DNA from: Escherichia coli
Lineage (GTDB): Bacteria > Pseudomonadota > Gammaproteobacteria > Enterobacterales > Enterobacteriaceae
Direction: 5' to 3' (one strand)
Length of the DNA: 64,000 nt
Assembly (NCBI RefSeq): GCF_050320075.1
Contig: NZ_CP190018.1
In this document: in pieces, positions 1 to 64,000 of the stretch
Numbering within the stretch: position 1 is the first letter of the stretch
Layout: the number at the start of each line of letters is the position of its first letter
The notes under the pieces: generated by a model
Database searches by the model: none
Told to the model about the DNA's origin: nothing
The model's input: only the letters and a program-made list of their open reading frames with translations
Position numbers and translations under genes: made by a program

Positions 1-240
1 CCAAATGGCTTCAAAACCAAGTACAGCATTTCGCAGCTTGCCGCGGCAGGTTTAACGCCACAGCAGCCGCTGGGCAACCATCAACAAGCCAGCCTGCTGC
101 GTCTGGATGTCGGTACCGGTTACCAGTACTGGTACGGTCTGCCGAACTTCTACACCATCACCCGTTACAACCACAGTACCCATTACGCAATGGCGGTCTG
201 GCAGTTAGGACAAGCCGTGGCGCTGGCGCGCGTGCAGTAA
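1..240 (+). CDS. mltB: 3' end of membrane-bound lytic murein transglycosylase B (partial, start outside window)
   Basis: Frame-1 ORF runs from the window edge to TAA at 238-240 (..YNHSTHYAMAVWQLGQAVALARVQ*); position upstream of pncC-recA matches K-12 synteny. Confidence 0.7.
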   Translation, partial: PNGFKTKYSISQLAAAGLTPQQPLGNHQQASLLRLDVGTGYQYWYGLPNFYTITRYNHSTHYAMAVWQLGQAVALARVQ

Positions 241-384
241 CTATTTGCAAGAGGGGAGCGTGAGCTTCCCTCTGGCTAATCAGCTTTTTTCTGAATCCTC
301 CTCGTAAAATTGCAACGCCAACACCATCTTCCTGACGAAAGTGCTATCTTGTCCGGCATAAATTTTTGACTGACAGAGGTTGTG

Positions 385-882
385 ATGACTGACAGTGAAC
401 TGATGCAGTTAAGCGAACAGGTTGGGCAGGCGCTGAAAGCCCGTGGCGCAACCGTAACAACTGCTGAGTCTTGTACCGGTGGTTGGGTAGCGAAAGTGAT
501 TACCGATATTGCCGGCAGTTCCGCCTGGTTTGAACGCGGATTTGTCACCTACAGTAACGAAGCGAAAGCGCAAATGATCGGTGTACGCGAAGAGACGCTG
601 GCGCAGCATGGCGCGGTGAGCGAACCTGTCGTGGTGGAAATGGCGATAGGCGCACTGAAAGCGGCTCGTGCTGATTATGCTGTGTCTATTAGTGGTATCG
701 CCGGGCCGGATGGCGGCAGTGAAGAGAAGCCTGTCGGCACCGTCTGGTTTGCTTTTGCCACCGCCCGCGGCGAAGGTATTACCCGGCGGGAATGCTTCAG
801 CGGTGACCGTGATGCGGTGCGTCGTCAGGCTACTGCGTATGCATTGCAGACCTTGTGGCAACAATTTCTACAAAACACTTGA
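385..882 (+). CDS. pncC: NMN amidohydrolase, CinA C-terminal-domain family
   Basis: ORF track 382..882 begins GTG-ATG; ATG at 385 gives MTDSELMQLSEQ.. typical of PncC/YgaD; lies immediately upstream of recA. Confidence 0.9.
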   Translation: MTDSELMQLSEQVGQALKARGATVTTAESCTGGWVAKVITDIAGSSAWFERGFVTYSNEAKAQMIGVREETLAQHGAVSEPVVVEMAIGALKAARADYAVSISGIAGPDGGSEEKPVGTVWFAFATARGEGITRRECFSGDRDAVRRQATAYALQTLWQQFLQNT

Positions 883-892
883 TACTGTATGA
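873..892. promoter_or_regulatory. LexA (SOS) box of the recA promoter
   Basis: Exact palindrome TACTGTATGAGCATACAGTA (CTGT-N8-ACAG), followed by TATAAT at 891-896, about 70 bp upstream of the recA start. Confidence 0.95.
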
Positions 893-2023
<1,131 letters not shown>

Positions 2024-2043
2024 TCGTCTTGTTTGATACACAA

Positions 2044-2073
2044 GGGTCGCATCTGCGGCCCTTTTGCTTTTTT
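2044..2073 (+). terminator. Intrinsic terminator between recA and recX
   Basis: GC hairpin GGGTCGCATCTGCGGCCC followed by TTTTGCTTTTTT. Confidence 0.7.
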
Positions 2074-2091
2074 AAGTTGTAAGGATATGCC

Positions 2092-2592
2092 ATGACAGAA
2101 TCAACGTCCCGTCGCCCGGCATATGCTCGCCTGTTGGATCGTGCGGTACGCATTCTGGCGGTGCGCGATCACAGTGAGCAAGAACTGCGACGTAAACTCG
2201 CGGCACCGATTATGGGCAAAAATGGCCCGGAAGAGATTGATGCCACGGCAGAAGATTACGAGCGCGTTATCGCCTGGTGCCATGAACATGGCTATCTCGA
2301 TGACAGCCGATTTGTTGCGCGCTTTATCGCCAGCCGTAGCCGCAAAGGTTATGGACCTGCGCGTATTCGTCAGGAACTGAATCAGAAAGGTATTTCCCGC
2401 GAAGCGACAGAAAAAGCGATGCGTGAATGTGACATCGACTGGTGCGCACTGGCGCGCGATCAGGCGACGCGAAAATATGGCGAACCTTTGCCAACTGTCT
2501 TTTCAGAAAAAGTTAAGATCCAGCGTTTTCTGCTCTATCGTGGCTATCTGATGGAAGATATCCAGGATATTTGGCGAAATTTTGCCGACTGA
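2092..2592 (+). CDS. recX: RecA regulator RecX
   Basis: 166-aa ORF directly downstream of rec[23 protein letters not shown].. Confidence 0.95.
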
Positions 2593-2719
2593 ACGCATAC
2601 GGTATTTTACTTCCCAGTCAAGAAAACTTATCTTATTCCCACTTTTCAGTTACCAGCCCGGCGGTTAAGACACGCTGGAGCTGGTGGCGATATTTCGTTA
2701 GCTTGATTTCAGGATAATT

Positions 2720-5350
2720 ATGAGCAAGAGCACCGCTGAGATCCGTCAGGCGTTTCTCGACTTTTTCCATAGTAAGGGACATCAGGTAGTTGCCAGCAGC
2801 TCCCTGGTACCCCATAACGACCCAACTTTGTTGTTTACCAACGCCGGGATGAACCAGTTCAAGGATGTGTTCCTTGGGCTCGACAAGCGTAATTATTCCC
2901 GCGCTACCACTTCCCAACGCTGCGTGCGTGCGGGTGGTAAACACAACGACCTGGAAAACGTCGGTTACACCGCGCGTCATCATACCTTCTTCGAAATGCT
3001 GGGCAACTTCAGCTTCGGCGACTATTTCAAACACGATGCCATTCAGTTTGCATGGGAACTGCTGACCAGTGAAAAATGGTTTGCCCTGCCGAAAGAGCGT
3101 CTGTGGGTTACCGTCTATGAAAGCGACGACGAAGCCTACGAAATCTGGGAAAAAGAAGTAGGGATCCCGCGCGAACGTATTATTCGCATCGGCGATAACA
3201 AAGGTGCGCCATACGCATCTGACAACTTCTGGCAGATGGGTGACACTGGTCCGTGCGGCCCGTGCACCGAAATCTTCTACGATCACGGCGACCACATTTG
3301 GGGTGGCCCTCCGGGAAGTCCGGAAGAAGACGGCGATCGCTACATTGAGATCTGGAACATCGTCTTCATGCAGTTCAACCGCCAGGCAGATGGCACGATG
3401 GAACCGCTGCCGAAGCCGTCTGTAGATACCGGTATGGGTCTGGAGCGTATTGCTGCGGTGCTGCAACACGTTAACTCTAACTATGACATCGACCTGTTCC
3501 GCACGCTGATCCAGGCGGTAGCGAAAGTCACTGGCGCGACCGATCTGAGCAATAAATCGCTGCGCGTAATCGCTGACCACATTCGTTCTTGTGCGTTCCT
3601 GATCGCGGATGGCGTAATGCCGTCCAATGAAAACCGTGGTTATGTACTGCGTCGTATCATTCGTCGCGCAGTGCGTCACGGCAATATGCTGGGCGCGAAA
3701 GAAACCTTCTTCTACAAACTGGTTGGTCCGCTGATCGACGTAATGGGCTCTGCGGGTGAAGACCTGAAACGCCAGCAGGCGCAGGTTGAGCAGGTGCTGA
3801 AGACTGAAGAAGAGCAGTTTGCCCGTACTCTGGAGCGCGGTCTGGCGCTGCTGGATGAAGAGCTGGCAAAACTTTCTGGTGATACGCTGGATGGCGAAAC
3901 GGCTTTCCGTCTGTACGACACCTATGGCTTCCCGGTTGACCTGACGGCTGATGTTTGTCGTGAGCGCAACATCAAAGTTGACGAAGCTGGTTTCGAAGCA
4001 GCAATGGAAGAGCAGCGTCGTCGCGCGCGCGAAGCCAGCGGCTTTGGTGCCGATTACAACGCAATGATCCGTGTTGACAGCGCATCTGAATTTAAAGGCT
4101 ATGACCATCTGGAACTGAACGGCAAAGTGACCGCGCTGTTTGTTGATGGTAAAGCGGTTGATGCCATCAATGCAGGCCAGGAAGCTGTGGTCGTGCTGGA
4201 TCAAACGCCATTCTATGCGGAATCCGGCGGTCAGGTTGGTGATAAAGGCGAACTGAAAGGCGCTAACTTCTCCTTTGCGGTGGAAGATACGCAGAAATAC
4301 GGCCAGGCGATTGGTCACATCGGTAAACTTGCTGCGGGTTCTCTGAAAGTGGGCGACGCGGTGCAGGCTGATGTTGATGAGGCTCGTCGCGCCCGTATTC
4401 GTCTGAATCACTCCGCAACGCACCTGATGCACGCTGCGCTGCGCCAGGTTCTGGGTACTCATGTATCGCAGAAAGGTTCACTGGTTAACGACAAAGTGCT
4501 GCGCTTCGACTTCTCACACAACGAAGCGATGAAACCAGAAGAGATTCGTGCGGTCGAAGACCTGGTGAACGCACAGATTCGCCGTAACTTGCCGATCGAA
4601 ACCAACATCATGGATCTCGAAGCGGCGAAAGCGAAAGGTGCGATGGCGCTGTTCGGCGAGAAGTATGATGAGCGCGTACGCGTGCTGAGCATGGGCGATT
4701 TCTCCACCGAGCTGTGTGGCGGTACTCACGCCAGCCGCACTGGTGATATTGGTCTGTTCCGCATCATCTCTGAATCGGGTACTGCTGCAGGCGTTCGTCG
4801 TATCGAAGCGGTAACCGGAGAAGGCGCTATCGCCACCGTTCATGCAGACAGCGATCGCTTAAACGAAGTCGCGCATCTGCTGAAAGGCGATAGCAATAAT
4901 CTGGCTGATAAAGTGCGCTCAGTACTGGAACGTACGCGTCAGCTGGAAAAAGAGTTACAACAGCTTAAAGAACAAGCTGCCGCACAGGAGAGCGCAAATC
5001 TTTCCAGTAAGGCAATTGATGTTAATGGTGTTAAGCTGTTGGTTAGCGAGCTTAGCGGTGTTGAGCCGAAAATGTTGCGTACCATGGTTGACGATTTAAA
5101 AAATCAGCTGGGGTCGACAATTATCGTGCTGGCAACGGTAGCCGAAGGTAAGGTTTCTCTGATTGCAGGCGTATCTAAGGACGTCACAGATCGTGTGAAA
5201 GCAGGGGAACTGATTGGTATGGTCGCTCAGCAGGTGGGCGGCAAGGGTGGTGGACGTCCTGACATGGCGCAAGCCGGTGGTACGGATGCTGCGGCCTTAC
5301 CTGCAGCGTTAGCCAGTGTGAAAGGCTGGGTCAGCGCGAAATTGCAATAA
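2720..5350 (+). CDS. alaS: Alanine--tRNA ligase
   Basis: 876-aa [27 protein letters not shown].., class II aaRS; synteny. Confidence 0.98.
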
Positions 5351-5584
5351 TATAAGCGTCAGGCAATGCCGTGGACTCGCTTCACGGCATTCGCATTAAC
5401 GCTATCGACAACGATAAAGTCAGGTTGAAGTTGTGTATATCGGCTAAACTTAGGTTTAACAGAATGTAATGCCATGACTGCTTACATGTAATGTGTTTGT
5501 CATTGCTTACTTTTTGGCGTTATATGATGGATAATGCCGGGATACAGAGAGACCCGACTCTTTTAATCTTTCAAGGAGCAAAGA

Positions 5585-5770
5585 ATGCTGATTCTGACTC
5601 GTCGAGTTGGTGAGACCCTCATGATTGGGGATGAGGTCACCGTGACAGTTTTAGGGGTAAAGGGCAACCAGGTACGTATTGGCGTAAATGCCCCGAAGGA
5701 AGTTTCTGTTCACCGTGAAGAGATCTACCAGCGTATCCAGGCTGAAAAATCCCAGCAGTCCAGTTACTAA
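5585..5770 (+). CDS. csrA: Carbon storage regulator CsrA
   Basis: 61-aa [51 protein letters not shown].. Confidence 0.98.
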
Positions 5771-5777
5771 TCTTTCC

Positions 5778-5803
5778 GCGTCTCATCTTTATCGGTGAGA
5801 CGC
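5778..5803 (+). terminator. Hairpin downstream of csrA (possible terminator)
   Basis: Inverted repeat GCGTCTCA..TGAGACGC just after the csrA stop; no clear U-run, so weak. Confidence 0.3.
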
Positions 5804-6086
5804 ACCCCTCAAAATATCTCCTTCACTCCATTGTCTTTTCGCTTTACTCCCGTTCATTCAACTTAAGTCTCCATTTTTTTGCATTACTGCTATCTGACAG
5901 ACCTCCGTTTTTCTGTTGATAAAACACTCTTTTTGACGTTTTTACAGACTAATTGAGCGTGAAGTGTGCAAACGATAAAAGTGTGGGAAAAATTGTTTGA
6001 CTTATAAGTCTCAGAAAGTAATATGTGCGCCACGCAGCGACGATGAGCGATAAACAAGTTCTTCGAAGCACTCGTAAGAGGCGTGT

Positions 6087-6179
6087 GGTGAGGTGGCCGA
6101 GAGGCTGAAGGCGCTCCCCTGCTAAGGGAGTATGCGGTCAAAAGCTGCATCCGGGGTTCGAATCCCCGCCTCACCGCCA
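6087..6179 (+). tRNA. serV: tRNA-Ser (anticodon GCU)
   Basis: 93-nt sequence GGTGAGGTGGCCGAG..CGCCTCACCGCCA with long variable arm, anticodon loop CUGCUAA, 3' CCA. Confidence 0.95.
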
Positions 6180-6182
6180 TTT

Positions 6183-6259
6183 GCATCCGTAGCTCAGCTG
6201 GATAGAGTACTCGGCTACGAACCGAGCGGTCGGAGGTTCGAATCCTCCCGGATGCACCA
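6183..6259 (+). tRNA. argV: tRNA-Arg (anticodon ACG), copy 1
   Basis: 77-nt GCATCCGTAGCTCAGCTGGATAGAGTACTCGGCTACGAACCGAG..GGATGCACCA. Confidence 0.95.
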
Positions 6260-6370
6260 TATTCTACGTACTTTCAGCGATGAAGGTATGGAAGAGGTGG
6301 CGGTAATAACCGCAGGCACCAGGGAGGATAACGTTGCTTTAGCAACGGCCCGAAGGGCGAGCCGCAAGGC

Positions 6371-6393
6371 GAGTAATCCTCCCGGATGCACCA
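6371..6393 (+). pseudogene. tRNA 3'-end fragment (T-arm/acceptor remnant) inside the tRNA-Arg array spacer
   Basis: GAGTAATCCTCCCGGATGCACCA mimics the last ~20 nt of the adjacent tRNA-Arg and is followed by a normal inter-tRNA spacer. Confidence 0.5.
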
Positions 6394-6457
6394 TCTCTTA
6401 CTTGATACGGCTTTAGTAGCGGTATCAAAAAATCTGCAGTAAAGTAAGTTTCCCGAT

Positions 6458-6534
6458 GCATCCGTAGCTCAGCTGGATAGAGTACTCGGCTACGAACCGA
6501 GCGGTCGGAGGTTCGAATCCTCCCGGATGCACCA
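6458..6534 (+). tRNA. argY: tRNA-Arg (ACG), copy 2
   Basis: Identical 77-nt tRNA-Arg sequence. Confidence 0.95.
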
Positions 6535-6596
6535 TCTCTTACTTGATATGGCTTTAGCAGCGGTATCAATATCAGCAGTAAAATAAATTTCCCGAT

Positions 6597-6673
6597 GCAT
6601 CCGTAGCTCAGCTGGATAGAGTACTCGGCTACGAACCGAGCGGTCGGAGGTTCGAATCCTCCCGGATGCACCA
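6597..6673 (+). tRNA. argZ: tRNA-Arg (ACG), copy 3
   Basis: Identical 77-nt tRNA-Arg sequence. Confidence 0.95.
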
Positions 6674-6775
6674 TATTCTCCGTAATCATCAGTGATGATG
6701 GTTAAGATGGATTTTCTTATTTGATATGGCTTTAGTAGCGGTATCAATATCAGCAGTAAAATAAGTTTTCCCGAT

Positions 6776-6852
6776 GCATCCGTAGCTCAGCTGGATAGAG
6801 TACTCGGCTACGAACCGAGCGGTCGGAGGTTCGAATCCTCCCGGATGCACCA
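6776..6852 (+). tRNA. argQ: tRNA-Arg (ACG), copy 4
   Basis: Identical 77-nt tRNA-Arg sequence. Confidence 0.95.
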
Positions 6853-6999
6853 TCTTCTCCAAAAAATTTCCTTCAAAAATATCTCATTTCTAAATAACTA
6901 CTTTATCCATTTCCTGAATTTTCTTCTCCTTCGCCATCAGCGACAAAATCAAGCAATTACGCTAAAGTAGCGTCATATTTTTCGACTTGCGAGAAGACC

Positions 7000-7566
7000 A
7001 TGTACGAGCGTTATGCAGGTTTAATTTTTGATATGGATGGCACCATCCTGGATACCGAGCCTACGCACCGTAAAGCGTGGCGCGAAGTATTAGGGCACTA
7101 CGGTCTTCAGTACGATGTTCAGGCGATGATTGCGCTTAATGGCTCGCCCACCTGGCGTATTGCTCAGGCGATTATTGAGCTGAATCAGGCCGATCTCGAC
7201 CCGCATGCGTTAGCGCGTGAAAAAACAGAAGCAGTAAGAAGTATGCTGCTGGATAGTGTCGAGCCGCTTCCTCTTGTTGAAGTGGTGAAAAGCTGGCATG
7301 GTCGTCGCCCAATGGCTGTAGGAACGGGGAGTGAAAGCGCCATCGCTGAGGCATTGCTGGCGCACCTGGGATTACGCCGTTATTTTGACGCCGTCGTCGC
7401 TGCTGATCACGTCAAACACCATAAACCCGCGCCAGACACATTTTTGTTGTGCGCGCAGCGTATGGGCGTGCAACCGACACAGTGTGTGGTCTTTGAAGAT
7501 GCCGATTTCGGTATTCAGGCGGCCCGTGCAGCAGGCATGGACGCTGTGGATGTTCGCTTGCTGTGA
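7000..7566 (+). CDS. yqaB: HAD-family sugar phosphatase (fructose-1-phosphate phosphatase)
   Basis: 188-aa ORF with HAD motif FDMDGTILDTE; synteny. Confidence 0.9.
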   Translation: MYERYAGLIFDMDGTILDTEPTHRKAWREVLGHYGLQYDVQAMIALNGSPTWRIAQAIIELNQADLDPHALAREKTEAVRSMLLDSVEPLPLVEVVKSWHGRRPMAVGTGSESAIAEALLAHLGLRRYFDAVVAADHVKHHKPAPDTFLLCAQRMGVQPTQCVVFEDADFGIQAARAAGMDAVDVRLL

Positions 7567-7991
7567 GTGAAGCGTTATCGCTTTTCTCGTTGTTTGCCAG
7601 TAGTTTTCTCAGCGCTACACTATTACCCGGCAACTCCGAAGTCGTGCTGGTGGCAATGTTGCTTTCCGGGATCAGTCATCCCTGGGTTTTAGTTTTAACA
7701 GCAACAATGGGTAATAGCCTTGGAGGGTTAACTAACGTTATCCTTGGGCGTTTCTTTCCATTGCGTAAAACATCGCGCTGGCAAGAGAAAGCTACCGGCT
7801 GGCTGAAACGCTATGGTGCAGTCACGCTATTATTAAGCTGGATGCCCGTGGTTGGCGATTTACTGTGTCTGTTAGCGGGATGGATGCGCATCTCCTGGGG
7901 GCCGGTAATCTTTTTTTTGTGCCTTGGTAAAGCGTTACGCTATGTTGCAGTTGCAGCAGCGACCGTTCAGGGCATGATGTGGTGGCACTAA
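7563..7991 (+). CDS. yqaA: DedA/SNARE-associated family inner membrane protein
   Basis: 142-aa hydrophobic ORF overlapping the yqaB stop by 4 nt. Confidence 0.85.
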   Translation: MSEALSLFSLFASSFLSATLLPGNSEVVLVAMLLSGISHPWVLVLTATMGNSLGGLTNVILGRFFPLRKTSRWQEKATGWLKRYGAVTLLLSWMPVVGDLLCLLAGWMRISWGPVIFFLCLGKALRYVAVAAATVQGMMWWH

Positions 7992-8036
7992 TTGTAGGCC
8001 TGCACATATGGTCACCATTACAGTTATGCTAATTAA

Positions 8037-9620
<1,584 letters not shown>

Positions 9621-9627
9621 CAGAAAA

Positions 9628-9700
9628 GAAAAAGGCCACTCGTGAGTGGCCAAAATTTCATCTCTGAATTCAGGGATGATGATAACAAATGCGCGTCTTT
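9628..9700 (-). ncRNA. micA: MicA (SraD) Hfq-dependent small RNA
   Basis: Minus strand reads GAAAGACGCGCATTTGTTATCATCATCCCTGAATTCAGAGATGAAATTTTGGCCACTCACGAGTGGCCTTTTT, ending in a terminator hairpin; sits between gshA and luxS. Confidence 0.85.
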
Positions 9701-9769
9701 CATATACTCAGACTCGCCTGGGAAGAAAGAGTTCAGAAAATTTTTAAAAAAATTACCGGAGGTGGCTAA

Positions 9770-10285
9770 ATGCCGTTGTTAGATAGCTTCACAGTCGATC
9801 ATACCCGGATGGAAGCGCCTGCAGTTCGGGTGGCGAAAACAATGAACACCCCGCATGGCGACGCAATCACCGTGTTCGATCTGCGCTTCTGCGTGCCGAA
9901 CAAAGAAGTGATGCCAGAAAGAGGGATCCATACCCTGGAGCACCTGTTTGCTGGTTTTATGCGTAACCATCTTAACGGTAATGGTGTAGAGATTATCGAT
10001 ATCTCGCCAATGGGCTGCCGCACCGGTTTTTATATGAGTCTGATTGGTACGCCAGATGAGCAGCGTGTTGCTGATGCCTGGAAAGCGGCAATGGAAGACG
10101 TGCTGAAAGTGCAGGATCAGAATCAGATCCCGGAACTGAACGTCTACCAGTGTGGCACTTACCAGATGCACTCGTTGCAGGAAGCGCAGGATATTGCGCG
10201 TAGCATTCTGGAACGTGACGTGCGCATCAACAGCAACGAAGAACTGGCGCTGCCGAAAGAGAAGTTGCAGGAACTGCACATCTAG
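9770..10285 (+). CDS. luxS: S-ribosylhomocysteine lyase (AI-2 synthase)
   Basis: 171-aa [26 protein letters not shown].. with HTLEH metal motif. Confidence 0.97.
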
Positions 10286-10310
10286 TCAGTAAACTATCTT
10301 CACAATTAAT

Positions 10311-10345
10311 TGAAAAAAGCCAGTTCAAATGAACTGGCTTAGTTG
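10311..10345. terminator. Bidirectional terminator between luxS and emrB
   Basis: Hairpin GCCAGTTCAAATGAACTGGC flanked by an A-run upstream and T-rich sequence downstream. Confidence 0.6.
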
Positions 10346-10348
10346 TAC

Positions 10349-11887
10349 TTAGTGCGCACCACCTCCGCCGCCACCTGCGCCAAATGGCGGTTTAGCAAAC
10401 CACACCAGCCCCAGCAAGACGAGGAATATCCCGGCTGACATCCAGAAGATCTCATTGGCGGAAATAATCAGCCCCTGATTGGTGATCTGCTGGGCAATCC
10501 AGCCTGATGCCTGCTGTTGCGTCATTCCCAGTCCTTCCAGTTGACTGTACATCGCCTGGGCGTTTGGGTTAAACGGGTTTACCGACTCGGTTAACTGCGC
10601 ATGGTGCATCGACTCGCGGTTGGTCCACATGGTTGTGGTTATCGACGTGCCGATAGACCCCGCCAGCGTACGCGTAAAGTTGGAGAGGCTCGATGCCGCC
10701 GCCAGTCGTTCCGGTGGCAAACCAGACAGCGTAATGGTGGTCAGCGGCATAAAGAAGCAGGCCACCGCAAACCCCTGGATAAACTGCGGCCAGGCCGACG
10801 CGCCAAAATCCATACCCGGTTCAAAGGTATAGGCACGCCAGTAGAAGCAGACGGCATACATAATAAAGCTGAAGGTTACCAGCCGCCGCATATCCAGTTT
10901 ATGCGCGAAGCGGCCGATAATCGGCGACAGGATCACCGGAATAATTCCTACCGGCGCAGAGGCCAGACCTGCCCACGTTGCCGTGTAACCGTAGACCTCC
11001 TGCAACAACTGCGGCAGCAGAACAATAGCGCCGAAGTAGAGCATATACGCGAGGCTGATACACAAACAGCCGATGGTGAAGTTGCGCGACTTAAACAACG
11101 ACAGATCGACTATCGGGTTATCGTCGGTCAGCTCCCAGACAATCAGGAAGCAGATAGCCACCACTGCCACCACGGTAAGGATGATAATTTCCTGTGATGA
11201 AAACCAGTCCAGCTCTTTACCGCGGTCGAGCATAATCTGCAGGCTACCGATACCAATAACCAGCAGTGCCAGCCCCACGGCATCAATCCGCCGCCGTTCG
11301 GTGCGGGTTTCACGTCCGCGCAGGGTTTGCAGTGTCATCAACACCACCGCCACGCCAATCGGTACGTTGATGAAGAATATCCAGCCCCAGTGGTAATTGT
11401 CACTGATATACCCGCCGAGGATCGGGCCGCAAATTGGCGCAACAATCACCGTCATCGACCACAACGCCAGCGCGATCGAGCGTTTGGCTGGCGGGTAGTT
11501 ATTCAGCAATAGACTTTGCGAAAGCGGAATTAACGGCCCGGCGACAATCCCCTGAATCACGCGGAAGAAAATCAGCATATTCAGGCTGCTGGAGACACCA
11601 CACGCCCACGACGCAATAGCAAAGGCGATGGTGGACCAGAGGAACAGTTTCACTTCCCCGACGCGCTTTGCCAGCCAGCCGGTAAGCGGGATCGAGATGG
11701 CATTCGCCACCCCGAAAGAAGTGATTACCCACGTTCCCTGGCTGAGCGATGAGCCCAGATTCCCGGCGATAGTGGGGATCGCCACGTTAGCAATGGTGGA
11801 GTCCAGCACCTGCATGAATGTCGCCAGTGACAGCGCAATCGTCATAATGACCAGTTGCGCGCCTTCCAGCGGTTTTTGCTGTTGCAT
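10349..11887 (-). CDS. emrB: Multidrug efflux MFS transporter EmrB
   Basis: Track ORF 10349..11896; internal ATG gives 512 aa MQQQKPLEGAQLVIMTIALSLATFMQVLD.. Confidence 0.95.
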   Translation of the reverse strand: MQQQKPLEGAQLVIMTIALSLATFMQVLDSTIANVAIPTIAGNLGSSLSQGTWVITSFGVANAISIPLTGWLAKRVGEVKLFLWSTIAFAIASWACGVSSSLNMLIFFRVIQGIVAGPLIPLSQSLLLNNYPPAKRSIALALWSMTVIVAPICGPILGGYISDNYHWGWIFFINVPIGVAVVLMTLQTLRGRETRTERRRIDAVGLALLVIGIGSLQIMLDRGKELDWFSSQEIIILTVVAVVAICFLIVWELTDDNPIVDLSLFKSRNFTIGCLCISLAYMLYFGAIVLLPQLLQEVYGYTATWAGLASAPVGIIPVILSPIIGRFAHKLDMRRLVTFSFIMYAVCFYWRAYTFEPGMDFGASAWPQFIQGFAVACFFMPLTTITLSGLPPERLAAASSLSNFTRTLAGSIGTSITTTMWTNRESMHHAQLTESVNPFNPNAQAMYSQLEGLGMTQQQASGWIAQQITNQGLIISANEIFWMSAGIFLVLLGLVWFAKPPFGAGGGGGGAH

Positions 11888-11903
11888 CACACGCACCTCT
11901 GGA

Positions 11904-13076
11904 TTAGCCAGCGTTAGCTTTTACGATATCGTCGATCAGTTTATTGACAGGTGCCAGGCTGATTTCACGCGCGGTGCTTACCGCTACCGGTGTGGAACGT
12001 ACTTTATTTGCCAGTACCTGACCGTCACGGTTAGTGGTATTGACGCTCACCAGCGTGGACAAACCGATACGCAGCGGGTATTGCTCGAGCTGTTTCTGGT
12101 CCAGTTCAATACGAACAGGCAGACGCTGAACGACTTTGATCCAGTTACCAGTCGCATTTTGCGCCGGAAGCAGTGAGAACGCGCTACCTGTCCCCATATC
12201 CAGACCAACCACTTTACCGGTGTATTTCACATCATCGCCGTAAATATCGGTGGTGATGGTGACCGGCTGACCGATGCGCATATTGGCAATCTGCGTCTCT
12301 TTAAAGTTGGCATCCACCCACATATTGGTGGCTGGAACGACCGCCATCAGCGGCGTCGTTGGGCTAATTTGTGCCCCAGGCTGTACCGCGCGGCGGGAGA
12401 CATAACCGGTCATCGGACTGACAATACGAGTACGCTCCAGCGCCAGCCAGGCGTTACGTACTTCGGTGGCAGCCTGTTGCACGGCAGGCTGATCTTCCAG
12501 TTTAGTCCCCAGAATCATCGCCTGATTGGCATTGTATTGTTGAATCGCGACGTCCAGTTGTGCCTGGGCACTGGTAACGGCGTCGCGGGCGTGTTGCAGC
12601 TCTTCGCGACCAATCAGGTTGGCATTGCCCAGCGGCACACGGCGGTTGTAGTCGCTTTGTGCTTTCGCGAGTGCGATTTTTTGCACCTCAATATTCGCCT
12701 GCAACTGTTTGCTGTTAATCATCAGCTGGTGGGTTTGGCGAACGCTGGAAGCCAGTGCAGTTTTGGCTTTTTCAAACGCCTGGCGAGCATCTGTCGGGTC
12801 GAGGGTGACCAGCACATCGCCTTCTTTTACAAAGTCGGTGTTATCGGCCCAGACTTTCGTCACGCTGCCAGACACCTGAGACATAATTTGAATCTGATTC
12901 CCTGCCACGTATGCGTCATCGGTTTCTTCGAAATGACGCAGTACCAAAAACCAATAAATCCCTATCGCTACGGCAATAATTATAAAGAGCAAGGTGAGAA
13001 GGAGGAGCAGACGCTTACGTTTGCCGCTCTTCTTTACCGGTTGCTGCGGGGTTTGAGTCTCCGCATTTGCGCTCAT
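11904..13076 (-). CDS. emrA: Multidrug efflux membrane fusion protein EmrA
   Basis: 390 aa from MSANAETQTPQQPVKKSGKRK..; HlyD-family. Confidence 0.95.
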   Translation of the reverse strand: MSANAETQTPQQPVKKSGKRKRLLLLLTLLFIIIAVAIGIYWFLVLRHFEETDDAYVAGNQIQIMSQVSGSVTKVWADNTDFVKEGDVLVTLDPTDARQAFEKAKTALASSVRQTHQLMINSKQLQANIEVQKIALAKAQSDYNRRVPLGNANLIGREELQHARDAVTSAQAQLDVAIQQYNANQAMILGTKLEDQPAVQQAATEVRNAWLALERTRIVSPMTGYVSRRAVQPGAQISPTTPLMAVVPATNMWVDANFKETQIANMRIGQPVTITTDIYGDDVKYTGKVVGLDMGTGSAFSLLPAQNATGNWIKVVQRLPVRIELDQKQLEQYPLRIGLSTLVSVNTTNRDGQVLANKVRSTPVAVSTAREISLAPVNKLIDDIVKANAG

Positions 13077-13202
13077 ATTGTTCTCCACGATCTTCTTAAC
13101 TCATCGGCTGAGCCGACCTGCTTGCCAAAAAGGCCAGCATGTTGCGATGCTGGCCAGTCATTTTTTCTTTTATAAATCTGGATTTTTGAGCGAGATGACG
13201 CG

Positions 13203-13733
13203 TTAGCTCATCGCTTCGAGAACCACACCGTCTTGTTCCATCTGGTCGAGACGGGAGAGCAATTTGCGGGTGATTTGCTCGAGCTGATCTTTTTCTGTTG
13301 TGCTGAGCGCGGACCAGAGTTGATGCAGGCAGTTATGCTGCGGTGGTAAAACCTCGCGCAAAAACTCGTGACCTTTTTCCGTTAATTGCAGATGCAGGCA
13401 GCGGCGATCGTTATCGCTTTCACGACGTTCAATCCAACCGCGTTTTTCCAGTTCATCGGCAATACGCGTCGCGTTGGTACGGGATGATCCAAGAGCACAA
13501 CTCAATTCAGAAGGCTGAATACTGTGGTTTTCCTGAGACTCCAGCGTAATCAACGCCATAAACAACGTCTCGTTAATCCCCTGAGCCTTCAGCATTTTAT
13601 TGCGGTTCTCCAGCAGCTTGCTTTGCATGTGCATGCAAAGACGGGTCAGAAGGATCTCCTGATAAGGAAAATCTTCGTGGCGGCTGGCGCGAAATTTTAG
13701 CATTTGTTCAATGGGCGTAAACGAACTATCCAT
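13203..13733 (-). CDS. mprA: MarR-family repressor of emrAB (MprA/EmrR)
   Basis: 176-aa ORF upstream of emrA on the same strand. Confidence 0.93.
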
Positions 13734-13823
13734 TTGGGTATGACCTCATTAATTTCAGCCGATATAGTAACGACAGTGACAAATAAAGTAAATGTATTGT
13801 TTTAGAAAAATGATTCTTGTGGG

Positions 13824-14159
13824 TTATATAATCGCCATCACTTTCCAGGCGAGCCCGTAGGCCAGCGCACTAAGCAGTGTTGGGATGATAATGCTGCGTG
13901 TTTTATAGAAACTGGCACCCAGTACCGCGAAGCCGACCAGCGTGGGCACGAAACGGCGTGTATCGTGCATCACTTCTGGTGCGGTAGAGACAACCAGCAG
14001 AGCGCATATCGAGGCGATGCCAATGGTGTCGAGCAATATGCCTATCGCGCCACGTTTGGTTGGGCGGGCATTACCCACACGCAGGCGCAGCGGCAAATAG
14101 CGGAAGCAATAATTCGCCGCGCCAACCAGTAACCCAAGCAGCAGAACCTCATAGCTCAT
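13824..14159 (-). CDS. ygaH: AzlD-like small subunit of branched-chain amino acid (L-valine) exporter
   Basis: 111-aa hydrophobic ORF overlapping the ygaZ stop; synteny. Confidence 0.85.
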
Positions 14160-14886
14160 CGGGCGCTCCTTGCCAGAATGCCTGGATTAACGCAGTGAGG
14201 CAGCCACAGACAATGCCTGCCAGAATGGCGACGGGAATAGAAAATAGCGTTACGCCTGCAAGGGCACCAACTAACGCTGCGGTAACGCAAAGAGATTGTT
14301 TGCGCTGGAAAGAGGCGAGCAGGAAACTCATAAAGAGTGCCGGAAGCATAAAATCTAATGCTGCTTCAACGGCGGGATATCCTTGCAGCAAGCCGCTGCC
14401 GGAGAATGCCCCTATTACCGTACCAAATACCCACGATGACCATGAACTGAAGGCAATGCCGATCATCCAGTTCTCGCTCCAGCGGCGATTATTGCGTACC
14501 AGTTTTGCGGTTGCGGCGGCAAAAACCTCATCCGTCAGGCCAAATGCCCACAGGGCGGTTTTCGATTTTTGCAGACGCTGAATAATACGGCTACGCAGTG
14601 ACGGGCCATACAAAACATGGCGAACATCCATTGCCATGACGGTCAGTGCAGCAACCCACAAACTACTCCCGGCTGCCAGCATCGCGGTAATGACGAACTG
14701 GCTCGCGCCTGCATAAATGATGCAGGAGAAAAAAACGCTTTCGAGAGGAGAGAATCCCAGACGGGTCGCATTCAGACCGAACGCAAAGGCCACCGGAATA
14801 TAACTAATAACAATCGGTAAACTGTCTTTGCATCCTTCCATGAAGGTCGCCGAACCAGGAGCAGGCTGTGGAGTAGGGCTTTCCAT
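14149..14886 (-). CDS. ygaZ: AzlC-like large subunit of branched-chain amino acid (L-valine) exporter
   Basis: 245-aa membrane ORF; synteny. Confidence 0.85.
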
Positions 14887-15009
14887 AGAGTGTACGCTTA
14901 ACGATTGTTAATATTATAAATAGACTGAATGAATATCTTAACCTTATCAGACTGATGGGCTTCTTAACACCCTTATAAGTGTAAAGCCACGAAAACGGTT
15001 GCTGATTGC

Positions 15010-16194
15010 TTAATTTGCAGCTTCCTGACGATGAAAACCTCGCCACCAGACCAGTAAGTTAACCAGGGCAATCGTCGCGCCAGCCAGACAAACGCCAGCC
15101 CAACCGCCATGTTGCCAGGCTGAGGCTGAAATTAGCGAACCGGCGGCACCGCCAATAAAGTAGCTGGTCATGTAACCTGCGGTCAGGCGATTACGCGCAT
15201 CAGGGTGTATTCGATAAATTACCGTCTGGTTAGTGATATGCACGCCCTGCACGGTGAGATCCAGCACCAGGATGCCGATAATCAAGGCCAGTACGGAAGT
15301 GTGGCCAAACCAGATCGCCAGCCATGAAAGTAATAGCAGCAGCAGACCGAAAGTAGTGGTGTGGTGCGATTTACCCTTATCGGCAAAACCGCCCACCGGA
15401 CGAGCACCCAACGCTCCGGCAGCTCCCGCAAGTCCAAACAGACCAATTACACCATCGCTGTAGTTAAAAGGTGGAGCGGCAAGCAAAAAGGCCATTGAGG
15501 TCCAGAGAATGCTGAAGTTGGCAAAGGTCAGGCAGCCCAGCAACGCGCGGGTGCGCAGAATTTTATCGCTGATAAACATGCTGAAAACGGAACCAAGCAA
15601 CTGTGGGTAGTTGAGGTGGGTTTCTGATTTCATTTGTGGCAGACCACGCCATAATGCCAGCGCCATCAGTGCCATTAACACCGAGGCAACCCAAAAGACG
15701 GTGCGCCAGCCGCCGAGGTTTGCCAGCAACCCGGCAACGGTTCGTGCCAGCAAGATCCCCAACAGCAGCCCGCTCATAATGGTGCCGACCACTTTGCCGC
15801 GTTTATCCGGTGAAGCCAGCGTCGCTGCCAGCGGAACCAGAATTTGTGCCACGACTGAGAATAAACCGGTTAATGCCGTACCGAGGATCATCATCGCCAG
15901 TGACTGACTGCTGGCAGTGATTAACATACCGCCCGCTGCCAGTAAGGTCATCGAGACAATCAGGCGGCGGCGTTCAAACATATCACCGAGGGGAACAAGA
16001 AACAGCAGACCTGCGGCATAGCCCAACTGCGCGGCGGTAACAATAAAGCCCGCCGAACTGGCGGAAAGGGAAAAGTTACGCGCAATGGTGTCGAGCAATG
16101 GCTGGGCGTAATAGTTGCTGGCGACCGCCAGACCGGTGGCGATAGACATCAGTACGATCAGTGCCGGGCTAAGCTCATGATTAGGTTTAGTCAT
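15010..16194 (-). CDS. ygaY: MFS transporter, apparently intact here
   Basis: 394-aa uninterrupted 12-TM-like ORF at the position of the split ygaX/ygaY locus of K-12. Confidence 0.8.
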   Translation of the reverse strand: MTKPNHELSPALIVLMSIATGLAVASNYYAQPLLDTIARNFSLSASSAGFIVTAAQLGYAAGLLFLVPLGDMFERRRLIVSMTLLAAGGMLITASSQSLAMMILGTALTGLFSVVAQILVPLAATLASPDKRGKVVGTIMSGLLLGILLARTVAGLLANLGGWRTVFWVASVLMALMALALWRGLPQMKSETHLNYPQLLGSVFSMFISDKILRTRALLGCLTFANFSILWTSMAFLLAAPPFNYSDGVIGLFGLAGAAGALGARPVGGFADKGKSHHTTTFGLLLLLLSWLAIWFGHTSVLALIIGILVLDLTVQGVHITNQTVIYRIHPDARNRLTAGYMTSYFIGGAAGSLISASAWQHGGWAGVCLAGATIALVNLLVWWRGFHRQEAAN

Positions 16195-16646
16195 TATTTT
16201 TGTTCATCAGGTGATGATTAAGCTGGAAATCAATAATAGCGGATGTTGATGAATATGGGGCGAAAGATAGATTGTTAAAATGTGCGGGTAATGGGGAGAG
16301 GGTATTTGAAGGTGAAATATGCCACTAAGGCAAATGTTACGTTCACTTCCAGATTATAGCTACTTTGTCACTATTTTGCTGGTGAACGTGCCAGGGTGGC
16401 TCAGTCGCCACCACCCTGGCGACCCAAACTTTTGGCACAAAATCGCCGCTACGCGGTACATTCGACTTATTTCTTACGGCTATCGGGTACGGGCGCGAGG
16501 TAACATCCCTGTAAGACGCGCCCTCGCCGCGCATCCCTGCGCGTCGCCCCGGCCTTCAGAAAACGTCTCATCGATTTTCAGCCGGATTAAAACCATCGCT
16601 GCAATTGTTTTACTCACATGAGCATTATCTGCGCGGTTATCAATAT

Positions 16647-17639
16647 TTACTTCTGCGCTGCCAGCGCCTCATTCACCCAGCCATCGAACTGCTGCTGGTG
16701 GGCTTTGATCCAGCCATCAACGTGGCCCTGAATATCGCCTTCTGAGGCTTTGCCGTCATGCATAATGGCGTTCTGGGCGTTAATATCTGCCACTGGTAAC
16801 TGCATAATGGCAAACAGTTTCGCTGCTGCCGGGTTTTTCTCGGCCCAGGCTTTGTTGGCAACGATATGCATGGTACTGACCGGGAAGCCGTAATTCGCGC
16901 CATTCGGCAGTTTGGTATCGGCATTTTTATCGCCCGGCAGTGCGGAGAACGGCACCTGCAACCAGACCACATCTTTCCCCGGTTTCAGTTCGTTACTCAC
17001 CCAGTACGGCGTCCAGGTGTAGTAAAACACCGGCTTACCCTCTTTGTAACGACTGATGGTGTCAGCCATCATCGCTGCGTAGTTCCCCTGATTATGCGTC
17101 ACGGTATTGGTCAGTCCATACGCGGCAAGCTGGTGGTTGATCGCACCTTCGCAGCCCCAGCCAGGGTTACAGCCAGTCAAATCCGCTTTACCGTCGCCGT
17201 TGGTATCGAACAGTTTGGCGATCTTCGGATCTTTCAGTTGCGCGATGTTGGTGATTTTGTACTGGTCGGCAGTTTTCTTATCGATCAGGTAACCCTGTGC
17301 CGCGCCGTTAACAAATACTCCTTCACGATAAAATTTCTTATCGCCACCGGCAGCTTCGTACATGTTGTCATGCAGCGGCGTCCAGTTCACGGCGGTGAAG
17401 GTTGCATCGCCGGAAGCAAGCGAGGTGTAGCCAACGTTGTAATCCACTTCGCTGGGTTTATTGACGGTATAACCTAATTTCTCCAGTGCACGACTGACCA
17501 GCAGCGTCTGGAAGGTTTCTTCAGTGATGGTGCTCTGAACTGGATTAACAGTAATGCCTTTGCCCGGCAGATCGGCAGCAAAAGTTTGTGTAGAGATAAG
17601 CGTGGCAAACGCTGTCGCAAAAAGTACGCTATGTCGCAT
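16647..17639 (-). CDS. proX: Glycine betaine/proline ABC transporter periplasmic binding protein
   Basis: Internal start [21 protein letters not shown] (signal peptide) gives 330 aa; track ORF extends 14 codons upstream. Confidence 0.93.
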
Positions 17640-17696
17640 TGTTATTCCTTTTTTTGGCAGGGTGATAATGCCCGGCGTCACCGGGCAAGTGCAGAG

Positions 17697-18761
17697 TTAC
17701 TTAATGAATGGGCGGGTCAGCAAACCAACAGGGCCAGTGGTGTACCAGCGACGGTTGCCGCGACTGCGTGAGTCGCGCCCAACGGCCTGCGTCAGGCGGT
17801 CGAGGATAATGGCGAGGATCACAATCCCGACGCCGCCAACGGTGGCAAGCCCCATATCCAGACGACCGATACCGCGAAGTACCATCTGACCCAGCCCGCC
17901 GACTGCAATCATCGAGGCGATGACCACCATAGAAAGGGCCAGCATCAGCGTCTGGTTAACGCCCGCCATAATGGTCGGCATCGCCAGCGGTAACTGAACT
18001 TTGAACAGCATCTGGCGCGGGCTGGCACCGAATGAGCGCGAGGCTTCAATCAGATCCGCCGGAACCTGGTTAATCCCCAGAATTGTCAGACGGATAATCG
18101 GCGGCAGAGCAAAGATGATCGTCACCACTACGCCCGGCACGTTACCGATACCAAACAGCATGACGATTGGTACCAGATAAACAAACGCTGGCGTGGTCTG
18201 CATGGCATCAAGCAGTGGACGAATAATTTTCGCCGCTCGTGGACTTCTCGCCAGCCAGATCCCCAACGGCAAACCGATGACGATACAGAACAGCAGGGCG
18301 GTTAGCACCAGCGCCAGAGTAACCATTGCCTGTGACCAGGCACCGATTGCGCCGATGGCAATCAGCGAAACCAGCGTCGCCACGCCCATTCCGACACCGG
18401 AAATTTGCCAGGCGATGAGAGCGAAAACGATAATCGCCACCGGAGCGGGCATACCCAGCAGCAATTGCTGGAAACCGTTGAGGATGTAATCAACCGGAAC
18501 GCGCACGCCCTGGAAGACGGGACGGAAATGGGTAACGACCCAGTCGATCCCTTCAGTGACCCAACTGTCGAGCGGGATCAGCGTTTTATGGAACGGATCG
18601 AGAATATTAAAATGCTCGACGTTTGGCGCTGGCGTACTGGTCAGCCAGTCAGCACCACCGCCGTCAGTCGGTGCAGTCGCCGGTGTACCCCAGGCGTCTG
18701 CGGACTGTGCGGCACTGTCCGCCGCTGGCGTGGTATCCCACGGATTATTTTGATCAGCCAT
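17697..18761 (-). CDS. proW: Glycine betaine/proline ABC transporter permease
   Basis: 354-aa membrane ORF; synteny in the proVWX operon. Confidence 0.95.
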
Positions 18762-19956
18762 TATTTACCCCCTCACGATCTAAAGCGCGCAGCAGCATTC
18801 CTTTCGAAATGATGCCGACATACTGTTGGTCCTCGTCGACCACGGGCACCGCACAGGGGGCCTGTCCGACATGAGAGAGCAACTCGCTAAGAGGCGTTTG
18901 TGCATCGACCGCTAACGGCGCATCAATCAGCGCCGCATCAAGACCTTGCTGCTGCGTTAACGCGGCTTTAAGCGAATCGATAGACACAGCGCCGACAAAC
19001 TTATTACCGCGTTCGATGACGTAGCCATATTCGCGATCTTCATCCTGCAATAATTTCAGTGCCGAACGCGGGCCGAAGCCGGGGGTTTTACGAATTAAGC
19101 CGTTCGGTGTACGACGGGCAATATCTTTCGCACTGAACACCTGGCTAATATCGACGCCACGGAAGAAGGTACGGACATAATCATTCGCCGGATTATTGAG
19201 AATTTCATCCGGTGTGCCGACCTGTACCACTTCACCATTTTGCATAATGGCAATTCGGTCGCCAATACGCATAGCTTCATCGAGATCGTGGGAAATAAAG
19301 ACAATGGTGCGCTGATGTTTCGCCTGTAATTTTACCAGCTCATCCTGCATCTCGGTGCGAATTAATGGATCGAGCGCCGAGAAGGCTTCGTCCATTAATA
19401 ATATATCCGGATTAATCGCTAACGCGCGGGCTAATCCCACACGTTGACGCATCCCGCCAGAGAGTTCATCCGGGTAGCTGTGGGCATAATTTTCCAGCCC
19501 GACCTGACGCAGTGCATCAAGGGCTTTTTCCCGGCGTTCTTCGGCATTAATTCCGGCCAATTCCATACCGAACGCAGTATTGTCCAGCACGGTCATATGC
19601 GGCATTAAGGCAAAGGACTGGAAGACCATCGCAATCTTTTTTCTGCGCACCTCACGGAGTTCGGCGTCGGATATTTTGGCAATATCCACACCATCAATCA
19701 GCACTTGCCCGCGGGTGGGTTCAATCAGGCGATTGAGAAGGCGTACCATTGTGGATTTACCCGAACCGGATAATCCCATGATGACAAATATCTCGCCTTC
19801 TTCAATGGCCAGACTGGCGTCTTTTACGCCAAGCGATAGCCCAGTTTTTTCCAGAATTTGTTCTTTTGAAAGTCCTTGTTCGATATATTTGAAAGCTCGC
19901 TGTGGATGCTCACCAAATATTTTATAAAGATTTTTAATTTCTAATTTAATTGCCAT
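18754..19956 (-). CDS. proV: Glycine betaine/proline ABC transporter ATPase with CBS domains
   Basis: 400-aa ORF, Walker [13 protein letters not shown] signature LSGGMRQRV. Confidence 0.96.
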
Positions 19957-20312
19957 GCAATAGAAAGATTCCTGTTATTTGTTTATGTCGATACATTACC
20001 CAATGGAAATAGTCACTTTTTTCTACCCTAACATACTGAGAATCTGAGGCAACCCCTGATGGCAAATGTGGCATGAATATTGATGTGAGCAAATCGCCGG
20101 AATTTCCCATGATATAAGGGCTGAGAGCAAATCGAGAAAAGTTGATATTTTTTGTCAAAGATAGCGAAAAAACGTCTGAATATTGTGGTTTCAGGCGAAT
20201 AATGCAACAGAGTGTCAGTGTAGATCACCACAAAATATTTGCGTGATAAAAAGCTATTTGGCGGAAATTATTTCCCTGCTGCGGGTAGTGATATTTTTGA
20301 AAAATAACACCC

Positions 20313-21281
<969 letters not shown>

Positions 21282-23426
21282 TTAAAGTGCACACGAGACG
21301 CAGCCTTCAATTTCAGTGCCTTCCAGCGCCATCTGACGCAGGCGGATGTAATAGAGCGTTTTGATACCTTTGCGCCAGGCGTAAATCTGCGCTTTGTTGA
21401 TATCGCGAGTGGTGGCGGTATCGGGGAAAAACAGCGTCAGCGACAGCCCCTGATCGACATGGCGAGTCGCTTCCGCGTAAGTGTCGATGATCTTTTCTGC
21501 GCCAATTTCGTAAGCGTCCTGATACAGCGCCAGATTCTCGTTAGTCATAAACGGGGCAGGGTAGTAAACGCGTCCTGTTTTGCCCTCTTTGCGTATCTCT
21601 ACTTTCGCCACAATCGGATGAATACTCGACGTAGCATGGTTGATATAAGAGATAGAACCGGTTGGCGGCACCGCCTGAAGATTCTGGTTGTAAATGCCGT
21701 AGCGCATCACGTCGTCGCGCAGCTGCGCCCACATCTCACGGGTAGGTAACGTAATACCGCTACGGGTAAACAGTTCGCCAACTTTCGCCGTTTTCGGCTG
21801 CCAGTTCCCTTGCAGATATTGGCTAAAATATTCACCACTGGCATAGCGTGACTGTTTGAACCCGGCGAAGGTTTCACCGCGTTCGCGCGCCAGCAACATC
21901 GAGGTACGCAGTGCGTGCCAGGTGATGGTATAGAAATAGAGATTGGTGAAATCCAGTGCTTCCGGCGACCCATAAGCGATGCCTTCTCGCGCCAGATAGC
22001 CGTGTAAATTCATCTGCCCCAGTCCGATGGCGTGTGAGGCGGCATTTCCGGCTTCGATGGACGGCACGCTGCGGATATGACTCATATCTGACACCGCCGT
22101 TAAACCGCGCACGGCAGTCTCTACCGTGCGGGCAAAGTCGGGGGAATCCATGGTGTGGGCAATATTCAACGAACCTAAATTGCAGGAAATATCATGGCCT
22201 GTGCGGGCATAGTCGAGATTCTCGTCATACTCTGAGGCGCTGTTAACCTGCAAAATTTCTGAGCAGAGATTGCTCATATTTATGCGCCCGGCGATAGGGT
22301 TAGCACGGTTAACCGTGTCTTCATACATGATGTAGGGATAGCCGGACTCAAACTGGATTTCTGCCAGTCGCTGGAAGAAATCACGGGCGTTGAGGTATTT
22401 TTTGCGAATGCGTTCATCGGCAACCAGTTCGTCATAGTGTTCGCTAATGGCGACATCGGCAAACGGCTTGCCATAAACTCGCTCTACGTCATAAGGCGAA
22501 AACAGCGCCATCTGCGCATTCTCTTTTGCCAGATGGAAAGTGATATCCGGGATCACCACGCCCAGCGACAGTGTTTTAATGCGGATTTTTTCGTCGGCAT
22601 TTTCCCGTTTTGTATCGAGAAAACGCAGAATATCGGGATGATGAGCATGTAAATAGACTGCACCTGCCCCCTGACGCGCGCCGAGCTGGTTGGCATAGGA
22701 AAATGCGTCTTCCAGCATTTTCATCACCGGAATCACGCCAGATGATTGATTTTCAATACGTTTAATTGGCGCGCCCGCTTCTCGCAGATTCGACAGCAAA
22801 AATGCTACGCCGCCGCCGCGTTTCGACAGTTGCAGTGCGGAATTTACCGCCCGGCCAATCGACTCCATATTGTCTTCAATACGCAGCAGAAAACAGGAAA
22901 CCAGTTCGCCGCGCTGCTGCTTACCGCAGTTGAGGAATGTCGGCGTGGCTGGCTGAAAGCGTCCTGACAGCATCTCATCGGTCAGTTGCGTCGCCAGTGT
23001 TTCATCGCCTTGTGCCAGCGTCAGCGCCACCATCGTGACTCGATCGGCAAAATCTTCCAGATAACGCTTACCGTCGAATGTCTTCAACGTATAGCTGGTG
23101 TAAAACTTCCATGCTCCGAGGTATGTCTGGAAACGAAAACCGCTGGCGTGCGCGTGGGCAAACAGCGTAATGACAAAATCGCGAGAGTAGCGATTAAGGA
23201 CGCTTTCATCATAGTAACCTTCGTTAACCAGCCAGTTCAGGCGCTGCTGCTGGCTACTGAAGGCCACACTGTTCGGACGCACATGCGTCGTTATAAAGGC
23301 GTCTACTGCCTGGCGATCTTTATCGAACTGAATGCGACCTGCGCTATCGTAAAGGTTAAGCATCGCATTCAGCGCGTGGTAATCCATCGTTTCCTGCGTC
23401 AGGCGTTCTGCGGGTGTCGTTGCCAA
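21282..23426 (-). CDS. nrdE: Class Ib ribonucleotide reductase alpha subunit
   Basis: 714-aa ORF; synteny. Confidence 0.96.
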
Positions 23427-23809
23427 AATTCGGTTACTCCTTTACGAACGTTTTCGATATCGCTTTGCGTACCCATGAGTTCAAAACGGTACAGCCACGG
23501 CACGCCGCATTTCTGAGCAATCACATCTCCGGCGCGGCCATACGCCTCACCAAAGTTGCGATTACCCGAAGCAATAACGCCGCGCAGCAACGCCCGGTTA
23601 TGCTCGTCGTTTAAAAAGCGAATGACCTGTCGTGGCACCGCGCCAGCCGTACCGCCGCCGCCGTAAGAGGGCACGATCAGGATGTAAGGCTCGTCTACCT
23701 GAATCCGTTCCCGCTCATTGAGCGGGATGCGCACCGCGGGCAGCCTTAAACGTTCGATAAAACGCTGCGTATTTTCGGAGCTGCTGGAAAAGTAGACGAG
23801 CTGGCTCAT
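23399..23809 (-). CDS. nrdI: Flavodoxin-like NrdI
   Basis: 136-aa ORF overlapping the nrdE start by 28 nt. Confidence 0.93.
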
Positions 23810-24051
23810 GCACTGGCAGCGTGTGGCGCTGGATGCAGACGATTGATCATGTCCGGGCGGAAACCAGACCAGCTAAGATCGCCTGCAATCACAACCGGCA
23901 ACTGACGAAAGCCCTGAGCACGCAGCGCTTCTGCCGCTTCAGGAACGCGATCGACATTAATCATTTCAAAGTCAAAGCCCCGGTTTTCCATCGCCCGTTT
24001 GGTGGCGTGGCACTGAACGCAATCGTTACGAGTGTAAATAGTAATGCGCAT
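23806..24051 (-). CDS. nrdH: Glutaredoxin-like NrdH
   Basis: 81-aa ORF with CVQC redox motif. Confidence 0.93.
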
Positions 24052-24259
24052 TATTCGTATTTCCGTTTAAAATGAAGATACGGCGCGATGATACGCGTCG
24101 GGTTGTCTCTCTGTTGATACAGAGATACTAGATGTAGTTGAAAAAAGATTCAACCATACAAGATATGGGAATTTTAGATTGATTACGCCACCGATGAATG
24201 GCTCAACGGGGTAGGGGATTTTGTGTTTTTTTGCCGGGCGAATACCCGGCATCAAGAAG

Positions 24260-24691
24260 TTACATCCGCATGGAAACGGCCAGACGGTTAAAACAATTCA
24301 TCAGCCCGATGGCAAACGTTAAGTCGCTGATCTCTGCTGCGCTGAAATGCTCAAGCAAAGGCTGATAAACCTCGTCTTCCGCATGGGTTCTGGCAATTTC
24401 GGTTACCGATTCCGCCCATGCCAGCGCCGCCCGCTCGCGTTCATCAAAATGATGGCTTACGCGCCAACCTGCCAGGGCGTCCAGTTTGTGCTGTGGCACG
24501 CCGGATTTGCGCAATGCTTTGCTGTGCATCTCCAGACAAAATGCGCAGCCGTTGATTTGCGAGACGCGCAAATAAACTAACTCCATCAACGTGGTATCCA
24601 GCGTGCTATTTTCCAGTGCCGTTTTGGCCTGCACTAGTGCGTTATACACTGCCGGGCTAAGTTCGTAGTAAGGCTGACGTAATGTAGTCAT
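24260..24691 (-). CDS. Carboxymuconolactone decarboxylase / AhpD-like family protein
   Basis: 143-aa ORF with GCAFCLEMH (CxxCxxxH AhpD-type motif). Confidence 0.7.
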   Translation of the reverse strand: MTTLRQPYYELSPAVYNALVQAKTALENSTLDTTLMELVYLRVSQINGCAFCLEMHSKALRKSGVPQHKLDALAGWRVSHHFDERERAALAWAESVTEIARTHAEDEVYQPLLEHFSAAEISDLTFAIGLMNCFNRLAVSMRM

Positions 24692-24778
24692 ACAGTTTCT
24701 CCTCTTATTAACGCCCGCAATGTAGCACTATAATGGACTGCTAAAGAGAGCCATAAATTACCTAAAAAAGCAGACCAT

Positions 24779-26113
24779 ATGCCGCGCTATCAGGATATCG
24801 CCCGTCAGTTAAAAACGGCTATTGAGCAAGGGGAACTGAAACCCGGCGCAAGGCTGCCTTCAAGTCGTACCTGGTCGCAGGAGCTGGGGGTGTCTCGATC
24901 CACTGTCGAAAATGCGTATGCTGAGCTGGTGGCGCAAGGATGGCTGATCAGGCGGGGACAGGCTGGCACATTTGTCAGTGAGCGGATATATCCGCAACAA
25001 TCTACTGTACAAGTTGTAGCTTTTGCCGGTGAAAGTCAGCAACCGTTGCCATTTCAAATGGGATTACCCGCACTCGATCTCTTTCCGCGAGAGCTGTGGG
25101 CGCGGGTGATGGGGCGTCGCCTTCGTACCCAGACGCGCTTTGATTTGGCGTTAGGCGATGTCTGCGGTGAGGTGGCGTTGCGCGAGGCAATAGTTGATTA
25201 CTTACGCGTTTCACGTGGGATTGATTGTCAGCCAGAGCAGGTCTTTATCACTCACGGTTATGCGGCCTCAATAGCTTTAATTCTGCACGCGCTGGCGAAA
25301 CCGGGAAACGGGATGTGGATAGAAGATCCCGGCTTTCCACTGATTCGCCCGATTGTCACTCGCCATGATGTGGAAATTTTGCCTGTGCCGGTTGATGACA
25401 ATGGACTGGATATCACAAGCGGAATACAAAATTATCCTGATGCGCGTTTTGCCCTGATAACACCAGCACACCAAAGTCCGCTGGGTGTGGCGCTCTCTTT
25501 AGCGCGCAGGCATCAGATACTGGAATGGGCAGATCGTAGTCAGGCATGGATTATTGAAGATGATTATGACAGTGAGTTTCGCTATCACGGTAAGCCGTTA
25601 CCGGCGTTAAAAAGTCTCGACGCACCGCAGCGGGTAATTTATGCCGGAACATTCAGCAAAGCGCTATTTCCTGCATTGCGCTGTGCGTGGCTGGTGTTGC
25701 CAGTGAAGCAAATTGCACAATTCCGCCACCAGGCGTCACTGGCTCCATGTGCGGTACCTGTTCTATGGCAGAACACACTGGCAGACTTTCTTCGCGAGGG
25801 GCATTTCTGGCGGCATCTGAAGAAAATGCGTCAGCATTATGCCCAACGTCGGCAATGGATTGAGCAAGCGTTGACGCAGCAAGGATTTCAGGTTGTGCCG
25901 CAGAAAGGTGGTATCCAGATGGTGATCAGAATGATAGGCGATGATATTGCCCATGCGCGTAAAGCCAATGCTGCAGGCCTTGCGGTGCAGGCACTTAGCG
26001 ACTGGCGTATCCGTTCAAGTGGGGAAGGTGGATTACTGCTCTCGTTTACTAATATCGTTAACGAAGGTATGGCGCGACAGGTAGCACAACAATTACGTAA
26101 AGCCTTAAGCTAA
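24779..26113 (+). CDS. MocR/GntR-family PLP-dependent transcriptional regulator
   Basis: 444-aa ORF: N-terminal GntR-type HTH (ARLPSSRTWSQELGVSRSTVENAY) plus aminotransferase-like domain with GTFSK lysine motif; divergent from the AhpD-like gene. Confidence 0.75.
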   Translation: MPRYQDIARQLKTAIEQGELKPGARLPSSRTWSQELGVSRSTVENAYAELVAQGWLIRRGQAGTFVSERIYPQQSTVQVVAFAGESQQPLPFQMGLPALDLFPRELWARVMGRRLRTQTRFDLALGDVCGEVALREAIVDYLRVSRGIDCQPEQVFITHGYAASIALILHALAKPGNGMWIEDPGFPLIRPIVTRHDVEILPVPVDDNGLDITSGIQNYPDARFALITPAHQSPLGVALSLARRHQILEWADRSQAWIIEDDYDSEFRYHGKPLPALKSLDAPQRVIYAGTFSKALFPALRCAWLVLPVKQIAQFRHQASLAPCAVPVLWQNTLADFLREGHFWRHLKKMRQHYAQRRQWIEQALTQQGFQVVPQKGGIQMVIRMIGDDIAHARKANAAGLAVQALSDWRIRSSGEGGLLLSFTNIVNEGMARQVAQQLRKALS

Positions 26114-26145
26114 AAAACCCCGAAGCCAGGCTTCGGGGTCAAAGA
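26112..26145. terminator. Bidirectional terminator between the MocR-like gene and ygaM
   Basis: Hairpin CCCCGAAGCCAGGCTTCGGGG preceded by AAAAAA, which reads as a T-run on the minus strand. Confidence 0.65.
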
Positions 26146-26169
26146 CGCGTATTTATTATCATTATTGCA

Positions 26170-26499
26170 CTACGATTTGCGCATGCTTAACAGTGCGCCG
26201 ATAAAAATACCTACCGCAGCTGCTGTACCCACGCTACACCAGGGTCTTTCACGAACAAAAGAATCCGCGCAGCCAACGGCATCACGCGCGGCTTGCTGGA
26301 CGCGAGTACGACCATGCATTCGCGCCCTGGTTTCTTTCAGTAGAGCCTGCGCTTTACTGCGTGCGGCTTCGGCTTCCCCTTTGGCGTCGCTGCCCCAGGA
26401 CTTCAATACAGATTCGAGGCTGTCAGCTAATTGATTGACATCATTCTGGATATCCTGCACGCCATCATCAACGTCGTTGCGGTTCGGTCGGTTAAACAT
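26170..26499 (-). CDS. ygaM: ElaB/YqjD-family (DUF883) membrane-anchored protein
   Basis: ATG at 26499 has a GGGGGA Shine-Dalgarno and gives 109 aa MFNRPNRNDVDD..; the track ORF starts 4 codons earlier at 26511. Confidence 0.85.
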   Translation of the reverse strand: MFNRPNRNDVDDGVQDIQNDVNQLADSLESVLKSWGSDAKGEAEAARSKAQALLKETRARMHGRTRVQQAARDAVGCADSFVRERPWCSVGTAAAVGIFIGALLSMRKS

Positions 26500-26650
26500 A
26501 TGATCCCCCATTAGAATTCGATGTAATTTTCAGTGTAGACCATAATTTTCTTAACTGAGGTTCATCGCGGCTTTATGGACTTTTCTGAAAGCGTTGTGAA
26601 TGCGCAATCAGGTAAGGTAGGCCCGCGGTTGATAATAACGAGGATCAAAT

Positions 26651-26995
26651 ATGTATTTACGACCAGACGAGGTGGCGCGCGTACTTGAAAAAGTCGGTTT
26701 TACTGTCGATGTGGTAACCCAGAAAGCTTATGGTTACCGCCGTGGGGAAAATTATGTCTATGTTAATCGCGAAGCGCGAATGGGACGTACCGCCCTGGTG
26801 ATTCATCCAACATTAAAAGAACGTAGTTCAACACTGGCTGAACCCGCTTCCGATATTAAAACTTGCGATCATTACCAGCAATTTCCGCTCTATTTAGCGG
26901 GTGAACGTCATGAGCATTACGGTATCCCGCATGGCTTTAGTTCGCGTGTTGCGCTTGAACGTTATTTGAATGGTTTATTTGGCGAAGCCAGTTAA
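26651..26995 (+). CDS. ygaC: Uncharacterized protein YgaC
   Basis: 114-aa ORF; synteny between ygaM and alaE. Confidence 0.8.
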
Positions 26996-27031
26996 AGACG
27001 CGACTGGCGATGCCAGTCGCGAAAAGAAGGG

Positions 27032-27481
27032 TCAGGCTTTTACCTGCTGGTAACGGCTGACTTTAAACAGTCGGCGGCAATAATCGAGGAAGTAGCCATA
27101 AACCGCCCCCATCAACATCGAAACAACGATGTTTGAACTGACCGCCGCCATAATCTGATGCCAGTCTGCGCCCACCACTAACAAGATCGCCACATACACC
27201 GGTGACTGGAACGTCACATAAGCCATGATATCCGCCAGATTTTTTATCCAGCCCGACGGGCTAACTTTGCGTGCTGCGCGCATAAACAGATCGCGGTACA
27301 TACCGTATGGCCATGCAATTAAGATGTTCACCGGAATCGCTACCAATCTGGAATAAAAAGATTGTTCGAAGCTCATTCCGGAGAGGAAAACTTCAATACA
27401 CATGTTCACGACAGAACAGTAAACAACCATCGCGAACGTATCTGCAACTGCATGACGCAAGCGTGACTGCGGTGAGAACAT
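27032..27481 (-). CDS. alaE: L-alanine exporter
   Basis: 149-aa hydrophobic [24 protein letters not shown].. Confidence 0.88.
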
Positions 27482-28148
27482 GCTAATGCTCCTTAATAAA
27501 AGCGTAATGGGATGTTAATGGAGATGAAAGCAGTGGATCTCATTGTCATCTGCATTTTCGCATAGCGTATATCGCTGGCTATGACTAATCAATTAGTGAA
27601 AAATTTTTATTTAATCTGTTTTTGTAGATAAAATATTCCGTAACAGCGCGTTTTTTGTACATTGTGGATTTTTACATGCCGATATGATTTATTTTTAATT
27701 AAATCAATTGGATATGTGTTTACCTTTATTATCACTCATGAAGGTTTAGGGGTGAGGTAACGCTATAAGCGTAGAGAATTCGGTGTATGTCGTGACCGGG
27801 TCATTTTCAGCATTTTTTATGCCAGAAAATGTACATTGACAGCAGAAAGCACCAGTGAGGGGTGTTTCCATTTATTCGGTTAAATTGCATTTTTATTCAT
27901 TTTTGTTTTGTCAGGCTTGCGGAATTAGCGAGCAGAGAGCGCCGCTCTGCTCACAAATAACCGAAATTACTCATCAAAATGGCTAATATATAATCTTGAA
28001 ATTATTCTGAGAGTTTCAGAAAATAACAGCTGAAATAATCTCGCGCAGGACTGTAAATAGATTAAATTTTGTGGAAATATAATAAGTGATCGCTTACACT
28101 ACGCGACGAAATACTTTTTTGTTTTGGCGTTAAAAGGTTTTCTTTATT

Positions 28149-28553
28149 ATGTCCGTAATGTTACAAAGTTTAAATAACATTCGCACCCTCCGTGCGATGG
28201 CTCGCGAATTCTCCATTGACGTTCTTGAAGAAATGCTCGAAAAATTCAGGGTTGTCACTAAAGAAAGACGTGAAGAAGAAGAACAGCAGCAGCGTGAACT
28301 GGCAGAGCGCCAGGAAAAAATTAGCACCTGGCTGGAGCTGATGAAAGCTGACGGAATTAACCCGGAAGAGTTATTGGGTAATAGCTCCGCGGCCGCCCCA
28401 CGCGCTGGTAAAAAACGCCAGCCGCGTCCGGCGAAATATAAATTCACCGATGTTAACGGTGAAACTAAAACCTGGACCGGTCAGGGCCGTACACCGAAGC
28501 CAATCGCTCAGGCGCTGGCAGAAGGTAAATCTCTCGACGATTTCCTGATCTAA
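28149..28553 (+). CDS. stpA: H-NS paralogue StpA
   Basis: 134-aa [35 protein letters not shown]..; long AT-rich upstream region (27482-28148). Confidence 0.96.
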
Positions 28554-28599
28554 TTACTGAGGCCGGATGCCGCCGCTATGGCGCGTCCGGCGTCGCTTC

Positions 28600-29124
28600 T
28601 CAAGCTCGTTGGTTCCACGGCATCTTATCTAACAACCTTGCCATCCCACAAAAACCGCTAATTCCTGCAAACAGTAACCCGGCACCAACAAAGCCGCTTA
28701 ATAAGAAGAAACCGCTATTTACGGTATAACCGAGTATAACGCCGATTAATATTAAACCACCCGCAGCGATCTGCACCTGGCGCATTAACGGCAAGGGTTG
28801 AGATTTATTTACCGCTACTGGTAATCCTGCTTTTTTCCAGCCATCAATCCCATCTTCGAGTAAAAAGATTTCTGCGGGGGCGGCAATCGCTGCTAATTTA
28901 TCGGCGTTATTACTGGTGCGTTTACCTGCCTGGCAGTGGAATATAATTTGCTCGTGACGTAATTTAGCCGGAAGACCTGACTGTTCCAGCACGGATAATG
29001 GAGCCAGATCTGCTTCAGGAATATGCTCACGAAGATATTCATCAGCGTCACGAATATCGATTAACTTTGCGCCGCGTGCGATTAATTCTTGTGCATCATG
29101 CGGCGAAATGGTTGTCAAAGCCAT
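28600..29124 (-). CDS. ygaP: Rhodanese-domain inner membrane sulfurtransferase
   Basis: 174-aa ORF with rhodanese cysteine (FHCQAGKR) and C-terminal TM segments. Confidence 0.88.
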
Positions 29125-29133
29125 AGTGACTCC

Positions 29134-29433
29134 TTACGGACAATAGACATTTTTCAGGGTGGCGATAATGGCATTTACCGCCTCATTTTTAATGGAATAT
29201 AGAATGCGTTGGGCATCCCGTTGGCTGTCGATAAGCCCTTCGTCCCGCATACGAGCGAGATGCTGTGATGTTGCAGAGGCACTTAGTCCGGTAATGCGCG
29301 TCAGCTCTCCCGCACTGGTGCCGGGAGAACCGCTAAGCATGCACAGAATCAGCAACCGTTTAGGGTGGCTCATTGCTTTCAATAAGGCCGCTGCCTGTTC
29401 GGCACTGGCCTGTAATTGCGCGAGTTCAGTCAT
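29134..29433 (-). CDS. ygaV: ArsR/SmtB-family transcriptional regulator
   Basis: 99-aa HTH ORF immediately upstream of ygaP. Confidence 0.88.
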   Translation of the reverse strand: MTELAQLQASAEQAAALLKAMSHPKRLLILCMLSGSPGTSAGELTRITGLSASATSQHLARMRDEGLIDSQRDAQRILYSIKNEAVNAIIATLKNVYCP

Positions 29434-29615
29434 AGTTATTTAAGCATTTTCTAAATTAAGTAAACTCTAAACTAAAAATATAACATATGCCAGCATCAGC
29501 AGCGTAAATGAGAGTAAAAGCGTAAGCTGAAACTGGCAGGCTCCGCTAAAATTACTACGCTTAAGAGATAAAATCTCTTTTTAAACAATGAGTAATTTTC
29601 TTATAGGGAGTACAT

Positions 29616-29774
29616 ATGGGTTTCTGGAGAATCGTCATCACCATCATTCTGCCGCCACTCGGCGTGCTGCTCGGTAAAGGGTTCGGTTGGGCGTTCATTA
29701 TTAATATTCTGCTGACACTGCTTGGGTATATCCCCGGTTTGATTCACGCTTTCTGGGTGCAAACCCGCGATTAA
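29616..29774 (+). CDS. yqaE: Small UPF0057/Pmp3-family membrane protein (52 aa)
   Basis: Hand-translated: ATG at 29616 gives MGFWRIVITIILPPLGVLLGKGFGWAFIINILLTLLGYIPGLIHAFWVQTRD*; below the 60-aa cutoff of the ORF track. Confidence 0.85.
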   Translation: MGFWRIVITIILPPLGVLLGKGFGWAFIINILLTLLGYIPGLIHAFWVQTRD

Positions 29775-29857
29775 ACCTGTGTTCACCCCCGCGGCGTTAA
29801 CGCGCCGCGTTCCTCTGCTACACTTTCTGAGTGTTTCCGTTAACGAATGAGGTAGCT

Positions 29858-30307
29858 ATGGGTCTGTTCAATTTTGTGAAAGATGCCGGAGAAAAACTCT
29901 GGGACGCGGTTACAGGTCAGCACGATAAAGACGATCAGGCGAAGAAGGTGCAGGAGCATCTGAACAAAACCGGTATACCTGATGCCGATAAAGTGAACAT
30001 TCAAATCGCCGACGGCAAAGCGACGGTCACGGGTGACGGCTTAAGTCAGGAGGCGAAGGAGAAAATCCTTGTTGCGGTGGGGAATATTTCCGGTATTGCC
30101 AGTGTCGATGATCAGGTGAAAACGGCGACACCAGCCGCTGCCAGCCAGTTTTATACCGTTAAGTCTGGCGACACTCTTAGCGCCATTTCTAAACAGGTCT
30201 ACGGTAACGCCAATCTGTACAATAAAATCTTCGAAGCGAATAAACCGATGCTGAAAAGCCCGGATAAAATTTACCCGGGGCAAGTGTTGCGTATTCCTGA
30301 AGAGTAG
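29858..30307 (+). CDS. kbp: K+-binding BON/LysM protein Kbp (YgaU)
   Basis: Start [15 protein letters not shown].. inside track ORF 29831..30307 gives 149 aa; C-terminal LysM ([14 protein letters not shown]). Confidence 0.9.
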
Positions 30308-30970
30308 TTAATTGCCAGCCATCGCCTGCTGGATAATGGGAATTGGCGTCAGTAAATGCTGGCGCATTAACTCACTGGCGCGCGCGGTATCTCGCGCCAG
30401 TACCGCCGCAGTCAGGGTCTGGTGCTGATCGTGTTTATCCTCCAGCATCTCCACCGAAAGCACTGTTCGCCGCAGCCAGATAAATCGATAGCGCGCCGCC
30501 AGATCAAACAACCGTTCACGCATTTGCAGCAAATAGTGAGAACCACAGCCCGCCACAATTGCCGTATGAAACGCCTGATGACGCAGATCCCACTCATCAA
30601 GCATTTTCTCACTGGCGTCACAGGCCTCCAGCTTACTGAGCAGATGCGCTTTTGCGAGAACGTCTGCCTCCCATTCATCGCCACCGCGGGCAATCGCCAG
30701 ACTGACCAGCATCGCTTCCATATTGGCGCGGGCGTCGAAAATATCGAGCAGCTCCTGCTCTGACATAGACGCCACCCGATACCCTTTTTGATTCACCACC
30801 GTGACCAGCCGTTCCGCCACCAGTTGCGAAAGAGCTTCCCGTAACGGCCCAACGCCAAGTGCATAACGCGATGTAAGCAAACTCATCCGTAATTTTTCAT
30901 CCGGTTGAAAATTACCGCGAATAATATCGTTCTTCAGCCAGCGATAGCCATCCAGAGACGTAATGGTCAT
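30308..30970 (-). CDS. csiR: GntR-family repressor CsiR
   Basis: Internal start MTITSLDGYRWLKNDIIRG.. gives 220 aa; downstream of gabP. Confidence 0.88.
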   Translation of the reverse strand: MTITSLDGYRWLKNDIIRGNFQPDEKLRMSLLTSRYALGVGPLREALSQLVAERLVTVVNQKGYRVASMSEQELLDIFDARANMEAMLVSLAIARGGDEWEADVLAKAHLLSKLEACDASEKMLDEWDLRHQAFHTAIVAGCGSHYLLQMRERLFDLAARYRFIWLRRTVLSVEMLEDKHDQHQTLTAAVLARDTARASELMRQHLLTPIPIIQQAMAGN

Positions 30971-30990
30971 GGTGTGACTCCTGATCATTA

Positions 30991-32391
30991 TCAGCGCGTA
31001 TTATGAACGGGTGTTTTTTGCCACAATACCAGCTTTTTCCAGCGAGCCATAATTGGCACGGTACAGATAATCCCTATCGCTAATAAGCCGGTGGAGATCA
31101 CTTCTAACTGTTGCGCCGGGCGGAATAGCATCACTACCAACACAAAGGTAATAAAGCCGATGACCAGCCAGGTGAGCCACGGATAAAGCCACATCCGCAG
31201 GCGAATTTCGCTTCCTTCTGCTCGCAGAATTTTGCGCATCCGCAATTGTGAAACGGCGATGACTAAATAAACCAGCAGGGCGATAGCGCCGGAGCTGTCG
31301 ATCAGAAATTTAAACACTTTCGCAGGCGCGTAATAATTCACCACCACCGTTAAAAATGCCGCACCGGTCGAGAGTAATACCGCCACATACGGGGTTTTAC
31401 TGCGGTTGATTTTACCCATTACCGCGGGAGCATCACCGCGACGGCTTAAGGAGTAGAGCATTCTGGAAGCGGTATACAGCGCCGAGTTCAGGCAACTGGT
31501 TACGGAAAGTAATATCACGCAGTCCATGATTAATTTCGCATGGGGAATATTGAGCAACTCCAGAACCGAGCGATAAGATCCAACGGCTTTCAGCCCCGGC
31601 ATATTCCACGGTATTAATGCCACGACGACAAAAATAGAGCACAAATAGAAGATAGAAATACGCCAGATAACCGAGTTGGTGGCGCGGACAATATGTTTTT
31701 CCGGCGTGTCAGATTCCGCGGCGGCAATGGTGACAATTTCTGCGCCCATAAACGAGAACATGGTGATCAACATCGCGCTTAATACCGCGCCGAAGCCGTT
31801 GGGCATAAAGCCGCCGCTATCCCACAATCTTGAGATCCCGCTCACTTCGGCATAAGGGTAAAAACCGCTAATTGCGACTGCACCAAGGAAAATAAAGGCC
31901 AGGATAGCGATGACTTTGCACAGCGCCAGCCAGAACTCAAATTCGCCGTAGTTTTTAACGCTTAATAAATTACTGCCAGTTAAGGCGAGGGTAATGACGA
32001 GGGAAAATAACCAGATGGGAATGCCTGGAACCCACGAGTGCAGGATCATGGCGGCGATGTTGGCTTCCAGCGGGATAACCAGTACCCAAAACCACCAGTA
32101 CAACCAGCCGATGGTATAGCCCGCCCAACGACCAATAGCTTTATCTGCATAGGTGGAAAACGAACCCGTGTCGGGCGTGGCAACCGCCATTTCCGCCAAC
32201 ATCCGCATAATCATAACCACCAGTAATCCGGCGAACAGATAGGCCAGTAATACCGCCGGGCCCGCTTCGGCGATAGCGACGCTGGAACCGACAAACAGAC
32301 TTGCGCCGATAACACCGGCAATAGACAACATGGTGACGTGGCGTGACTTCAGCCCGCCGCCTAACTCATGTGGTTGCGATGATTGCCCCAT
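30991..32391 (-). CDS. gabP: GABA permease (APC family)
   Basis: Internal start MGQSSQPHELGGGLKSRHVTMLSIAGVIG.. gives 466 aa. Confidence 0.93.
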   Translation of the reverse strand: MGQSSQPHELGGGLKSRHVTMLSIAGVIGASLFVGSSVAIAEAGPAVLLAYLFAGLLVVMIMRMLAEMAVATPDTGSFSTYADKAIGRWAGYTIGWLYWWFWVLVIPLEANIAAMILHSWVPGIPIWLFSLVITLALTGSNLLSVKNYGEFEFWLALCKVIAILAFIFLGAVAISGFYPYAEVSGISRLWDSGGFMPNGFGAVLSAMLITMFSFMGAEIVTIAAAESDTPEKHIVRATNSVIWRISIFYLCSIFVVVALIPWNMPGLKAVGSYRSVLELLNIPHAKLIMDCVILLSVTSCLNSALYTASRMLYSLSRRGDAPAVMGKINRSKTPYVAVLLSTGAAFLTVVVNYYAPAKVFKFLIDSSGAIALLVYLVIAVSQLRMRKILRAEGSEIRLRMWLYPWLTWLVIGFITFVLVVMLFRPAQQLEVISTGLLAIGIICTVPIMARWKKLVLWQKTPVHNTR

Positions 32392-32489
32392 CCTGAATCC
32401 TCTCGAAAGTGTGTCACTTGGGAGAGCGCCCCGACATTTCCCGCGTCGGGTCACGCGTGTAATTGTTATTGGTTCTTTTTACCGGAGAG

Positions 32490-32620
32490 CGGCTCCGCCT
32501 TATCCGGCCGACATAGATTTATTCCTGTTCACGTACAGATTGTCGGATGCAGCGTAAACGCTTTATCCGACCTGGATTCGCGTAGGCCGGACAAGACGCG
32601 CAGCGTCGCCTCCGGCATGG
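32490..32620. repeat. REP/BIME-type palindromic units in the gabT-gabP intergenic region
   Basis: GCCTTATCCGGCC.., CGGATGCAGCGTAAACGCTTTATCCGACCTGG.., GCGTAGGCCGGACAAGACGCGCAGCGTCGCCTCCGGCATG resemble E. coli REP consensus. Confidence 0.65.
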
Positions 32621-32628
32621 GTACGGAT

Positions 32629-33909
32629 CTACTGCTTCGCCTCAGCAAAACACTGGCTGATGATTTCCAGACCCTGACGGATCTGAGCGTCTTCAATGGT
32701 GAGCGGTACAAGGATGCGCAGCACGTTGTAATACGGGCCGCAGGAGAGAAGAATCAGGCCTTTATCGCGGGCACGCGCCACGATCTCGGCGGTGAGTTTG
32801 GCGTCCGGTTTGCTGTGATCGCCATCTTCAAACAGCTCGATGGCAATCATCGCTCCCAGCCCGCGTACGTCGCCGATCTCCGGGTGTTTTTCGGCTATCG
32901 CCAGCAATCCGTCTTTCAACTTCTGCCCCAGATCGTTGGCTTTTTGCAGCAGATTTTCCTGCTCAAACACCTTCAACACTTCCAGCGCAGCCACGCAGGC
33001 AATCGGGTTACCGGCATAGGTGCCGCCCAGACCGCCTGGAGCGACGGCATCCATCACTTCCGCGCGCCCGGTGACGCCCGCCAGCGGGAAGCCGCCCGCG
33101 ATCGATTTCGCAAAGGTGGTAAGATCCGGCGCAACGCCCATCTGCTCCATCGCAAACAGCGTGCCGGTACGCCCCGCGCCGCTCTGCACTTCATCGGCAA
33201 TCAGCATGATCCCGTGCTCGTCACACAGCGCGCGTAAACGCTGCATAAAGGCTGGCGTCGCGGCGTAGAAACCGCCTTCGCCCTGAACCGGCTCAATCAC
33301 GATGGCGGCGATATCTTCCGGTGCAGCGTCATTTTTAAAAATTCGGTGAATGCTGGCGATAGCGTCATCTTCACTGATGCCGTGCAGCGGGCAAGGATAA
33401 AGCGCGCGATAAACGTGCCCAGGCATCAGTCCCATGCCCGCAGAGTACGGATTCACCTTGCCGGTCAGCGCCAGCGTGTAATGCGTGCGCCCGTGATATG
33501 CACCGCTAAAGGCGATGGTCCCGCTGCGTTTGGTGGCGGCGCGGGCGATTTTCACCGCGTTCTCCACCGCTTCAGAACCGGTCGTTACCAGCAGCGTTTT
33601 TTTGGCGAAATCTCCCGGCACCTTCTGATTCATAATCTCGCACAGCTCCAGATACGGTTCGTAAGCCAGCACCTGGAAGCAGGTGTGCGACAGCTTTTTC
33701 AACTGCGCTTCCACCGCCGCAACCACTTTCGGATGCAGGTGCCCGGTATTGAGCACCGCAATCCCGCCCGCGAAATCAAGAAACTCACGGCCTTCAACGT
33801 CCCACACCCGGCAGTTTTCCGCGCGGTCAGCGAAAATCGGGTGAATTTGCCCAACGCCACGAGGAACTGCCTGACTACGGCGCTGCATTAACTCTTTATT
33901 GCTGCTCAT
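32629..33909 (-). CDS. gabT: 4-aminobutyrate aminotransferase
   Basis: 426-aa class III PLP aminotransferase. Confidence 0.96.
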   Translation of the reverse strand: MSSNKELMQRRSQAVPRGVGQIHPIFADRAENCRVWDVEGREFLDFAGGIAVLNTGHLHPKVVAAVEAQLKKLSHTCFQVLAYEPYLELCEIMNQKVPGDFAKKTLLVTTGSEAVENAVKIARAATKRSGTIAFSGAYHGRTHYTLALTGKVNPYSAGMGLMPGHVYRALYPCPLHGISEDDAIASIHRIFKNDAAPEDIAAIVIEPVQGEGGFYAATPAFMQRLRALCDEHGIMLIADEVQSGAGRTGTLFAMEQMGVAPDLTTFAKSIAGGFPLAGVTGRAEVMDAVAPGGLGGTYAGNPIACVAALEVLKVFEQENLLQKANDLGQKLKDGLLAIAEKHPEIGDVRGLGAMIAIELFEDGDHSKPDAKLTAEIVARARDKGLILLSCGPYYNVLRILVPLTIEDAQIRQGLEIISQCFAEAKQ

Positions 33910-33922
33910 TCGCGTTCTCCAG

Positions 33923-35371
33923 TTAAAGACCGATGCACATATATTTGATTTCTAAGTAATCTTCGATGCCATACTTCGAACCTTCACGACCCAGACCCGA
34001 GGCTTTAATGCCGCCGAACGGGGCCACTTCATTGGAAATAATCCCGGTATTGATGCCGACGATGCCGTATTCCAGCGCCTCGCCCACGCGGAAGACGCGG
34101 CTTAAATCACGGGCGTAGAAATAGGCGGCAAGACCAAACTCGGTGTCATTGGCTTGTGCAATCACATCGGCTTCATCTTTAAAACGGAACAGCGGGGCGA
34201 GGGGGCCGAACGTCTCTTCTTTCGACACTTTGGCGTTGGCCGGAACGTCTACCAGAATGGTCGGCTGGAAGAAGTTGCCGCCGCGTTCATGTGCTTTACC
34301 GCCGCAAACCACGCGCGCGCCTTTCTCCAGGGCATCGGCGATATGCTCTTCCACTTTTGCTACCGCTTTTTCATCAATCAGCGGCCCAATAGTGACGCCT
34401 TTCTCCAGCCCGTCGCCGATGTGCAGTTTGCTCACCGCCTGCTGCAATTTTTCGGCAAAGCGGTCATACACGCCGTCCTGCACGTATAAACGGTTGGCGC
34501 AGACGCAGGTTTGCCCGGCGTTGCGGAATTTCGAGGCCAGTGCGCCTTCCACGGCTTTGTCGAGGTCGGCATCGTCAAAGACGATAAACGGCGCGTTGCC
34601 GCCCAGCTCCAGCGACACTTTCTTGATGTCTTTCGCGCACTGTTCCATTAACTGGCGGCCAATTTCGGTCGAGCCGGTAAACGACAGCTTGCGCACCAGC
34701 GGATTGCTGGTCAGTTCGTTACCGACCGCGCCCGCCGAACCGGTGACCACGTTAAATACGCCAGCCGGAACGCCTGCGCGAATCGCCAGCTCCGCCAGCG
34801 CCAGCGCAGAGAACGGCGTCTGACTGGCGGGCTTCAGCACCATGGTGCAGCCTGCCGCCAGCGCCGGACCGGCTTTGCGGGTAATCATCGCCGCCGGGAA
34901 GTTCCACGGCGTGATAGCCGCGGTGACGCCAATCGGCTGCTTGATAACAATCAGGCGTTTATCGGCCTGATGACCAGGAATGGTGTCGCCATAAATGCGT
35001 TTGCCTTCTTCGGCAAACCACTCAATAAAGGAGGCGGCGTAGCTAATTTCGCCTTTCGCTTCAGCCAGCGGTTTGCCCTGTTCTAGGGTCATCAGGCGCG
35101 CTAAATCGTCCTGATGCTCCATCATCAAATTGAACCAGTTGCGCAGAATGGTGGCGCGTTCTTTGGCGGTGAGCGCACGCCAGGCGGGCAGAGCACGGTT
35201 GGCGGCGTCGATAGCGGCGCGGGTTTCATCAGCGCCCATTTTGGGTACGCTACCCAGCTTGTCGCCGTTCGCCGGATTGGTGACGTCGATGACCTCGCCA
35301 TTGTTGGCGTCCAGCCATTCCCCGTTAATCAACGCCTGCTGGCGGAATAAGTTACTGTCGTTAAGTTTCAT
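33923..35371 (-). CDS. gabD: Succinate-semialdehyde dehydrogenase (NADP+)
   Basis: 482-aa aldehyde dehydrogenase. Confidence 0.96.
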   Translation of the reverse strand: MKLNDSNLFRQQALINGEWLDANNGEVIDVTNPANGDKLGSVPKMGADETRAAIDAANRALPAWRALTAKERATILRNWFNLMMEHQDDLARLMTLEQGKPLAEAKGEISYAASFIEWFAEEGKRIYGDTIPGHQADKRLIVIKQPIGVTAAITPWNFPAAMITRKAGPALAAGCTMVLKPASQTPFSALALAELAIRAGVPAGVFNVVTGSAGAVGNELTSNPLVRKLSFTGSTEIGRQLMEQCAKDIKKVSLELGGNAPFIVFDDADLDKAVEGALASKFRNAGQTCVCANRLYVQDGVYDRFAEKLQQAVSKLHIGDGLEKGVTIGPLIDEKAVAKVEEHIADALEKGARVVCGGKAHERGGNFFQPTILVDVPANAKVSKEETFGPLAPLFRFKDEADVIAQANDTEFGLAAYFYARDLSRVFRVGEALEYGIVGINTGIISNEVAPFGGIKASGLGREGSKYGIEDYLEIKYMCIGL

Positions 35372-35393
35372 TGTTACGTCCTGTTTTCAAAGG

Positions 35394-36662
35394 TTATTGA
35401 TTAAATGCGGCGTGTAAGGCATCCACACTACGTGCCGCTCGCAGCGTGCGTCCGGGGTTACTCTGGCTTGCCAACAGCGTTTGTACCTTGCTGACAATAT
35501 GCGCACCAATAGGAATTGCTGATGTCGCTGCCGGGGAGGGCGCATTGCAGGTGTGGATCGTGCGCGGGGTGGTGACAAACAGAAAATCGTCAATCAGCTT
35601 GCCGTCCGGCGATACCGCCTGCGCCCGCACACCTGCTGGCCAGGGCTGGAGATCGCTTAACGAAAGCCGGGGACAATACTTTTGCACCAGCCGCAGATAG
35701 CCGCTTTTGCACAGCGAGTTTTTCATCTCGCCCAATCCTGAGCGTAGATGGTTTTGCAGCACCCGGCGAATCCCCGACGAGCCTAAAATCTCCAGCGTGT
35801 CACTAAACGAGAAATCGCGCTTGCGATAGCCTTCGCGTTTAAAAGCCAGCACCGCGTTTGGCCCGACGGTCACGCTGCCATCGATCATGCGGGTGAGATG
35901 CACGCCCAAAAATGGCATCGCGGGGTCGGGAATGGGGTAAATCAGGTGGTTAACAATCTGGTTATGCTCCGGCGCAAGGCGGAAATACTCGCCACGGAAC
36001 GGGCAGATAATAAAGCCCGGTTCGAGGCCGAGCATTTTCACCAGCCGGTCAGCCATCAGCCCGGAACAGCTAATCAGCGTCGATGCTTCATATTCACCGC
36101 CCTGACGGGTACGTATCACCACGCCGTTTTTATGCTCACTGAGGGCGCTGACTTCGGCGTTATAAATAATCTCGCCGCCTCTGGCCTGGAAGATTTTTGC
36201 CATCGCCGCCGTCACTTCGCGATAGCTGACAATGCCGCTGGACGGCACAAAAATGCCGCCGAGCCCGGTGATATTCGGTTCGCGCTCGCGCAGTTCCTCG
36301 GCGTTTAACCACTCGCGCTCGATACCGTTCGCCGCCGTGCGTTCCCACAACGCGCGCATCCGTTCCATTTCAAGTTCAGAGGTGGCGACCAGCATCTTGC
36401 CGCAGTTGTCATAGCGAATGCCGTTTTGATCGCAAAAGGCTTTGGTGGCGCGGTTTCCCGCCAGGCAAAACTGCGCCTTCAGGCTGCCGGGCGTGTAATA
36501 GACCCCGGCATGGATCACGCCGCTGTTGTGGCCTGTCTGATGACAGGCCGGACCGGACTCTTTTTCCAGCAACGCAATGCGGGCATCCGGATAAACATCA
36601 ATCAGTTGCATGGCGGTCGACATGCCGATGATGCCGCCGCCAATAATCACAAAATCATACAT
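35394..36662 (-). CDS. lhgO: L-2-hydroxyglutarate oxidase/dehydrogenase
   Basis: Start MYDFVIIGGGIIGMSTA (FAD fold) gives 422 aa; track ORF extends 22 codons upstream. Confidence 0.92.
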   Translation of the reverse strand: MYDFVIIGGGIIGMSTAMQLIDVYPDARIALLEKESGPACHQTGHNSGVIHAGVYYTPGSLKAQFCLAGNRATKAFCDQNGIRYDNCGKMLVATSELEMERMRALWERTAANGIEREWLNAEELREREPNITGLGGIFVPSSGIVSYREVTAAMAKIFQARGGEIIYNAEVSALSEHKNGVVIRTRQGGEYEASTLISCSGLMADRLVKMLGLEPGFIICPFRGEYFRLAPEHNQIVNHLIYPIPDPAMPFLGVHLTRMIDGSVTVGPNAVLAFKREGYRKRDFSFSDTLEILGSSGIRRVLQNHLRSGLGEMKNSLCKSGYLRLVQKYCPRLSLSDLQPWPAGVRAQAVSPDGKLIDDFLFVTTPRTIHTCNAPSPAATSAIPIGAHIVSKVQTLLASQSNPGRTLRAARSVDALHAAFNQ

Positions 36663-36681
36663 CCGCTCAATTCCTTTGCGC

Positions 36682-37773
<1,092 letters not shown>

Positions 37774-37995
37774 TTATTGTGATCAAAAGCAACAAATTGG
37801 TAACATTTAACGTAGGGTATTAAGGCAAAGTGAGACAGGAAATGAATAACTAAAGCAACAGGTTAGGGGAGGATTACCATCAGAGAACAGATTATCTGGT
37901 CGATAAAAAACGGTAAATGGCTTCACTGCAAAATGACCGTTAGTAAACTAAACATATTATCTGCCCCGTTTTAGCGGGGCAGATATAACATTAAA

Positions 37996-49090: not shown

Positions 49091-51424
49091 TCAGGCTGTT
49101 GCAGGGTCGTCACATTTTGGCAGCCAGTCGCCGTAGCTTTCCTCTTTCAGCGTCAGGTTGGTCTGTATCCCCTGTTTGGTATGGCGCTTCTCGTAATTCA
49201 GTCCGTATTCCTTCAGCATCACCGGCAGCCCCAGCCCGAACATTTTCAGACTGAGTACGTTCCGGTAGCCGTTTGCCTCCATGTAGGCCAGATAGGCGTG
49301 ATAGAGGTATTTACGGTAATTGCGCGGGATGATGCTGGCGTTCCCCATATACATGCCGCTGGTCTGCGGCAGGGTTTCCAGATAGCCGATAAAATCAAAC
49401 GTCGGGTCGGCATCCCGTTTGATGTTCAGCGCCTCGTCTGAGTTCTGCTGGGACTGAAGCAGTGACCGGGCGAGCATCGGGTCGCTGAACTTCTGCATCA
49501 GGTGACGCACGATGACCGCCAGCTCGCGGGTGATTTTGTCCTTAAGCTGCGGGTCGCGCTCCTGCGGGGCTATCTGTTCCGGGAAGTGAATAATCACCCG
49601 CCGGCGTGACACGCCGCCGCTGCGGTCGGTGAAGCGCATCGGGTTATTGTTCACGGCCAGAATTACCGCCGGGATATGCGTGGAGTATGCATCCCGGTAT
49701 TTCGGGTCAACGGACACCGCATCGCCGCCGGTGATGGCCTTGAGTCCGGCACCGTCGCCGCTCCATTTTTCCTGGTCCGGCAGGCGTATCAGTGAGAAGC
49801 CAGTTAACGCGGCACGTTCACGCGGGGATTCCAGCGTCTCGATGGTGGCCGACGTGGCGTTATCCTCACCGGCCAGCAGGGTGGCTATTTCGGCCATGAT
49901 ACTTTTGCCGCTGCCGCCGGGACCGGTCACCTCCAGAAAGAGCTGCCAGTCGTAGCGGTTTGCCAGCACCATAAACAGTGCGGCCAGAATCACGTCGCGT
50001 TTTTCCGCACGACCACCGGCGGCACGGTCAAGCCAGCGCCAGAACGCGGGGGCGTGGGTTTCCAGCGTTTCCCCTTCCACCGGCGGGGTGAAATCCACAT
50101 CGCACAGGGTGCGCATCCAGTGTGACGGACTGTGCGGGTGGAACGTGCCGCTCTGCGTGTCGAGCACGCCGTTACGAAAGCCAATCAGGCGGCGGGAGGG
50201 GGCTTCCTGCTGCGGAATAATCAGCTTCAGGGTGTCCACCACGGAGGCCACCTTCCCGGAGGAGAACGGCGCGCGCAGACGCTGAAACAGCCCGGCCACA
50301 TCCCGGGCAAAGTCCTGTGGTGGCAGCACCTTCCAGACACCATTTTCATAACGGGACAGAAGCTGGCCGTTGGCATCAACCGCGAGCGCCTCGCCGTAAT
50401 GCTCATAGATACGCATGGCCTTTTCGCTGGTACTCATGGCGGAAAACTCCGCTTCGCTCATGGTGTCGAACGGGCTTTCAGCCGGTGGCCGGATGGCATC
50501 ATAAATGGCCTTACGGGTGGCTTCCCCGCCGTACTGCGTGAAGGCATCATTCCAGTCACCGAAGACCGGCGGCAGGGCAACAACACCTTCACACGCATCT
50601 GCGGCTGCGGCGGCTTTTTTCTGGCCGTCACCGCTGAGGTCACGGTCAGCAGCAAGGACAATCTGACAGGCCGGATGCTTCTGCCGGGCAAGGCTGGCCA
50701 GAGAAAGGAGATTCACGGAAGAAAGCGCCACCATCACCGTTTCACCGGTCAGGTGATGCACGGTAAGTGCGGTCGCGTATCCCTCCGCTATCCACAGACG
50801 TTTTCCGGCCTGATTCTGTCCTTCAAGGGTGTGACAGGTGCCCCTGACCTGTCCGCCTTTCAGGGTGCGCTTACGGCCGTCAGCACTGATTAACTGAAGG
50901 TTAACCAGTTCGCCGCTGTCGTCATACAGTGGCACCACAAGGTCACCGGCGCGCCAGCTCACGCCACCGGCTCTGTGTGTGCCGGTCAGCATCCGGCATT
51001 CCCGGCCGGGAAAGCCCTTGCGGGTCAGGTAGGCGTTACCGGTTCCGGGACGGGTTTTCGCCATCAGGGTTTGTGCCAGTGCGGCGGCGTTCTTCCGGGC
51101 AGCGTCTGTTTCAGCACCGGCGGCGGTCGTCACTGCCGGGTCAGCCGGGGGCAGGCTGCCGGTCACGGCAGCCACCTTTGCGGCCGCGTCGGACGGGGAA
51201 ACACCAAACACCTTTTCAACCAGTTTCAGGCCGTCACCGGCACCACACTGATTGCAGTACCAGGTGCCGCGCCCCTCCCTGTCATCAAAACGGAAGCGGT
51301 CACTCCCGCCACAGACCGGACAGGGCTGATGACGGTTCTTCAGCACCTGAATCCCCAGCGCCGGGAGAATACGCGGCCAGTGGCCGAGCGCATGGCTGAC
51401 GGTGGCGGTTACGTTCATTTTCAT
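49091..51424 (-). CDS. P4 alpha-like primase/helicase (replication protein)
   Basis: 777-aa ORF; N-terminal zinc motif CPVCGG..YCNQCG, toprim-like region, central Walker A GPGGSGKS; strong SD AAGGAG upstream. Confidence 0.9.
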   Translation of the reverse strand: MKMNVTATVSHALGHWPRILPALGIQVLKNRHQPCPVCGGSDRFRFDDREGRGTWYCNQCGAGDGLKLVEKVFGVSPSDAAAKVAAVTGSLPPADPAVTTAAGAETDAARKNAAALAQTLMAKTRPGTGNAYLTRKGFPGRECRMLTGTHRAGGVSWRAGDLVVPLYDDSGELVNLQLISADGRKRTLKGGQVRGTCHTLEGQNQAGKRLWIAEGYATALTVHHLTGETVMVALSSVNLLSLASLARQKHPACQIVLAADRDLSGDGQKKAAAAADACEGVVALPPVFGDWNDAFTQYGGEATRKAIYDAIRPPAESPFDTMSEAEFSAMSTSEKAMRIYEHYGEALAVDANGQLLSRYENGVWKVLPPQDFARDVAGLFQRLRAPFSSGKVASVVDTLKLIIPQQEAPSRRLIGFRNGVLDTQSGTFHPHSPSHWMRTLCDVDFTPPVEGETLETHAPAFWRWLDRAAGGRAEKRDVILAALFMVLANRYDWQLFLEVTGPGGSGKSIMAEIATLLAGEDNATSATIETLESPRERAALTGFSLIRLPDQEKWSGDGAGLKAITGGDAVSVDPKYRDAYSTHIPAVILAVNNNPMRFTDRSGGVSRRRVIIHFPEQIAPQERDPQLKDKITRELAVIVRHLMQKFSDPMLARSLLQSQQNSDEALNIKRDADPTFDFIGYLETLPQTSGMYMGNASIIPRNYRKYLYHAYLAYMEANGYRNVLSLKMFGLGLPVMLKEYGLNYEKRHTKQGIQTNLTLKEESYGDWLPKCDDPATA

Positions 51425-51438
51425 GGTGTTGTTCTCCT

Positions 51439-51759
51439 TCAGTGCAGTACCGGCGCTTTTATGTGACGGGCACAGAGTTCATCCATCACAACCAGCCCGA
51501 GAAAGGACAGCGACGGCGCGGCCTTCAGGGGGCCGGATTCCATTAAATCTTCCAGCAGGGCACAGGCTATCTGACGCCCTTTTTCCTCACCGTGCTGGCG
51601 CAGATAAAAGCCTTCCAGCTCAGCGGCGATGGCCGCCTCCAGTGATTCAAGGGTGAGATGCGGGTAGCGGTGCTGACGTTCGCACACGGTCAGCCAGGCA
51701 CAGGCGACAGCGCGACGGTAAAGGGCAGCGCGTAAGACGGGCGGTAAGGGTGTTTTCAT
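51439..51759 (-). CDS. 106-aa protein upstream of alpha (P4 orf106/Cnr-like by position and size)
   Basis: ORF with GGAGG SD 7 nt upstream; ends 14 bp before the alpha start; functional name is from recalled P4 gene order only. Confidence 0.6.
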
Positions 51760-51894
51760 TTGCTTTCCTCCCTGTGACAGATGACTGCATTCCGTGCCGG
51801 TTGCATTAACTGATAAGGCATATCTGCGTCTCCTGAAGACGTGCGTATCCCTGCGCGAATACGCACATTTAATTTTTCGGGTGTCGTTTTTTAA

Positions 51895-52350
51895 TTACAG
51901 ATAATTGCGGTAACTGTTATCCGGGGTGATTTCCGGGTCAGACTCCGTGCGGGGAATTTCCCGCCATTCCCGCGCCACCGGTGCCGCCCGGCTGACCGGA
52001 ACAGGGGCCTGCGGGTAAATATCCAGATATTTCTCCCGCCATTTCTGTAATTCCGGGTCTCCGGCCATTTCTTTCAGTACCGCATGCCGGTTTACGGGGC
52101 TGCGTTTAAACAGGTCAGGACGGTCACAGGTAAATTCCCGCAGAAAACGCCCCAGCGGGATGTCTGTGGTGCGTCCGTCAGCGAGGATACGCACAAGGAT
52201 ACTGAATTTACGGCGGTACGGGTTCCAGACAATGTCCGGGCAGCGGTACGGCATTTCCCACGGAATACCGTCTTCCAGAATGCCGACCACGGCCACATCG
52301 GGAAAACCGGCAGAACGGTAAATCTCACCGGGCTGGGGAAAATCAAACAT
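51895..52350 (-). CDS. 151-aa hypothetical protein (P4 orf151-like)
   Basis: Start ATG overlaps the stop of the upstream gene (ATGTTTGA); same operon. Confidence 0.6.
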   Translation of the reverse strand: MFDFPQPGEIYRSAGFPDVAVVGILEDGIPWEMPYRCPDIVWNPYRRKFSILVRILADGRTTDIPLGRFLREFTCDRPDLFKRSPVNRHAVLKEMAGDPELQKWREKYLDIYPQAPVPVSRAAPVAREWREIPRTESDPEITPDNSYRNYL

Positions 52351-52630
52351 GCGTCCTGTCTCCCCGGTCTTTCTGCTGGGCGAGAAAATCGCGGCACAGG
52401 CCTTTGGCTTTCAGCTCATTCAGCACAAAATCAATATCTTCATTCAGGTAGCTGAAAATATGCGGAATGTAGAGCTGATGCAGGCCGGAGAGTTCACGGT
52501 GAATCAAATCACCCCCAACAAACTGGGATACGGCGCTGGCGCGGTTGAGCTTATGGTAAGCCTCAATGCTGAGGTGTTCACGGGCGTCATGACGCGCTGA
52601 GACGGTCTGAGGGGCTTTTTTATTACGCAC
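52343..52630 (-). CDS. 95-aa hypothetical protein, GTG start (possibly P4 epsilon-like)
   Basis: Track ORF 52343..52915 has an implausible N-terminus overlapping the upstream gene; GTG at 52630 is preceded by GGAGG at 6-nt spacing, giving [28 protein letters not shown].. Confidence 0.5.
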
Positions 52631-53222
52631 GGGACACCTCCACCACCGGCAGACGGGCAGCAAGGGAGAGCACATAGTCACGGACAAGGGAACGGCGGGC
52701 ACTGCGTTCATCACCGGCGACGGTGCGAAGCATACAGATACGGGGATGACGGTCTGCGCGACGGACAGCCGCAAACACAAAGACAAATTCAGGGTGTGAG
52801 GGGGTAAGGGTTGTAGCCATGATGGCAGCCTCCTGTGAATAGCAAATAACGCTATCGCCGGAGTTCTCACGCTCGATGGCGATAGCCCAGACGGGGGTGA
52901 GAATACCGGCTTCACAGGATACCGGCCAGCCCGGAGGCTGCCCCGCCTGAGCTACCATTGACTCTGCGGCATAATGAGCGGACGCGGGCAGGATGCACGG
53001 AATGCCATCTGCACGACTGACCACACACCACACCATAATCTGGCGCTCTGTGGCATTGATTGCGACACAAAAAAAGACGCGTGGCGCGTCATATGTCGCC
53101 TGTGAATTGCTCGGGTTCTCACGCCCGGCTGCCGATTTTGCGGCAGCGGAAAAACTATATCCGCAAATGCCGGAAAAAGGCAAGCCAGAAAAAGGGACTT
53201 TTTGCAGAGCGGGCATCATCAT
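52623..53222 (-). CDS. 199-aa hypothetical protein (P4 orf199-like)
   Basis: ATGATGATG at 53222-53214 overlaps the vis stop (ATGA coupling); track ORF 52623..53267 extends into vis in another frame. Confidence 0.5.
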
Positions 53223-53485
53223 GCGTCGTACCCCCGTTTGCGTCCGGCAATGCGCCCGGCCATCCATGCGGTGACTTCAGAGTGCAGCCAGGCCACATTT
53301 TTACCGCCAAGACTCACCTGCGGCGGAAATTCCCCTTTACGGATGAGTTCATAGATGGTCGAGCGTGACAGGCCGCACAGGTGCATCACTTCCGGCAGAC
53401 GTAAAAAACGCTCCTGCGTGATGTCCGGCAGCGGCATCAGTGGCGTCACAGGGGCGGGAGACGGGGAAGAAAAAACAGCTTGCAT
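53219..53485 (-). CDS. AlpA/Vis-family phage regulator (excisionase-like HTH), 88 aa
   Basis: ..[44 protein letters not shown].. AlpA-type HTH; first gene of the leftward operon. Confidence 0.8.
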
Positions 53486-53587
53486 CGGGCTACCTCGTTA
53501 ATGTCCATACAGCACCGGATAAGTCCGTCCGGCTTCGGGTAGCGCTTTATTTTGTGAATATTTTCAGCAGACGCAACAGGGGGGATT

Positions 53588-53605
53588 TGTTCCGGCAGTC
53601 TTACA
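53588..53605 (-). promoter_or_regulatory. TGT-N12-ACA dyad (Ogr/Delta activator-type box) upstream of the vis-alpha operon
   Basis: TGTTCCGGCAGTCTTACA about 100 bp upstream of the vis start; dyad geometry as in P2/P4 late promoters. Confidence 0.45.
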
Positions 53606-53764
53606 ATGGCTGTGTATTTTTTGTTCATCTCCACTTAAAGTCATTTAAAGCCACTTAAAGCAATTCGTAATTTTTATAGTGAAATACAAATCGTTTTTTC
53701 TTATTCATTCCCGGCGAATTAATAAAAACAAACAGTAATAAACAGCACAAAAAGCCCATCAACG

Positions 53765-53869
53765 GGTGAACAGTGGTGAACAGACGGTGAACAGTCATTA
53801 CTGCGATTGTTCACCCTTTAACTTACTGTATTACTTATCTTTTTTATTAAGGTGAACAGAGGTGAACAG
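53765..53869. repeat. Iteron cluster (GGTGAACAG x5 direct, 1 inverted), ori-like
   Basis: GGTGAACAG at 53765, 53775, 53786, 53851, 53861; inverted TGTTCACC at 53808-53815; same 8-mer as the cluster at 48948-49040. Confidence 0.8.
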
Positions 53870-53948
53870 TAAAATATAAAAAAAACAAACAGTAAGCCGG
53901 TTTTTCCTGCGACCTTTTCCTGGCTTGCCGGTCTGAGGATGAGTCTCC

Positions 53949-53966
53949 TGTGTCAGGGCTGGCACA
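53949..53966 (+). promoter_or_regulatory. TGT-N12-ACA dyad (Delta/Ogr box) of the sid promoter
   Basis: TGTGTCAGGGCTGGCACA centred ~80 bp upstream of the sid ATG. Confidence 0.45.
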
Positions 53967-54038
53967 TCTGCAATGCGTCGTGTTGTTGTCCGGTGTACGT
54001 CACAATTTTCTTAACCTGAAGTGACGAGGAGCCGGAAA

Positions 54039-54773
54039 ATGTCTGACAACACCATCCCTGAATATCTGCAACCCGCGCTGGCACAACTGGAAAAGGCCAG
54101 AGCCGCCCATCTTGAGAACGCCCGCCTGATGGATGAGACCGTCACGGCCATTGAACGGGCAGAACAGGAAAAAAATGCGCTGGCGCAGGCCGACGGAAAC
54201 GACGCTGACGACTGGCGCACGGCCTTTCGTGCAGCCGGTGGTGTCCTGAGCGACGAGCTGAAACAGCGCCACATTGAGCGCGTGGCACGCCGGGAGCTGG
54301 TACAGGAATATGACAATCTGGCCGTGGTGCTGAATTTTGAACGTGAACGCCTGAAAGGGGCGTGTGACAGCACGGCCACCGCCTACCGGAAGGCACATCA
54401 TCACCTGCTGAGTCTGTATGCAGAGCATGAGCTGGAACACGCCCTGAATGAAACCTGTGAGGCGCTTGTCCGGGCAATGCATCTGAGCATCCAGGTACAG
54501 GAAAATCCGCTCGCCAACACCACCGGCCATCAGGGCTACGTCGCGCCGGAAAAGGCTGTCATGCAGCAGGTGAAATCATCGCTGGAGCAGAAAATTAAAC
54601 AGATGCAAATCAGCCTCACCGGCGAGCCGGTTCTCCGGCTGACCGGACTGTCAGCGGCAACACTCCCGCACATGGATTATGAGGTGGCAGGCACACCGGC
54701 ACAGCGCAAGGTGTGGCAGGACAAAATAGACCAGCAGGGAGCAGAGCTTAAGGCCAGAGGACTGCTGTCATGA
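54039..54773 (+). CDS. sid: P4 Sid-like capsid size-determination (external scaffold) protein, 244 aa
   Basis: Start MSDNTIPEYLQPALAQLEK.. inside track ORF 54021..54773; coiled-coil-rich; stop overlaps the delta start (ATGA). Confidence 0.8.
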   Translation: MSDNTIPEYLQPALAQLEKARAAHLENARLMDETVTAIERAEQEKNALAQADGNDADDWRTAFRAAGGVLSDELKQRHIERVARRELVQEYDNLAVVLNFERERLKGACDSTATAYRKAHHHLLSLYAEHELEHALNETCEALVRAMHLSIQVQENPLANTTGHQGYVAPEKAVMQQVKSSLEQKIKQMQISLTGEPVLRLTGLSAATLPHMDYEVAGTPAQRKVWQDKIDQQGAELKARGLLS

Positions 54774-55270
54774 TTTACTGCCCGTCGTGTGGACATGTTG
54801 CTCACACCCGTCGCGCACATTTCATGGACGATGGCACCAAGATAATGATTGCACAGTGCCGGAATATTTATTGCTCTGCGACATTTGAAGCGAGTGAAAG
54901 CTTTTTCTCTGACAGTAAAGATTCAGGAATGGAATACATTTCAGGCAAACAGAGATACCGCGATTCACTGACGTCGGCCTCCGGCAGTATGAAACGCCCG
55001 AAAAGAATGCTTGTTACCGGATATTGTTGTCGGAGATGTAAAGGCCTTGCGCTGTCAAGAACATCGCGGCGTCTGTCTCAGGAAGTCACCGAGCGTTTTT
55101 ATGTGTGCACGGATCCGGGCTGTGGTCTGGTGTTTAAAACGCTTCAGACCATCACCCGCTTCATTGTCCGCCCGGTCACGCCGGACGAACTGGCAGAAAA
55201 CCTGCATGAAAAACAGGAACTGCCGCCAGTACGGTTAAAAACACAATCATATTCGCTGCGTCTGGAATGA
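54770..55270 (+). CDS. P4 Delta-like late-gene activator (tandem Ogr-type zinc fingers), 166 aa
   Basis: Two Cys4 motifs (CPSCGH..CRNIYC and CCRRCKG..CTDPGCG). Confidence 0.85.
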   Translation: MIYCPSCGHVAHTRRAHFMDDGTKIMIAQCRNIYCSATFEASESFFSDSKDSGMEYISGKQRYRDSLTSASGSMKRPKRMLVTGYCCRRCKGLALSRTSRRLSQEVTERFYVCTDPGCGLVFKTLQTITRFIVRPVTPDELAENLHEKQELPPVRLKTQSYSLRLE

Positions 55271-55343
55271 GGGCTGCCGGTTAACACCGGCCGTCGCCAC
55301 ACACCGTATTTTTATTCTTCAGCATGATGAGAAAGAGATAACG

Positions 55344-55916
55344 ATGGAAAGCACAGCCTTACAGCAGGCCTTTGACACCTGTCAGAATAACAAAGCAGCA
55401 TGGCTGCAACGCAAAAATGAGCTGACTGCGGCCGAACAGGAATATCTGCGGCTTCTGTCAGGAGAAGGCAGAAACGTCAGTCACCTGGACGAATTACGCA
55501 ATATTATCGAAGTCAGAAAATGGCAGGTGAATCAGGCCGCCGGTCGTTATATTCGTTCGCATGAAGCCGTTCAGCACATCAGCATCCGCGACCGGCTGAA
55601 TGATTTTATGCAGCAGCACGGCACAGTACTGGCGGCCGCACTGGCACCGGAGCTGATGGGCTACAGTGAGCTGACGGCCATTGCCCGAAACTGTGCCATA
55701 CAGCGTGCCACAGATGCCCTGCGTGAAGCCCTTCTGTCCTGGCTTGCGAAGGGTGAAAAAATTAATTATTCCGTACAGGATAGCGACATTTTAACGACCA
55801 TCGGATTCAGGCCTGACGCGGCTTCGGTGGATGACAGCCGTGAAAAATTCACCCCTGCGCAGAACATGATTTTTTCGCGCAAAAGTGCGCAACTGGCATC
55901 ACATCAGTCTGTGTAA
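55344..55916 (+). CDS. psu: P4 Psu-like polarity suppression / capsid decoration protein, 190 aa
   Basis: 190-aa ORF following sid and delta; lengths 244/166/190 match my recollection of P4. Confidence 0.8.
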   Translation: MESTALQQAFDTCQNNKAAWLQRKNELTAAEQEYLRLLSGEGRNVSHLDELRNIIEVRKWQVNQAAGRYIRSHEAVQHISIRDRLNDFMQQHGTVLAAALAPELMGYSELTAIARNCAIQRATDALREALLSWLAKGEKINYSVQDSDILTTIGFRPDAASVDDSREKFTPAQNMIFSRKSAQLASHQSV

Positions 55917-55950
55917 AACTCCCCGAAAATCCGCCCGTTTTTACTGAAAA

Positions 55951-55983
55951 AAGCCATGCATCGATAAGGTGCATGGCTTTGCA
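55951..55983 (+). terminator. Intrinsic terminator after psu
   Basis: Hairpin GCCATGCATCGATAAGGTGCATGGC followed by TTT. Confidence 0.6.
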
Positions 55984-56080
55984 TGCGTTTTCCTGCCTCA
56001 TTTTCTGCAAACCGTGCCATTCCCGGCGCGGTCTGAGCGTGTCAGTACAACTGCATTAAAACCGCCCCGCAAAGCGGGCG

Positions 56081-56099
56081 GGCGAGGCGGGGAAAGCAC
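56081..56099. other. cos site (P2/P4-type 19-nt cohesive end sequence)
   Basis: GGCGAGGCGGGGAAAGCAC inside a GC-rich palindromic context (AAACCGCCCCGCAAAGCGGGCGGGCGAGGCGGGG..); matches the P2/P4 cohesive end as I recall it. Confidence 0.7.
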
Positions 56100-56303
56100 C
56101 GCGCGCTAAACCTGATGAATAAGGAATATTTTAAAAACATTTGTGGATATGAATATTTGGGTTGTAAATGAGTGTTTTTATCTGTTTTTATGTGCTGTGA
56201 AGCAATGTTTGAGTCGATATTTTTATAAAGCTCAATAAAAATTACATTATCATTGATAAGAATGGTTGTCGGATTAACACGTTTTTAAGCTATTTATATA
56301 TAA

Positions 56304-56332
56304 TTAAACCTCGGCAAGGTTGCTGAGGTTTA
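56304..56332 (-). terminator. Putative terminator downstream of the cargo gene
   Basis: Inverted repeat TAAACCTCGGCA..TGCTGAGGTTTA just past the stop at 56350, followed by AT-rich sequence on the minus strand. Confidence 0.45.
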
Positions 56333-56349
56333 ATCGATTGGTTAATTAT

Positions 56350-59076
56350 TTAGTTGATTAGGTGTGACTCAGTTGCAGAGTGACCTTTTTTTGTCCTAAC
56401 AAACTTGATAGCAAGTGTTTTTCCTCTAATGTAATTAGACCAGTTATATTTTTCTTCACCAAGGCAACTGTCCCTATGAATTAATATTTCTTTTCCATCA
56501 GAATCTCTGGCAAAAACAAATCCTTTTCCTAATGTAAGATCTGAATATATTTCTGCTATAGAATATCCATTATTTTTCCATGTGATTTGTTCGAATTCGG
56601 CAATTGTTTTAGATGAGCTAAAAGCACTCCATTTGGGGGAGGTGAATGGGTTGTTTGGTATTTTTGTTGCTCTCATTGTTGAAATGATATTAACTACTTC
56701 TTTACTTGATATCTTAAAATCTTTAGAGAACTTTGTAATGTCGGCAAGATTGCTTTCAGCAAAATCAATTACTTTTATAATGAATTGTTGAGATAGTTTA
56801 TCAATGTTGTTTTTGATCGTGTCACAAAAAAGATTTAAAGATTTAATAGCTTCGTCAGAAAGTCGATCGCTGATGTTTTCTTTTTCAAATATAAATTCCA
56901 ATATGTCGATAACTTCAGATATGTTTTTTTCTACAGACTCAGGGTTAATGTCGAAGTTATTTTCACAAGAACGCTTTAATGCGGCGACTCTAAAGTAAGC
57001 TTGCTCTTGAGGTGAATGTGAATCTTTCCATTTTTCAGTGTATTCAAGAATGTCTGGGTATTCTTTACCATAAAGATGAACACCTAAATACTCTCGCATT
57101 ATTATAGAAGACAGTACTTCGCCTGAATGCTCAACTCTGTCGAATCCAGAATCAATCAATTCCTGAGATACTTTTTGAGCCTCTATAAAATCACCAATAT
57201 CTTTATAGATATACATCAGAGTTAAGTTGTTTAGTGGATTTTCAGACTCTATGCCTATTGCTGACTTTATACAAGAAATAGCACCTAAATTATCACCCTG
57301 CTTATGTAGTATTCTGGCATATGTTCGCATAAATAGAGGATTTTTTTGATATATTTGAGCGAGTGTTTTAAAATCCTCATAAATAACATTTAATTTATCT
57401 TTGTTAACGCTTTTGTAGCCTAAAATTTTATTTGCTCTGTTAACAGCTATTTGCAAGGAGTCAGGGCTATTATTAGGGATGAATCGATAATCAAACCGAT
57501 CTATTTCTTTATCTTGTTGGAATTTTTGTAAGTGCAATATTTCAGTTCGTTGTTTTCTTGCTTTTTCAGCAATAATGTTTCTGACGGTGTTATTTCTTGG
57601 TGATGTGATTAATAGTTCTTTGATTGATTCACTTAAAGAAAACTCTTCTTCTCCCGTATTAGATGTTTTCCGGGATACTAAAGATGTGTTCAATATTTCT
57701 TTAATCGCTTTTGCTATTGAGTCGGGATCTGAATCTAAGAAATGAGTTAAAAATGATCTTGATGATGCTCCGGTGACAAACAAGCATTCAAGAATAGATA
57801 TTGCATCGTTACTTAAAACATCTAATAGATTATTAAATGAAAATGCAGCGATATCTTTTTTGGATTTTTCTATTGAGTCAGGTAAAGCCATTCCATTATA
57901 AATGGAATCTATTGTAAGCCTTATTGCTAAGGGGTTAAAATGAGTCACTTCAGTAATTCTCGTGAGTTCTTCTGGGGTTAAGTTTATTATCCCTCGTTTA
58001 TCTGAATATGATTTGGCTAGATGGAAAGCCACACCAGATTGCAATTCCTTAAGTGAAATTGGGTAAGCTCCGTCAACCATTATTCGACTAGTGACTACCA
58101 CTTTAAAATTCGAAGGAAGAGTATACTGGAAACGAATGAACTCATCAGGACCATCTCTTAATAAAGTTTCGAGATTATCGATACATAGGAGAGTGCTTTC
58201 TATATCTTGGTCGTTTATAATTTCTGAATATAGATCATCATAGTTTTCTATCTCTTCATCAGGATTAAAAAACTCCACTATTTCTTTTTTTATTTCAGAA
58301 ATGGTGTCAATGTTTTTTAACTCAGAAATACCATCAGCAGTGAGATGATGTTTCTTTAATGTTAAATAGCAAATGTTTTTGAATTTCTCATTGGCTTTTG
58401 GTGAGATGCTCAATTCTTTTAAGAAATCTAAAATTAAAGCGGTTTTTCCTACGCCTCCAGGAGCTACAACCGCAATGAATGGAGTTCGATCGTTATTTAT
58501 TGCTGATAATAACTCTTTCTTTTCACCTTTACGGCCTATAAGGCTGGTAATGTCGTGATCAAATTTATCAGGCAGGTTGTTATTAATTTCCCAGCTAATA
58601 GTAGAAAACCATTCTTCTGGAGGTGCTTTTAATTGACCAGTAGATGCGGAATAATAAGCATCCTTCACACTTTTTAAACCAAGTACTTCTATATATGGAT
58701 GTGAGGCTATAGCTGCAGCGCAATGCCAGTAATGCTCATGGAATGGTCGGGTTGGATGACTAATTTGATTTCTTATAAAAAATAAATCAACAGCTGTACA
58801 GAACTCTTTCAGTTCTGACAGTTTATCATAGTCAGATGTACCCTTAGCTAATTGCAGGGCATAATTGAAAATTTCACCGATATAACTTGCTTGGATAAGA
58901 GTTTGCGTATTGAAAACGGGACCTCTCCCACGCTCCAGTTCTAGTTTAGAACGAGGTTCGAAATGTTCGCTTAACCTACTTTTACCTCCTGCATCCTCAC
59001 TAACAACATACGCCGCCAATGCTTTTTCTAAGGCATAAACTATCATACTAGTTTTCGTATCAAGATATTCAGACAT
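56350..59076 (-). CDS. STAND (NB-ARC-type) NTPase with N-terminal effector-like domain, helical repeat region and C-terminal beta domain; candidate antiphage defence protein
   Basis: 908-aa AT-rich ORF with SD AAGGA; LIGRKGEKKEL..IAVVAPGGVGKTALIL (Walker A), LLCIDNLE (Walker B), KVVVTSR (RNBS-B-like), HFNPLAIRL (GLPL-like); N-terminal IRNQISH (Rx4H); C-terminal GKGFVFARDSDGKEILIH. Confidence 0.8.
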   Translation of the reverse strand: MSEYLDTKTSMIVYALEKALAAYVVSEDAGGKSRLSEHFEPRSKLELERGRGPVFNTQTLIQASYIGEIFNYALQLAKGTSDYDKLSELKEFCTAVDLFFIRNQISHPTRPFHEHYWHCAAAIASHPYIEVLGLKSVKDAYYSASTGQLKAPPEEWFSTISWEINNNLPDKFDHDITSLIGRKGEKKELLSAINNDRTPFIAVVAPGGVGKTALILDFLKELSISPKANEKFKNICYLTLKKHHLTADGISELKNIDTISEIKKEIVEFFNPDEEIENYDDLYSEIINDQDIESTLLCIDNLETLLRDGPDEFIRFQYTLPSNFKVVVTSRIMVDGAYPISLKELQSGVAFHLAKSYSDKRGIINLTPEELTRITEVTHFNPLAIRLTIDSIYNGMALPDSIEKSKKDIAAFSFNNLLDVLSNDAISILECLFVTGASSRSFLTHFLDSDPDSIAKAIKEILNTSLVSRKTSNTGEEEFSLSESIKELLITSPRNNTVRNIIAEKARKQRTEILHLQKFQQDKEIDRFDYRFIPNNSPDSLQIAVNRANKILGYKSVNKDKLNVIYEDFKTLAQIYQKNPLFMRTYARILHKQGDNLGAISCIKSAIGIESENPLNNLTLMYIYKDIGDFIEAQKVSQELIDSGFDRVEHSGEVLSSIIMREYLGVHLYGKEYPDILEYTEKWKDSHSPQEQAYFRVAALKRSCENNFDINPESVEKNISEVIDILEFIFEKENISDRLSDEAIKSLNLFCDTIKNNIDKLSQQFIIKVIDFAESNLADITKFSKDFKISSKEVVNIISTMRATKIPNNPFTSPKWSAFSSSKTIAEFEQITWKNNGYSIAEIYSDLTLGKGFVFARDSDGKEILIHRDSCLGEEKYNWSNYIRGKTLAIKFVRTKKGHSATESHLIN

Positions 59077-59094
59077 ATATGATCCTTGTTCAAA

Positions 59095-60282
59095 TTAAAG
59101 AGTGGTTTGCAATCCCCACCAATTCATTAACTCTATACGTTGTTCTAAATAGGTACTTCTATTGTAAGCTTTTCGAACCTCATTCCTCTCGGAATGCGCC
59201 AATGCTGCTTCAATAACATCAGGATTAAATTCTGCTTCGTTCATTGCCGTACTGGCAATTGATCTTAGTCCATGGGCCACTAACTTACCGCCATAACCTA
59301 TTCTCTTCAAGGCAGCGTTTGCCGTCTGACTGTTCATCGGCTGTTTTGGATCGTTTCTGCTCGGGAAAATATGTTCACGGTGACCACTGATAGGCTTCAT
59401 TACTTCCAAAATACCTAAAGCCTGAGGTGACAAAGGGACAATGTGTTCACGTTTAGCCTTCATTCGTTCGGCGGGAATCGTCCAGAGTTTGGCCTCGAGA
59501 TCGATCTCGACCCACCGAGCACCAGAAGCCTCAGAAGGGCGCACTAGGGTCAGGAGCTGCCACTCGATAAGACAGCGAGTCGGAACAGACAGATTCGACA
59601 TTACCAGAGAACGCATCAGCTTAGGTAATTCTTCGGGTCGTAGCGTGGGCATATTCTGCTTTTTGGGTTTCTCAAATGCCATTCCAACACCTGATGCTGG
59701 ATTTGCATCAATTAGACCAGTGTTTACGGCATAAATCATTATCTCGTTAATGCGCTGTACCAGACGACGTACCGTCTCTAGCGCGCCACGTGCTTTGATT
59801 GGTTCGAGGGTTTCAACAAGTGTTCGGGCTTTGATTTGCTGAACAGGGAGCTCACCGATGGCAGGTAATACATCTTTTTCCAGGGAACGCCAAATGTCTT
59901 TCGCGTAATCAGGGGTAACGCTTTTGCTTTTTATCTGGAACCAGTTGGTCGCAACAGTCGAAAAAATACTGTCTAGAGCTATCTGTTGTTGTTCTTCGAT
60001 AAATTCAGCTTGAACTTGTGGGTCTATACCATTAGCCAACAAAGCAAGGTAATCCGCTCTTAACCGTCGAGCATCAGCAAGTGAAAGGGCGGGGAAAGCA
60101 CCAAGCCCCATCATTGTCCGCTGTTTTGTTGCTGGACGTTGATAACGGAAACGCCACAACTTCTTACCGTTCGTTTTAACGAGCAGAAAAAGGCCATCGC
60201 CATCATGTAACGTTAGATCCTTTTCTAACGCTTTAGCGCGCAGAACTTCGGTGTTGGTCAGGGGGCGTGTTGTTCTTGCCAC
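59095..60282 (-). CDS. P4-family tyrosine integrase
   Basis: 395-aa ORF, GTG start with AAGGAG SD; N-terminal arm-binding-like LTNTEVLRAKALEKDLTLHDGDGLFLLVKTNGKKLWRFRY; C-terminal HGLRS..R..Y catalytic region; adjacent to the ssrA 3' end. Confidence 0.9.
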   Translation of the reverse strand: MARTTRPLTNTEVLRAKALEKDLTLHDGDGLFLLVKTNGKKLWRFRYQRPATKQRTMMGLGAFPALSLADARRLRADYLALLANGIDPQVQAEFIEEQQQIALDSIFSTVATNWFQIKSKSVTPDYAKDIWRSLEKDVLPAIGELPVQQIKARTLVETLEPIKARGALETVRRLVQRINEIMIYAVNTGLIDANPASGVGMAFEKPKKQNMPTLRPEELPKLMRSLVMSNLSVPTRCLIEWQLLTLVRPSEASGARWVEIDLEAKLWTIPAERMKAKREHIVPLSPQALGILEVMKPISGHREHIFPSRNDPKQPMNSQTANAALKRIGYGGKLVAHGLRSIASTAMNEAEFNPDVIEAALAHSERNEVRKAYNRSTYLEQRIELMNWWGLQTTL

Positions 60283-60304
60283 TGTGGCCGCTCCTTCATG
60301 AATT

Positions 60305-60352
60305 GGTATACGTGTTTAGGTATACATCCTACCGTATACCTAAACGTATACC
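60305..60352. repeat. Four GGTATAC(G)/CGTATACC motifs in the int promoter region (putative integrase arm-type sites)
   Basis: GGTATACG 60305-60312, GGTATAC 60319-60325, CGTATACC 60333-60340 and 60345-60352; same motif as at 48840-48859. Confidence 0.5.
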
Positions 60353-60466
60353 AATAATCACTGGATTTAGCTGGATATCCTCGGACAATGGTAGACACAA
60401 AAAAGCCCGCAGAGCTTGTGCCATGCGGGCTTTCAGGATTTCTCCGGACGTATCCGGAAGAGCAAG

Positions 60467-60829
60467 TGGTGGAGCTGGCGGGAGTTGAACCCGCGTCCGA
60501 AATTCCTACGTCCTCGGTACTACATGCTTAGTCAGTCTTTACATTCGCTTGCCAGCTGCGGACGGACACGCCACTAACAAACTAGCCTGATTAAGTTTTA
60601 ACGCTTCAACCCCAGGCAGGGCTTCCACGCGATCTCTTTTGGGTTTGACCTCTCTTGATCCCCGTCCTAAGAGCGGAGGCTAGGGAGAGAGGGCTCTAAG
60701 CAGGTTATTAAGCTGCTAAAGCGTAGTTTTCGTCGTTTGCGACTATTTTTTGCGGCTTTTTACGAGGCCAACCGCCCCTCGGCATGCACCTTGGGTTTCG
60801 CAAATCCCGTCGAATCCAGAATCAGCCCC
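60467..60829 (-). ncRNA. ssrA: tmRNA (SsrA), 363 nt
   Basis: Minus strand reads GGGGCTGATTCTGGATTCGACGGGATTTGCGAAACCC..; tag ORF GCAAACGACGAAAACTACGCTTTAGCAGCTTAA (ANDENYALAA*); 3' end ..GCCAGCTCCACCA. Confidence 0.97.
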
Positions 60830-61043
60830 AATGTGTAACGGCAAGTATACCAGATTTATGAGCGCCATGACCAGCCTCAATGGCGTTATCGTTAAAGATT
60901 TAGCACCCATGTAGCCTGATTTTTATTCGATTAAGCAATGGGATGGCAACATTTGTGTCGGATGTGATAGCCAATAAGATGTTCATTCGCGCCGCCGGAG
61001 AGGGAGGCGCGGTGAGGAACTGGTCAATAATTGGAGTGCAGGT

Positions 61044-61526
61044 TTAACGGTGGGCGTTTTTCATGATACGCGCTTTATCCACCTGCCATTCGCGCTCTTT
61101 GATATCTGAACGTTTATCGTGCTGTTTCTTACCTTTGGCGACGCCGATTTTCACTTTGCACCAGGCATTTTTCCAGTACAGGGAGAGCGCCACTACGGTA
61201 TAGCCTTCTCGATTGACGCGACCGTACAATGAGTCCAGTTCGCGCTGGTTGAGAAGTAACTTGCGGGTACGGGTAGGATCGCACACCACATGCGTGGAGG
61301 CCACAGCCATTGGCGTGATGTTAGCGCCAAACAGAAATGCTTCTCCATCACGTAGAAGGACGTAGCTGTCGCTGATATTGGCTTTTCCTGCGCGCAGGGA
61401 TTTAACCTCCCAGCCTTGCAGGGCAAGTCCCGCTTCGAACTCTTCTTCGATAAAGTATTCGTGCCGGGCGCGCTTGTTAAGCGCGATGGTCGCTGAACCA
61501 GGTTTATGTGCTTTTTTCTTCGTCAT
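61044..61526 (-). CDS. smpB: SsrA-binding protein SmpB
   Basis: 160-aa [48 protein letters not shown].. Confidence 0.97.
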
Positions 61527-61657
61527 AAGCGTCGTGAATCATCGGTAATCTGAAATCGAAAACACCCCATATCAATCCTGCGGGGGACAAGGCTCTATCT
61601 TAGCATGAACCCGATGTTACCCAGCGCCGGGATAGCGTTTTTTTTACAGCAGGATAA

Positions 61658-62134
61658 ATGATATTATTTGTTGGATTTTTGTTGATGGAAATTGTTATGC
61701 CTCAGATTAGCCGGACCGCACTGGTACCCTACAGCGCGGAGCAAATGTATCAGTTAGTGAATGACGTTCAGTCTTATCCTCAGTTTTTGCCGGGTTGTAC
61801 CGGAAGTCGGATTCTGGAGTCCACTCCTGGGCAGATGACTGCGGCGGTAGATGTCTCTAAGGCCGGGATCAGCAAAACGTTTACTACCCGCAACCAGTTG
61901 ACCAATAACCAAAGTATTCTTATGAATCTGGTGGATGGGCCGTTCAAGAAATTGATCGGTGGCTGGAAGTTTACGCCGCTGAGCCAGGAGGCGTGTCGTA
62001 TCGAGTTTCATCTCGACTTTGAGTTTACCAATAAGTTGATTGAACTCGCCTTTGGTCGCGTGTTTAAAGAGCTGGCGGCTAATATGGTCCAGGCTTTTAC
62101 GGTTCGGGCGAAAGAGGTTTACAGTGCCAGGTAA
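61658..62134 (+). CDS. ratA: Ribosome association toxin RatA (SRPBCC family)
   Basis: 158-aa track ORF; alternative internal start at 61697 ([19 protein letters not shown]..). Confidence 0.85.
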
Positions 62135-62414
62135 AATTGCCGTTGAGGTGGCTTATGCGCTACCTGAGAAGCAGTACCTGCAGCGCGTGACGCTGCAGGA
62201 GGGCGCGACGGTTGAAGAAGCTATTCGCGCCAGTGGCTTGCTGGAATTGCGTACCGATATCGATTTAACTAAAAACAAAGTCGGCATTTACAGCCGTCCG
62301 GCAAAACTCAGCGATACCGTGCATGATGGCGATCGGGTGGAGATTTATCGTCCTCTCATTGCCGATCCGAAAGAGCTGCGCAGGCAACGAGCAGAAAAAT
62401 CAGCGAATAAATAA
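62124..62414 (+). CDS. ratB: RatB/YfjF (UPF0125) small protein
   Basis: GTG at 62124 overlapping the ratA end gives 96 aa ([27 protein letters not shown]..); track ORF 62040..62414 includes an implausible upstream extension. Confidence 0.75.
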
Positions 62415-62475
62415 CAGACAGAAAAAAGGTGCTCATTGAGCACCTTTTTTAACGTCTTTGAGGGCAACTTTATGA

Positions 62476-62817
62476 TTAGTTACCACTCAGCGCGGGTTTG
62501 TTATCAATGTTGGTCAACACTCCGCTACTGTTAAAGGTCAGCGTCAGCGTTTGCTGCGTTACACCTTCATGACCTGGTTGCTGGCGGAAGACATAGAACC
62601 AGGTATTCGTACCAAATGGATCGGACATCAGCGGTGTACCCAATGCGTACGCAACTTGTTGTTGCGTCATGCCAACACGTATTTTGGATACGTCGTTAGC
62701 GGTCAGATAGTTCCCCTGGTTGATGTCAGGACGGTAAACCACTCGCTCCAGAGTGGAACAGCCTGCGGTCAACATCAATAGTACTGCTGCTGCAGCAGTC
62801 AGCGTTTTACAGCGCAT
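62476..62817 (-). CDS. bamE: Outer membrane protein assembly factor BamE (SmpA lipoprotein)
   Basis: 113-aa ORF with lipobox LTAGC. Confidence 0.93.
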
Positions 62818-62965
62818 AGTGATTTGATTCCTTTTCGGGCCCGAGCAGTACGTGGCTCATCTGTAATATGCCGATGATAATAGACCTTTCATCACTTTAA
62901 AACCTTTTGCTTTCCGGTCTTACGGCGTTTTGCTGTTTACTCTGACCGTGAAGCAGGAAAAAAGT

Positions 62966-64000
62966 TTACGCCGCAAGCAGTTCTTTCGCATTCGCCAGTG
63001 TGTTACGTGTGACTTCACTGCCACCAAGCAGGCGCGCCAGCTCTTGTAACCGCGCTTTTTTATCCAGGGATTGCATATGCGTTTCTGTCATCGCACCATC
63101 GGTTTCTTTGCTGACAAAATAGTGTTGATGACCACATCCCGCGACTTGTGGCAGGTGGGTAACACACATCACCTGAGTTGATTCGCCGAGTTGACGCAGC
63201 AGTTTGCCAACAACTGCCGCTGTTGGGCCGCTAATCCCTACATCCACTTCATCAAAAATCAGTGCCGGGGTTTCCATTTTACGCGCCGTGATGACCTGAA
63301 TTGCCAATGCGATGCGGGACAATTCACCACCGGATGCAACTTTGGCAATAGGCTGCATTGGCTGACCTGGGTTGGTGGTTACCCGAAACTCAATACGATC
63401 GGCACCGTCAGCGCCCAGGTGATGCTCGTCAAATTTAACATCAATCGTAAACTGCCCATGTGGCATAGAGAGTGCATGCATACTGTCGGTGATCAGCTGT
63501 GCAAGTTCTTCTGCATAGTGCTGGCGTTGCTGGTGTAACGCGCGCGCCGTTTCCAGTGCCTGCTGATGATGTTTCGTTACCGCCAGCGCGAGCGTTTCTT
63601 GTGAGTCGGCCTGATCGTCCAGTTGCTGCTGTTCTTCCAGTAGCGACTGGTAATACTGTGGCAATGCCTCAGGGCTGACGTGATGTTTACGTGCCAGCGA
63701 AATCTGTTTTGAGATGCGCTGTTCAAGTTCAAACAGTCGGTTAGGATCGAGGTCCAGACGATCGCAGTAGTGGCGCAGTTCATCGCTGGCTTCAGCAATC
63801 TGGATGGTAGCTTCTTCCAGCATATCAAGTACGCCGGACAGTTTGCTGTCCATGCCAATCAATTCGCTCACCAGTTGTTTAGCCGTGTAAAGCTGACTTT
63901 GCAGGTTTGCGTCTTCACCGTCGGCCATTACTGCCAATGCATTCTGGCTGGTAGTCAGCAATTGACCGCTGTTCGCCAGACGTTTGTACTCTTCGTCGAT
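62966..64000 (-). CDS. recN: DNA repair protein RecN (C-terminal part; 5' end beyond window)
   Basis: Minus-strand ORF open to the window edge; SMC-like C-terminus with signature LSGGE and Walker B ALIFDEVD. Confidence 0.9.

Follow-up and report, generated by a model that had tools for sequence, protein, structure and literature searches.

Between the psu gene and an AT-rich cargo gene of Escherichia coli lies a 19-nt sequence, GGCGAGGCGGGGAAAGCAC, that the earlier note took for the cohesive end (cos) of P2 and P4. Is this identity correct, what kind of element carries the site, and how is the neighbouring cargo related to it? We analysed the whole stretch of DNA around the site, 64,000 nucleotides in length, which we call the window. 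Our answer is that positions 56081-56099 are very probably (at roughly 0.9) the cos cohesive end of an intact, integrated P4-like satellite.

The site itself comprises two nested features:

56081-56099, plus strand: cos cohesive end, identical to P4 1-19 and to P2 cosL 1-19, unique in the window
56046-56106, plus strand: conserved cos core, matching the block conserved in P2-like and P4-like sequences

The 19-mer is present on the plus strand exactly where it had been reported, and it is the sole match in the 64-kb window, both strands included, even with up to three mismatches allowed. At the same tolerance a shuffled-window control gives a mean of 0.03 matches, and simple arithmetic predicts about 5e-7 exact occurrences per 128 kb. 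Comparison with the P2 and P4 references confirms the sequence. Window positions 56081-56106 equal positions 1-26 of P4 (NC_001609) at every base, and the last base of the linear P4 record (X51522 / NC_001609, 11,624 bp) aligns at window position 56080. P2 (NC_001895) has the window 19-mer at its positions 1-19, which are labelled 'cosL; left cohesive end': the first 19 bases are the same in both references, in agreement with the claim that P2 and P4 have a 19-nt cohesive end in common. The same 19-mer and left flank recur in a P2 genome from an independent assembly and in phage fiAA91-ss, where the annotation reads cosR. PMC3931495 gives GGCGAGGCGGGGAAAGCAC as the cohesive end of P2-related phages, GC-rich, 19 nt long and 5'-extruding.

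Uniqueness in the window, together with identity to the reference ends, excludes a chance match. The comparisons support the assignment of the 19-mer as the P2/P4 cos cohesive end, in the orientation and position that it has in P4, downstream of psu. Taking the nick positions from the ends of the reference records, we predict staggered nicks between 56080 and 56081 on the top strand and between 56099 and 56100 on the bottom strand, which would leave 5' overhangs. The cos block is by no means rare: it was found in 2236 of 5426 complete E. coli genomes (~41%).

Fifteen nucleotides of the cos core, GGCGGGGAAAGCACC (56086-56100 at cos), are repeated exactly and in direct orientation at 60088-60102 inside the integrase gene, and the two copies bracket the cargo and most of int. 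We rejected the distal copy as a second cos, since it is accompanied neither by the rest of the 19-mer nor by the core block. Translated in the integrase, it gives the residues G-A-F-P-A of a conserved N-terminal motif; three of the five related ssrA-type int genes have it and P4 int does not. Coding constraint and coincidence are probably behind it.

To delimit the conserved sequence around cos, IMG/VR was scanned for the 19-mer, yielding 117 unique 339-bp contexts, 106 of them P2-like and 11 P4-like. Among the P2-like contexts, the majority base mostly has a frequency of at least 0.8 from about -35 to +26, falling to 0.5-0.7 at a few positions, and the flank to the right of +26 is moderately conserved. 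The P4-like contexts are ~100% conserved up to +26 and at background thereafter. The same limit emerges from an alignment of the junctions in P4, the window and five other E. coli satellites with the same psu/int flanks and different cargo: from -140 or further left, across the 19-mer and to the end of the next seven bases (YGCGCGC), the sequences are practically the same, and they are unrelated beyond.

From the conservation limits in the P2-like and P4-like contexts, the common core corresponds to window positions 56046-56106. These ~61 bp around the 19-mer are identical or nearly identical to the P4 and P2 cores, and they agree in size with the '55-bp core' of P2-family cos, credited to Ziermann & Calendar 1990 in the citing passages of PMC5694545, PMC3931495 and PMC5247547.

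Relative to the P4 cos (NC_001609 / X51522), the 140 nt on the left match the window except for two SNPs, the 7 nt on the right are identical, and both sites follow psu and its terminator. From the eighth nucleotide after the cohesive end onwards, however, the two sequences are unrelated: P4 continues with gop-beta-cII, the window with a single 908-aa STAND gene. The P2 cos (NC_001895) has the identical 19-mer within a block, from about -35 to +7, that it has in common with the window, but its right flank runs into gpQ/gpP and the variable region of P2 is to the left of cos, on the opposite side. At position +1 after the cohesive end P2 has T and the window C, which makes this position polymorphic among satellites.

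The element that carries this cos has the following landmarks:

48764-48786: distal att core at the other end of the satellite, a direct repeat with 60467-60489; the excised circle would be 11,703 bp
48925-56106: P4 core segment, with one crr repeat, alpha, orf106, orf151, epsilon, the cI/immunity RNA region, vis, ori, sid, delta, psu and cos
59095-60282, minus strand: tyrosine integrase of the ssrA-specific type (NCBIfam PRK09692, 581 bits)
60467-60489: att core, the ssrA 3' end, a direct repeat with 48764-48786
60467-60829, minus strand: ssrA (tmRNA gene), called by ARAGORN and Rfam

The direct repeat of the ssrA 3' end thus bounds an element of 11,703 bp, close to the 11,624 bp of P4 and compatible with the ~11.6 kb that the small P4 capsid accommodates, as in P4-like satellites. 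Inside it, window positions 48925-56080 are 98.6% identical in nucleotide sequence to P4 4471-11624. At the protein level, alpha, orf106, orf151, epsilon, the cI ORF, vis, sid, delta and psu each encode a full-length product with 97-100% identity to its P4 counterpart. The P4-like core set (int, psu, delta, sid, vis/alpA, epsilon and the alpha primase-helicase) is complete, int alone being of a different type, and the element lacks the gop, beta and cII genes that P4 has. With P4 Int, which is of the leuX type, the integrase of the window is only 36.6% identical; this distance and the PRK09692-type match fit integration at ssrA instead of leuX. The exact psu-cos-cargo-int arrangement was found in 7 of 5426 complete E. 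coli genomes.

Several further observations concern the element and its surroundings. Rfam places the C4 antisense RNA, isrK and the c4-a1b1 targets at 52875-53160 on the minus strand; this region is the CI immunity RNA system of P4, intact here. The window copy has one 120-bp crr repeat (48925-49045), while P4 (4291-4590) and E. coli YZLc1-3 have two. The YZLc1-3 satellite is otherwise identical to the window copy, the crr difference amounting to 181 bp, and the single crr looks like the product of an unequal crossover between repeats. The DNA directly outside the distal att core, at 43900-48603 (plus strand) and about 41600-43600, contains the ypjA/ehaD autotransporter adhesin gene, YpjCB-family genes and a recombinase pseudogene fragment, apparently left over from earlier insertions at ssrA. 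At 40808-40883 ARAGORN predicts a tRNA-Met (CAT); RefSeq names the same tRNA tRNA-Ile in YZLc1-3.

On the left of cos, three features are found:

55344-55916, plus strand: psu (polarity suppression / capsid decoration protein), full length, 96.8% amino acid identity to P4 Psu
55950-55991, plus strand: terminator-like hairpin downstream of psu (hairpin 55950-55980, perfect 11-bp arms) with a T-rich tail
56062-56081, plus strand: imperfect inverted repeat, CCGCCCCGC AAA GCGGGCGG (CCGCCC(C)GC/GCGGGCGG), abutting the left nick

The psu gene, annotated as phage polarity suppression protein, stops at 55916. The hairpin downstream of it has an RNA folding energy (dG) of -22 kcal/mol with a z-score of -3.55 and is identical in P4. 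The placement of cos between the psu terminator and the AT-rich cargo was borne out on both sides, with this hairpin to the left and, directly after the cos block, a drop in GC content from ~54% to ~29%. A 46-aa ORF (55969-56109, plus strand) crosses cos, and its equivalent is labelled 'hypothetical protein' in at least one RefSeq genome; we dismissed it as spurious, likely an annotation artefact, because its 3' part falls in non-conserved DNA.

The 'GC-rich palindromic block' that had been described around cos shrinks on inspection to the short imperfect inverted repeat at 56062-56081. Its stem is conserved and its loop differs between P2 and P4, but it folds no more stably than shuffled sequence (z -1.5). 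One could imagine that this hairpin at the left edge of cos also works as a leftward terminator, insulating the late operon of the satellite from transcription in the cargo slot. A terminator consensus scan does flag the minus strand from 56081 to 56062, where a 6-bp GC stem is followed by TTTTAATGCA, and cargo genes are found in either orientation. Yet one such site is what shuffled sequence yields (mean 1.0), the minus-strand fold is not better than shuffled either (z -0.55), the cargo gene already has a strong terminator of its own (56303-56334), and cos function alone explains the conservation. We consider the additional role unlikely, and the cos-adjacent hairpin, being on a par with shuffled sequence, was rejected as a significant structure or terminator.

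The left flank also bears on the nature of the whole element. P2 has the identical 19-mer and core block, and the site might on that account be assigned to a P2-like helper prophage instead of a satellite; but the left flank, psu with its terminator, is that of P4 at 97% identity, and on the right gpQ/gpP are missing and the AT-rich cargo gene and the integrase stand in their place. The P2-type right flank (TGGCGGTGGTGCTG...) is absent. With P4 psu on one side and cargo and int on the other, a P2 prophage cos is refuted, and we give this reading practically no weight. Nor does the 64-kb window hold a P2-like helper anywhere else: it has one cos only and no P2 genes. A satellite may, on the other hand, have been immobilised recently, its intact cos persisting as a relic that is no longer used. 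The ssrA site of E. coli is known to carry the cryptic P4-like element CP4-57, and a single crr repeat is left in the window copy. Two of the seven carrier genomes, moreover, are without a match to a P2-type terminase. This last count comes from a helper search of the seven genomes at megablast sensitivity with a chimeric query, the cargo slot joined to P2 gene P: five genomes have a second matching place, probably the P2-type terminase gene, and in YZLc1-3 and EC13 no such gene was found at this sensitivity. Against a cryptic state stand the core genes, without exception full length and 97-100% identical to P4, and the presence of both att cores. Furthermore, the same element is found in seven unrelated isolates, with chicken, human and mink as hosts, which argues for recent mobility. 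We regard a cryptic satellite as very unlikely.

The DNA to the right of cos is organised as follows:

56107 to about 59110: variable cargo slot (P4 hotspot), ~32% GC, in place of P4 gop-beta-cII
56350-59076, minus strand: cargo gene, 908 aa, with a putative HEPN-like N-domain, an NB-ARC-type STAND NTPase, TPR-like repeats and a C-terminal beta-barrel

The boundaries of the slot were set by homology. On the left, the break falls directly after YGCGCGC, 7 nt past the cohesive end, in P4, in six E. coli variants and in 11 P4-like contigs. On the right, homology to other ssrA-type satellites restarts at 59111-59114, ~16-19 nt inside the int 3' end. The left break at +7 and the right restart delimit the slot to 56107 to ~59110. 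As homology ends inside the int 3' end (59095-59114), exchange of the cargo module takes the final few codons of the integrase along with it; across the variants, int measures 1188-1212 nt. Between the same flanks, other strains carry SIR2, DUF262+HEPN or one of three different hypothetical genes, and P4 carries gop-beta-cII: as in a hotspot, the genes vary between conserved psu-cos and int flanks. The earlier note had the cargo gene travelling right next to cos. This is accurate for the variable module, which starts at 56107, but only approximately so for the gene, whose near end (the stop, at 56350) lies 250 bp from cos.

The slot holds a single ORF, WP_089620504, with a terminator hairpin at 56303-56334 (z -6.4). 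The protein belongs to a large family, whose members have ~900-920 aa and which is spread over Bacteroidota, Vibrio, Shewanella, Klebsiella and other taxa; relatives have Pfam matches to NB-ARC, AAA_16 and TPR. In an alignment-based AlphaFold model (mean pLDDT 83.7), a helical N-domain is followed by a STAND NTPase, helical repeats and a C-terminal beta-barrel, and the best PDB matches of the model in Foldseek are SAMD9, Apaf-1 and plant NLR resistosomes. The Pfam matches in relatives and the fold matches together give the P-loop NTPase and C-terminal repeat sensor of a STAND protein, with K211 in the Walker A motif. HEPN RNase domains have as their hallmark an all-alpha fold and a conserved Rx4-6H motif; the N-domain of the cargo protein is a putative effector that may be HEPN-like, with R102 and H107 as candidate residues of the motif. 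A 16-nt exact direct repeat, GTCGAATCCAGAATCA, joins the cargo gene (57139-57154) and the 5' part of ssrA (60809-60824), probably by chance.

The protein resembles the antiviral STAND or NLR-like systems (Avs/AVAST and the TIR-NLR of the P4 hotspot) in its NB-ARC-like STAND NTPase, its TPR-like repeats and its N-terminal putative effector. It differs from Avs and TIR-NLR in that the N-domain looks HEPN-like, not TIR, SIR2 or nuclease, and in the extra C-terminal beta-barrel. No Avs model of PADLOC matches it, the only hit being a weak one to PDC-S27 (E 2.6e-4, 44 residues), and for this reason we file it as a protein that may work like Avs and not as a member. PHROGs and PDB sequence searches with the cargo returned nothing informative. 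Rousset et al. 2022 (PMC9122126) describe hotspot STAND proteins with repeats and swappable N-terminal effector domains, and Table S1 of the same paper lists WP_089620504 as a 'hypothetical' hotspot occupant. The protein is catalogued solely as 'hypothetical' or 'P-loop NTPase', and we found no reported phenotype for WP_089620504 in the literature. From its domains we infer that the cargo is a candidate defence gene.

How could such an element be mobilised? By analogy with P4, the ssrA-type Int, presumably paired with Vis, would excise it as a circle, which would then replicate through alpha, ori and crr. In the presence of a P2-like helper, the terminase gpM/gpP would bind the core block and introduce nicks 19 nt apart; the resulting linear genome with 5' cohesive ends would be packaged in a helper capsid shrunken by Sid. 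Recognition of the common cos by the P2-type helper terminase is attributed to Lindqvist et al. 1993 and Ziermann & Calendar 1990 where PMC9122126 cites them. The mature linear genome would open with the cohesive end, the seven conserved bases and the cargo, and psu would come last. With only 7 bp between the cohesive end and the slot, the cargo would make up the leading ~3 kb of the packaged DNA and be transduced with the satellite. As far as its sequence allows us to judge, the element should be packageable, given a helper, as had been proposed.

The sharp junction at +7 is most simply the right-hand limit of the sequence needed for cos function: beyond it, up to the last few int codons, DNA would be freely exchangeable. 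The junction may also be the footprint of a cassette swap that starts from the terminase-cut left end and is completed by a second crossover in or near the int 3' end. Rousset et al. 2022 (PMC9122126) speculate in this direction, with cohesive ends as recombination substrates. We hold such an origin of the junction to be a tentative idea, with the odds against it. If it were true, cos would itself drive the exchange of defence cassettes and not simply lie beside them.

Most of this arrangement has precedents. According to Rousset et al. 2022 (PMC9122126), P2 and P4 have a common core cos, with a hotspot directly beside cos in both element types; Figure 1A of that paper depicts the conserved and the variable cos-proximal sequence. 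The hotspot-cos picture is repeated and extended by de Sousa & Rocha 2022 (PMC8628076) and by a 2026 preprint (10.64898/2026.02.27.708500). In the published P4 defence hotspot the order is the same as here (psu-cos, cargo in either orientation, int), and we see no substantive difference. The identity of cos and the cos-hotspot arrangement are correct but already known; the one mildly new item is what the domains suggest about a cargo protein hitherto listed as 'hypothetical'.

The identification of cos is useful for annotating the window. It marks the island at ssrA as a probably mobile, helper-dependent satellite and not as a fixed genomic island. Its single cargo gene could therefore move between strains in P2-type particles.

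Follow-up and report, generated by a model that had tools for sequence, protein, structure and literature searches.

Organization of the satellite locus

The window analysed here, a 64,000-nt stretch of Escherichia coli contig NZ_CP190018.1, contains a P4-like satellite integrated at ssrA, with the tmRNA located at 60467-60829 on the minus strand. The satellite backbone comprises the primase alpha gene (49091-51424, minus strand), the C4/isrK RNAs and the sid/delta/psu genes (54021-55916, plus strand). Among these, psu, which encodes the polarity suppression protein (55344-55916, plus strand; ORF and RefSeq annotation), is the backbone gene nearest to cos. The left edge of the variable slot is marked in the sequence by GGCGAGGCGGGGAAAGCAC (56081-56099, plus strand), which we take to be the P2/P4 cos core, and the right edge by the P4-type integrase gene int (59095-60282, minus strand), identified from its ORF and from the RefSeq annotation of an identical locus. 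The left-edge string also precedes the cargo in P4-hotspot clones from Rousset et al. (PMC9122126).

The slot is occupied by a 908-aa ORF with an ATG start codon (56350-59076, minus strand; ORF list). The integrase gene lies immediately upstream on the same strand, its TAA stop codon (59095-59097) being separated from the ATG (59074-59076) by an 18-nt gap (59077-59094). Direct reading of the sequence places a Shine-Dalgarno AAGGA (59083-59087, minus strand) 6 nt 5' of the ATG, and the junction is thus as described in the first-pass annotation. That annotation had also called the gene more AT-rich than its surroundings by eye, and GC content in 500-nt windows bears this out, with values of 0.31-0.39 for the gene against ~0.5-0.63 across the satellite backbone (49000-55750, with a single dip near 53500); int has a GC content of 0.42-0.48. 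The placement of the gene in the psu/cos-int slot likewise stands, but contrary to the earlier claim part of the interval lies outside the gene. An AT-rich non-coding cargo tail of ~250 nt (56100-56349), with a GC content of ~0.33-0.37, separates the stop codon of the gene from cos, and ORFs that begin within this tail are at most 32 aa long. RNA folding identified a stable hairpin in the tail (56302-56335, minus strand; -16.6 kcal/mol, z -7.6 against shuffles), whose first nucleotide is 14 nt past the stop codon. It is without a U-tract and represents a possible 3' end of the transcript. In a promoter scan around the gene, sites were no more common than in shuffled sequence.

Domain architecture of the 908-aa protein

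The AF2 model of the protein (mean pLDDT 84) depicts four parts in one polypeptide: an N-terminal HEPN domain (residues 1-160), a STAND NTPase (178-495), a TPR region (496-835) and a terminal cold-shock domain (CSD, 836-908). The first-pass annotation had correctly recognized the STAND core, while two domains were overlooked, among them the N-terminal HEPN RNase fold.

The STAND module is of the NB-ARC/AP-ATPase type, with a nucleotide-binding domain, a helical domain and a winged helix (approximately residues 178-495; 57592-58545, minus strand). An NTPase fold had been expected from motifs, and the predicted NBD-HD1-WHD arrangement is similar to that of solved NB-ARC proteins. All four motifs reported previously were found at their positions: APGGVGKTAL (205-214, including K211), LLCIDNLE (296-303), KVVVTSR (325-331) and NPLAIRL (381-387). 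The Walker A/P-loop (A205-PGGVGKT-212; 58441-58464, minus strand) and Walker B (L296-LCIDNLE-303; 58168-58191, minus strand) were assigned from family invariance and family conservation, respectively. In a 36-sequence family alignment, G207, G208, G210, K211, T212, D300, N301 and E303 are invariant, as are T329, S330, R331 and the stretch N381-L387. R331 corresponds to the sensor-1 arginine (RNBS-B 'TTR/TSR'), and NPLAIRL to the GxP/GLPL-type motif of the helical domain. Among 116 representatives at 50% identity, K211, D300, N301 and R331 are present in all, P382 in 115 and E303 in 114. The winged-helix region (residues 440-500), searched for an MHD-type histidine, lacks an invariant His and contains T464, L466, L481, S484, L489 and P493 as invariant positions in the 36-sequence alignment. 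In Pfam, the NTPase matches of the protein itself are limited to AAA_16 (4e-4) and nSTAND1 (1.2e-3), whereas the NB-ARC model is matched by 22 of the 36 family members (E<=1e-3; best 4.6e-7). The nearest solved folds of the module are the plant resistosomes (ZAR1), CED-4 and Apaf-1, and no solved bacterial Avs structure was observed among the best 50-60 PDB structure matches. If the system is validated, the closer structural proximity of its NTPase to plant resistosomes, CED-4 and Apaf-1 than to solved bacterial Avs proteins would be relevant to the evolutionary origin of NB-ARC immunity.

Upstream of the NTPase, an all-helical HEPN-like domain (approximately residues 1-160; 58597-59076, minus strand) is the predicted RNase effector. 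Its helical bundle has the fold of the Swt1/Abi2-like HEPN superfamily, and AbiF provides the longest aligned HEPN match (125 residues). The Rx4H motif R102-N-Q-I-S-H107 (58756-58773, minus strand), predicted to be catalytic from its invariance in the family, retains R102, N103 and H107 in 36 of 36 aligned sequences; R102 and H107 are found in 116/116 and N103 in 114/116 of the full-length representatives obtained by clustering at 50% identity. In the 908-aa protein, no Pfam HEPN model was matched at E<=10, and HEPN_MAE_28990 was matched by one of 26 family members (E 0.024). Both the HEPN and the CSD assignment therefore derive from the predicted structure, from conserved motifs and from a distant Firmicute relative in Planococcus. 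In that relative, HEPN_Swt1 (E 0.12, weak), PADLOC PDC-M34B (E 1.2e-5), Pfam NB-ARC and Pfam CSD (E 3.9e-4) were matched. The N-terminal domain has an HEPN RNase fold, and its RNase activity is predicted.

The helical, TPR-like region (approximately residues 496-835; 56572-57591, minus strand) is the presumed sensor. TPR proteins were the only matches in PDB sequence searches, whether the query was the single sequence or the family profile; in the profile search they aligned at profile positions ~565-700. Pfam TPR matches were also observed in several family members. Conservation is lowest in this fast-evolving region, with a mean pairwise identity of 0.31, followed by the CSD with 0.37, compared with 0.50-0.55 for the HEPN and NTPase parts; the divergence of the TPR and CSD parts fits the expectation for a sensor.

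The C-terminal cold-shock/OB-fold domain (residues 836-908; 56353-56571, minus strand) forms a five-stranded OB barrel like that of solved CSDs. The equivalents of CspA F18, F20 and H33 are retained as F853, F855 and H867. The RNP1/RNP2-like aromatics are widely conserved, with F/Y at position 853 in 106/116, F/Y at 855 in 109/116 and W/F at 879 in 106/116 representatives. Position 865 is F/Y in 100/116 and F/Y/H in 106/116, and is a leucine in the 908-aa protein. An hhalign comparison with approximate sequences of six CSDs gave an E value of 0.0045 and a probability of 7.7%, and the Pfam CSD model (PF00313) was not matched by the 908-aa protein or by 26 family members. The CSD is located at the extreme C-terminus throughout the aligned family and in the distant Firmicute relative. 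In a longer relative (P0218), the C-terminal extension of ~250 aa had no Pfam match. The cold-shock tail may bind nucleic acid.

Distribution and genomic neighbourhoods of the family

The family includes more than 300 full-length homologues of ~900-920 aa, and clustering at 50% identity (E<=1e-30) yields no fewer than 569 clusters. It ranges over Gammaproteobacteria and Bacteroidota, and relatives in Firmicutes share the architecture. Full-length proteins sharing one N-terminus predominate among the best 150 representatives, beside a minority of shortened proteins or proteins with divergent N-termini; a swapped effector was not seen in this set. Occurrence in E. coli is rare and patchy, with the gene present in 7 of 5426 complete genomes, and a tblastn search against 50,697 phage records returned no homologue.

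The psu/cos region is present in 2248 genomes. Three sampled psu/cos loci hold other cargo in the same slot, namely PARIS-type AAA+DUF4435 pairs, which occur in either orientation, and an ABC-three-component system. The psu/cos regions of the sampled satellites with PARIS-type or ABC-three-component cargo are 94-98% identical. A Pantoea homologue (60% identity) occupies the same psu/cos-int slot, and a Vibrio fluvialis homologue lies in a P2-like prophage hotspot, flanked by gpA on one side and by ogr/capsid/portal on the other. The Klebsiella homologue adjoins McrBC and a type I RM system. One Acinetobacter homologue lies near a SinI RM system and others are carried on plasmids of 8-30 kb; on the 8-kb A. 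baumannii plasmid, the homologue is the main cargo and is found beside a RelE/ParE pair. The Chitinophaga and Shewanella homologues have no recognisable defence neighbours, and no conserved adjacent antitoxin or partner gene was observed in the homologue neighbourhoods examined. The exchange with PARIS and ABC-three-component systems in the slot, together with the RM, P2-like-prophage and plasmid neighbourhoods, supports a role in defence.

Comparison with described defence systems

The antiviral STAND NTPases Avs1-5 (Avs/AVAST) were reportedly described by Gao in 2020 and 2022. Like the 908-aa protein, they are single large proteins in which an enzymatic effector at the N-terminus is followed by a STAND module and then by a C-terminal helical-repeat sensor, and they are likewise carried in defence hotspots. 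By analogy, ligand-induced oligomerisation and cell death would be expected of the 908-aa protein as well. Their effectors are DNase, SIR2 or TIR domains, whereas an HEPN RNase is predicted here, and the 908-aa protein has an additional C-terminal cold-shock domain. Effector swapping is described for Avs7 in Lee et al. 2026 (bioRxiv 10.64898/2026.01.04.697583), in contrast to the best 150 representatives of the present family. The same study presents Avs7-24, with 589 NTPase clades and 684 sensor clusters, and its main text does not name an HEPN-CSD family.

The PADLOC v2 AVAST models were matched neither by the 908-aa protein nor by four homologues. PADLOC v2 matches were confined to the P-loop region, where PDC-S27 scored at E 2.6e-4 (residues 178-221) and mad8 at E 0.012, with the same pattern in the four homologues, and the NCBIfam defence models gave a P-loop match only. 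The first-pass annotation had left membership in a described family to database searches, and these defence catalogues match nothing past the P-loop. Assignment to PDC-S27, mad8, Orc1/Cdc6 or the phrog 'ATP-dependent protease' on the basis of the PADLOC v2, NCBIfam and PHROGs scans was rejected, since each of these weak P-loop/TPR matches covers at most ~130 residues, mostly around the P-loop.

The suggestion that the system is undescribed was, however, overstated. Rousset et al. 2022 (PMC9122126) already include this very protein, WP_089620504, in their Table S1A, where it is entered as a 'hypothetical' single-gene cargo of the P4 hotspot; it does not appear among the tested constructs in part 2/4 of supplementary file 3 of that study. 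The 'HEPN-TPR' protein (pFR83) tested in the same work was considered as an identity and rejected, as its sequence is unrelated, begins MFQISAGVFF and has no P-loop architecture. The architecture itself, a Swt1-like HEPN with a STAND ATPase, TPR and S1/CSD, was reported in silico by Anantharaman et al. 2013 (PMC3710099), with the prediction that such proteins are active RNases serving in defence. The present protein matches this class by architecture, with an identical domain order and the same predicted function, an HEPN RNase under STAND control with a C-terminal CSD/S1 OB-fold. That account is purely computational and is without a family name, distribution, satellite link or mechanism. Our literature searches found no named HEPN-STAND system and no experimental test of any family member.

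Other P4-hotspot STAND proteins, including TIR-NLR (Rst_TIR-NLR), also occupy the slot from psu/cos to int (PMC9122126). TIR-NLR, which is experimentally protective, has in common with the 908-aa protein the logic of an effector, a STAND module with NB-ARC homology and a TPR region. The effectors of these hotspot proteins are TIR, SIR2 or Mrr, whereas the 908-aa protein carries HEPN and a CSD tail.

In human SAMD9/SAMD9L and bacterial Avs9 (PMC12680541), an RNA-targeting nuclease effector, STAND, TPR and a C-terminal OB-fold are combined, with translation shutdown as the output. The STAND-TPR-OB order is common to the 908-aa protein, and the resemblance is one of layout only. The SAMD9/Avs9 effector is AlbA_2/Schlafen-like, whereas that of the 908-aa protein is HEPN-like, with neither SIR2 nor SAM; these proteins reach ~1,400-1,600 aa compared with 908 aa, and the NTPases have the STAND class in common. 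Membership in this group was rejected on the basis of the different effector, the missing SIR2 and the lack of any SAMD9- or Avs5-like chain among the best 50-60 PDB matches.

Some HEPN defence proteins, DARNA/PD-T7-3 among them, are infection-activated tRNA anticodon nucleases (bioRxiv 10.64898/2026.02.22.705581). DARNA/PD-T7-3, ApeA, PrrC/RloC and AbiF likewise carry an HEPN Rx4-6H motif and are silent until infection, and known members act through tRNA anticodon cleavage and abortive infection. These stand-alone HEPN RNases are controlled by ssDNA/SSB, RM partners, an ABC ATPase or an RNA antitoxin and are without the STAND switch, TPR region and CSD, all three of which are present in the 908-aa protein. 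DARNA/PD-T7-3 was also rejected as an identity, as it combines HEPN with a Pds5-like helical domain in 456 aa without a STAND module (bioRxiv 10.64898/2026.02.22.705581).

Proposed function and alternative readings

From the sequence and its predicted structure, we consider it probable (roughly 60%) that this cargo of the P4-like satellite is a defence system of the NLR/Avs-like type, in which one protein brings about abortive infection. Its fold, family conservation and context all point to the single-gene, Avs-like STAND cargo of the P4 psu/cos-int hotspot proposed in the first-pass annotation. The family would thus be an uncharacterised one of the known Avs/NLR-like abortive-infection kind, with a predicted RNase effector.

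At rest, the protein would be held as an inactive monomer by its NB-ARC-type STAND NTPase. A phage-derived ligand would be detected by the variable C-terminal TPR region, probably with the help of the cold-shock domain, and its detection would lead to nucleotide-dependent oligomerisation of the STAND modules, which would place the N-terminal HEPN domains next to one another. The Rx4-6H active site of HEPN RNases forms in a dimer. The activated RNase would then cut host and/or phage RNA (tRNA, rRNA or mRNA), resulting in a translation stop and an aborted infection that would protect the lysogen population and the satellite with it.

The psu-int slot, which the first-pass annotation had called a known hotspot for variable antiphage cargo, has been experimentally validated as such (PMC9122126), and a TIR-STAND-TPR protein (TIR-NLR) from this slot protects against phage in the same study. 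Location in the hotspot alone is not proof of defence, since 7 of the 18 cloned P4-encoded systems defended against the main phage panel (PMC9122126). The general picture would remain unchanged, since earlier publications cover both HEPN-STAND-OB architectures and STAND defence genes of the P4 hotspot. If validated, the present protein would extend the bacterial NLR/Avs repertoire by a large NB-ARC-type family armed with an RNase. Two of its traits are unusual: no effector swap was seen in the best 150 representatives, and a conserved CSD lies at the sensor tip, which would offer a test of whether a STAND immune receptor reads nucleic acids. The family would also allow the coupling between HEPN dimerisation and STAND oligomerisation to be addressed.

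A variant of this reading places the trigger in the cold-shock tail, where binding of phage ssDNA/ssRNA or of a replication or transcription intermediate would release autoinhibition, making the protein a nucleic-acid-sensing NLR. This is suggested by the conserved RNP1/RNP2-like aromatics at positions 853, 855, 865 and 879 (106, 109, 106 and 106 of 116) and by the retention of the CSD at the extreme C-terminus in both the aligned family and the distant Firmicute relative. By analogy, SAMD9 has the part order RNase effector, STAND, TPR and OB (PMC12680541), and ssDNA can activate the HEPN defence RNase DARNA (bioRxiv 10.64898/2026.02.22.705581). The CSD may, however, equally recruit the RNA substrate of the HEPN domain or serve as a structural lid, and the 908-aa protein has a leucine at 865 where most members have F/Y. 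Furthermore, the Avs families whose triggers are identified in Lee et al. use helical repeats to recognise proteins, and SAMD9- or Avs5-like structures are absent from the best 50-60 PDB matches. We regard a nucleic-acid trigger as rather unlikely. The stricter proposal, that the terminal CSD is the true sensor of an NB-ARC-type NLR reading phage single-stranded nucleic acid with an HEPN RNase output, appears unlikely; if true, it would make the protein a prokaryotic counterpart of the human SAMD9/SAMD9L RNase-STAND-TPR-OB logic and the first nucleic-acid-sensing Avs-like receptor.

In the two remaining explanations the protein would not be primarily antiphage. It could act as a selfish or inter-element weapon, either as a post-segregational or addiction-type toxin or as a means for the satellite or plasmid to exclude rival mobile elements or to manipulate its P2-like helper. 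The family is always found on mobile DNA (satellites, P2-like elements and plasmids), its A. baumannii member is the main cargo of the 8-kb plasmid beside the RelE/ParE pair, and the hotspot systems are described as shaping P2-P4 and inter-phage competition (PMC9122126). We nevertheless consider such a role improbable: the adjacent genes include no conserved antitoxin or other partner, a 900-aa sensor-switch architecture is atypical of addiction toxins, and on chromosomes RM and McrBC systems are the neighbours. It is very improbable that the protein is a MalT/AfsR-like STAND protein with a housekeeping or regulatory role, or that it serves in RNA metabolism and is present in the satellite by chance. 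Some homologues are labelled 'MarR family regulator' in JGI annotations and CSDs are frequent in RNA chaperones, but apart from the STAND winged helix the protein contains no DNA-binding output domain. The sporadic distribution (7/5426 E. coli genomes), the foreign composition (GC ~0.33), the cargo position exchanged with PARIS and ABC-3C systems and the invariant HEPN dyad also argue against this explanation.

Domain architecture of the satellite cargo protein

In the 908-aa protein (WP_089620504), encoded by an ORF listed at 56350-59076 on the minus strand, structure prediction points to four parts: an all-helical HEPN-like domain (residues 1-160), a STAND NTPase (residues 178-495), helical/TPR repeats (residues 496-835) and a cold-shock domain, CSD (residues 836-908). 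The AlphaFold2 model was built from 36 homologues (mean pLDDT 84), and a second model comprised the two end domains only (pLDDT 88.6). The HEPN-like domain contains the canonical Rx4H motif (R102-N-Q-I-S-H107); all 116 full-length representatives clustered at 50% identity have both R102 and H107, and N103 is retained in 114/116. Pfam NB-ARC was matched in 22 of the 36 aligned family members, and the four NTPase motifs were present at the residues where the first-pass annotation had placed them, invariant across the family. Solved bacterial Avs proteins were absent among the top 50-60 PDB structural matches of the STAND module. The RNP1/RNP2 segments of the CSD can be aligned to E. coli CspA, and its aromatic surface positions are conserved in most of the 116 representatives.

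Conservation differed between domains: mean pairwise identity was highest in the NBD (0.55), WHD (0.54) and HEPN domain (0.50) and lower in the CSD (0.37) and TPR region (0.31), a pattern that fits an effector-switch-sensor design. The HEPN-NTPase linker (residues 150-182, about 58531-58629 in the window) was among the best-conserved stretches of the protein, with P152, P153, W156, W162, N166, L168, P169, F172, H174, T177, L179, G181 and R182 invariant in the 36 sequences. This linker showed low pLDDT in the end-domain model and could be a latch joining effector to switch.

Family delimitation and a distant relative

Direct library scans were nearly blind to this protein. Pfam returned just AAA_16 (4e-4) and nSTAND1 (1.2e-3), while PADLOC v2, NCBIfam and PHROGs yielded P-loop-level or TPR noise only; membership of Avs1-5 failed at the profile level (PADLOC). 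The protein belongs to a large, sharply delimited family, in which over 300 full-length homologues (900-920 aa) were found. Identity to the 908-aa protein was ~60% in Pantoea and Yersinia and 33-36% in Klebsiella, Vibrio, Shewanella, Acinetobacter, Alcanivorax and many Bacteroidota. An exhaustive profile search, clustered at 50% identity, recovered 569 clusters at E<=1e-30 and 2267 at E<=1e-10. Most of the best 150 representatives were collinear over their whole length and had the same N-terminal HEPN domain, with a minority truncated or carrying divergent N-termini. No swapped effector was seen among these 150, whereas effector swapping has been described in Avs7 (Lee et al. 2026, bioRxiv 10.64898/2026.01.04.697583). 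Three homologues (P0205, P0218 and P0253; 1137-1163 aa) have an extra C-terminal extension of ~250 aa past the cold-shock domain, for which the scan of P0218 gave no Pfam match.

A distant relative was identified on a Planococcus plasmid (L012:5554-8178), matching the family profile with an hhalign probability of 99.6% (E 1.5e-23) and HEPN motifs in register. Pfam recognised NB-ARC (7e-13) and CSD (3.9e-4) in it and, weakly, HEPN_Swt1 (0.12); these matches support the predicted HEPN, NB-ARC/STAND and CSD assignments. Both of its ends also matched PADLOC models: the N-terminal HEPN region a candidate model, PDC-M34B (1.2e-5), and the tail CSD_V (3.3e-5). Candidate defence catalogues thus already contain related end domains, in other architectures.

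Proposed mechanism and relation to known systems

The best-supported reading is that the 908-aa protein would act as an NLR/Avs-type abortive-infection protein. Recognition of a ligand by the variable C-terminal region would license nucleotide-dependent oligomerisation of the NB-ARC module, which would in turn pair the HEPN domains as dimers. HEPN RNases need dimers, and RNA cleavage would then lead to translation shutdown. Known HEPN defence enzymes, namely PrrC, RloC, ApeA and DARNA, are tRNA anticodon nucleases activated by infection (bioRxiv 10.64898/2026.02.22.705581), and the invariance of its catalytic dyad suggests that the predicted HEPN RNase of this family is active as well. The CSD could recruit the substrate, act as an autoinhibitory lid or itself sense phage ssDNA/ssRNA; that this domain makes the protein a nucleic-acid-sensing NLR appears rather unlikely.

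NLR-like proteins of bacteria, Avs/AVAST among them, have been described extensively. The same P4 hotspot has yielded a validated TIR-STAND-TPR protein (Rousset et al. 2022, PMC9122126), and Lee et al. 2026 reported 198 defence-associated STAND clades and named Avs7-24. Anantharaman et al. 2013 (PMC3710099) listed both Swt1-like HEPN fusions to 'STAND-ATPase, TPR, S1' and proteins with an N-terminal HEPN, a STAND module and a C-terminal cold-shock OB-fold, the latter as likely defensive RNases, so the HEPN-STAND-TPR-CSD order is an architecture known in silico. The exact protein appears as 'hypothetical' in the P4-hotspot cargo catalogue of Rousset et al. 2022, and is absent from the constructs in the examined part of its Table S2. 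With the architecture listed in 2013 and the protein catalogued in 2022, the first-pass annotation overstated novelty in proposing a candidate undescribed system; its call of an Avs-like STAND defence protein was right in kind but missed the HEPN and CSD domains. No family name, defence-database model or experiment was found in the literature, PADLOC v2 or NCBIfam. The family is uncharacterised, and its kind (Avs/NLR-like) is already known.

The gene within the satellite

The gene is carried by a P4-like satellite that lies at ssrA and adjoins the tmRNA (60467-60829). This element comprises primase alpha, C4/isrK immunity RNAs, sid, delta, psu, the cos core (56081-56099) and a P4-type integrase gene, int (59095-60282, same minus strand as the cargo gene). 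Rfam matches in the immunity region (52875-53160, minus strand) were to the C4 antisense RNA, to its a1/b1 target and to isrK, in keeping with a P4-like satellite. The gene starts 18 nt after the int stop codon, with AAGGA 6 nt upstream of its ATG, and its GC content is 0.31-0.39 versus ~0.5-0.63 in the backbone, which dips only once, near 53500; int is at 0.42-0.48. The Shine-Dalgarno sequence, the spacing and the AT-richness noted initially were thereby borne out.

The gene, said to fill the slot between psu/cos and int, occupies most of it but leaves an AT-rich non-coding tail of ~250 nt (56100-56349) between itself and cos. This tail, with no ORF of more than 32 aa starting inside and no Rfam match, presumably came with the cargo, since low GC is common to both. 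A very stable minus-strand hairpin (56302-56335; RNA folding -16.6 kcal/mol, z -7.6 against shuffles) begins 14 nt past the end of the gene. Lacking a downstream U-tract, it does not qualify as a canonical intrinsic terminator, and its role may be to mark the 3' end of the transcript or to stabilise it.

Distribution across mobile elements

Few E. coli genomes carry the gene (7 of 5426 complete ones, all copies at least 99.8% identical), and it lay in the same satellite slot in both E. coli loci inspected; the psu/cos backbone was present in 2248 genomes. In three sampled satellites whose psu/cos is 94-98% identical, this slot was occupied either by an ABC-three-component system of four genes or by a PARIS-type pair of an AAA ATPase and DUF4435, found in either orientation. 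The slot is therefore a variable defence site, as first annotated, in agreement with the psu/cos-int hotspot of Rousset et al. 2022 (PMC9122126). The Pantoea homologue lies in the same slot of a satellite in that genus, adjoining BREX genes. A Vibrio fluvialis homologue (33% identity, L010:9162-14990) is located between gpA and ogr/capsid/portal of a P2-like element, the P2 hotspot of the same study, which places one family in both P4-type and P2-type hotspots.

Elsewhere, the Klebsiella homologue adjoins McrBC and a type I RM system with an integrase upstream, and an Acinetobacter homologue lies near SinI RM. No obvious defence neighbours were found beside the Chitinophaga and Shewanella homologues, and no conserved partner gene was observed among the inspected homologue loci, which indicates a single-gene system. 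On A. baumannii plasmids of 8-30 kb, the homologue is the main cargo. It makes up one third of pABLAC1 (L011, 8006 bp), a small non-mobilisable plasmid whose remainder consists only of repM, a RelE/ParE pair and small ORFs.

Follow-up and report, generated by a model that had tools for sequence, protein, structure and literature searches.

A predicted HEPN-STAND-TPR-OB protein is the only cargo of the psu-int hotspot of a P4-like satellite in Escherichia coli

The 64,000-nt stretch of Escherichia coli contig NZ_CP190018.1 (assembly GCF_050320075.1) that we analysed (hereafter the window) contains a P4-like satellite whose psu-int hotspot has a single cargo gene, encoding a protein that we read, at a probability of roughly 0.6, as a single-protein, NLR-like antiviral sensor combining HEPN, STAND, TPR and OB domains and acting as an RNase on oligomerisation. 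In favour of this reading as defence cargo stand the order of the domains, the invariance of an R-N-x3-H motif and where it sits, an NLR-type fold, and a setting on a mobile element and in defence islands. The first ~160 residues (the N-domain) are most likely a divergent RNase domain of the HEPN type and are the only part of the protein that could serve as effector, the remainder being modelled as an NB-ARC NTPase, a winged helix, TPRs and an OB-like barrel.

The cargo gene begins with an ATG placed 18 nt past the stop codon of int, and the Shine-Dalgarno sequence AAGGA stands 7 nt upstream of this ATG; the GC content of the gene is ~33%, compared with ~50% in the flanks. No credible second ORF was found between psu and int, and Rfam searches near the cargo gene returned only tmRNA and the P4 isrK/C4 RNAs. 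The psu-int locus of P4-like satellites is an experimentally validated defence hotspot, where the cargo protein (WP_089620504) appears as 'hypothetical', outside the tested systems (Rousset et al. 2022, PMC9122126). The same or a near-identical gene is present in 7 of 5426 complete E. coli genomes, and orthologues with 59-60% identity occupy the same satellite position in Yersinia and Pantoea. Homologues form ~245 clusters at 50% identity, spread over Bacteroidota, Gammaproteobacteria, cyanobacteria and other phyla, and are found on P4-like satellites, on small plasmids and in defence islands; one in Klebsiella adjoins McrBC and HsdR, and an 8-kb plasmid in Acinetobacter has one as its main cargo.

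Table 1 Features of the cargo gene and its surroundings (positions in the window)
Feature	Position	Strand	Remark
psu, polarity suppression protein	55344..55916	+	left hotspot boundary
Cargo ORF	56350..59076	-	908 aa + stop; the P4-like psu-int hotspot has no other cargo gene
C-terminal five-stranded beta-barrel, aa 836-908	56353..56571	-	predicted cold-shock/S1-like OB fold
TPR-like alpha-solenoid, aa 496-835	56572..57591	-	presumed ligand-sensing region
STAND helical domain and winged-helix domain, aa 346-492	57601..58041	-	AlphaFold secondary structure
NB-ARC/AP-ATPase-type STAND nucleotide-binding domain, aa 183-345	58042..58530	-	
Walker B LLCIDNLE, aa 296-303	58168-58191	-	
Walker A APGGVGKT, aa 205-212	58441-58464	-	
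Conserved linker/arm, aa 159-182	58531..58602	-	W162, N166-x-L-P169, F-D-H174, T177, LIGR182; leads to the NTPase
Putative N-terminal HEPN-like helical domain, aa 1-158	58603..59076	-	predicted RNase effector
R102-N103-Q-I-S-H107, candidate HEPN catalytic motif	58756..58773	-	R/H 242/242, N 239/242
Y65-I-G-E68, second conserved polar motif of the N-domain	58873..58884	-	Y 237/242; E/D 238/242
E17, invariant glutamate, helix 1	59026..59028	-	242/242 N-domains; motif SM[IV]xYxLE
P4-type integrase int	59095..60282	-	right hotspot boundary
ssrA (tmRNA)	60467..60829	-	satellite integration site

The preliminary description had singled out FFIRNQISH as a possible HEPN motif; its placement at residues 99-107 holds, while the positions given for it, 58756-58773, cover only RNQISH (residues 102-107), the whole of FFIRNQISH spanning 58756-58782. 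The loose Rx4-6H pattern occurs eight times in the protein against ~2.3 expected and says nothing about HEPN identity here. In a protein of this composition the strict form, R-N-x3-H, has an expected count of 0.046, or 0.008 for the first 170 residues. What decides the matter is conservation: R102 and H107 are present in each of 120 full-length homologues (~34% identity), and among 242 homologous N-domains, which include 50%-identity cluster representatives and extend down to ~25% identity, both are kept in all 242 and N103 in 239, so the motif is not a product of chance. The consensus across homologues reads IRNA[IV]SHPNRPF. A second Rx4H, RPFHEH at residues 110-115, was rejected as a motif, its histidines varying among homologues. 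Two acids in the N-terminal half of the N-domain are likewise conserved, E17 in 242/242 sequences and position 68 as E or D in 238/242; E17 is a candidate active-site or structural acid.

This conservation bears on the foremost alternative, in which the N-domain has a HEPN fold and is not a nuclease, serving as an RNA or ligand binder (as proposed for the HEPN domains of eukaryotic Swt1 and Roquin) or merely as an oligomerisation or adaptor module, with growth arrest, if any, coming from ATP consumption, a partner encoded elsewhere or the like. Inactive HEPN domains typically lose the arginine, the histidine or both (PMC3710099), whereas the cargo family retains them throughout; in addition, no other part of the protein is a candidate effector, and the hotspot contains no second gene. 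We therefore regard a non-nuclease role as unlikely.

Evidence for the HEPN fold itself comes from structure prediction. As the preliminary description had suspected of the region ahead of the P-loop (GGVGKT, residues 207-212), two AlphaFold runs, one on the isolated domain (pLDDT 78.7) and one on the full-length protein (pLDDT 87.5), independently predict residues 1-158 to be entirely helical, and the predicted structure has the four-helix up-and-down core of an all-alpha HEPN domain. [quoted passage not shown] Among the solved-structure neighbours of the predicted fold, compared as a neighbour list, HEPN proteins were strongly over-represented.

These observations make it improbable that the N-domain is a generic four-helix bundle, of the kind seen in plant CNLs (their coiled-coil domain) or in death-fold-like adaptors, that inserts into membranes or recruits proteins and in which R-N-x3-H is structural. 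Besides the enrichment of HEPN neighbours and a motif seated just where HEPN domains have theirs, the invariant positions hold E, Y, E/D, R, N and H, polar residues of the sort used in catalysis and not those of a hydrophobic core, and the same architecture was called HEPN in 2013 by profile-profile methods (PMC3710099).

Sequence comparison places the N-domain at a distance from catalogued HEPN families. None of the established families matched it significantly, by sequence or by profile: scans of Pfam, NCBIfam, PADLOC and PHROGs, run on the isolated N-domain or on whole homologous proteins, gave no reliable HEPN match, with zero Pfam HEPN matches for the query protein, nothing among NCBIfam models for the N-domain and no match of homologues to the Pfam HEPN_Swt1 model, and the PDB, queried with the N-domain both by sequence and by profile, returned no HEPN entries. 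Weak signals were a PADLOC Cas13d match to one isolated N-domain (E 2.2e-4), lost on the full-length scan, and Pfam HEPN_MAE_28990 in 1 of 13 sequences (E 0.015). Foldseek against AFDB50 returned mostly unannotated relatives, together with a 'Swt1-like HEPN domain-containing protein' (probability 0.84) and a 'CSD domain-containing protein', both sub-threshold. The hhalign comparison with an ApeA-like HEPN, the pFR83 protein, for which only nine shallow homologues came up, is not significant (E 0.003-0.026, probability 2-11%); in it three motifs are colinear, SM[IV]xYxLE lying opposite SMLVYALES and, in an extended alignment that is also not significant, Y65..E68 matching the Y..E of ApeA-like HEPN.

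A word-index homology search with the N-domain alone was empty, and the relatives came from full-length and exhaustive profile searches. Among the best 150 of 245 clusters, the exhaustive N-domain profile search found almost solely one architecture and no bridge to annotated HEPN families; domain shuffling therefore gives the HEPN reading no independent support. The suggestion of a HEPN-type RNase made in the preliminary description is supported by fold, motif conservation and placement, and architectural precedent, with sequence-profile similarity below significance.

The central part of the protein has the features of the NB-ARC/AP-ATPase clade of STAND NTPases: an hhGRxxE arm (LIGRKGE, residues 179-185, in the linker/arm), Walker A GxxGxGK[ST], Walker B hhhhD, a GLPL-like motif (NPLAIRL, residues 381-387, with N381, P382 and L383 invariant among homologues) and helical and winged-helix domains. 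The TSR motif ends at residue 331, and weak wHTH-type matches (CasR/Csa3/Lrs14) fall at about residues 400-480 in homologues. PADLOC v2 models, including Avs1-5 and other catalogued defence STANDs, gave no family match and only P-loop-level scores (PDC-S27, 2.6e-4; mad8; Avs1b, 0.0028 in one homologue). UniProt calls one homologue 'Transcription activator gutR', and the winged helix has led some JGI annotations to 'MarR family transcriptional regulator', yet a MalT/GutR-type STAND transcription or signalling regulator riding mobile elements by chance is very improbable for a gene of low GC and patchy spread that is the sole cargo of a validated P4-like defence hotspot in three genera, adjoins McrBC and a type I R-M system in one homologue, and encodes no terminal DNA-binding output domain at either end, its winged helix being the internal WHD of the STAND module.

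The C-terminal barrel consists of five strands in the AlphaFold model (residues 839-845, 853-858, 863-867, 887-895 and 898-907) and carries an RNP1-like KGFVFA (residues 851-856) and an RNP2-like ILIHRD (residues 864-869). Alignment with CspA by hhalign is in register (E 3.6e-4, probability 37%), with KGFVFA and ILIH opposite KGFGFI and VFVH, and F855 is kept in 58/60. Pfam CSD matched 1 of 27 members, and matches to cold-shock proteins in the PDB are weak (E 0.4-1.2).

The closest published precedent is the Swt1-like HEPN family, for which fusions to 'STAND-ATPase, TPR, S1' and an 'N-terminal HEPN + STAND + C-terminal cold-shock OB' architecture have been described (Anantharaman et al. 2013, PMC3710099). 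That description, with examples such as Npun_F6454, MED222_16016 and Desac_1927, is purely computational (PMC3710099). The annotation table of a STAND survey from 2026 also counts HEPN_Swt1 with the effector-classed Pfam domains. The predicted domain order of the cargo protein is the identical one, HEPN, STAND NTPase, TPR and small OB domain; both families have a conserved Rx4-6H (the published family being 'mostly active'), and the cargo family has many Vibrio and cyanobacterial members, groups also found among the published examples. Identity of the two families is a matter of inference, the comparison being with the published description, and Pfam HEPN_Swt1 misses the cargo family.

In overall design the cargo protein resembles Avs1-5, Avs7-21 (2026 survey) and the TIR-NLR of P4 hotspots, which share its tripartite arrangement of effector, STAND NTPase and TPR-like sensor, are encoded by single genes in P4 hotspots and defence islands, and have effectors activated by oligomerisation, as we propose for the cargo protein. 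Avs effectors are Mrr/Cap4 nucleases, SIR2 or TIR, whereas the predicted effector of the cargo protein is HEPN-like; the cargo protein is also short (908 residues), ends in a predicted OB-fold domain and has no significant PADLOC Avs match.

As a predicted HEPN RNase effector in one polypeptide, the cargo protein is comparable to ApeA and DARNA (PD-T7-3), HEPN anticodon nucleases from defence hotspots of E. coli that each consist of a single protein, stay silent until an infection cue and act by abortive infection. ApeA-type genes also occupy the P4 hotspot, and SM[IL]VYALE and IRxxxxHxxxP are common to an ApeA-like protein and the cargo N-domain, at a similarity that is not significant. Unlike the cargo protein, ApeA and DARNA have no NTPase switch and form constitutive large oligomers controlled by small ligands or ssDNA. 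AbiF, of the AbiF/AbiD (Abi_2) group, is a standalone HEPN protein restrained by an ncRNA antitoxin, whereas Rfam detected no such ncRNA near the cargo gene, whose product would be controlled through its STAND module.

HEPN-TPR, NOD-1 and NOD-2 from P4 appear only in the Rousset table of 'additional tested systems', with the outcome unstated (PMC9122126), which we read as meaning that they gave no defence against that panel. The Rousset 'HEPN-TPR' (pFR83) was considered as the cargo protein and rejected, pFR83 being ApeA-like and lacking a STAND module. The cargo protein is absent from the 2026 P4/P2 preprint (Crouga, Bandua, Aernus, Toga, Reve and Hailong) and from the 2026 STAND survey.

HEPN enzymes work as dimers with composite sites, and the defence HEPN proteins ApeA and DARNA cleave tRNA. 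For the cargo protein we infer RNase activity, dimerisation, a trigger and abortive infection. The resting protein would be a monomer, presumably ADP-bound, and, because it is monomeric, its lone HEPN domain would have no active site. On infection, a phage-derived ligand would be bound by the TPR region, the OB barrel or both, leading to nucleotide exchange and oligomerisation of the NTPase module. The oligomer would bring the N-terminal HEPN domains into pairs, so that R102, N103 and H107 of two subunits could form a composite, metal-independent RNase site as in HEPN enzymes. Host RNA, phage RNA or both (tRNA anticodon loops or mRNA, by analogy) would then be cut and the infection aborted. 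A narrower and rather doubtful version holds that the cold-shock/S1-like barrel, alone or with the TPR, is the sensor and that phage RNA or ssDNA, not a phage protein, triggers the RNase response; if nucleic-acid sensing is true, the protein would parallel, in prokaryotes, the innate immune receptors that sense nucleic acids, and would operate through a STAND switch.

The effectors through which NLR-like (Avs/STAND) immunity of bacteria has been characterised are DNases, SIR2, TIR and proteases. For a STAND-driven HEPN RNase effector, a sequence prediction exists; the literature searched contained no experimental study of such an effector and no experimental data on the cargo protein family. 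The domain layout itself is already predicted bioinformatically in the 2013 work (PMC3710099), and the system is an expected variation that should not surprise specialists, because its design principle is already known. Its effector domain is invisible to Pfam, NCBIfam and PADLOC. If confirmed, the cargo protein would add another defence system to the catalogue of the P4 hotspot, provide a clean system for how oligomerisation switches on a HEPN site, and let one ask whether an OB-fold domain serves as an NLR sensor or as a substrate-recruiting module.

The minus-strand ORF encoding protein WP_089620504 comprises 908 codons and carries the candidate HEPN motif in its 5′ part, where FFIRNQISH forms residues 99–107 of the translated protein; the nucleotide interval assigned to the motif in the preliminary description encodes exactly RNQISH (residues 102–107). 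The Walker A motif (APGGVGKT) occupies residues 205–212, placing RNQISH about 100 residues ahead of it and thus N-terminal of the P-loop, as had been described. The loose Rx4-6H pattern is uninformative in this protein, since it occurs 8 times against ~2.3 expected, while the strict R-N-x3-H form is expected 0.046 times per protein of the same composition. The E. coli protein has a second Rx4H, RPFHEH (residues 110–115), which was discarded as unconserved in the family.

A full-length search recovered 319 homologues of ~900–920 residues from Bacteroidota, Gammaproteobacteria and other groups (query coverage 95–100%, identity 32–36%), together with a closer clade from Yersinia and Pantoea at 59–60% identity; Vibrio accounts for many members, and at least one is cyanobacterial. 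An exhaustive profile search using the N-terminal domain alone (residues 1–158; hereinafter N-domain) yielded 245 cluster representatives, the best 150 of which share the same protein length, apparent fragments aside, indicating that among the matches listed the N-domain is essentially confined to one architecture. R102 and H107 are invariant in 120/120 homologues, in 60/60 down to 25% identity and in 242/242 N-domains. E17 is likewise kept in 242/242 N-domains, N103 in 239, Y65 in 237 and an acidic residue (E/D) at position 68 in 238, and the family consensus at the motif reads F-[DE]-I-R-N-A-[IV]-S-H-P-N-R-P-F-x-D-x-Y-W.

In E. coli, Yersinia and Pantoea, which make up the enterobacterial P4 clade, the sequence departs from the consensus at N-domain positions 21, 62, 67, 104, 109, 113, 119 and 126. 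The substitutions, at sites that are otherwise strongly conserved, include A21 for G, Q62 for E, G67 for D, Q104 for A, T109 for N, C119 for R and H126 for D; E17, R102, N103 and H107 are retained despite these departures. The sequence pattern suggests a divergent subclade whose substrate or regulation may be altered.

The helical appearance of the N-terminal region is borne out by two AlphaFold predictions (pLDDT 78.7 with a 13-sequence alignment; 87.5 for the full-length protein with 60 sequences), which place the same helices at residues 2–27, 36–48, 57–62, 66–77, 82–95, 98–105, 114–124, 127–131, 135–145 and 154–158. Helix 98–105 ends with R102-N103, and H107 lies in the loop preceding helix 114–124. 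A Foldseek search of AFDB50 returned unannotated family members; two further entries fell below threshold, one of 952 residues named 'CSD domain-containing protein' (17% identity, probability 0.99) and one named 'Swt1-like HEPN domain-containing protein', with probability 0.84.

Profile comparisons were negative or marginal. The query has no HEPN match in Pfam, where one of 13 family members matches HEPN_MAE_28990 (E 0.015), and no match in NCBIfam. The PADLOC Cas13d model matches one isolated N-domain (residues 7–167, E 2.2e-4), a match that is lost when the full-length protein is scanned. hhalign against the ApeA-like 'HEPN-TPR' protein of Rousset et al., which itself matches PADLOC Cas13-ApeA (E 1.6e-5), aligns three conserved motifs colinearly (E 0.003–0.026, probability 2–11%): TKTSMIVYALEK with LTYSMLVYALES, Y65..E68 with Y..E, and IRNQISHPTRP with IRSSFVHELKP. 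The helix-1 motif SM[IV]xYALE, in which M11 and E17 are invariant, closely resembles SMLVYALES of this 'HEPN-TPR' protein, a P4 hotspot cargo of E. coli ATCC 8739, and may be a signature common to a HEPN subgroup, the match being statistically weak. As significant similarity to HEPN families was found in none of the Pfam, NCBIfam, PADLOC and hhalign comparisons, we file the N-domain as HEPN-like by fold, motif and architecture. The HEPN-type reading first proposed for the N-terminus is nevertheless supported by predicted fold, motif, conservation, architecture and context.

Downstream of the NTPase module, residues 496–835 are TPR-like, and the C-terminal barrel is annotated by none of the HMM libraries scanned. 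The barrel contains RNP1/RNP2-like aromatic motifs (KGFVFA and ILIHRD) that hhalign places in register with CspA (E 3.6e-4, probability 37%); Pfam CSD is matched by one of 27 members, and PDB matches to cold-shock proteins are weak. Together these features give moderate support to a CSD/S1-like OB fold, which, on the predicted model, might sense RNA or ssDNA or else recruit a substrate.

Coordinates of the gene, its parts and its surroundings (window positions unless another replicon is named)
Feature	Position	Strand	Remark
P4-like satellite	~49090-60282		at ssrA, between ypjA and smpB; complete-looking
isrK/C4 immunity RNA	53070-53160	-	Rfam isrK and c4-a1b1
sid-like gene	54021-54773		
ogr/delta	54770-55270		
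psu	55344-55916		flanks the gene on one side
Hairpin with T-run	56062-56081	-	~270 nt downstream of the gene
ORF, 908 codons	56350-59076	-	WP_089620504
C-terminal barrel	56353-56571	-	aa 836-908; five beta-strands (AlphaFold)
N-domain	58603-59076	-	aa 1-158
RNQISH	58756-58773	-	aa 102-107
Helix-1 motif	59017-59052	-	aa 9-20
P4-type integrase (int)	59095-60282		flanks the gene on the other side
ssrA/tmRNA	60467-60829		adjoins integrase region; smpB nearby
A. baumannii member, 33% identity	pABLAC1 4646-7318		largest cargo of 8-kb non-mobilizable plasmid
Truncated family member	IMGVR_UViG_2728369570_000003, 5239-5766		end of 6-kb viral contig

The window is a piece of the E. coli chromosome. With psu and the integrase gene on either side and ssrA and smpB next to them, the gene belongs to a P4-like satellite that is integrated at ssrA and also has a primase-helicase. 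The gene has a GC content of ~33% compared with ~50% in its flanks and is present in 7 of 5426 complete E. coli genomes at ≥99.8% identity. No credible second ORF was found in the psu–int hotspot, indicating a single-gene cargo. In P4-like satellites this interval has been validated by experiment as a hotspot for anti-phage systems (PMC9122126); WP_089620504 is listed in Table S1 of that study as a single 'hypothetical' hotspot gene and is absent from the systems given there as tested. Downstream of the gene stands a GC-rich hairpin with a T-run after it (CCGCCCGCTTTGCGGGGCGG TTTT); many of the hotspot fragments that Rousset et al. cloned have the same sequence at their psu-proximal border, which makes it the hotspot's conserved boundary or terminator.

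In both Yersinia and Pantoea the orthologue immediately follows a P4-type integrase at ssrA, and the satellites concerned carry ogr/delta, AlpA, Ash and primase. A Klebsiella homologue adjoins McrBC and type I HsdR; elsewhere, on a separate contig, it adjoins an integrase. The pABLAC1 gene adjoins a RelE/ParE toxin-antitoxin pair; five further A. baumannii plasmids, 8–30 kb in size, also carry it, and another A. baumannii contig has a SinI R-M system ~5 kb away from the gene. The IMG/VR copy lies downstream of both a P2-type tail protein I fusion gene and a 365-residue ORF lacking annotation, perhaps as the hotspot copy of a P2-like prophage; a search of deposited phage genomes gave no match. 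This spread across relatives fits a horizontally mobile defence gene.

A four-domain layout (HEPN, STAND NTPase, TPR and small OB-fold) was already recorded in 2013 (PMC3710099), resembling the present family by domain description, and HEPN_Swt1 is among the Pfam domains classed as effectors in the supplementary annotation table of a 2026 defence-STAND survey. The 908-residue protein is an unannotated addition to the kind predicted in 2013; we found no experimental work on it or on any HEPN-STAND protein in the searchable literature.

STAND/NLR proteins oligomerise upon ligand binding and nucleotide exchange, which in Avs proteins assembles the N-terminal effectors. In the most economical model, the TPR solenoid and/or OB barrel would bind an infection cue, after which the NB-ARC module would oligomerise and the N-terminal HEPN domains would pair, R102, N103 and H107 forming active RNase sites. 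The effector had been envisaged as released on NTPase oligomerisation; 'assembled' fits better than 'released'. The ensuing RNA cleavage, possibly of tRNA anticodon loops by analogy with ApeA, DARNA and PrrC, would halt translation and abort the infection. Alternatively, the OB barrel might recruit the RNA substrate. The system would gain in interest should the OB-fold domain turn out to be a nucleic-acid sensor of an NLR-like switch.

Follow-up and report, generated by a model that had tools for sequence, protein, structure and literature searches.

The window, by which we mean the whole 64-kb stretch of Escherichia coli DNA analysed here, carries a tmRNA gene, ssrA, identified with ARAGORN, whose 3′ end holds a 15-bp core repeat, TGGTGGAGCTGGCGG. 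A second copy of this repeat lies at some distance, and the two copies delimit an 11.7-kb genomic island (Table 1). The genes of the island, assigned from PHROG matches, are those for the alpha primase-helicase, orf106, orf151, epsilon/Icd, Vis, Sid, Delta, Psu, a 908-aa cargo protein and a 395-aa integrase (Int). With this P4 gene set, a cos site and the crr/ori repeats, the island is a P4-like satellite; Sid, Psu and an Icd-like protein are among the products that RefSeq annotates in identical islands. The integrase gene int lies beside one junction and is transcribed away from the core at 60467.

Island and P4 backbone

Window positions 48922-56080 are 98.5% identical to positions 4469-11624 of phage P4 (7.2 kb), and positions 56081-56112 correspond to the P4 cos end (P4 1-31). 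The gop/beta/cII/int/attP segment of P4 is replaced in the island by a non-P4 segment which is contiguous in the circular form and comprises the cargo, int, the int-side arm, the core and the far arm. Judged by its sequence, the island is phage P4 itself with the cargo-int-attP module exchanged. The island carries a single 120-bp crr repeat (48926-49045), as against two in P4; a run of A followed by a run of T (~A9, T11) at 48917-48942, where the P4 homology starts (48922), is kept beside crr in relatives.

The search covered 5,426 complete genomes of E. coli. Seven of them have 80% or more of the island in one piece, at 98-99.8% identity, and 409 have the int-side junction region nearly full-length. 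The ssrA-targeting variant of P4 is thus carried by hundreds of these genomes, and it also occurs across Enterobacterales.

The 908-aa cargo ORF (56350-59076, minus strand) lies between psu/cos and int, an interval that is a literature-reported defence hotspot of P4-like satellites; in relatives the cargo found there is SIR2, NACHT, DUF262 or AAA+DUF4435. RefSeq names the cargo a P-loop NTPase or ATP-binding protein. It matched no PHROG or NCBIfam family, and PADLOC gave a weak match to PDC-S27 (E 2.6e-4, residues 178-221). Outside the island, what appears to be the original ssrA terminator (48610-48637, minus strand) has been displaced to just beyond the other junction, where a 1567-aa ORF (43900-48603, plus strand) also ends; the ORF corresponds to the gene that E. 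coli HKUOPY1, the source of relative L002 below, has in that position and that is annotated there as a YpjA/EhaD adhesin-like autotransporter. Elsewhere in the window a tRNA cluster (6087-6852) holds one Ser(gct) and four Arg(acg) genes, and an antisense tRNA-Arg(tcg) called by ARAGORN at 6203-6274, overlapping the first Arg gene, is probably a false positive.

Table 1. Positions of ssrA, int, vis and the attachment-site features in the window
Feature	Position	Strand	Remarks
Core repeat TGGTGGAGCTGGCGG	48764-48778		Other junction; attR of the sequence-only reading
Putative arm site E	48840-48849	-	Far tandem pair with F, 12-bp period
Putative arm site F	48852-48861	-	Far tandem pair with E
vis	53219-53485	-	Excisionase/regulator, 87/88 identical to P4 Vis
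int	59095-60282	-	395-aa P4-family tyrosine recombinase, GTG start at 60282
Putative arm site D, TTGGTATACG	60303-60312	+	int-proximal inverted site, 21 bp upstream of the int GTG
Arm-like site C, TAGGTATACA	60317-60326	+	Least conserved copy; overlaps the predicted transcription start
Predicted -10, TAGGAT	60326-60331	-	Between the two inverted pairs; predicted start near 60319
Putative arm site B, TAGGTATACG	60333-60342	-	Inner tandem member, within the predicted promoter spacer
Putative arm site A, TTGGTATACG	60345-60354	-	Outer tandem member; TTGGTA (60349-60354) is the predicted -35
Two ATCCAG half-sites 10 bp apart	60361-60376	-	CTGGAT on the plus strand at 60361-60366 and 60371-60376
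Rho-independent terminator	60399-60433	-	Island-borne, 3′ of the regenerated ssrA end; kept in relatives
Core repeat TGGTGGAGCTGGCGG	60467-60481		ssrA 3′ end, int-side junction; attL of the sequence-only reading
ssrA (tmRNA)	60467-60829	-	ARAGORN

Repeats at both ends of the island

Exact copies of GGTATAC cluster at two places in the window: beside int, at 60305-60311 (+), 60319-60325 (+), 60334-60340 (-) and 60346-60352 (-), and at the far end of the island, at 48841-48847 (-) and 48853-48859 (-), 12 bp apart. Their coordinates agree with the sequence-only reading, which had placed four copies in inverted pairs at 60305-60352, between the int start (60282) and attL, and two direct copies at 48840-48859, just inside attR. 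In all, GGTATAC occurs 10 times in the window, against 4.1 expected from shuffles, and six of the 10 copies lie in the two clusters; the other four are isolated, being an overlapping palindromic pair at 29972/29973 and single copies at 31471 and 60845. The 8-mer GGTATACG has five copies in the 64 kb, every one of them inside the clusters. Four copies of any 7-mer within 50 bp were seen in none of 200 first-order Markov simulations of the window. The sole other 7-mer cluster of the window to match this density, at ~53766, consists of the P4 replication-origin ‘type 1’ repeat (TGTTCAC/GTGAACA), which clusters also at 48940-49045.

The repeat unit first described, GGTATAC(G), has the right motif but is too short: the full unit is a dimer of ~22 bp, TTGGTATACG-n-TTA-GGTATACG, with three occurrences in the window, at 60303-60326 (+, with 14-bp spacing), 60333-60354 (-) and 48840-48861 (-), the last two of which are identical at 21 of 22 positions. 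Because GTATAC is palindromic, the orientation of a GGTATAC-type site can be read from the flanking bases only; the orientations given in Table 1 were confirmed by relatives with the asymmetric GGTACAC. Although all four int-side copies are present as claimed, the conserved set numbers three, as it does in P4, the copy at 60319 (in site C) being lineage-specific: it is absent from P4 and degenerate in most GGTACAC-type relatives. Site D falls in the predicted 5′ UTR of int and is kept as CGTRTACCAA in nearly all relatives. The E-F pair, 61 bp inward of the core, still belongs to the non-P4 module, the P4 homology beginning at 48922.

Geometry of attP

The attP sequences of the window and of L002, a diverged relative from E. 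coli, were reconstructed and aligned with that of P4. The P4 record (GenBank X51522) annotates an ‘attP arm sequence repeat’ at 3915-3926 (+), 3942-3953 (-) and 3954-3965 (-), beside the int start, and on the far side at 4151-4162 (-) and 4163-4174 (-), with the P4 core at 4078-4097; the P4 arm motif is TTGGGGGCAT, also written TGGGGGCA or TGGGGGCAT. The window, L002 and P4 share a distance of 133 bp from the int-side tandem pair to the start of the core and a tandem period of 12 bp; from core start to far pair is 77 bp in the window and L002 and 76 bp in P4, and from the inverted site to the tandem pair 29 bp in the window and L002 and 28 bp in P4. The DNA between tandem pair and core is moreover homologous with that of P4 (CCAAT..GGATTT..CCTCGGA..AAAAA). 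With the same distances and a homologous spacer, the window repeats, except for the 60319 copy, occupy the positions of the P4 arm repeats: site D is the positional equivalent of P4 3915-3926, B of 3942-3953 and A of 3954-3965. In the reconstructed attP the arm motif, which is unrelated to the core TGGTGGAGCTGGCGG, flanks the core on either side, at distances of 112-164 bp (D, C, B and A) and 61-83 bp (E and F).

The two ATCCAG half-sites of Table 1 belong to a block, ATCCRG-N4-ATCCRG, that is kept in both motif types described below and in P4 (GTCCGTTGAAATCCGG). Because the block is common to P4, whose Vis is the same, it is a candidate site for Vis (excisionase); it may also, or instead, be a candidate site for IHF. 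Scans with the IHF consensus gave one-mismatch matches only, at 60355-60367 and 48796-48808, which are too weak to assign.

Integrase

Int is 37% identical to P4 Int. Its Pfam domains are Arm-DNA-bind_3 (residues 8-91, E 1.2e-22), Phage_int_M (107-198) and a catalytic domain (213-378). By sequence, the N-terminus matched PDB entry 3JU0 (E 1.5e-18) and also 3JTZ and 3RMP; an AlphaFold (AF2) model of residues 1-110 (pLDDT 88) was matched by Foldseek to the same three structures at an rmsd of 1.0 Å (E 1e-7 to 3e-6). The titles of these PDB entries refer to the ‘arm-type binding domain of HAI7/HPI integrase’ (3JU0/3JTZ) and to ‘recognition of attP substrates by P4-like integrases’ (3RMP).

Motif variants among relatives

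Relatives were taken as 79 loci, from one genome per species, at which the Int homologue shows 55-94% identity; at most of these loci an ssrA core was found ~200 bp upstream of int. The arm architecture is constant while the motif varies: on the int side it is GGTATAC at 39 loci and GGTACAC at 31, and more distant forms are GGCCCAC (L057), GGCATAC (L072) and GTAACAC (L077). Wherever the far end fell within the fetched DNA it carried a tandem pair of 12-bp period, and the first GGTAYAC of that pair was exactly +81 from the core in all relatives with an exact core remnant. Int side and far pair agreed in their variant in 16 of the 19 islands whose far end was in reach (one-sided hypergeometric p ~0.0025 for a 6/1/1/10 table, calculated by hand and uncorrected for the phylogenetic non-independence of the loci). 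The Colwellia island L077 is concordant as well, GTAACAC recurring there as a tandem pair 7.3 kb from int.

In three islands the two ends do not fully agree. The int-side and far motifs disagree (GGTATAC versus GGTACAC) in L016 (Edwardsiella anguillarum) and L076 (Citrobacter amalonaticus), and the far pair of L051 (Serratia sp.) has one of each. We considered whether the other-type far pairs of L016 and L076 belonged to neighbouring tandem islands and rejected this, both being true hybrids; one further apparent exception, L009, was a second island in tandem. L016, L076 and L051 are probably recombinants between tandem or successive satellites. Such discordance would mean either that Int tolerates the one-base difference or that the islands are recombinant and possibly immobile.

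Since no more than ~200 bp separates the int-side arm from the far arm in the circle, plain linkage could explain part of their co-inheritance; given that the identical substitution is found in every copy, ~10 kb apart, inheritance as a block is insufficient by itself. The pattern indicates that one protein reads all repeat copies at both ends.

The Int sequences divide along the same line. Fourteen Int positions separate the GGTATAC and GGTACAC types, 13 of them within residues 4-102 and one at 155, and those that discriminate fully are T4, T11N, V13I, L19Q/R, L23F, M57N and A76D. Identity between the types is 0.65 over residues 1-100 and 0.83 over residues 201-390, the latter equal to the within-type value. 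No difference between the types in identity to the window's proteins was found for Vis, Psu, Sid, alpha, orf106 or the C-terminal half of Int.

A query of IMG/VR with the 21-bp dimer returned 85 occurrences at 80 loci, all 85 in att-arm contexts: 36 just upstream of a related int, 45 with the core at +80 to +82, and four that are decayed versions. Two loci, L004 (4303-4350) and L063 (~250 bp beyond the far pair), have a further island in tandem at the same ssrA core, with a CP4-57 IntA-like integrase of ~50% identity and, upstream of it, GGGACCC/GGGTCCC repeats in a similar arrangement, another ‘dialect’ of arm site.

Predicted int promoter

The island-borne terminator (Table 1) insulates int from ssrA read-through, so the int promoter should lie within ~60398-60283 (~115 bp). 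Related ssrA islands with other integrases have a similar terminator. A generic promoter scan with a 9/12 threshold listed no int promoter; the candidate came instead from the comparative alignment. It is weak in the window (TTGGTA/TAGGAT, 8/12); site A would contain its -35, and site B would lie between the two hexamers. Among 68 anchored relatives TAnnnT stands at a fixed 17 bp from TTGGTA in 66, the hexamers being TATACT (20), TAAGAT (14), TAGGAT (12), TATAAT (11), TAAAAT (5), TAGAAT (3) and TACGAT (1); from the end of the hexamer to the start codon is 38-44 nt, mostly 40-43. The outer site begins TTGGTA in all 68, a count that is not independent because the anchoring pattern itself begins TTGGTA. 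T1, A2 and T6 are constant in the 66 hexamers and the positions between them vary, the pattern that marks a -10 element. The conserved -35/-10 pair built into the repeats is the likely int promoter, and it would overlap the arm sites as the sequence-only reading had proposed.

Interpretation

We hold it highly probable that the GGTATAC repeats are arm-type binding sites of the element's own heterobivalent integrase. The proposal was already made in the sequence-only reading, and it is upheld by the positional identity with P4, the Arm-DNA-bind_3 domain of Int, the concerted change of the motif and its linkage to the Int N-domain; the att-arm contexts of all 85 IMG/VR dimers and the presence of a P4-like Vis beside repeats that differ from those of P4 speak for it too. 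Physical binding by Int, the roles of single sites in integration as against excision, promoter activity and repression we infer, binding and autorepression from homology with P4, KplE1 and PAI I536.

The layout of the circular form would then be int, D, (C), -10, B-A, 112 bp, the 15-bp core, 61 bp, E-F. The N-domain of Int (residues ~8-91) would bind A, B, D, perhaps C, and E and F, and its C-terminal domains would act at the core; bending proteins, plus Vis for excision, would complete the intasome. Upon integration into ssrA, sites D, C, B and A would stay beside int and E-F would go to the other junction. Because the terminator lies just upstream, int would have to be transcribed from within the arm, with its -35 in A, B in the spacer and the start near C. 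Int bound to A and B in the prophage would occlude the -35 and the spacer, and int would be repressed.

The repeats might instead be operators for another protein of the element, chiefly Vis, which is of the AlpA type. Direct repeats spaced by about one helical turn and close to arm sites are the typical targets of recombination directionality factors (PMC7498355), and P4 Vis also represses int expression (PMC2951348). Yet Vis here is the protein of P4 at 87 of 88 residues and the P4 repeats at the same positions are TGGGGGCA; identity of Vis is equal for GGTATAC and GGTACAC loci while the Int N-domain differs; and the ATCCRG-N4-ATCCRG block at 60361-60376, being common to P4, is the better candidate for Vis. 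We therefore regard Vis as a most improbable reader of these repeats, in practice ruled out by P4 having the same Vis but different repeats. Nor does DNA or RNA folding account for the pattern well. The 48-bp inverted repeat could form a hairpin or cruciform, serving for example in control of RNA stability or termination, with matching changes that are compensatory: the region does fold into a long hairpin (-28.5 kcal/mol), and in the GGTACAC-type L002 the outer arms are still complementary (-25 kcal/mol). However, a hairpin leaves unexplained both the exact P4 arm geometry and the far tandem pair, which lies 11.5 kb away and changes in concert; its inner stem (site C against B) is degenerate in most relatives; and with the predicted start inside the repeat the int mRNA would hold one arm only, the terminator preceding the repeat. 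This model, hardly credible overall, was rejected since the far pair is a direct repeat.

A reading closer to the preferred one takes the repeats as genuine recombination arm sites without a part in int regulation, the promoter lying elsewhere or being unaffected by Int. In its favour, Piazzolla et al. are reported to have found in 2006 that P4 int is controlled also after transcription initiation. The promoter, too, is only predicted and is weak in the window, and in KplE1 single arm-site mutations left repression intact (PMC2951348). We nevertheless think this reading unlikely, as the terminator at 60399-60433 leaves ~115 bp for a promoter, 66 of 68 relatives retain T1, A2 and T6 in a hexamer that always stands 17 bp from TTGGTA and varies at its other positions, and autorepression is documented for three related systems (PMC2951348, PMC7286903).

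On the preferred reading, autorepression of int as in P4 and KplE1 is plausible because the predicted and conserved -35/-10 pair overlaps the putative arm sites. The arm repeats of P4 attP and its Int/Vis-repressed promoter Pint were reportedly described by Pierson and Kahn in 1987 and Piazzolla et al. in 2006; the 2006 study is further said to have found the N-terminal part of Int sufficient for repression. P4 Int and Vis repress Pint, and the effect of Int comes from its binding DNA near the start site, as PMC2951348 and PMC7286903 summarise the 2006 work. The KplE1 integrase IntS represses via arm sites overlapping its promoter, a repression that single arm-site mutations do not relieve (PMC2951348), and IntI of PAI I536 represses itself (PMC7286903).

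What follows from the probable arm sites

The analysis gives an attachment-site map for the ssrA-targeting variant of P4, on which the core, the terminator, five conserved putative arm sites, a predicted promoter and a candidate block for Vis/IHF are placed. As the rest of the element is P4, it also presents a natural module swap, from which it is seen that the repeats follow the integrase rather than Vis. With its few discriminating N-domain residues, the split between GGTATAC and GGTACAC provides a simple model for how P4-family arm domains read DNA and for the design of orthogonal integration modules.

More tentatively, and with considerable doubt that it will hold, arm motif and Int N-domain may have co-diverged (GGTATAC, GGTACAC, GTAACAC, GGGACCC and others) into orthogonal modules that share one ssrA core. 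If so, elements stacked at one tmRNA gene would excise independently, each with its own intasome and without cross-recombining; the switch from T to C at motif position 5 would be set by T11N, V13I, L23F, M57N and A76D; and the hybrids L016 and L076 could be trapped recombinants. Tandem arrays were heterotypic in five cases and homotypic in one, the latter with a broken int, though the cases are few.

Comparison with known systems

The closest system is P4 itself, which likewise has one inverted site near the int start, two far-arm sites and an int that reads away from the core. The recognition sequence differs, being GGTATACG, or T[T/A]GGTATACG, in the island and TGGGGGCAT, or TTGGGGGCAT, in P4, as does the target that supplies the core, which is ssrA in the island and tRNA-Leu in P4. 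The extra, non-conserved fourth int-side copy is found in the island only, without a P4 counterpart. The int start codon of the island lies 21 bp beyond the inverted site, whereas that of P4 overlaps it, and the cargo is a 908-aa NTPase in the one and gop/beta/cII in the other. The arm domains of the HPI and HAI7 integrases have the N-terminal fold in common with Int at 36-48% identity, but these integrases serve other islands and other arm sequences.

KplE1 (CPS-53), with IntS and TorI, resembles the island in that int adjoins the junction, reads into the prophage and has arm-type sites overlapping its -35/-10, an overlap that for the island is predicted. Its integrase is of another subfamily, its arm motif is a P′ site containing TAAA, its target is argW and its directionality factor TorI; the regulation of intS has been shown experimentally whereas that of the island int is predicted. 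Phage lambda follows the same logic, its integrase being heterobivalent and its core flanked by arm sites. These number 2 + 3, as do those of the conserved set of the island; however, the P′ sites of lambda are all direct repeats and its N-domain is of another Pfam family. Lambda int is expressed from PI/PL and not from a promoter inside attL (PMC2951348).

Set beside these systems, the island very probably follows a known design, as an ordinary example of P4-family integrase arm sites with a different specificity, and it leaves the general understanding of such integrases unchanged. The small new point that it adds is a one-base split in specificity tied to a few residues of the Int N-domain.
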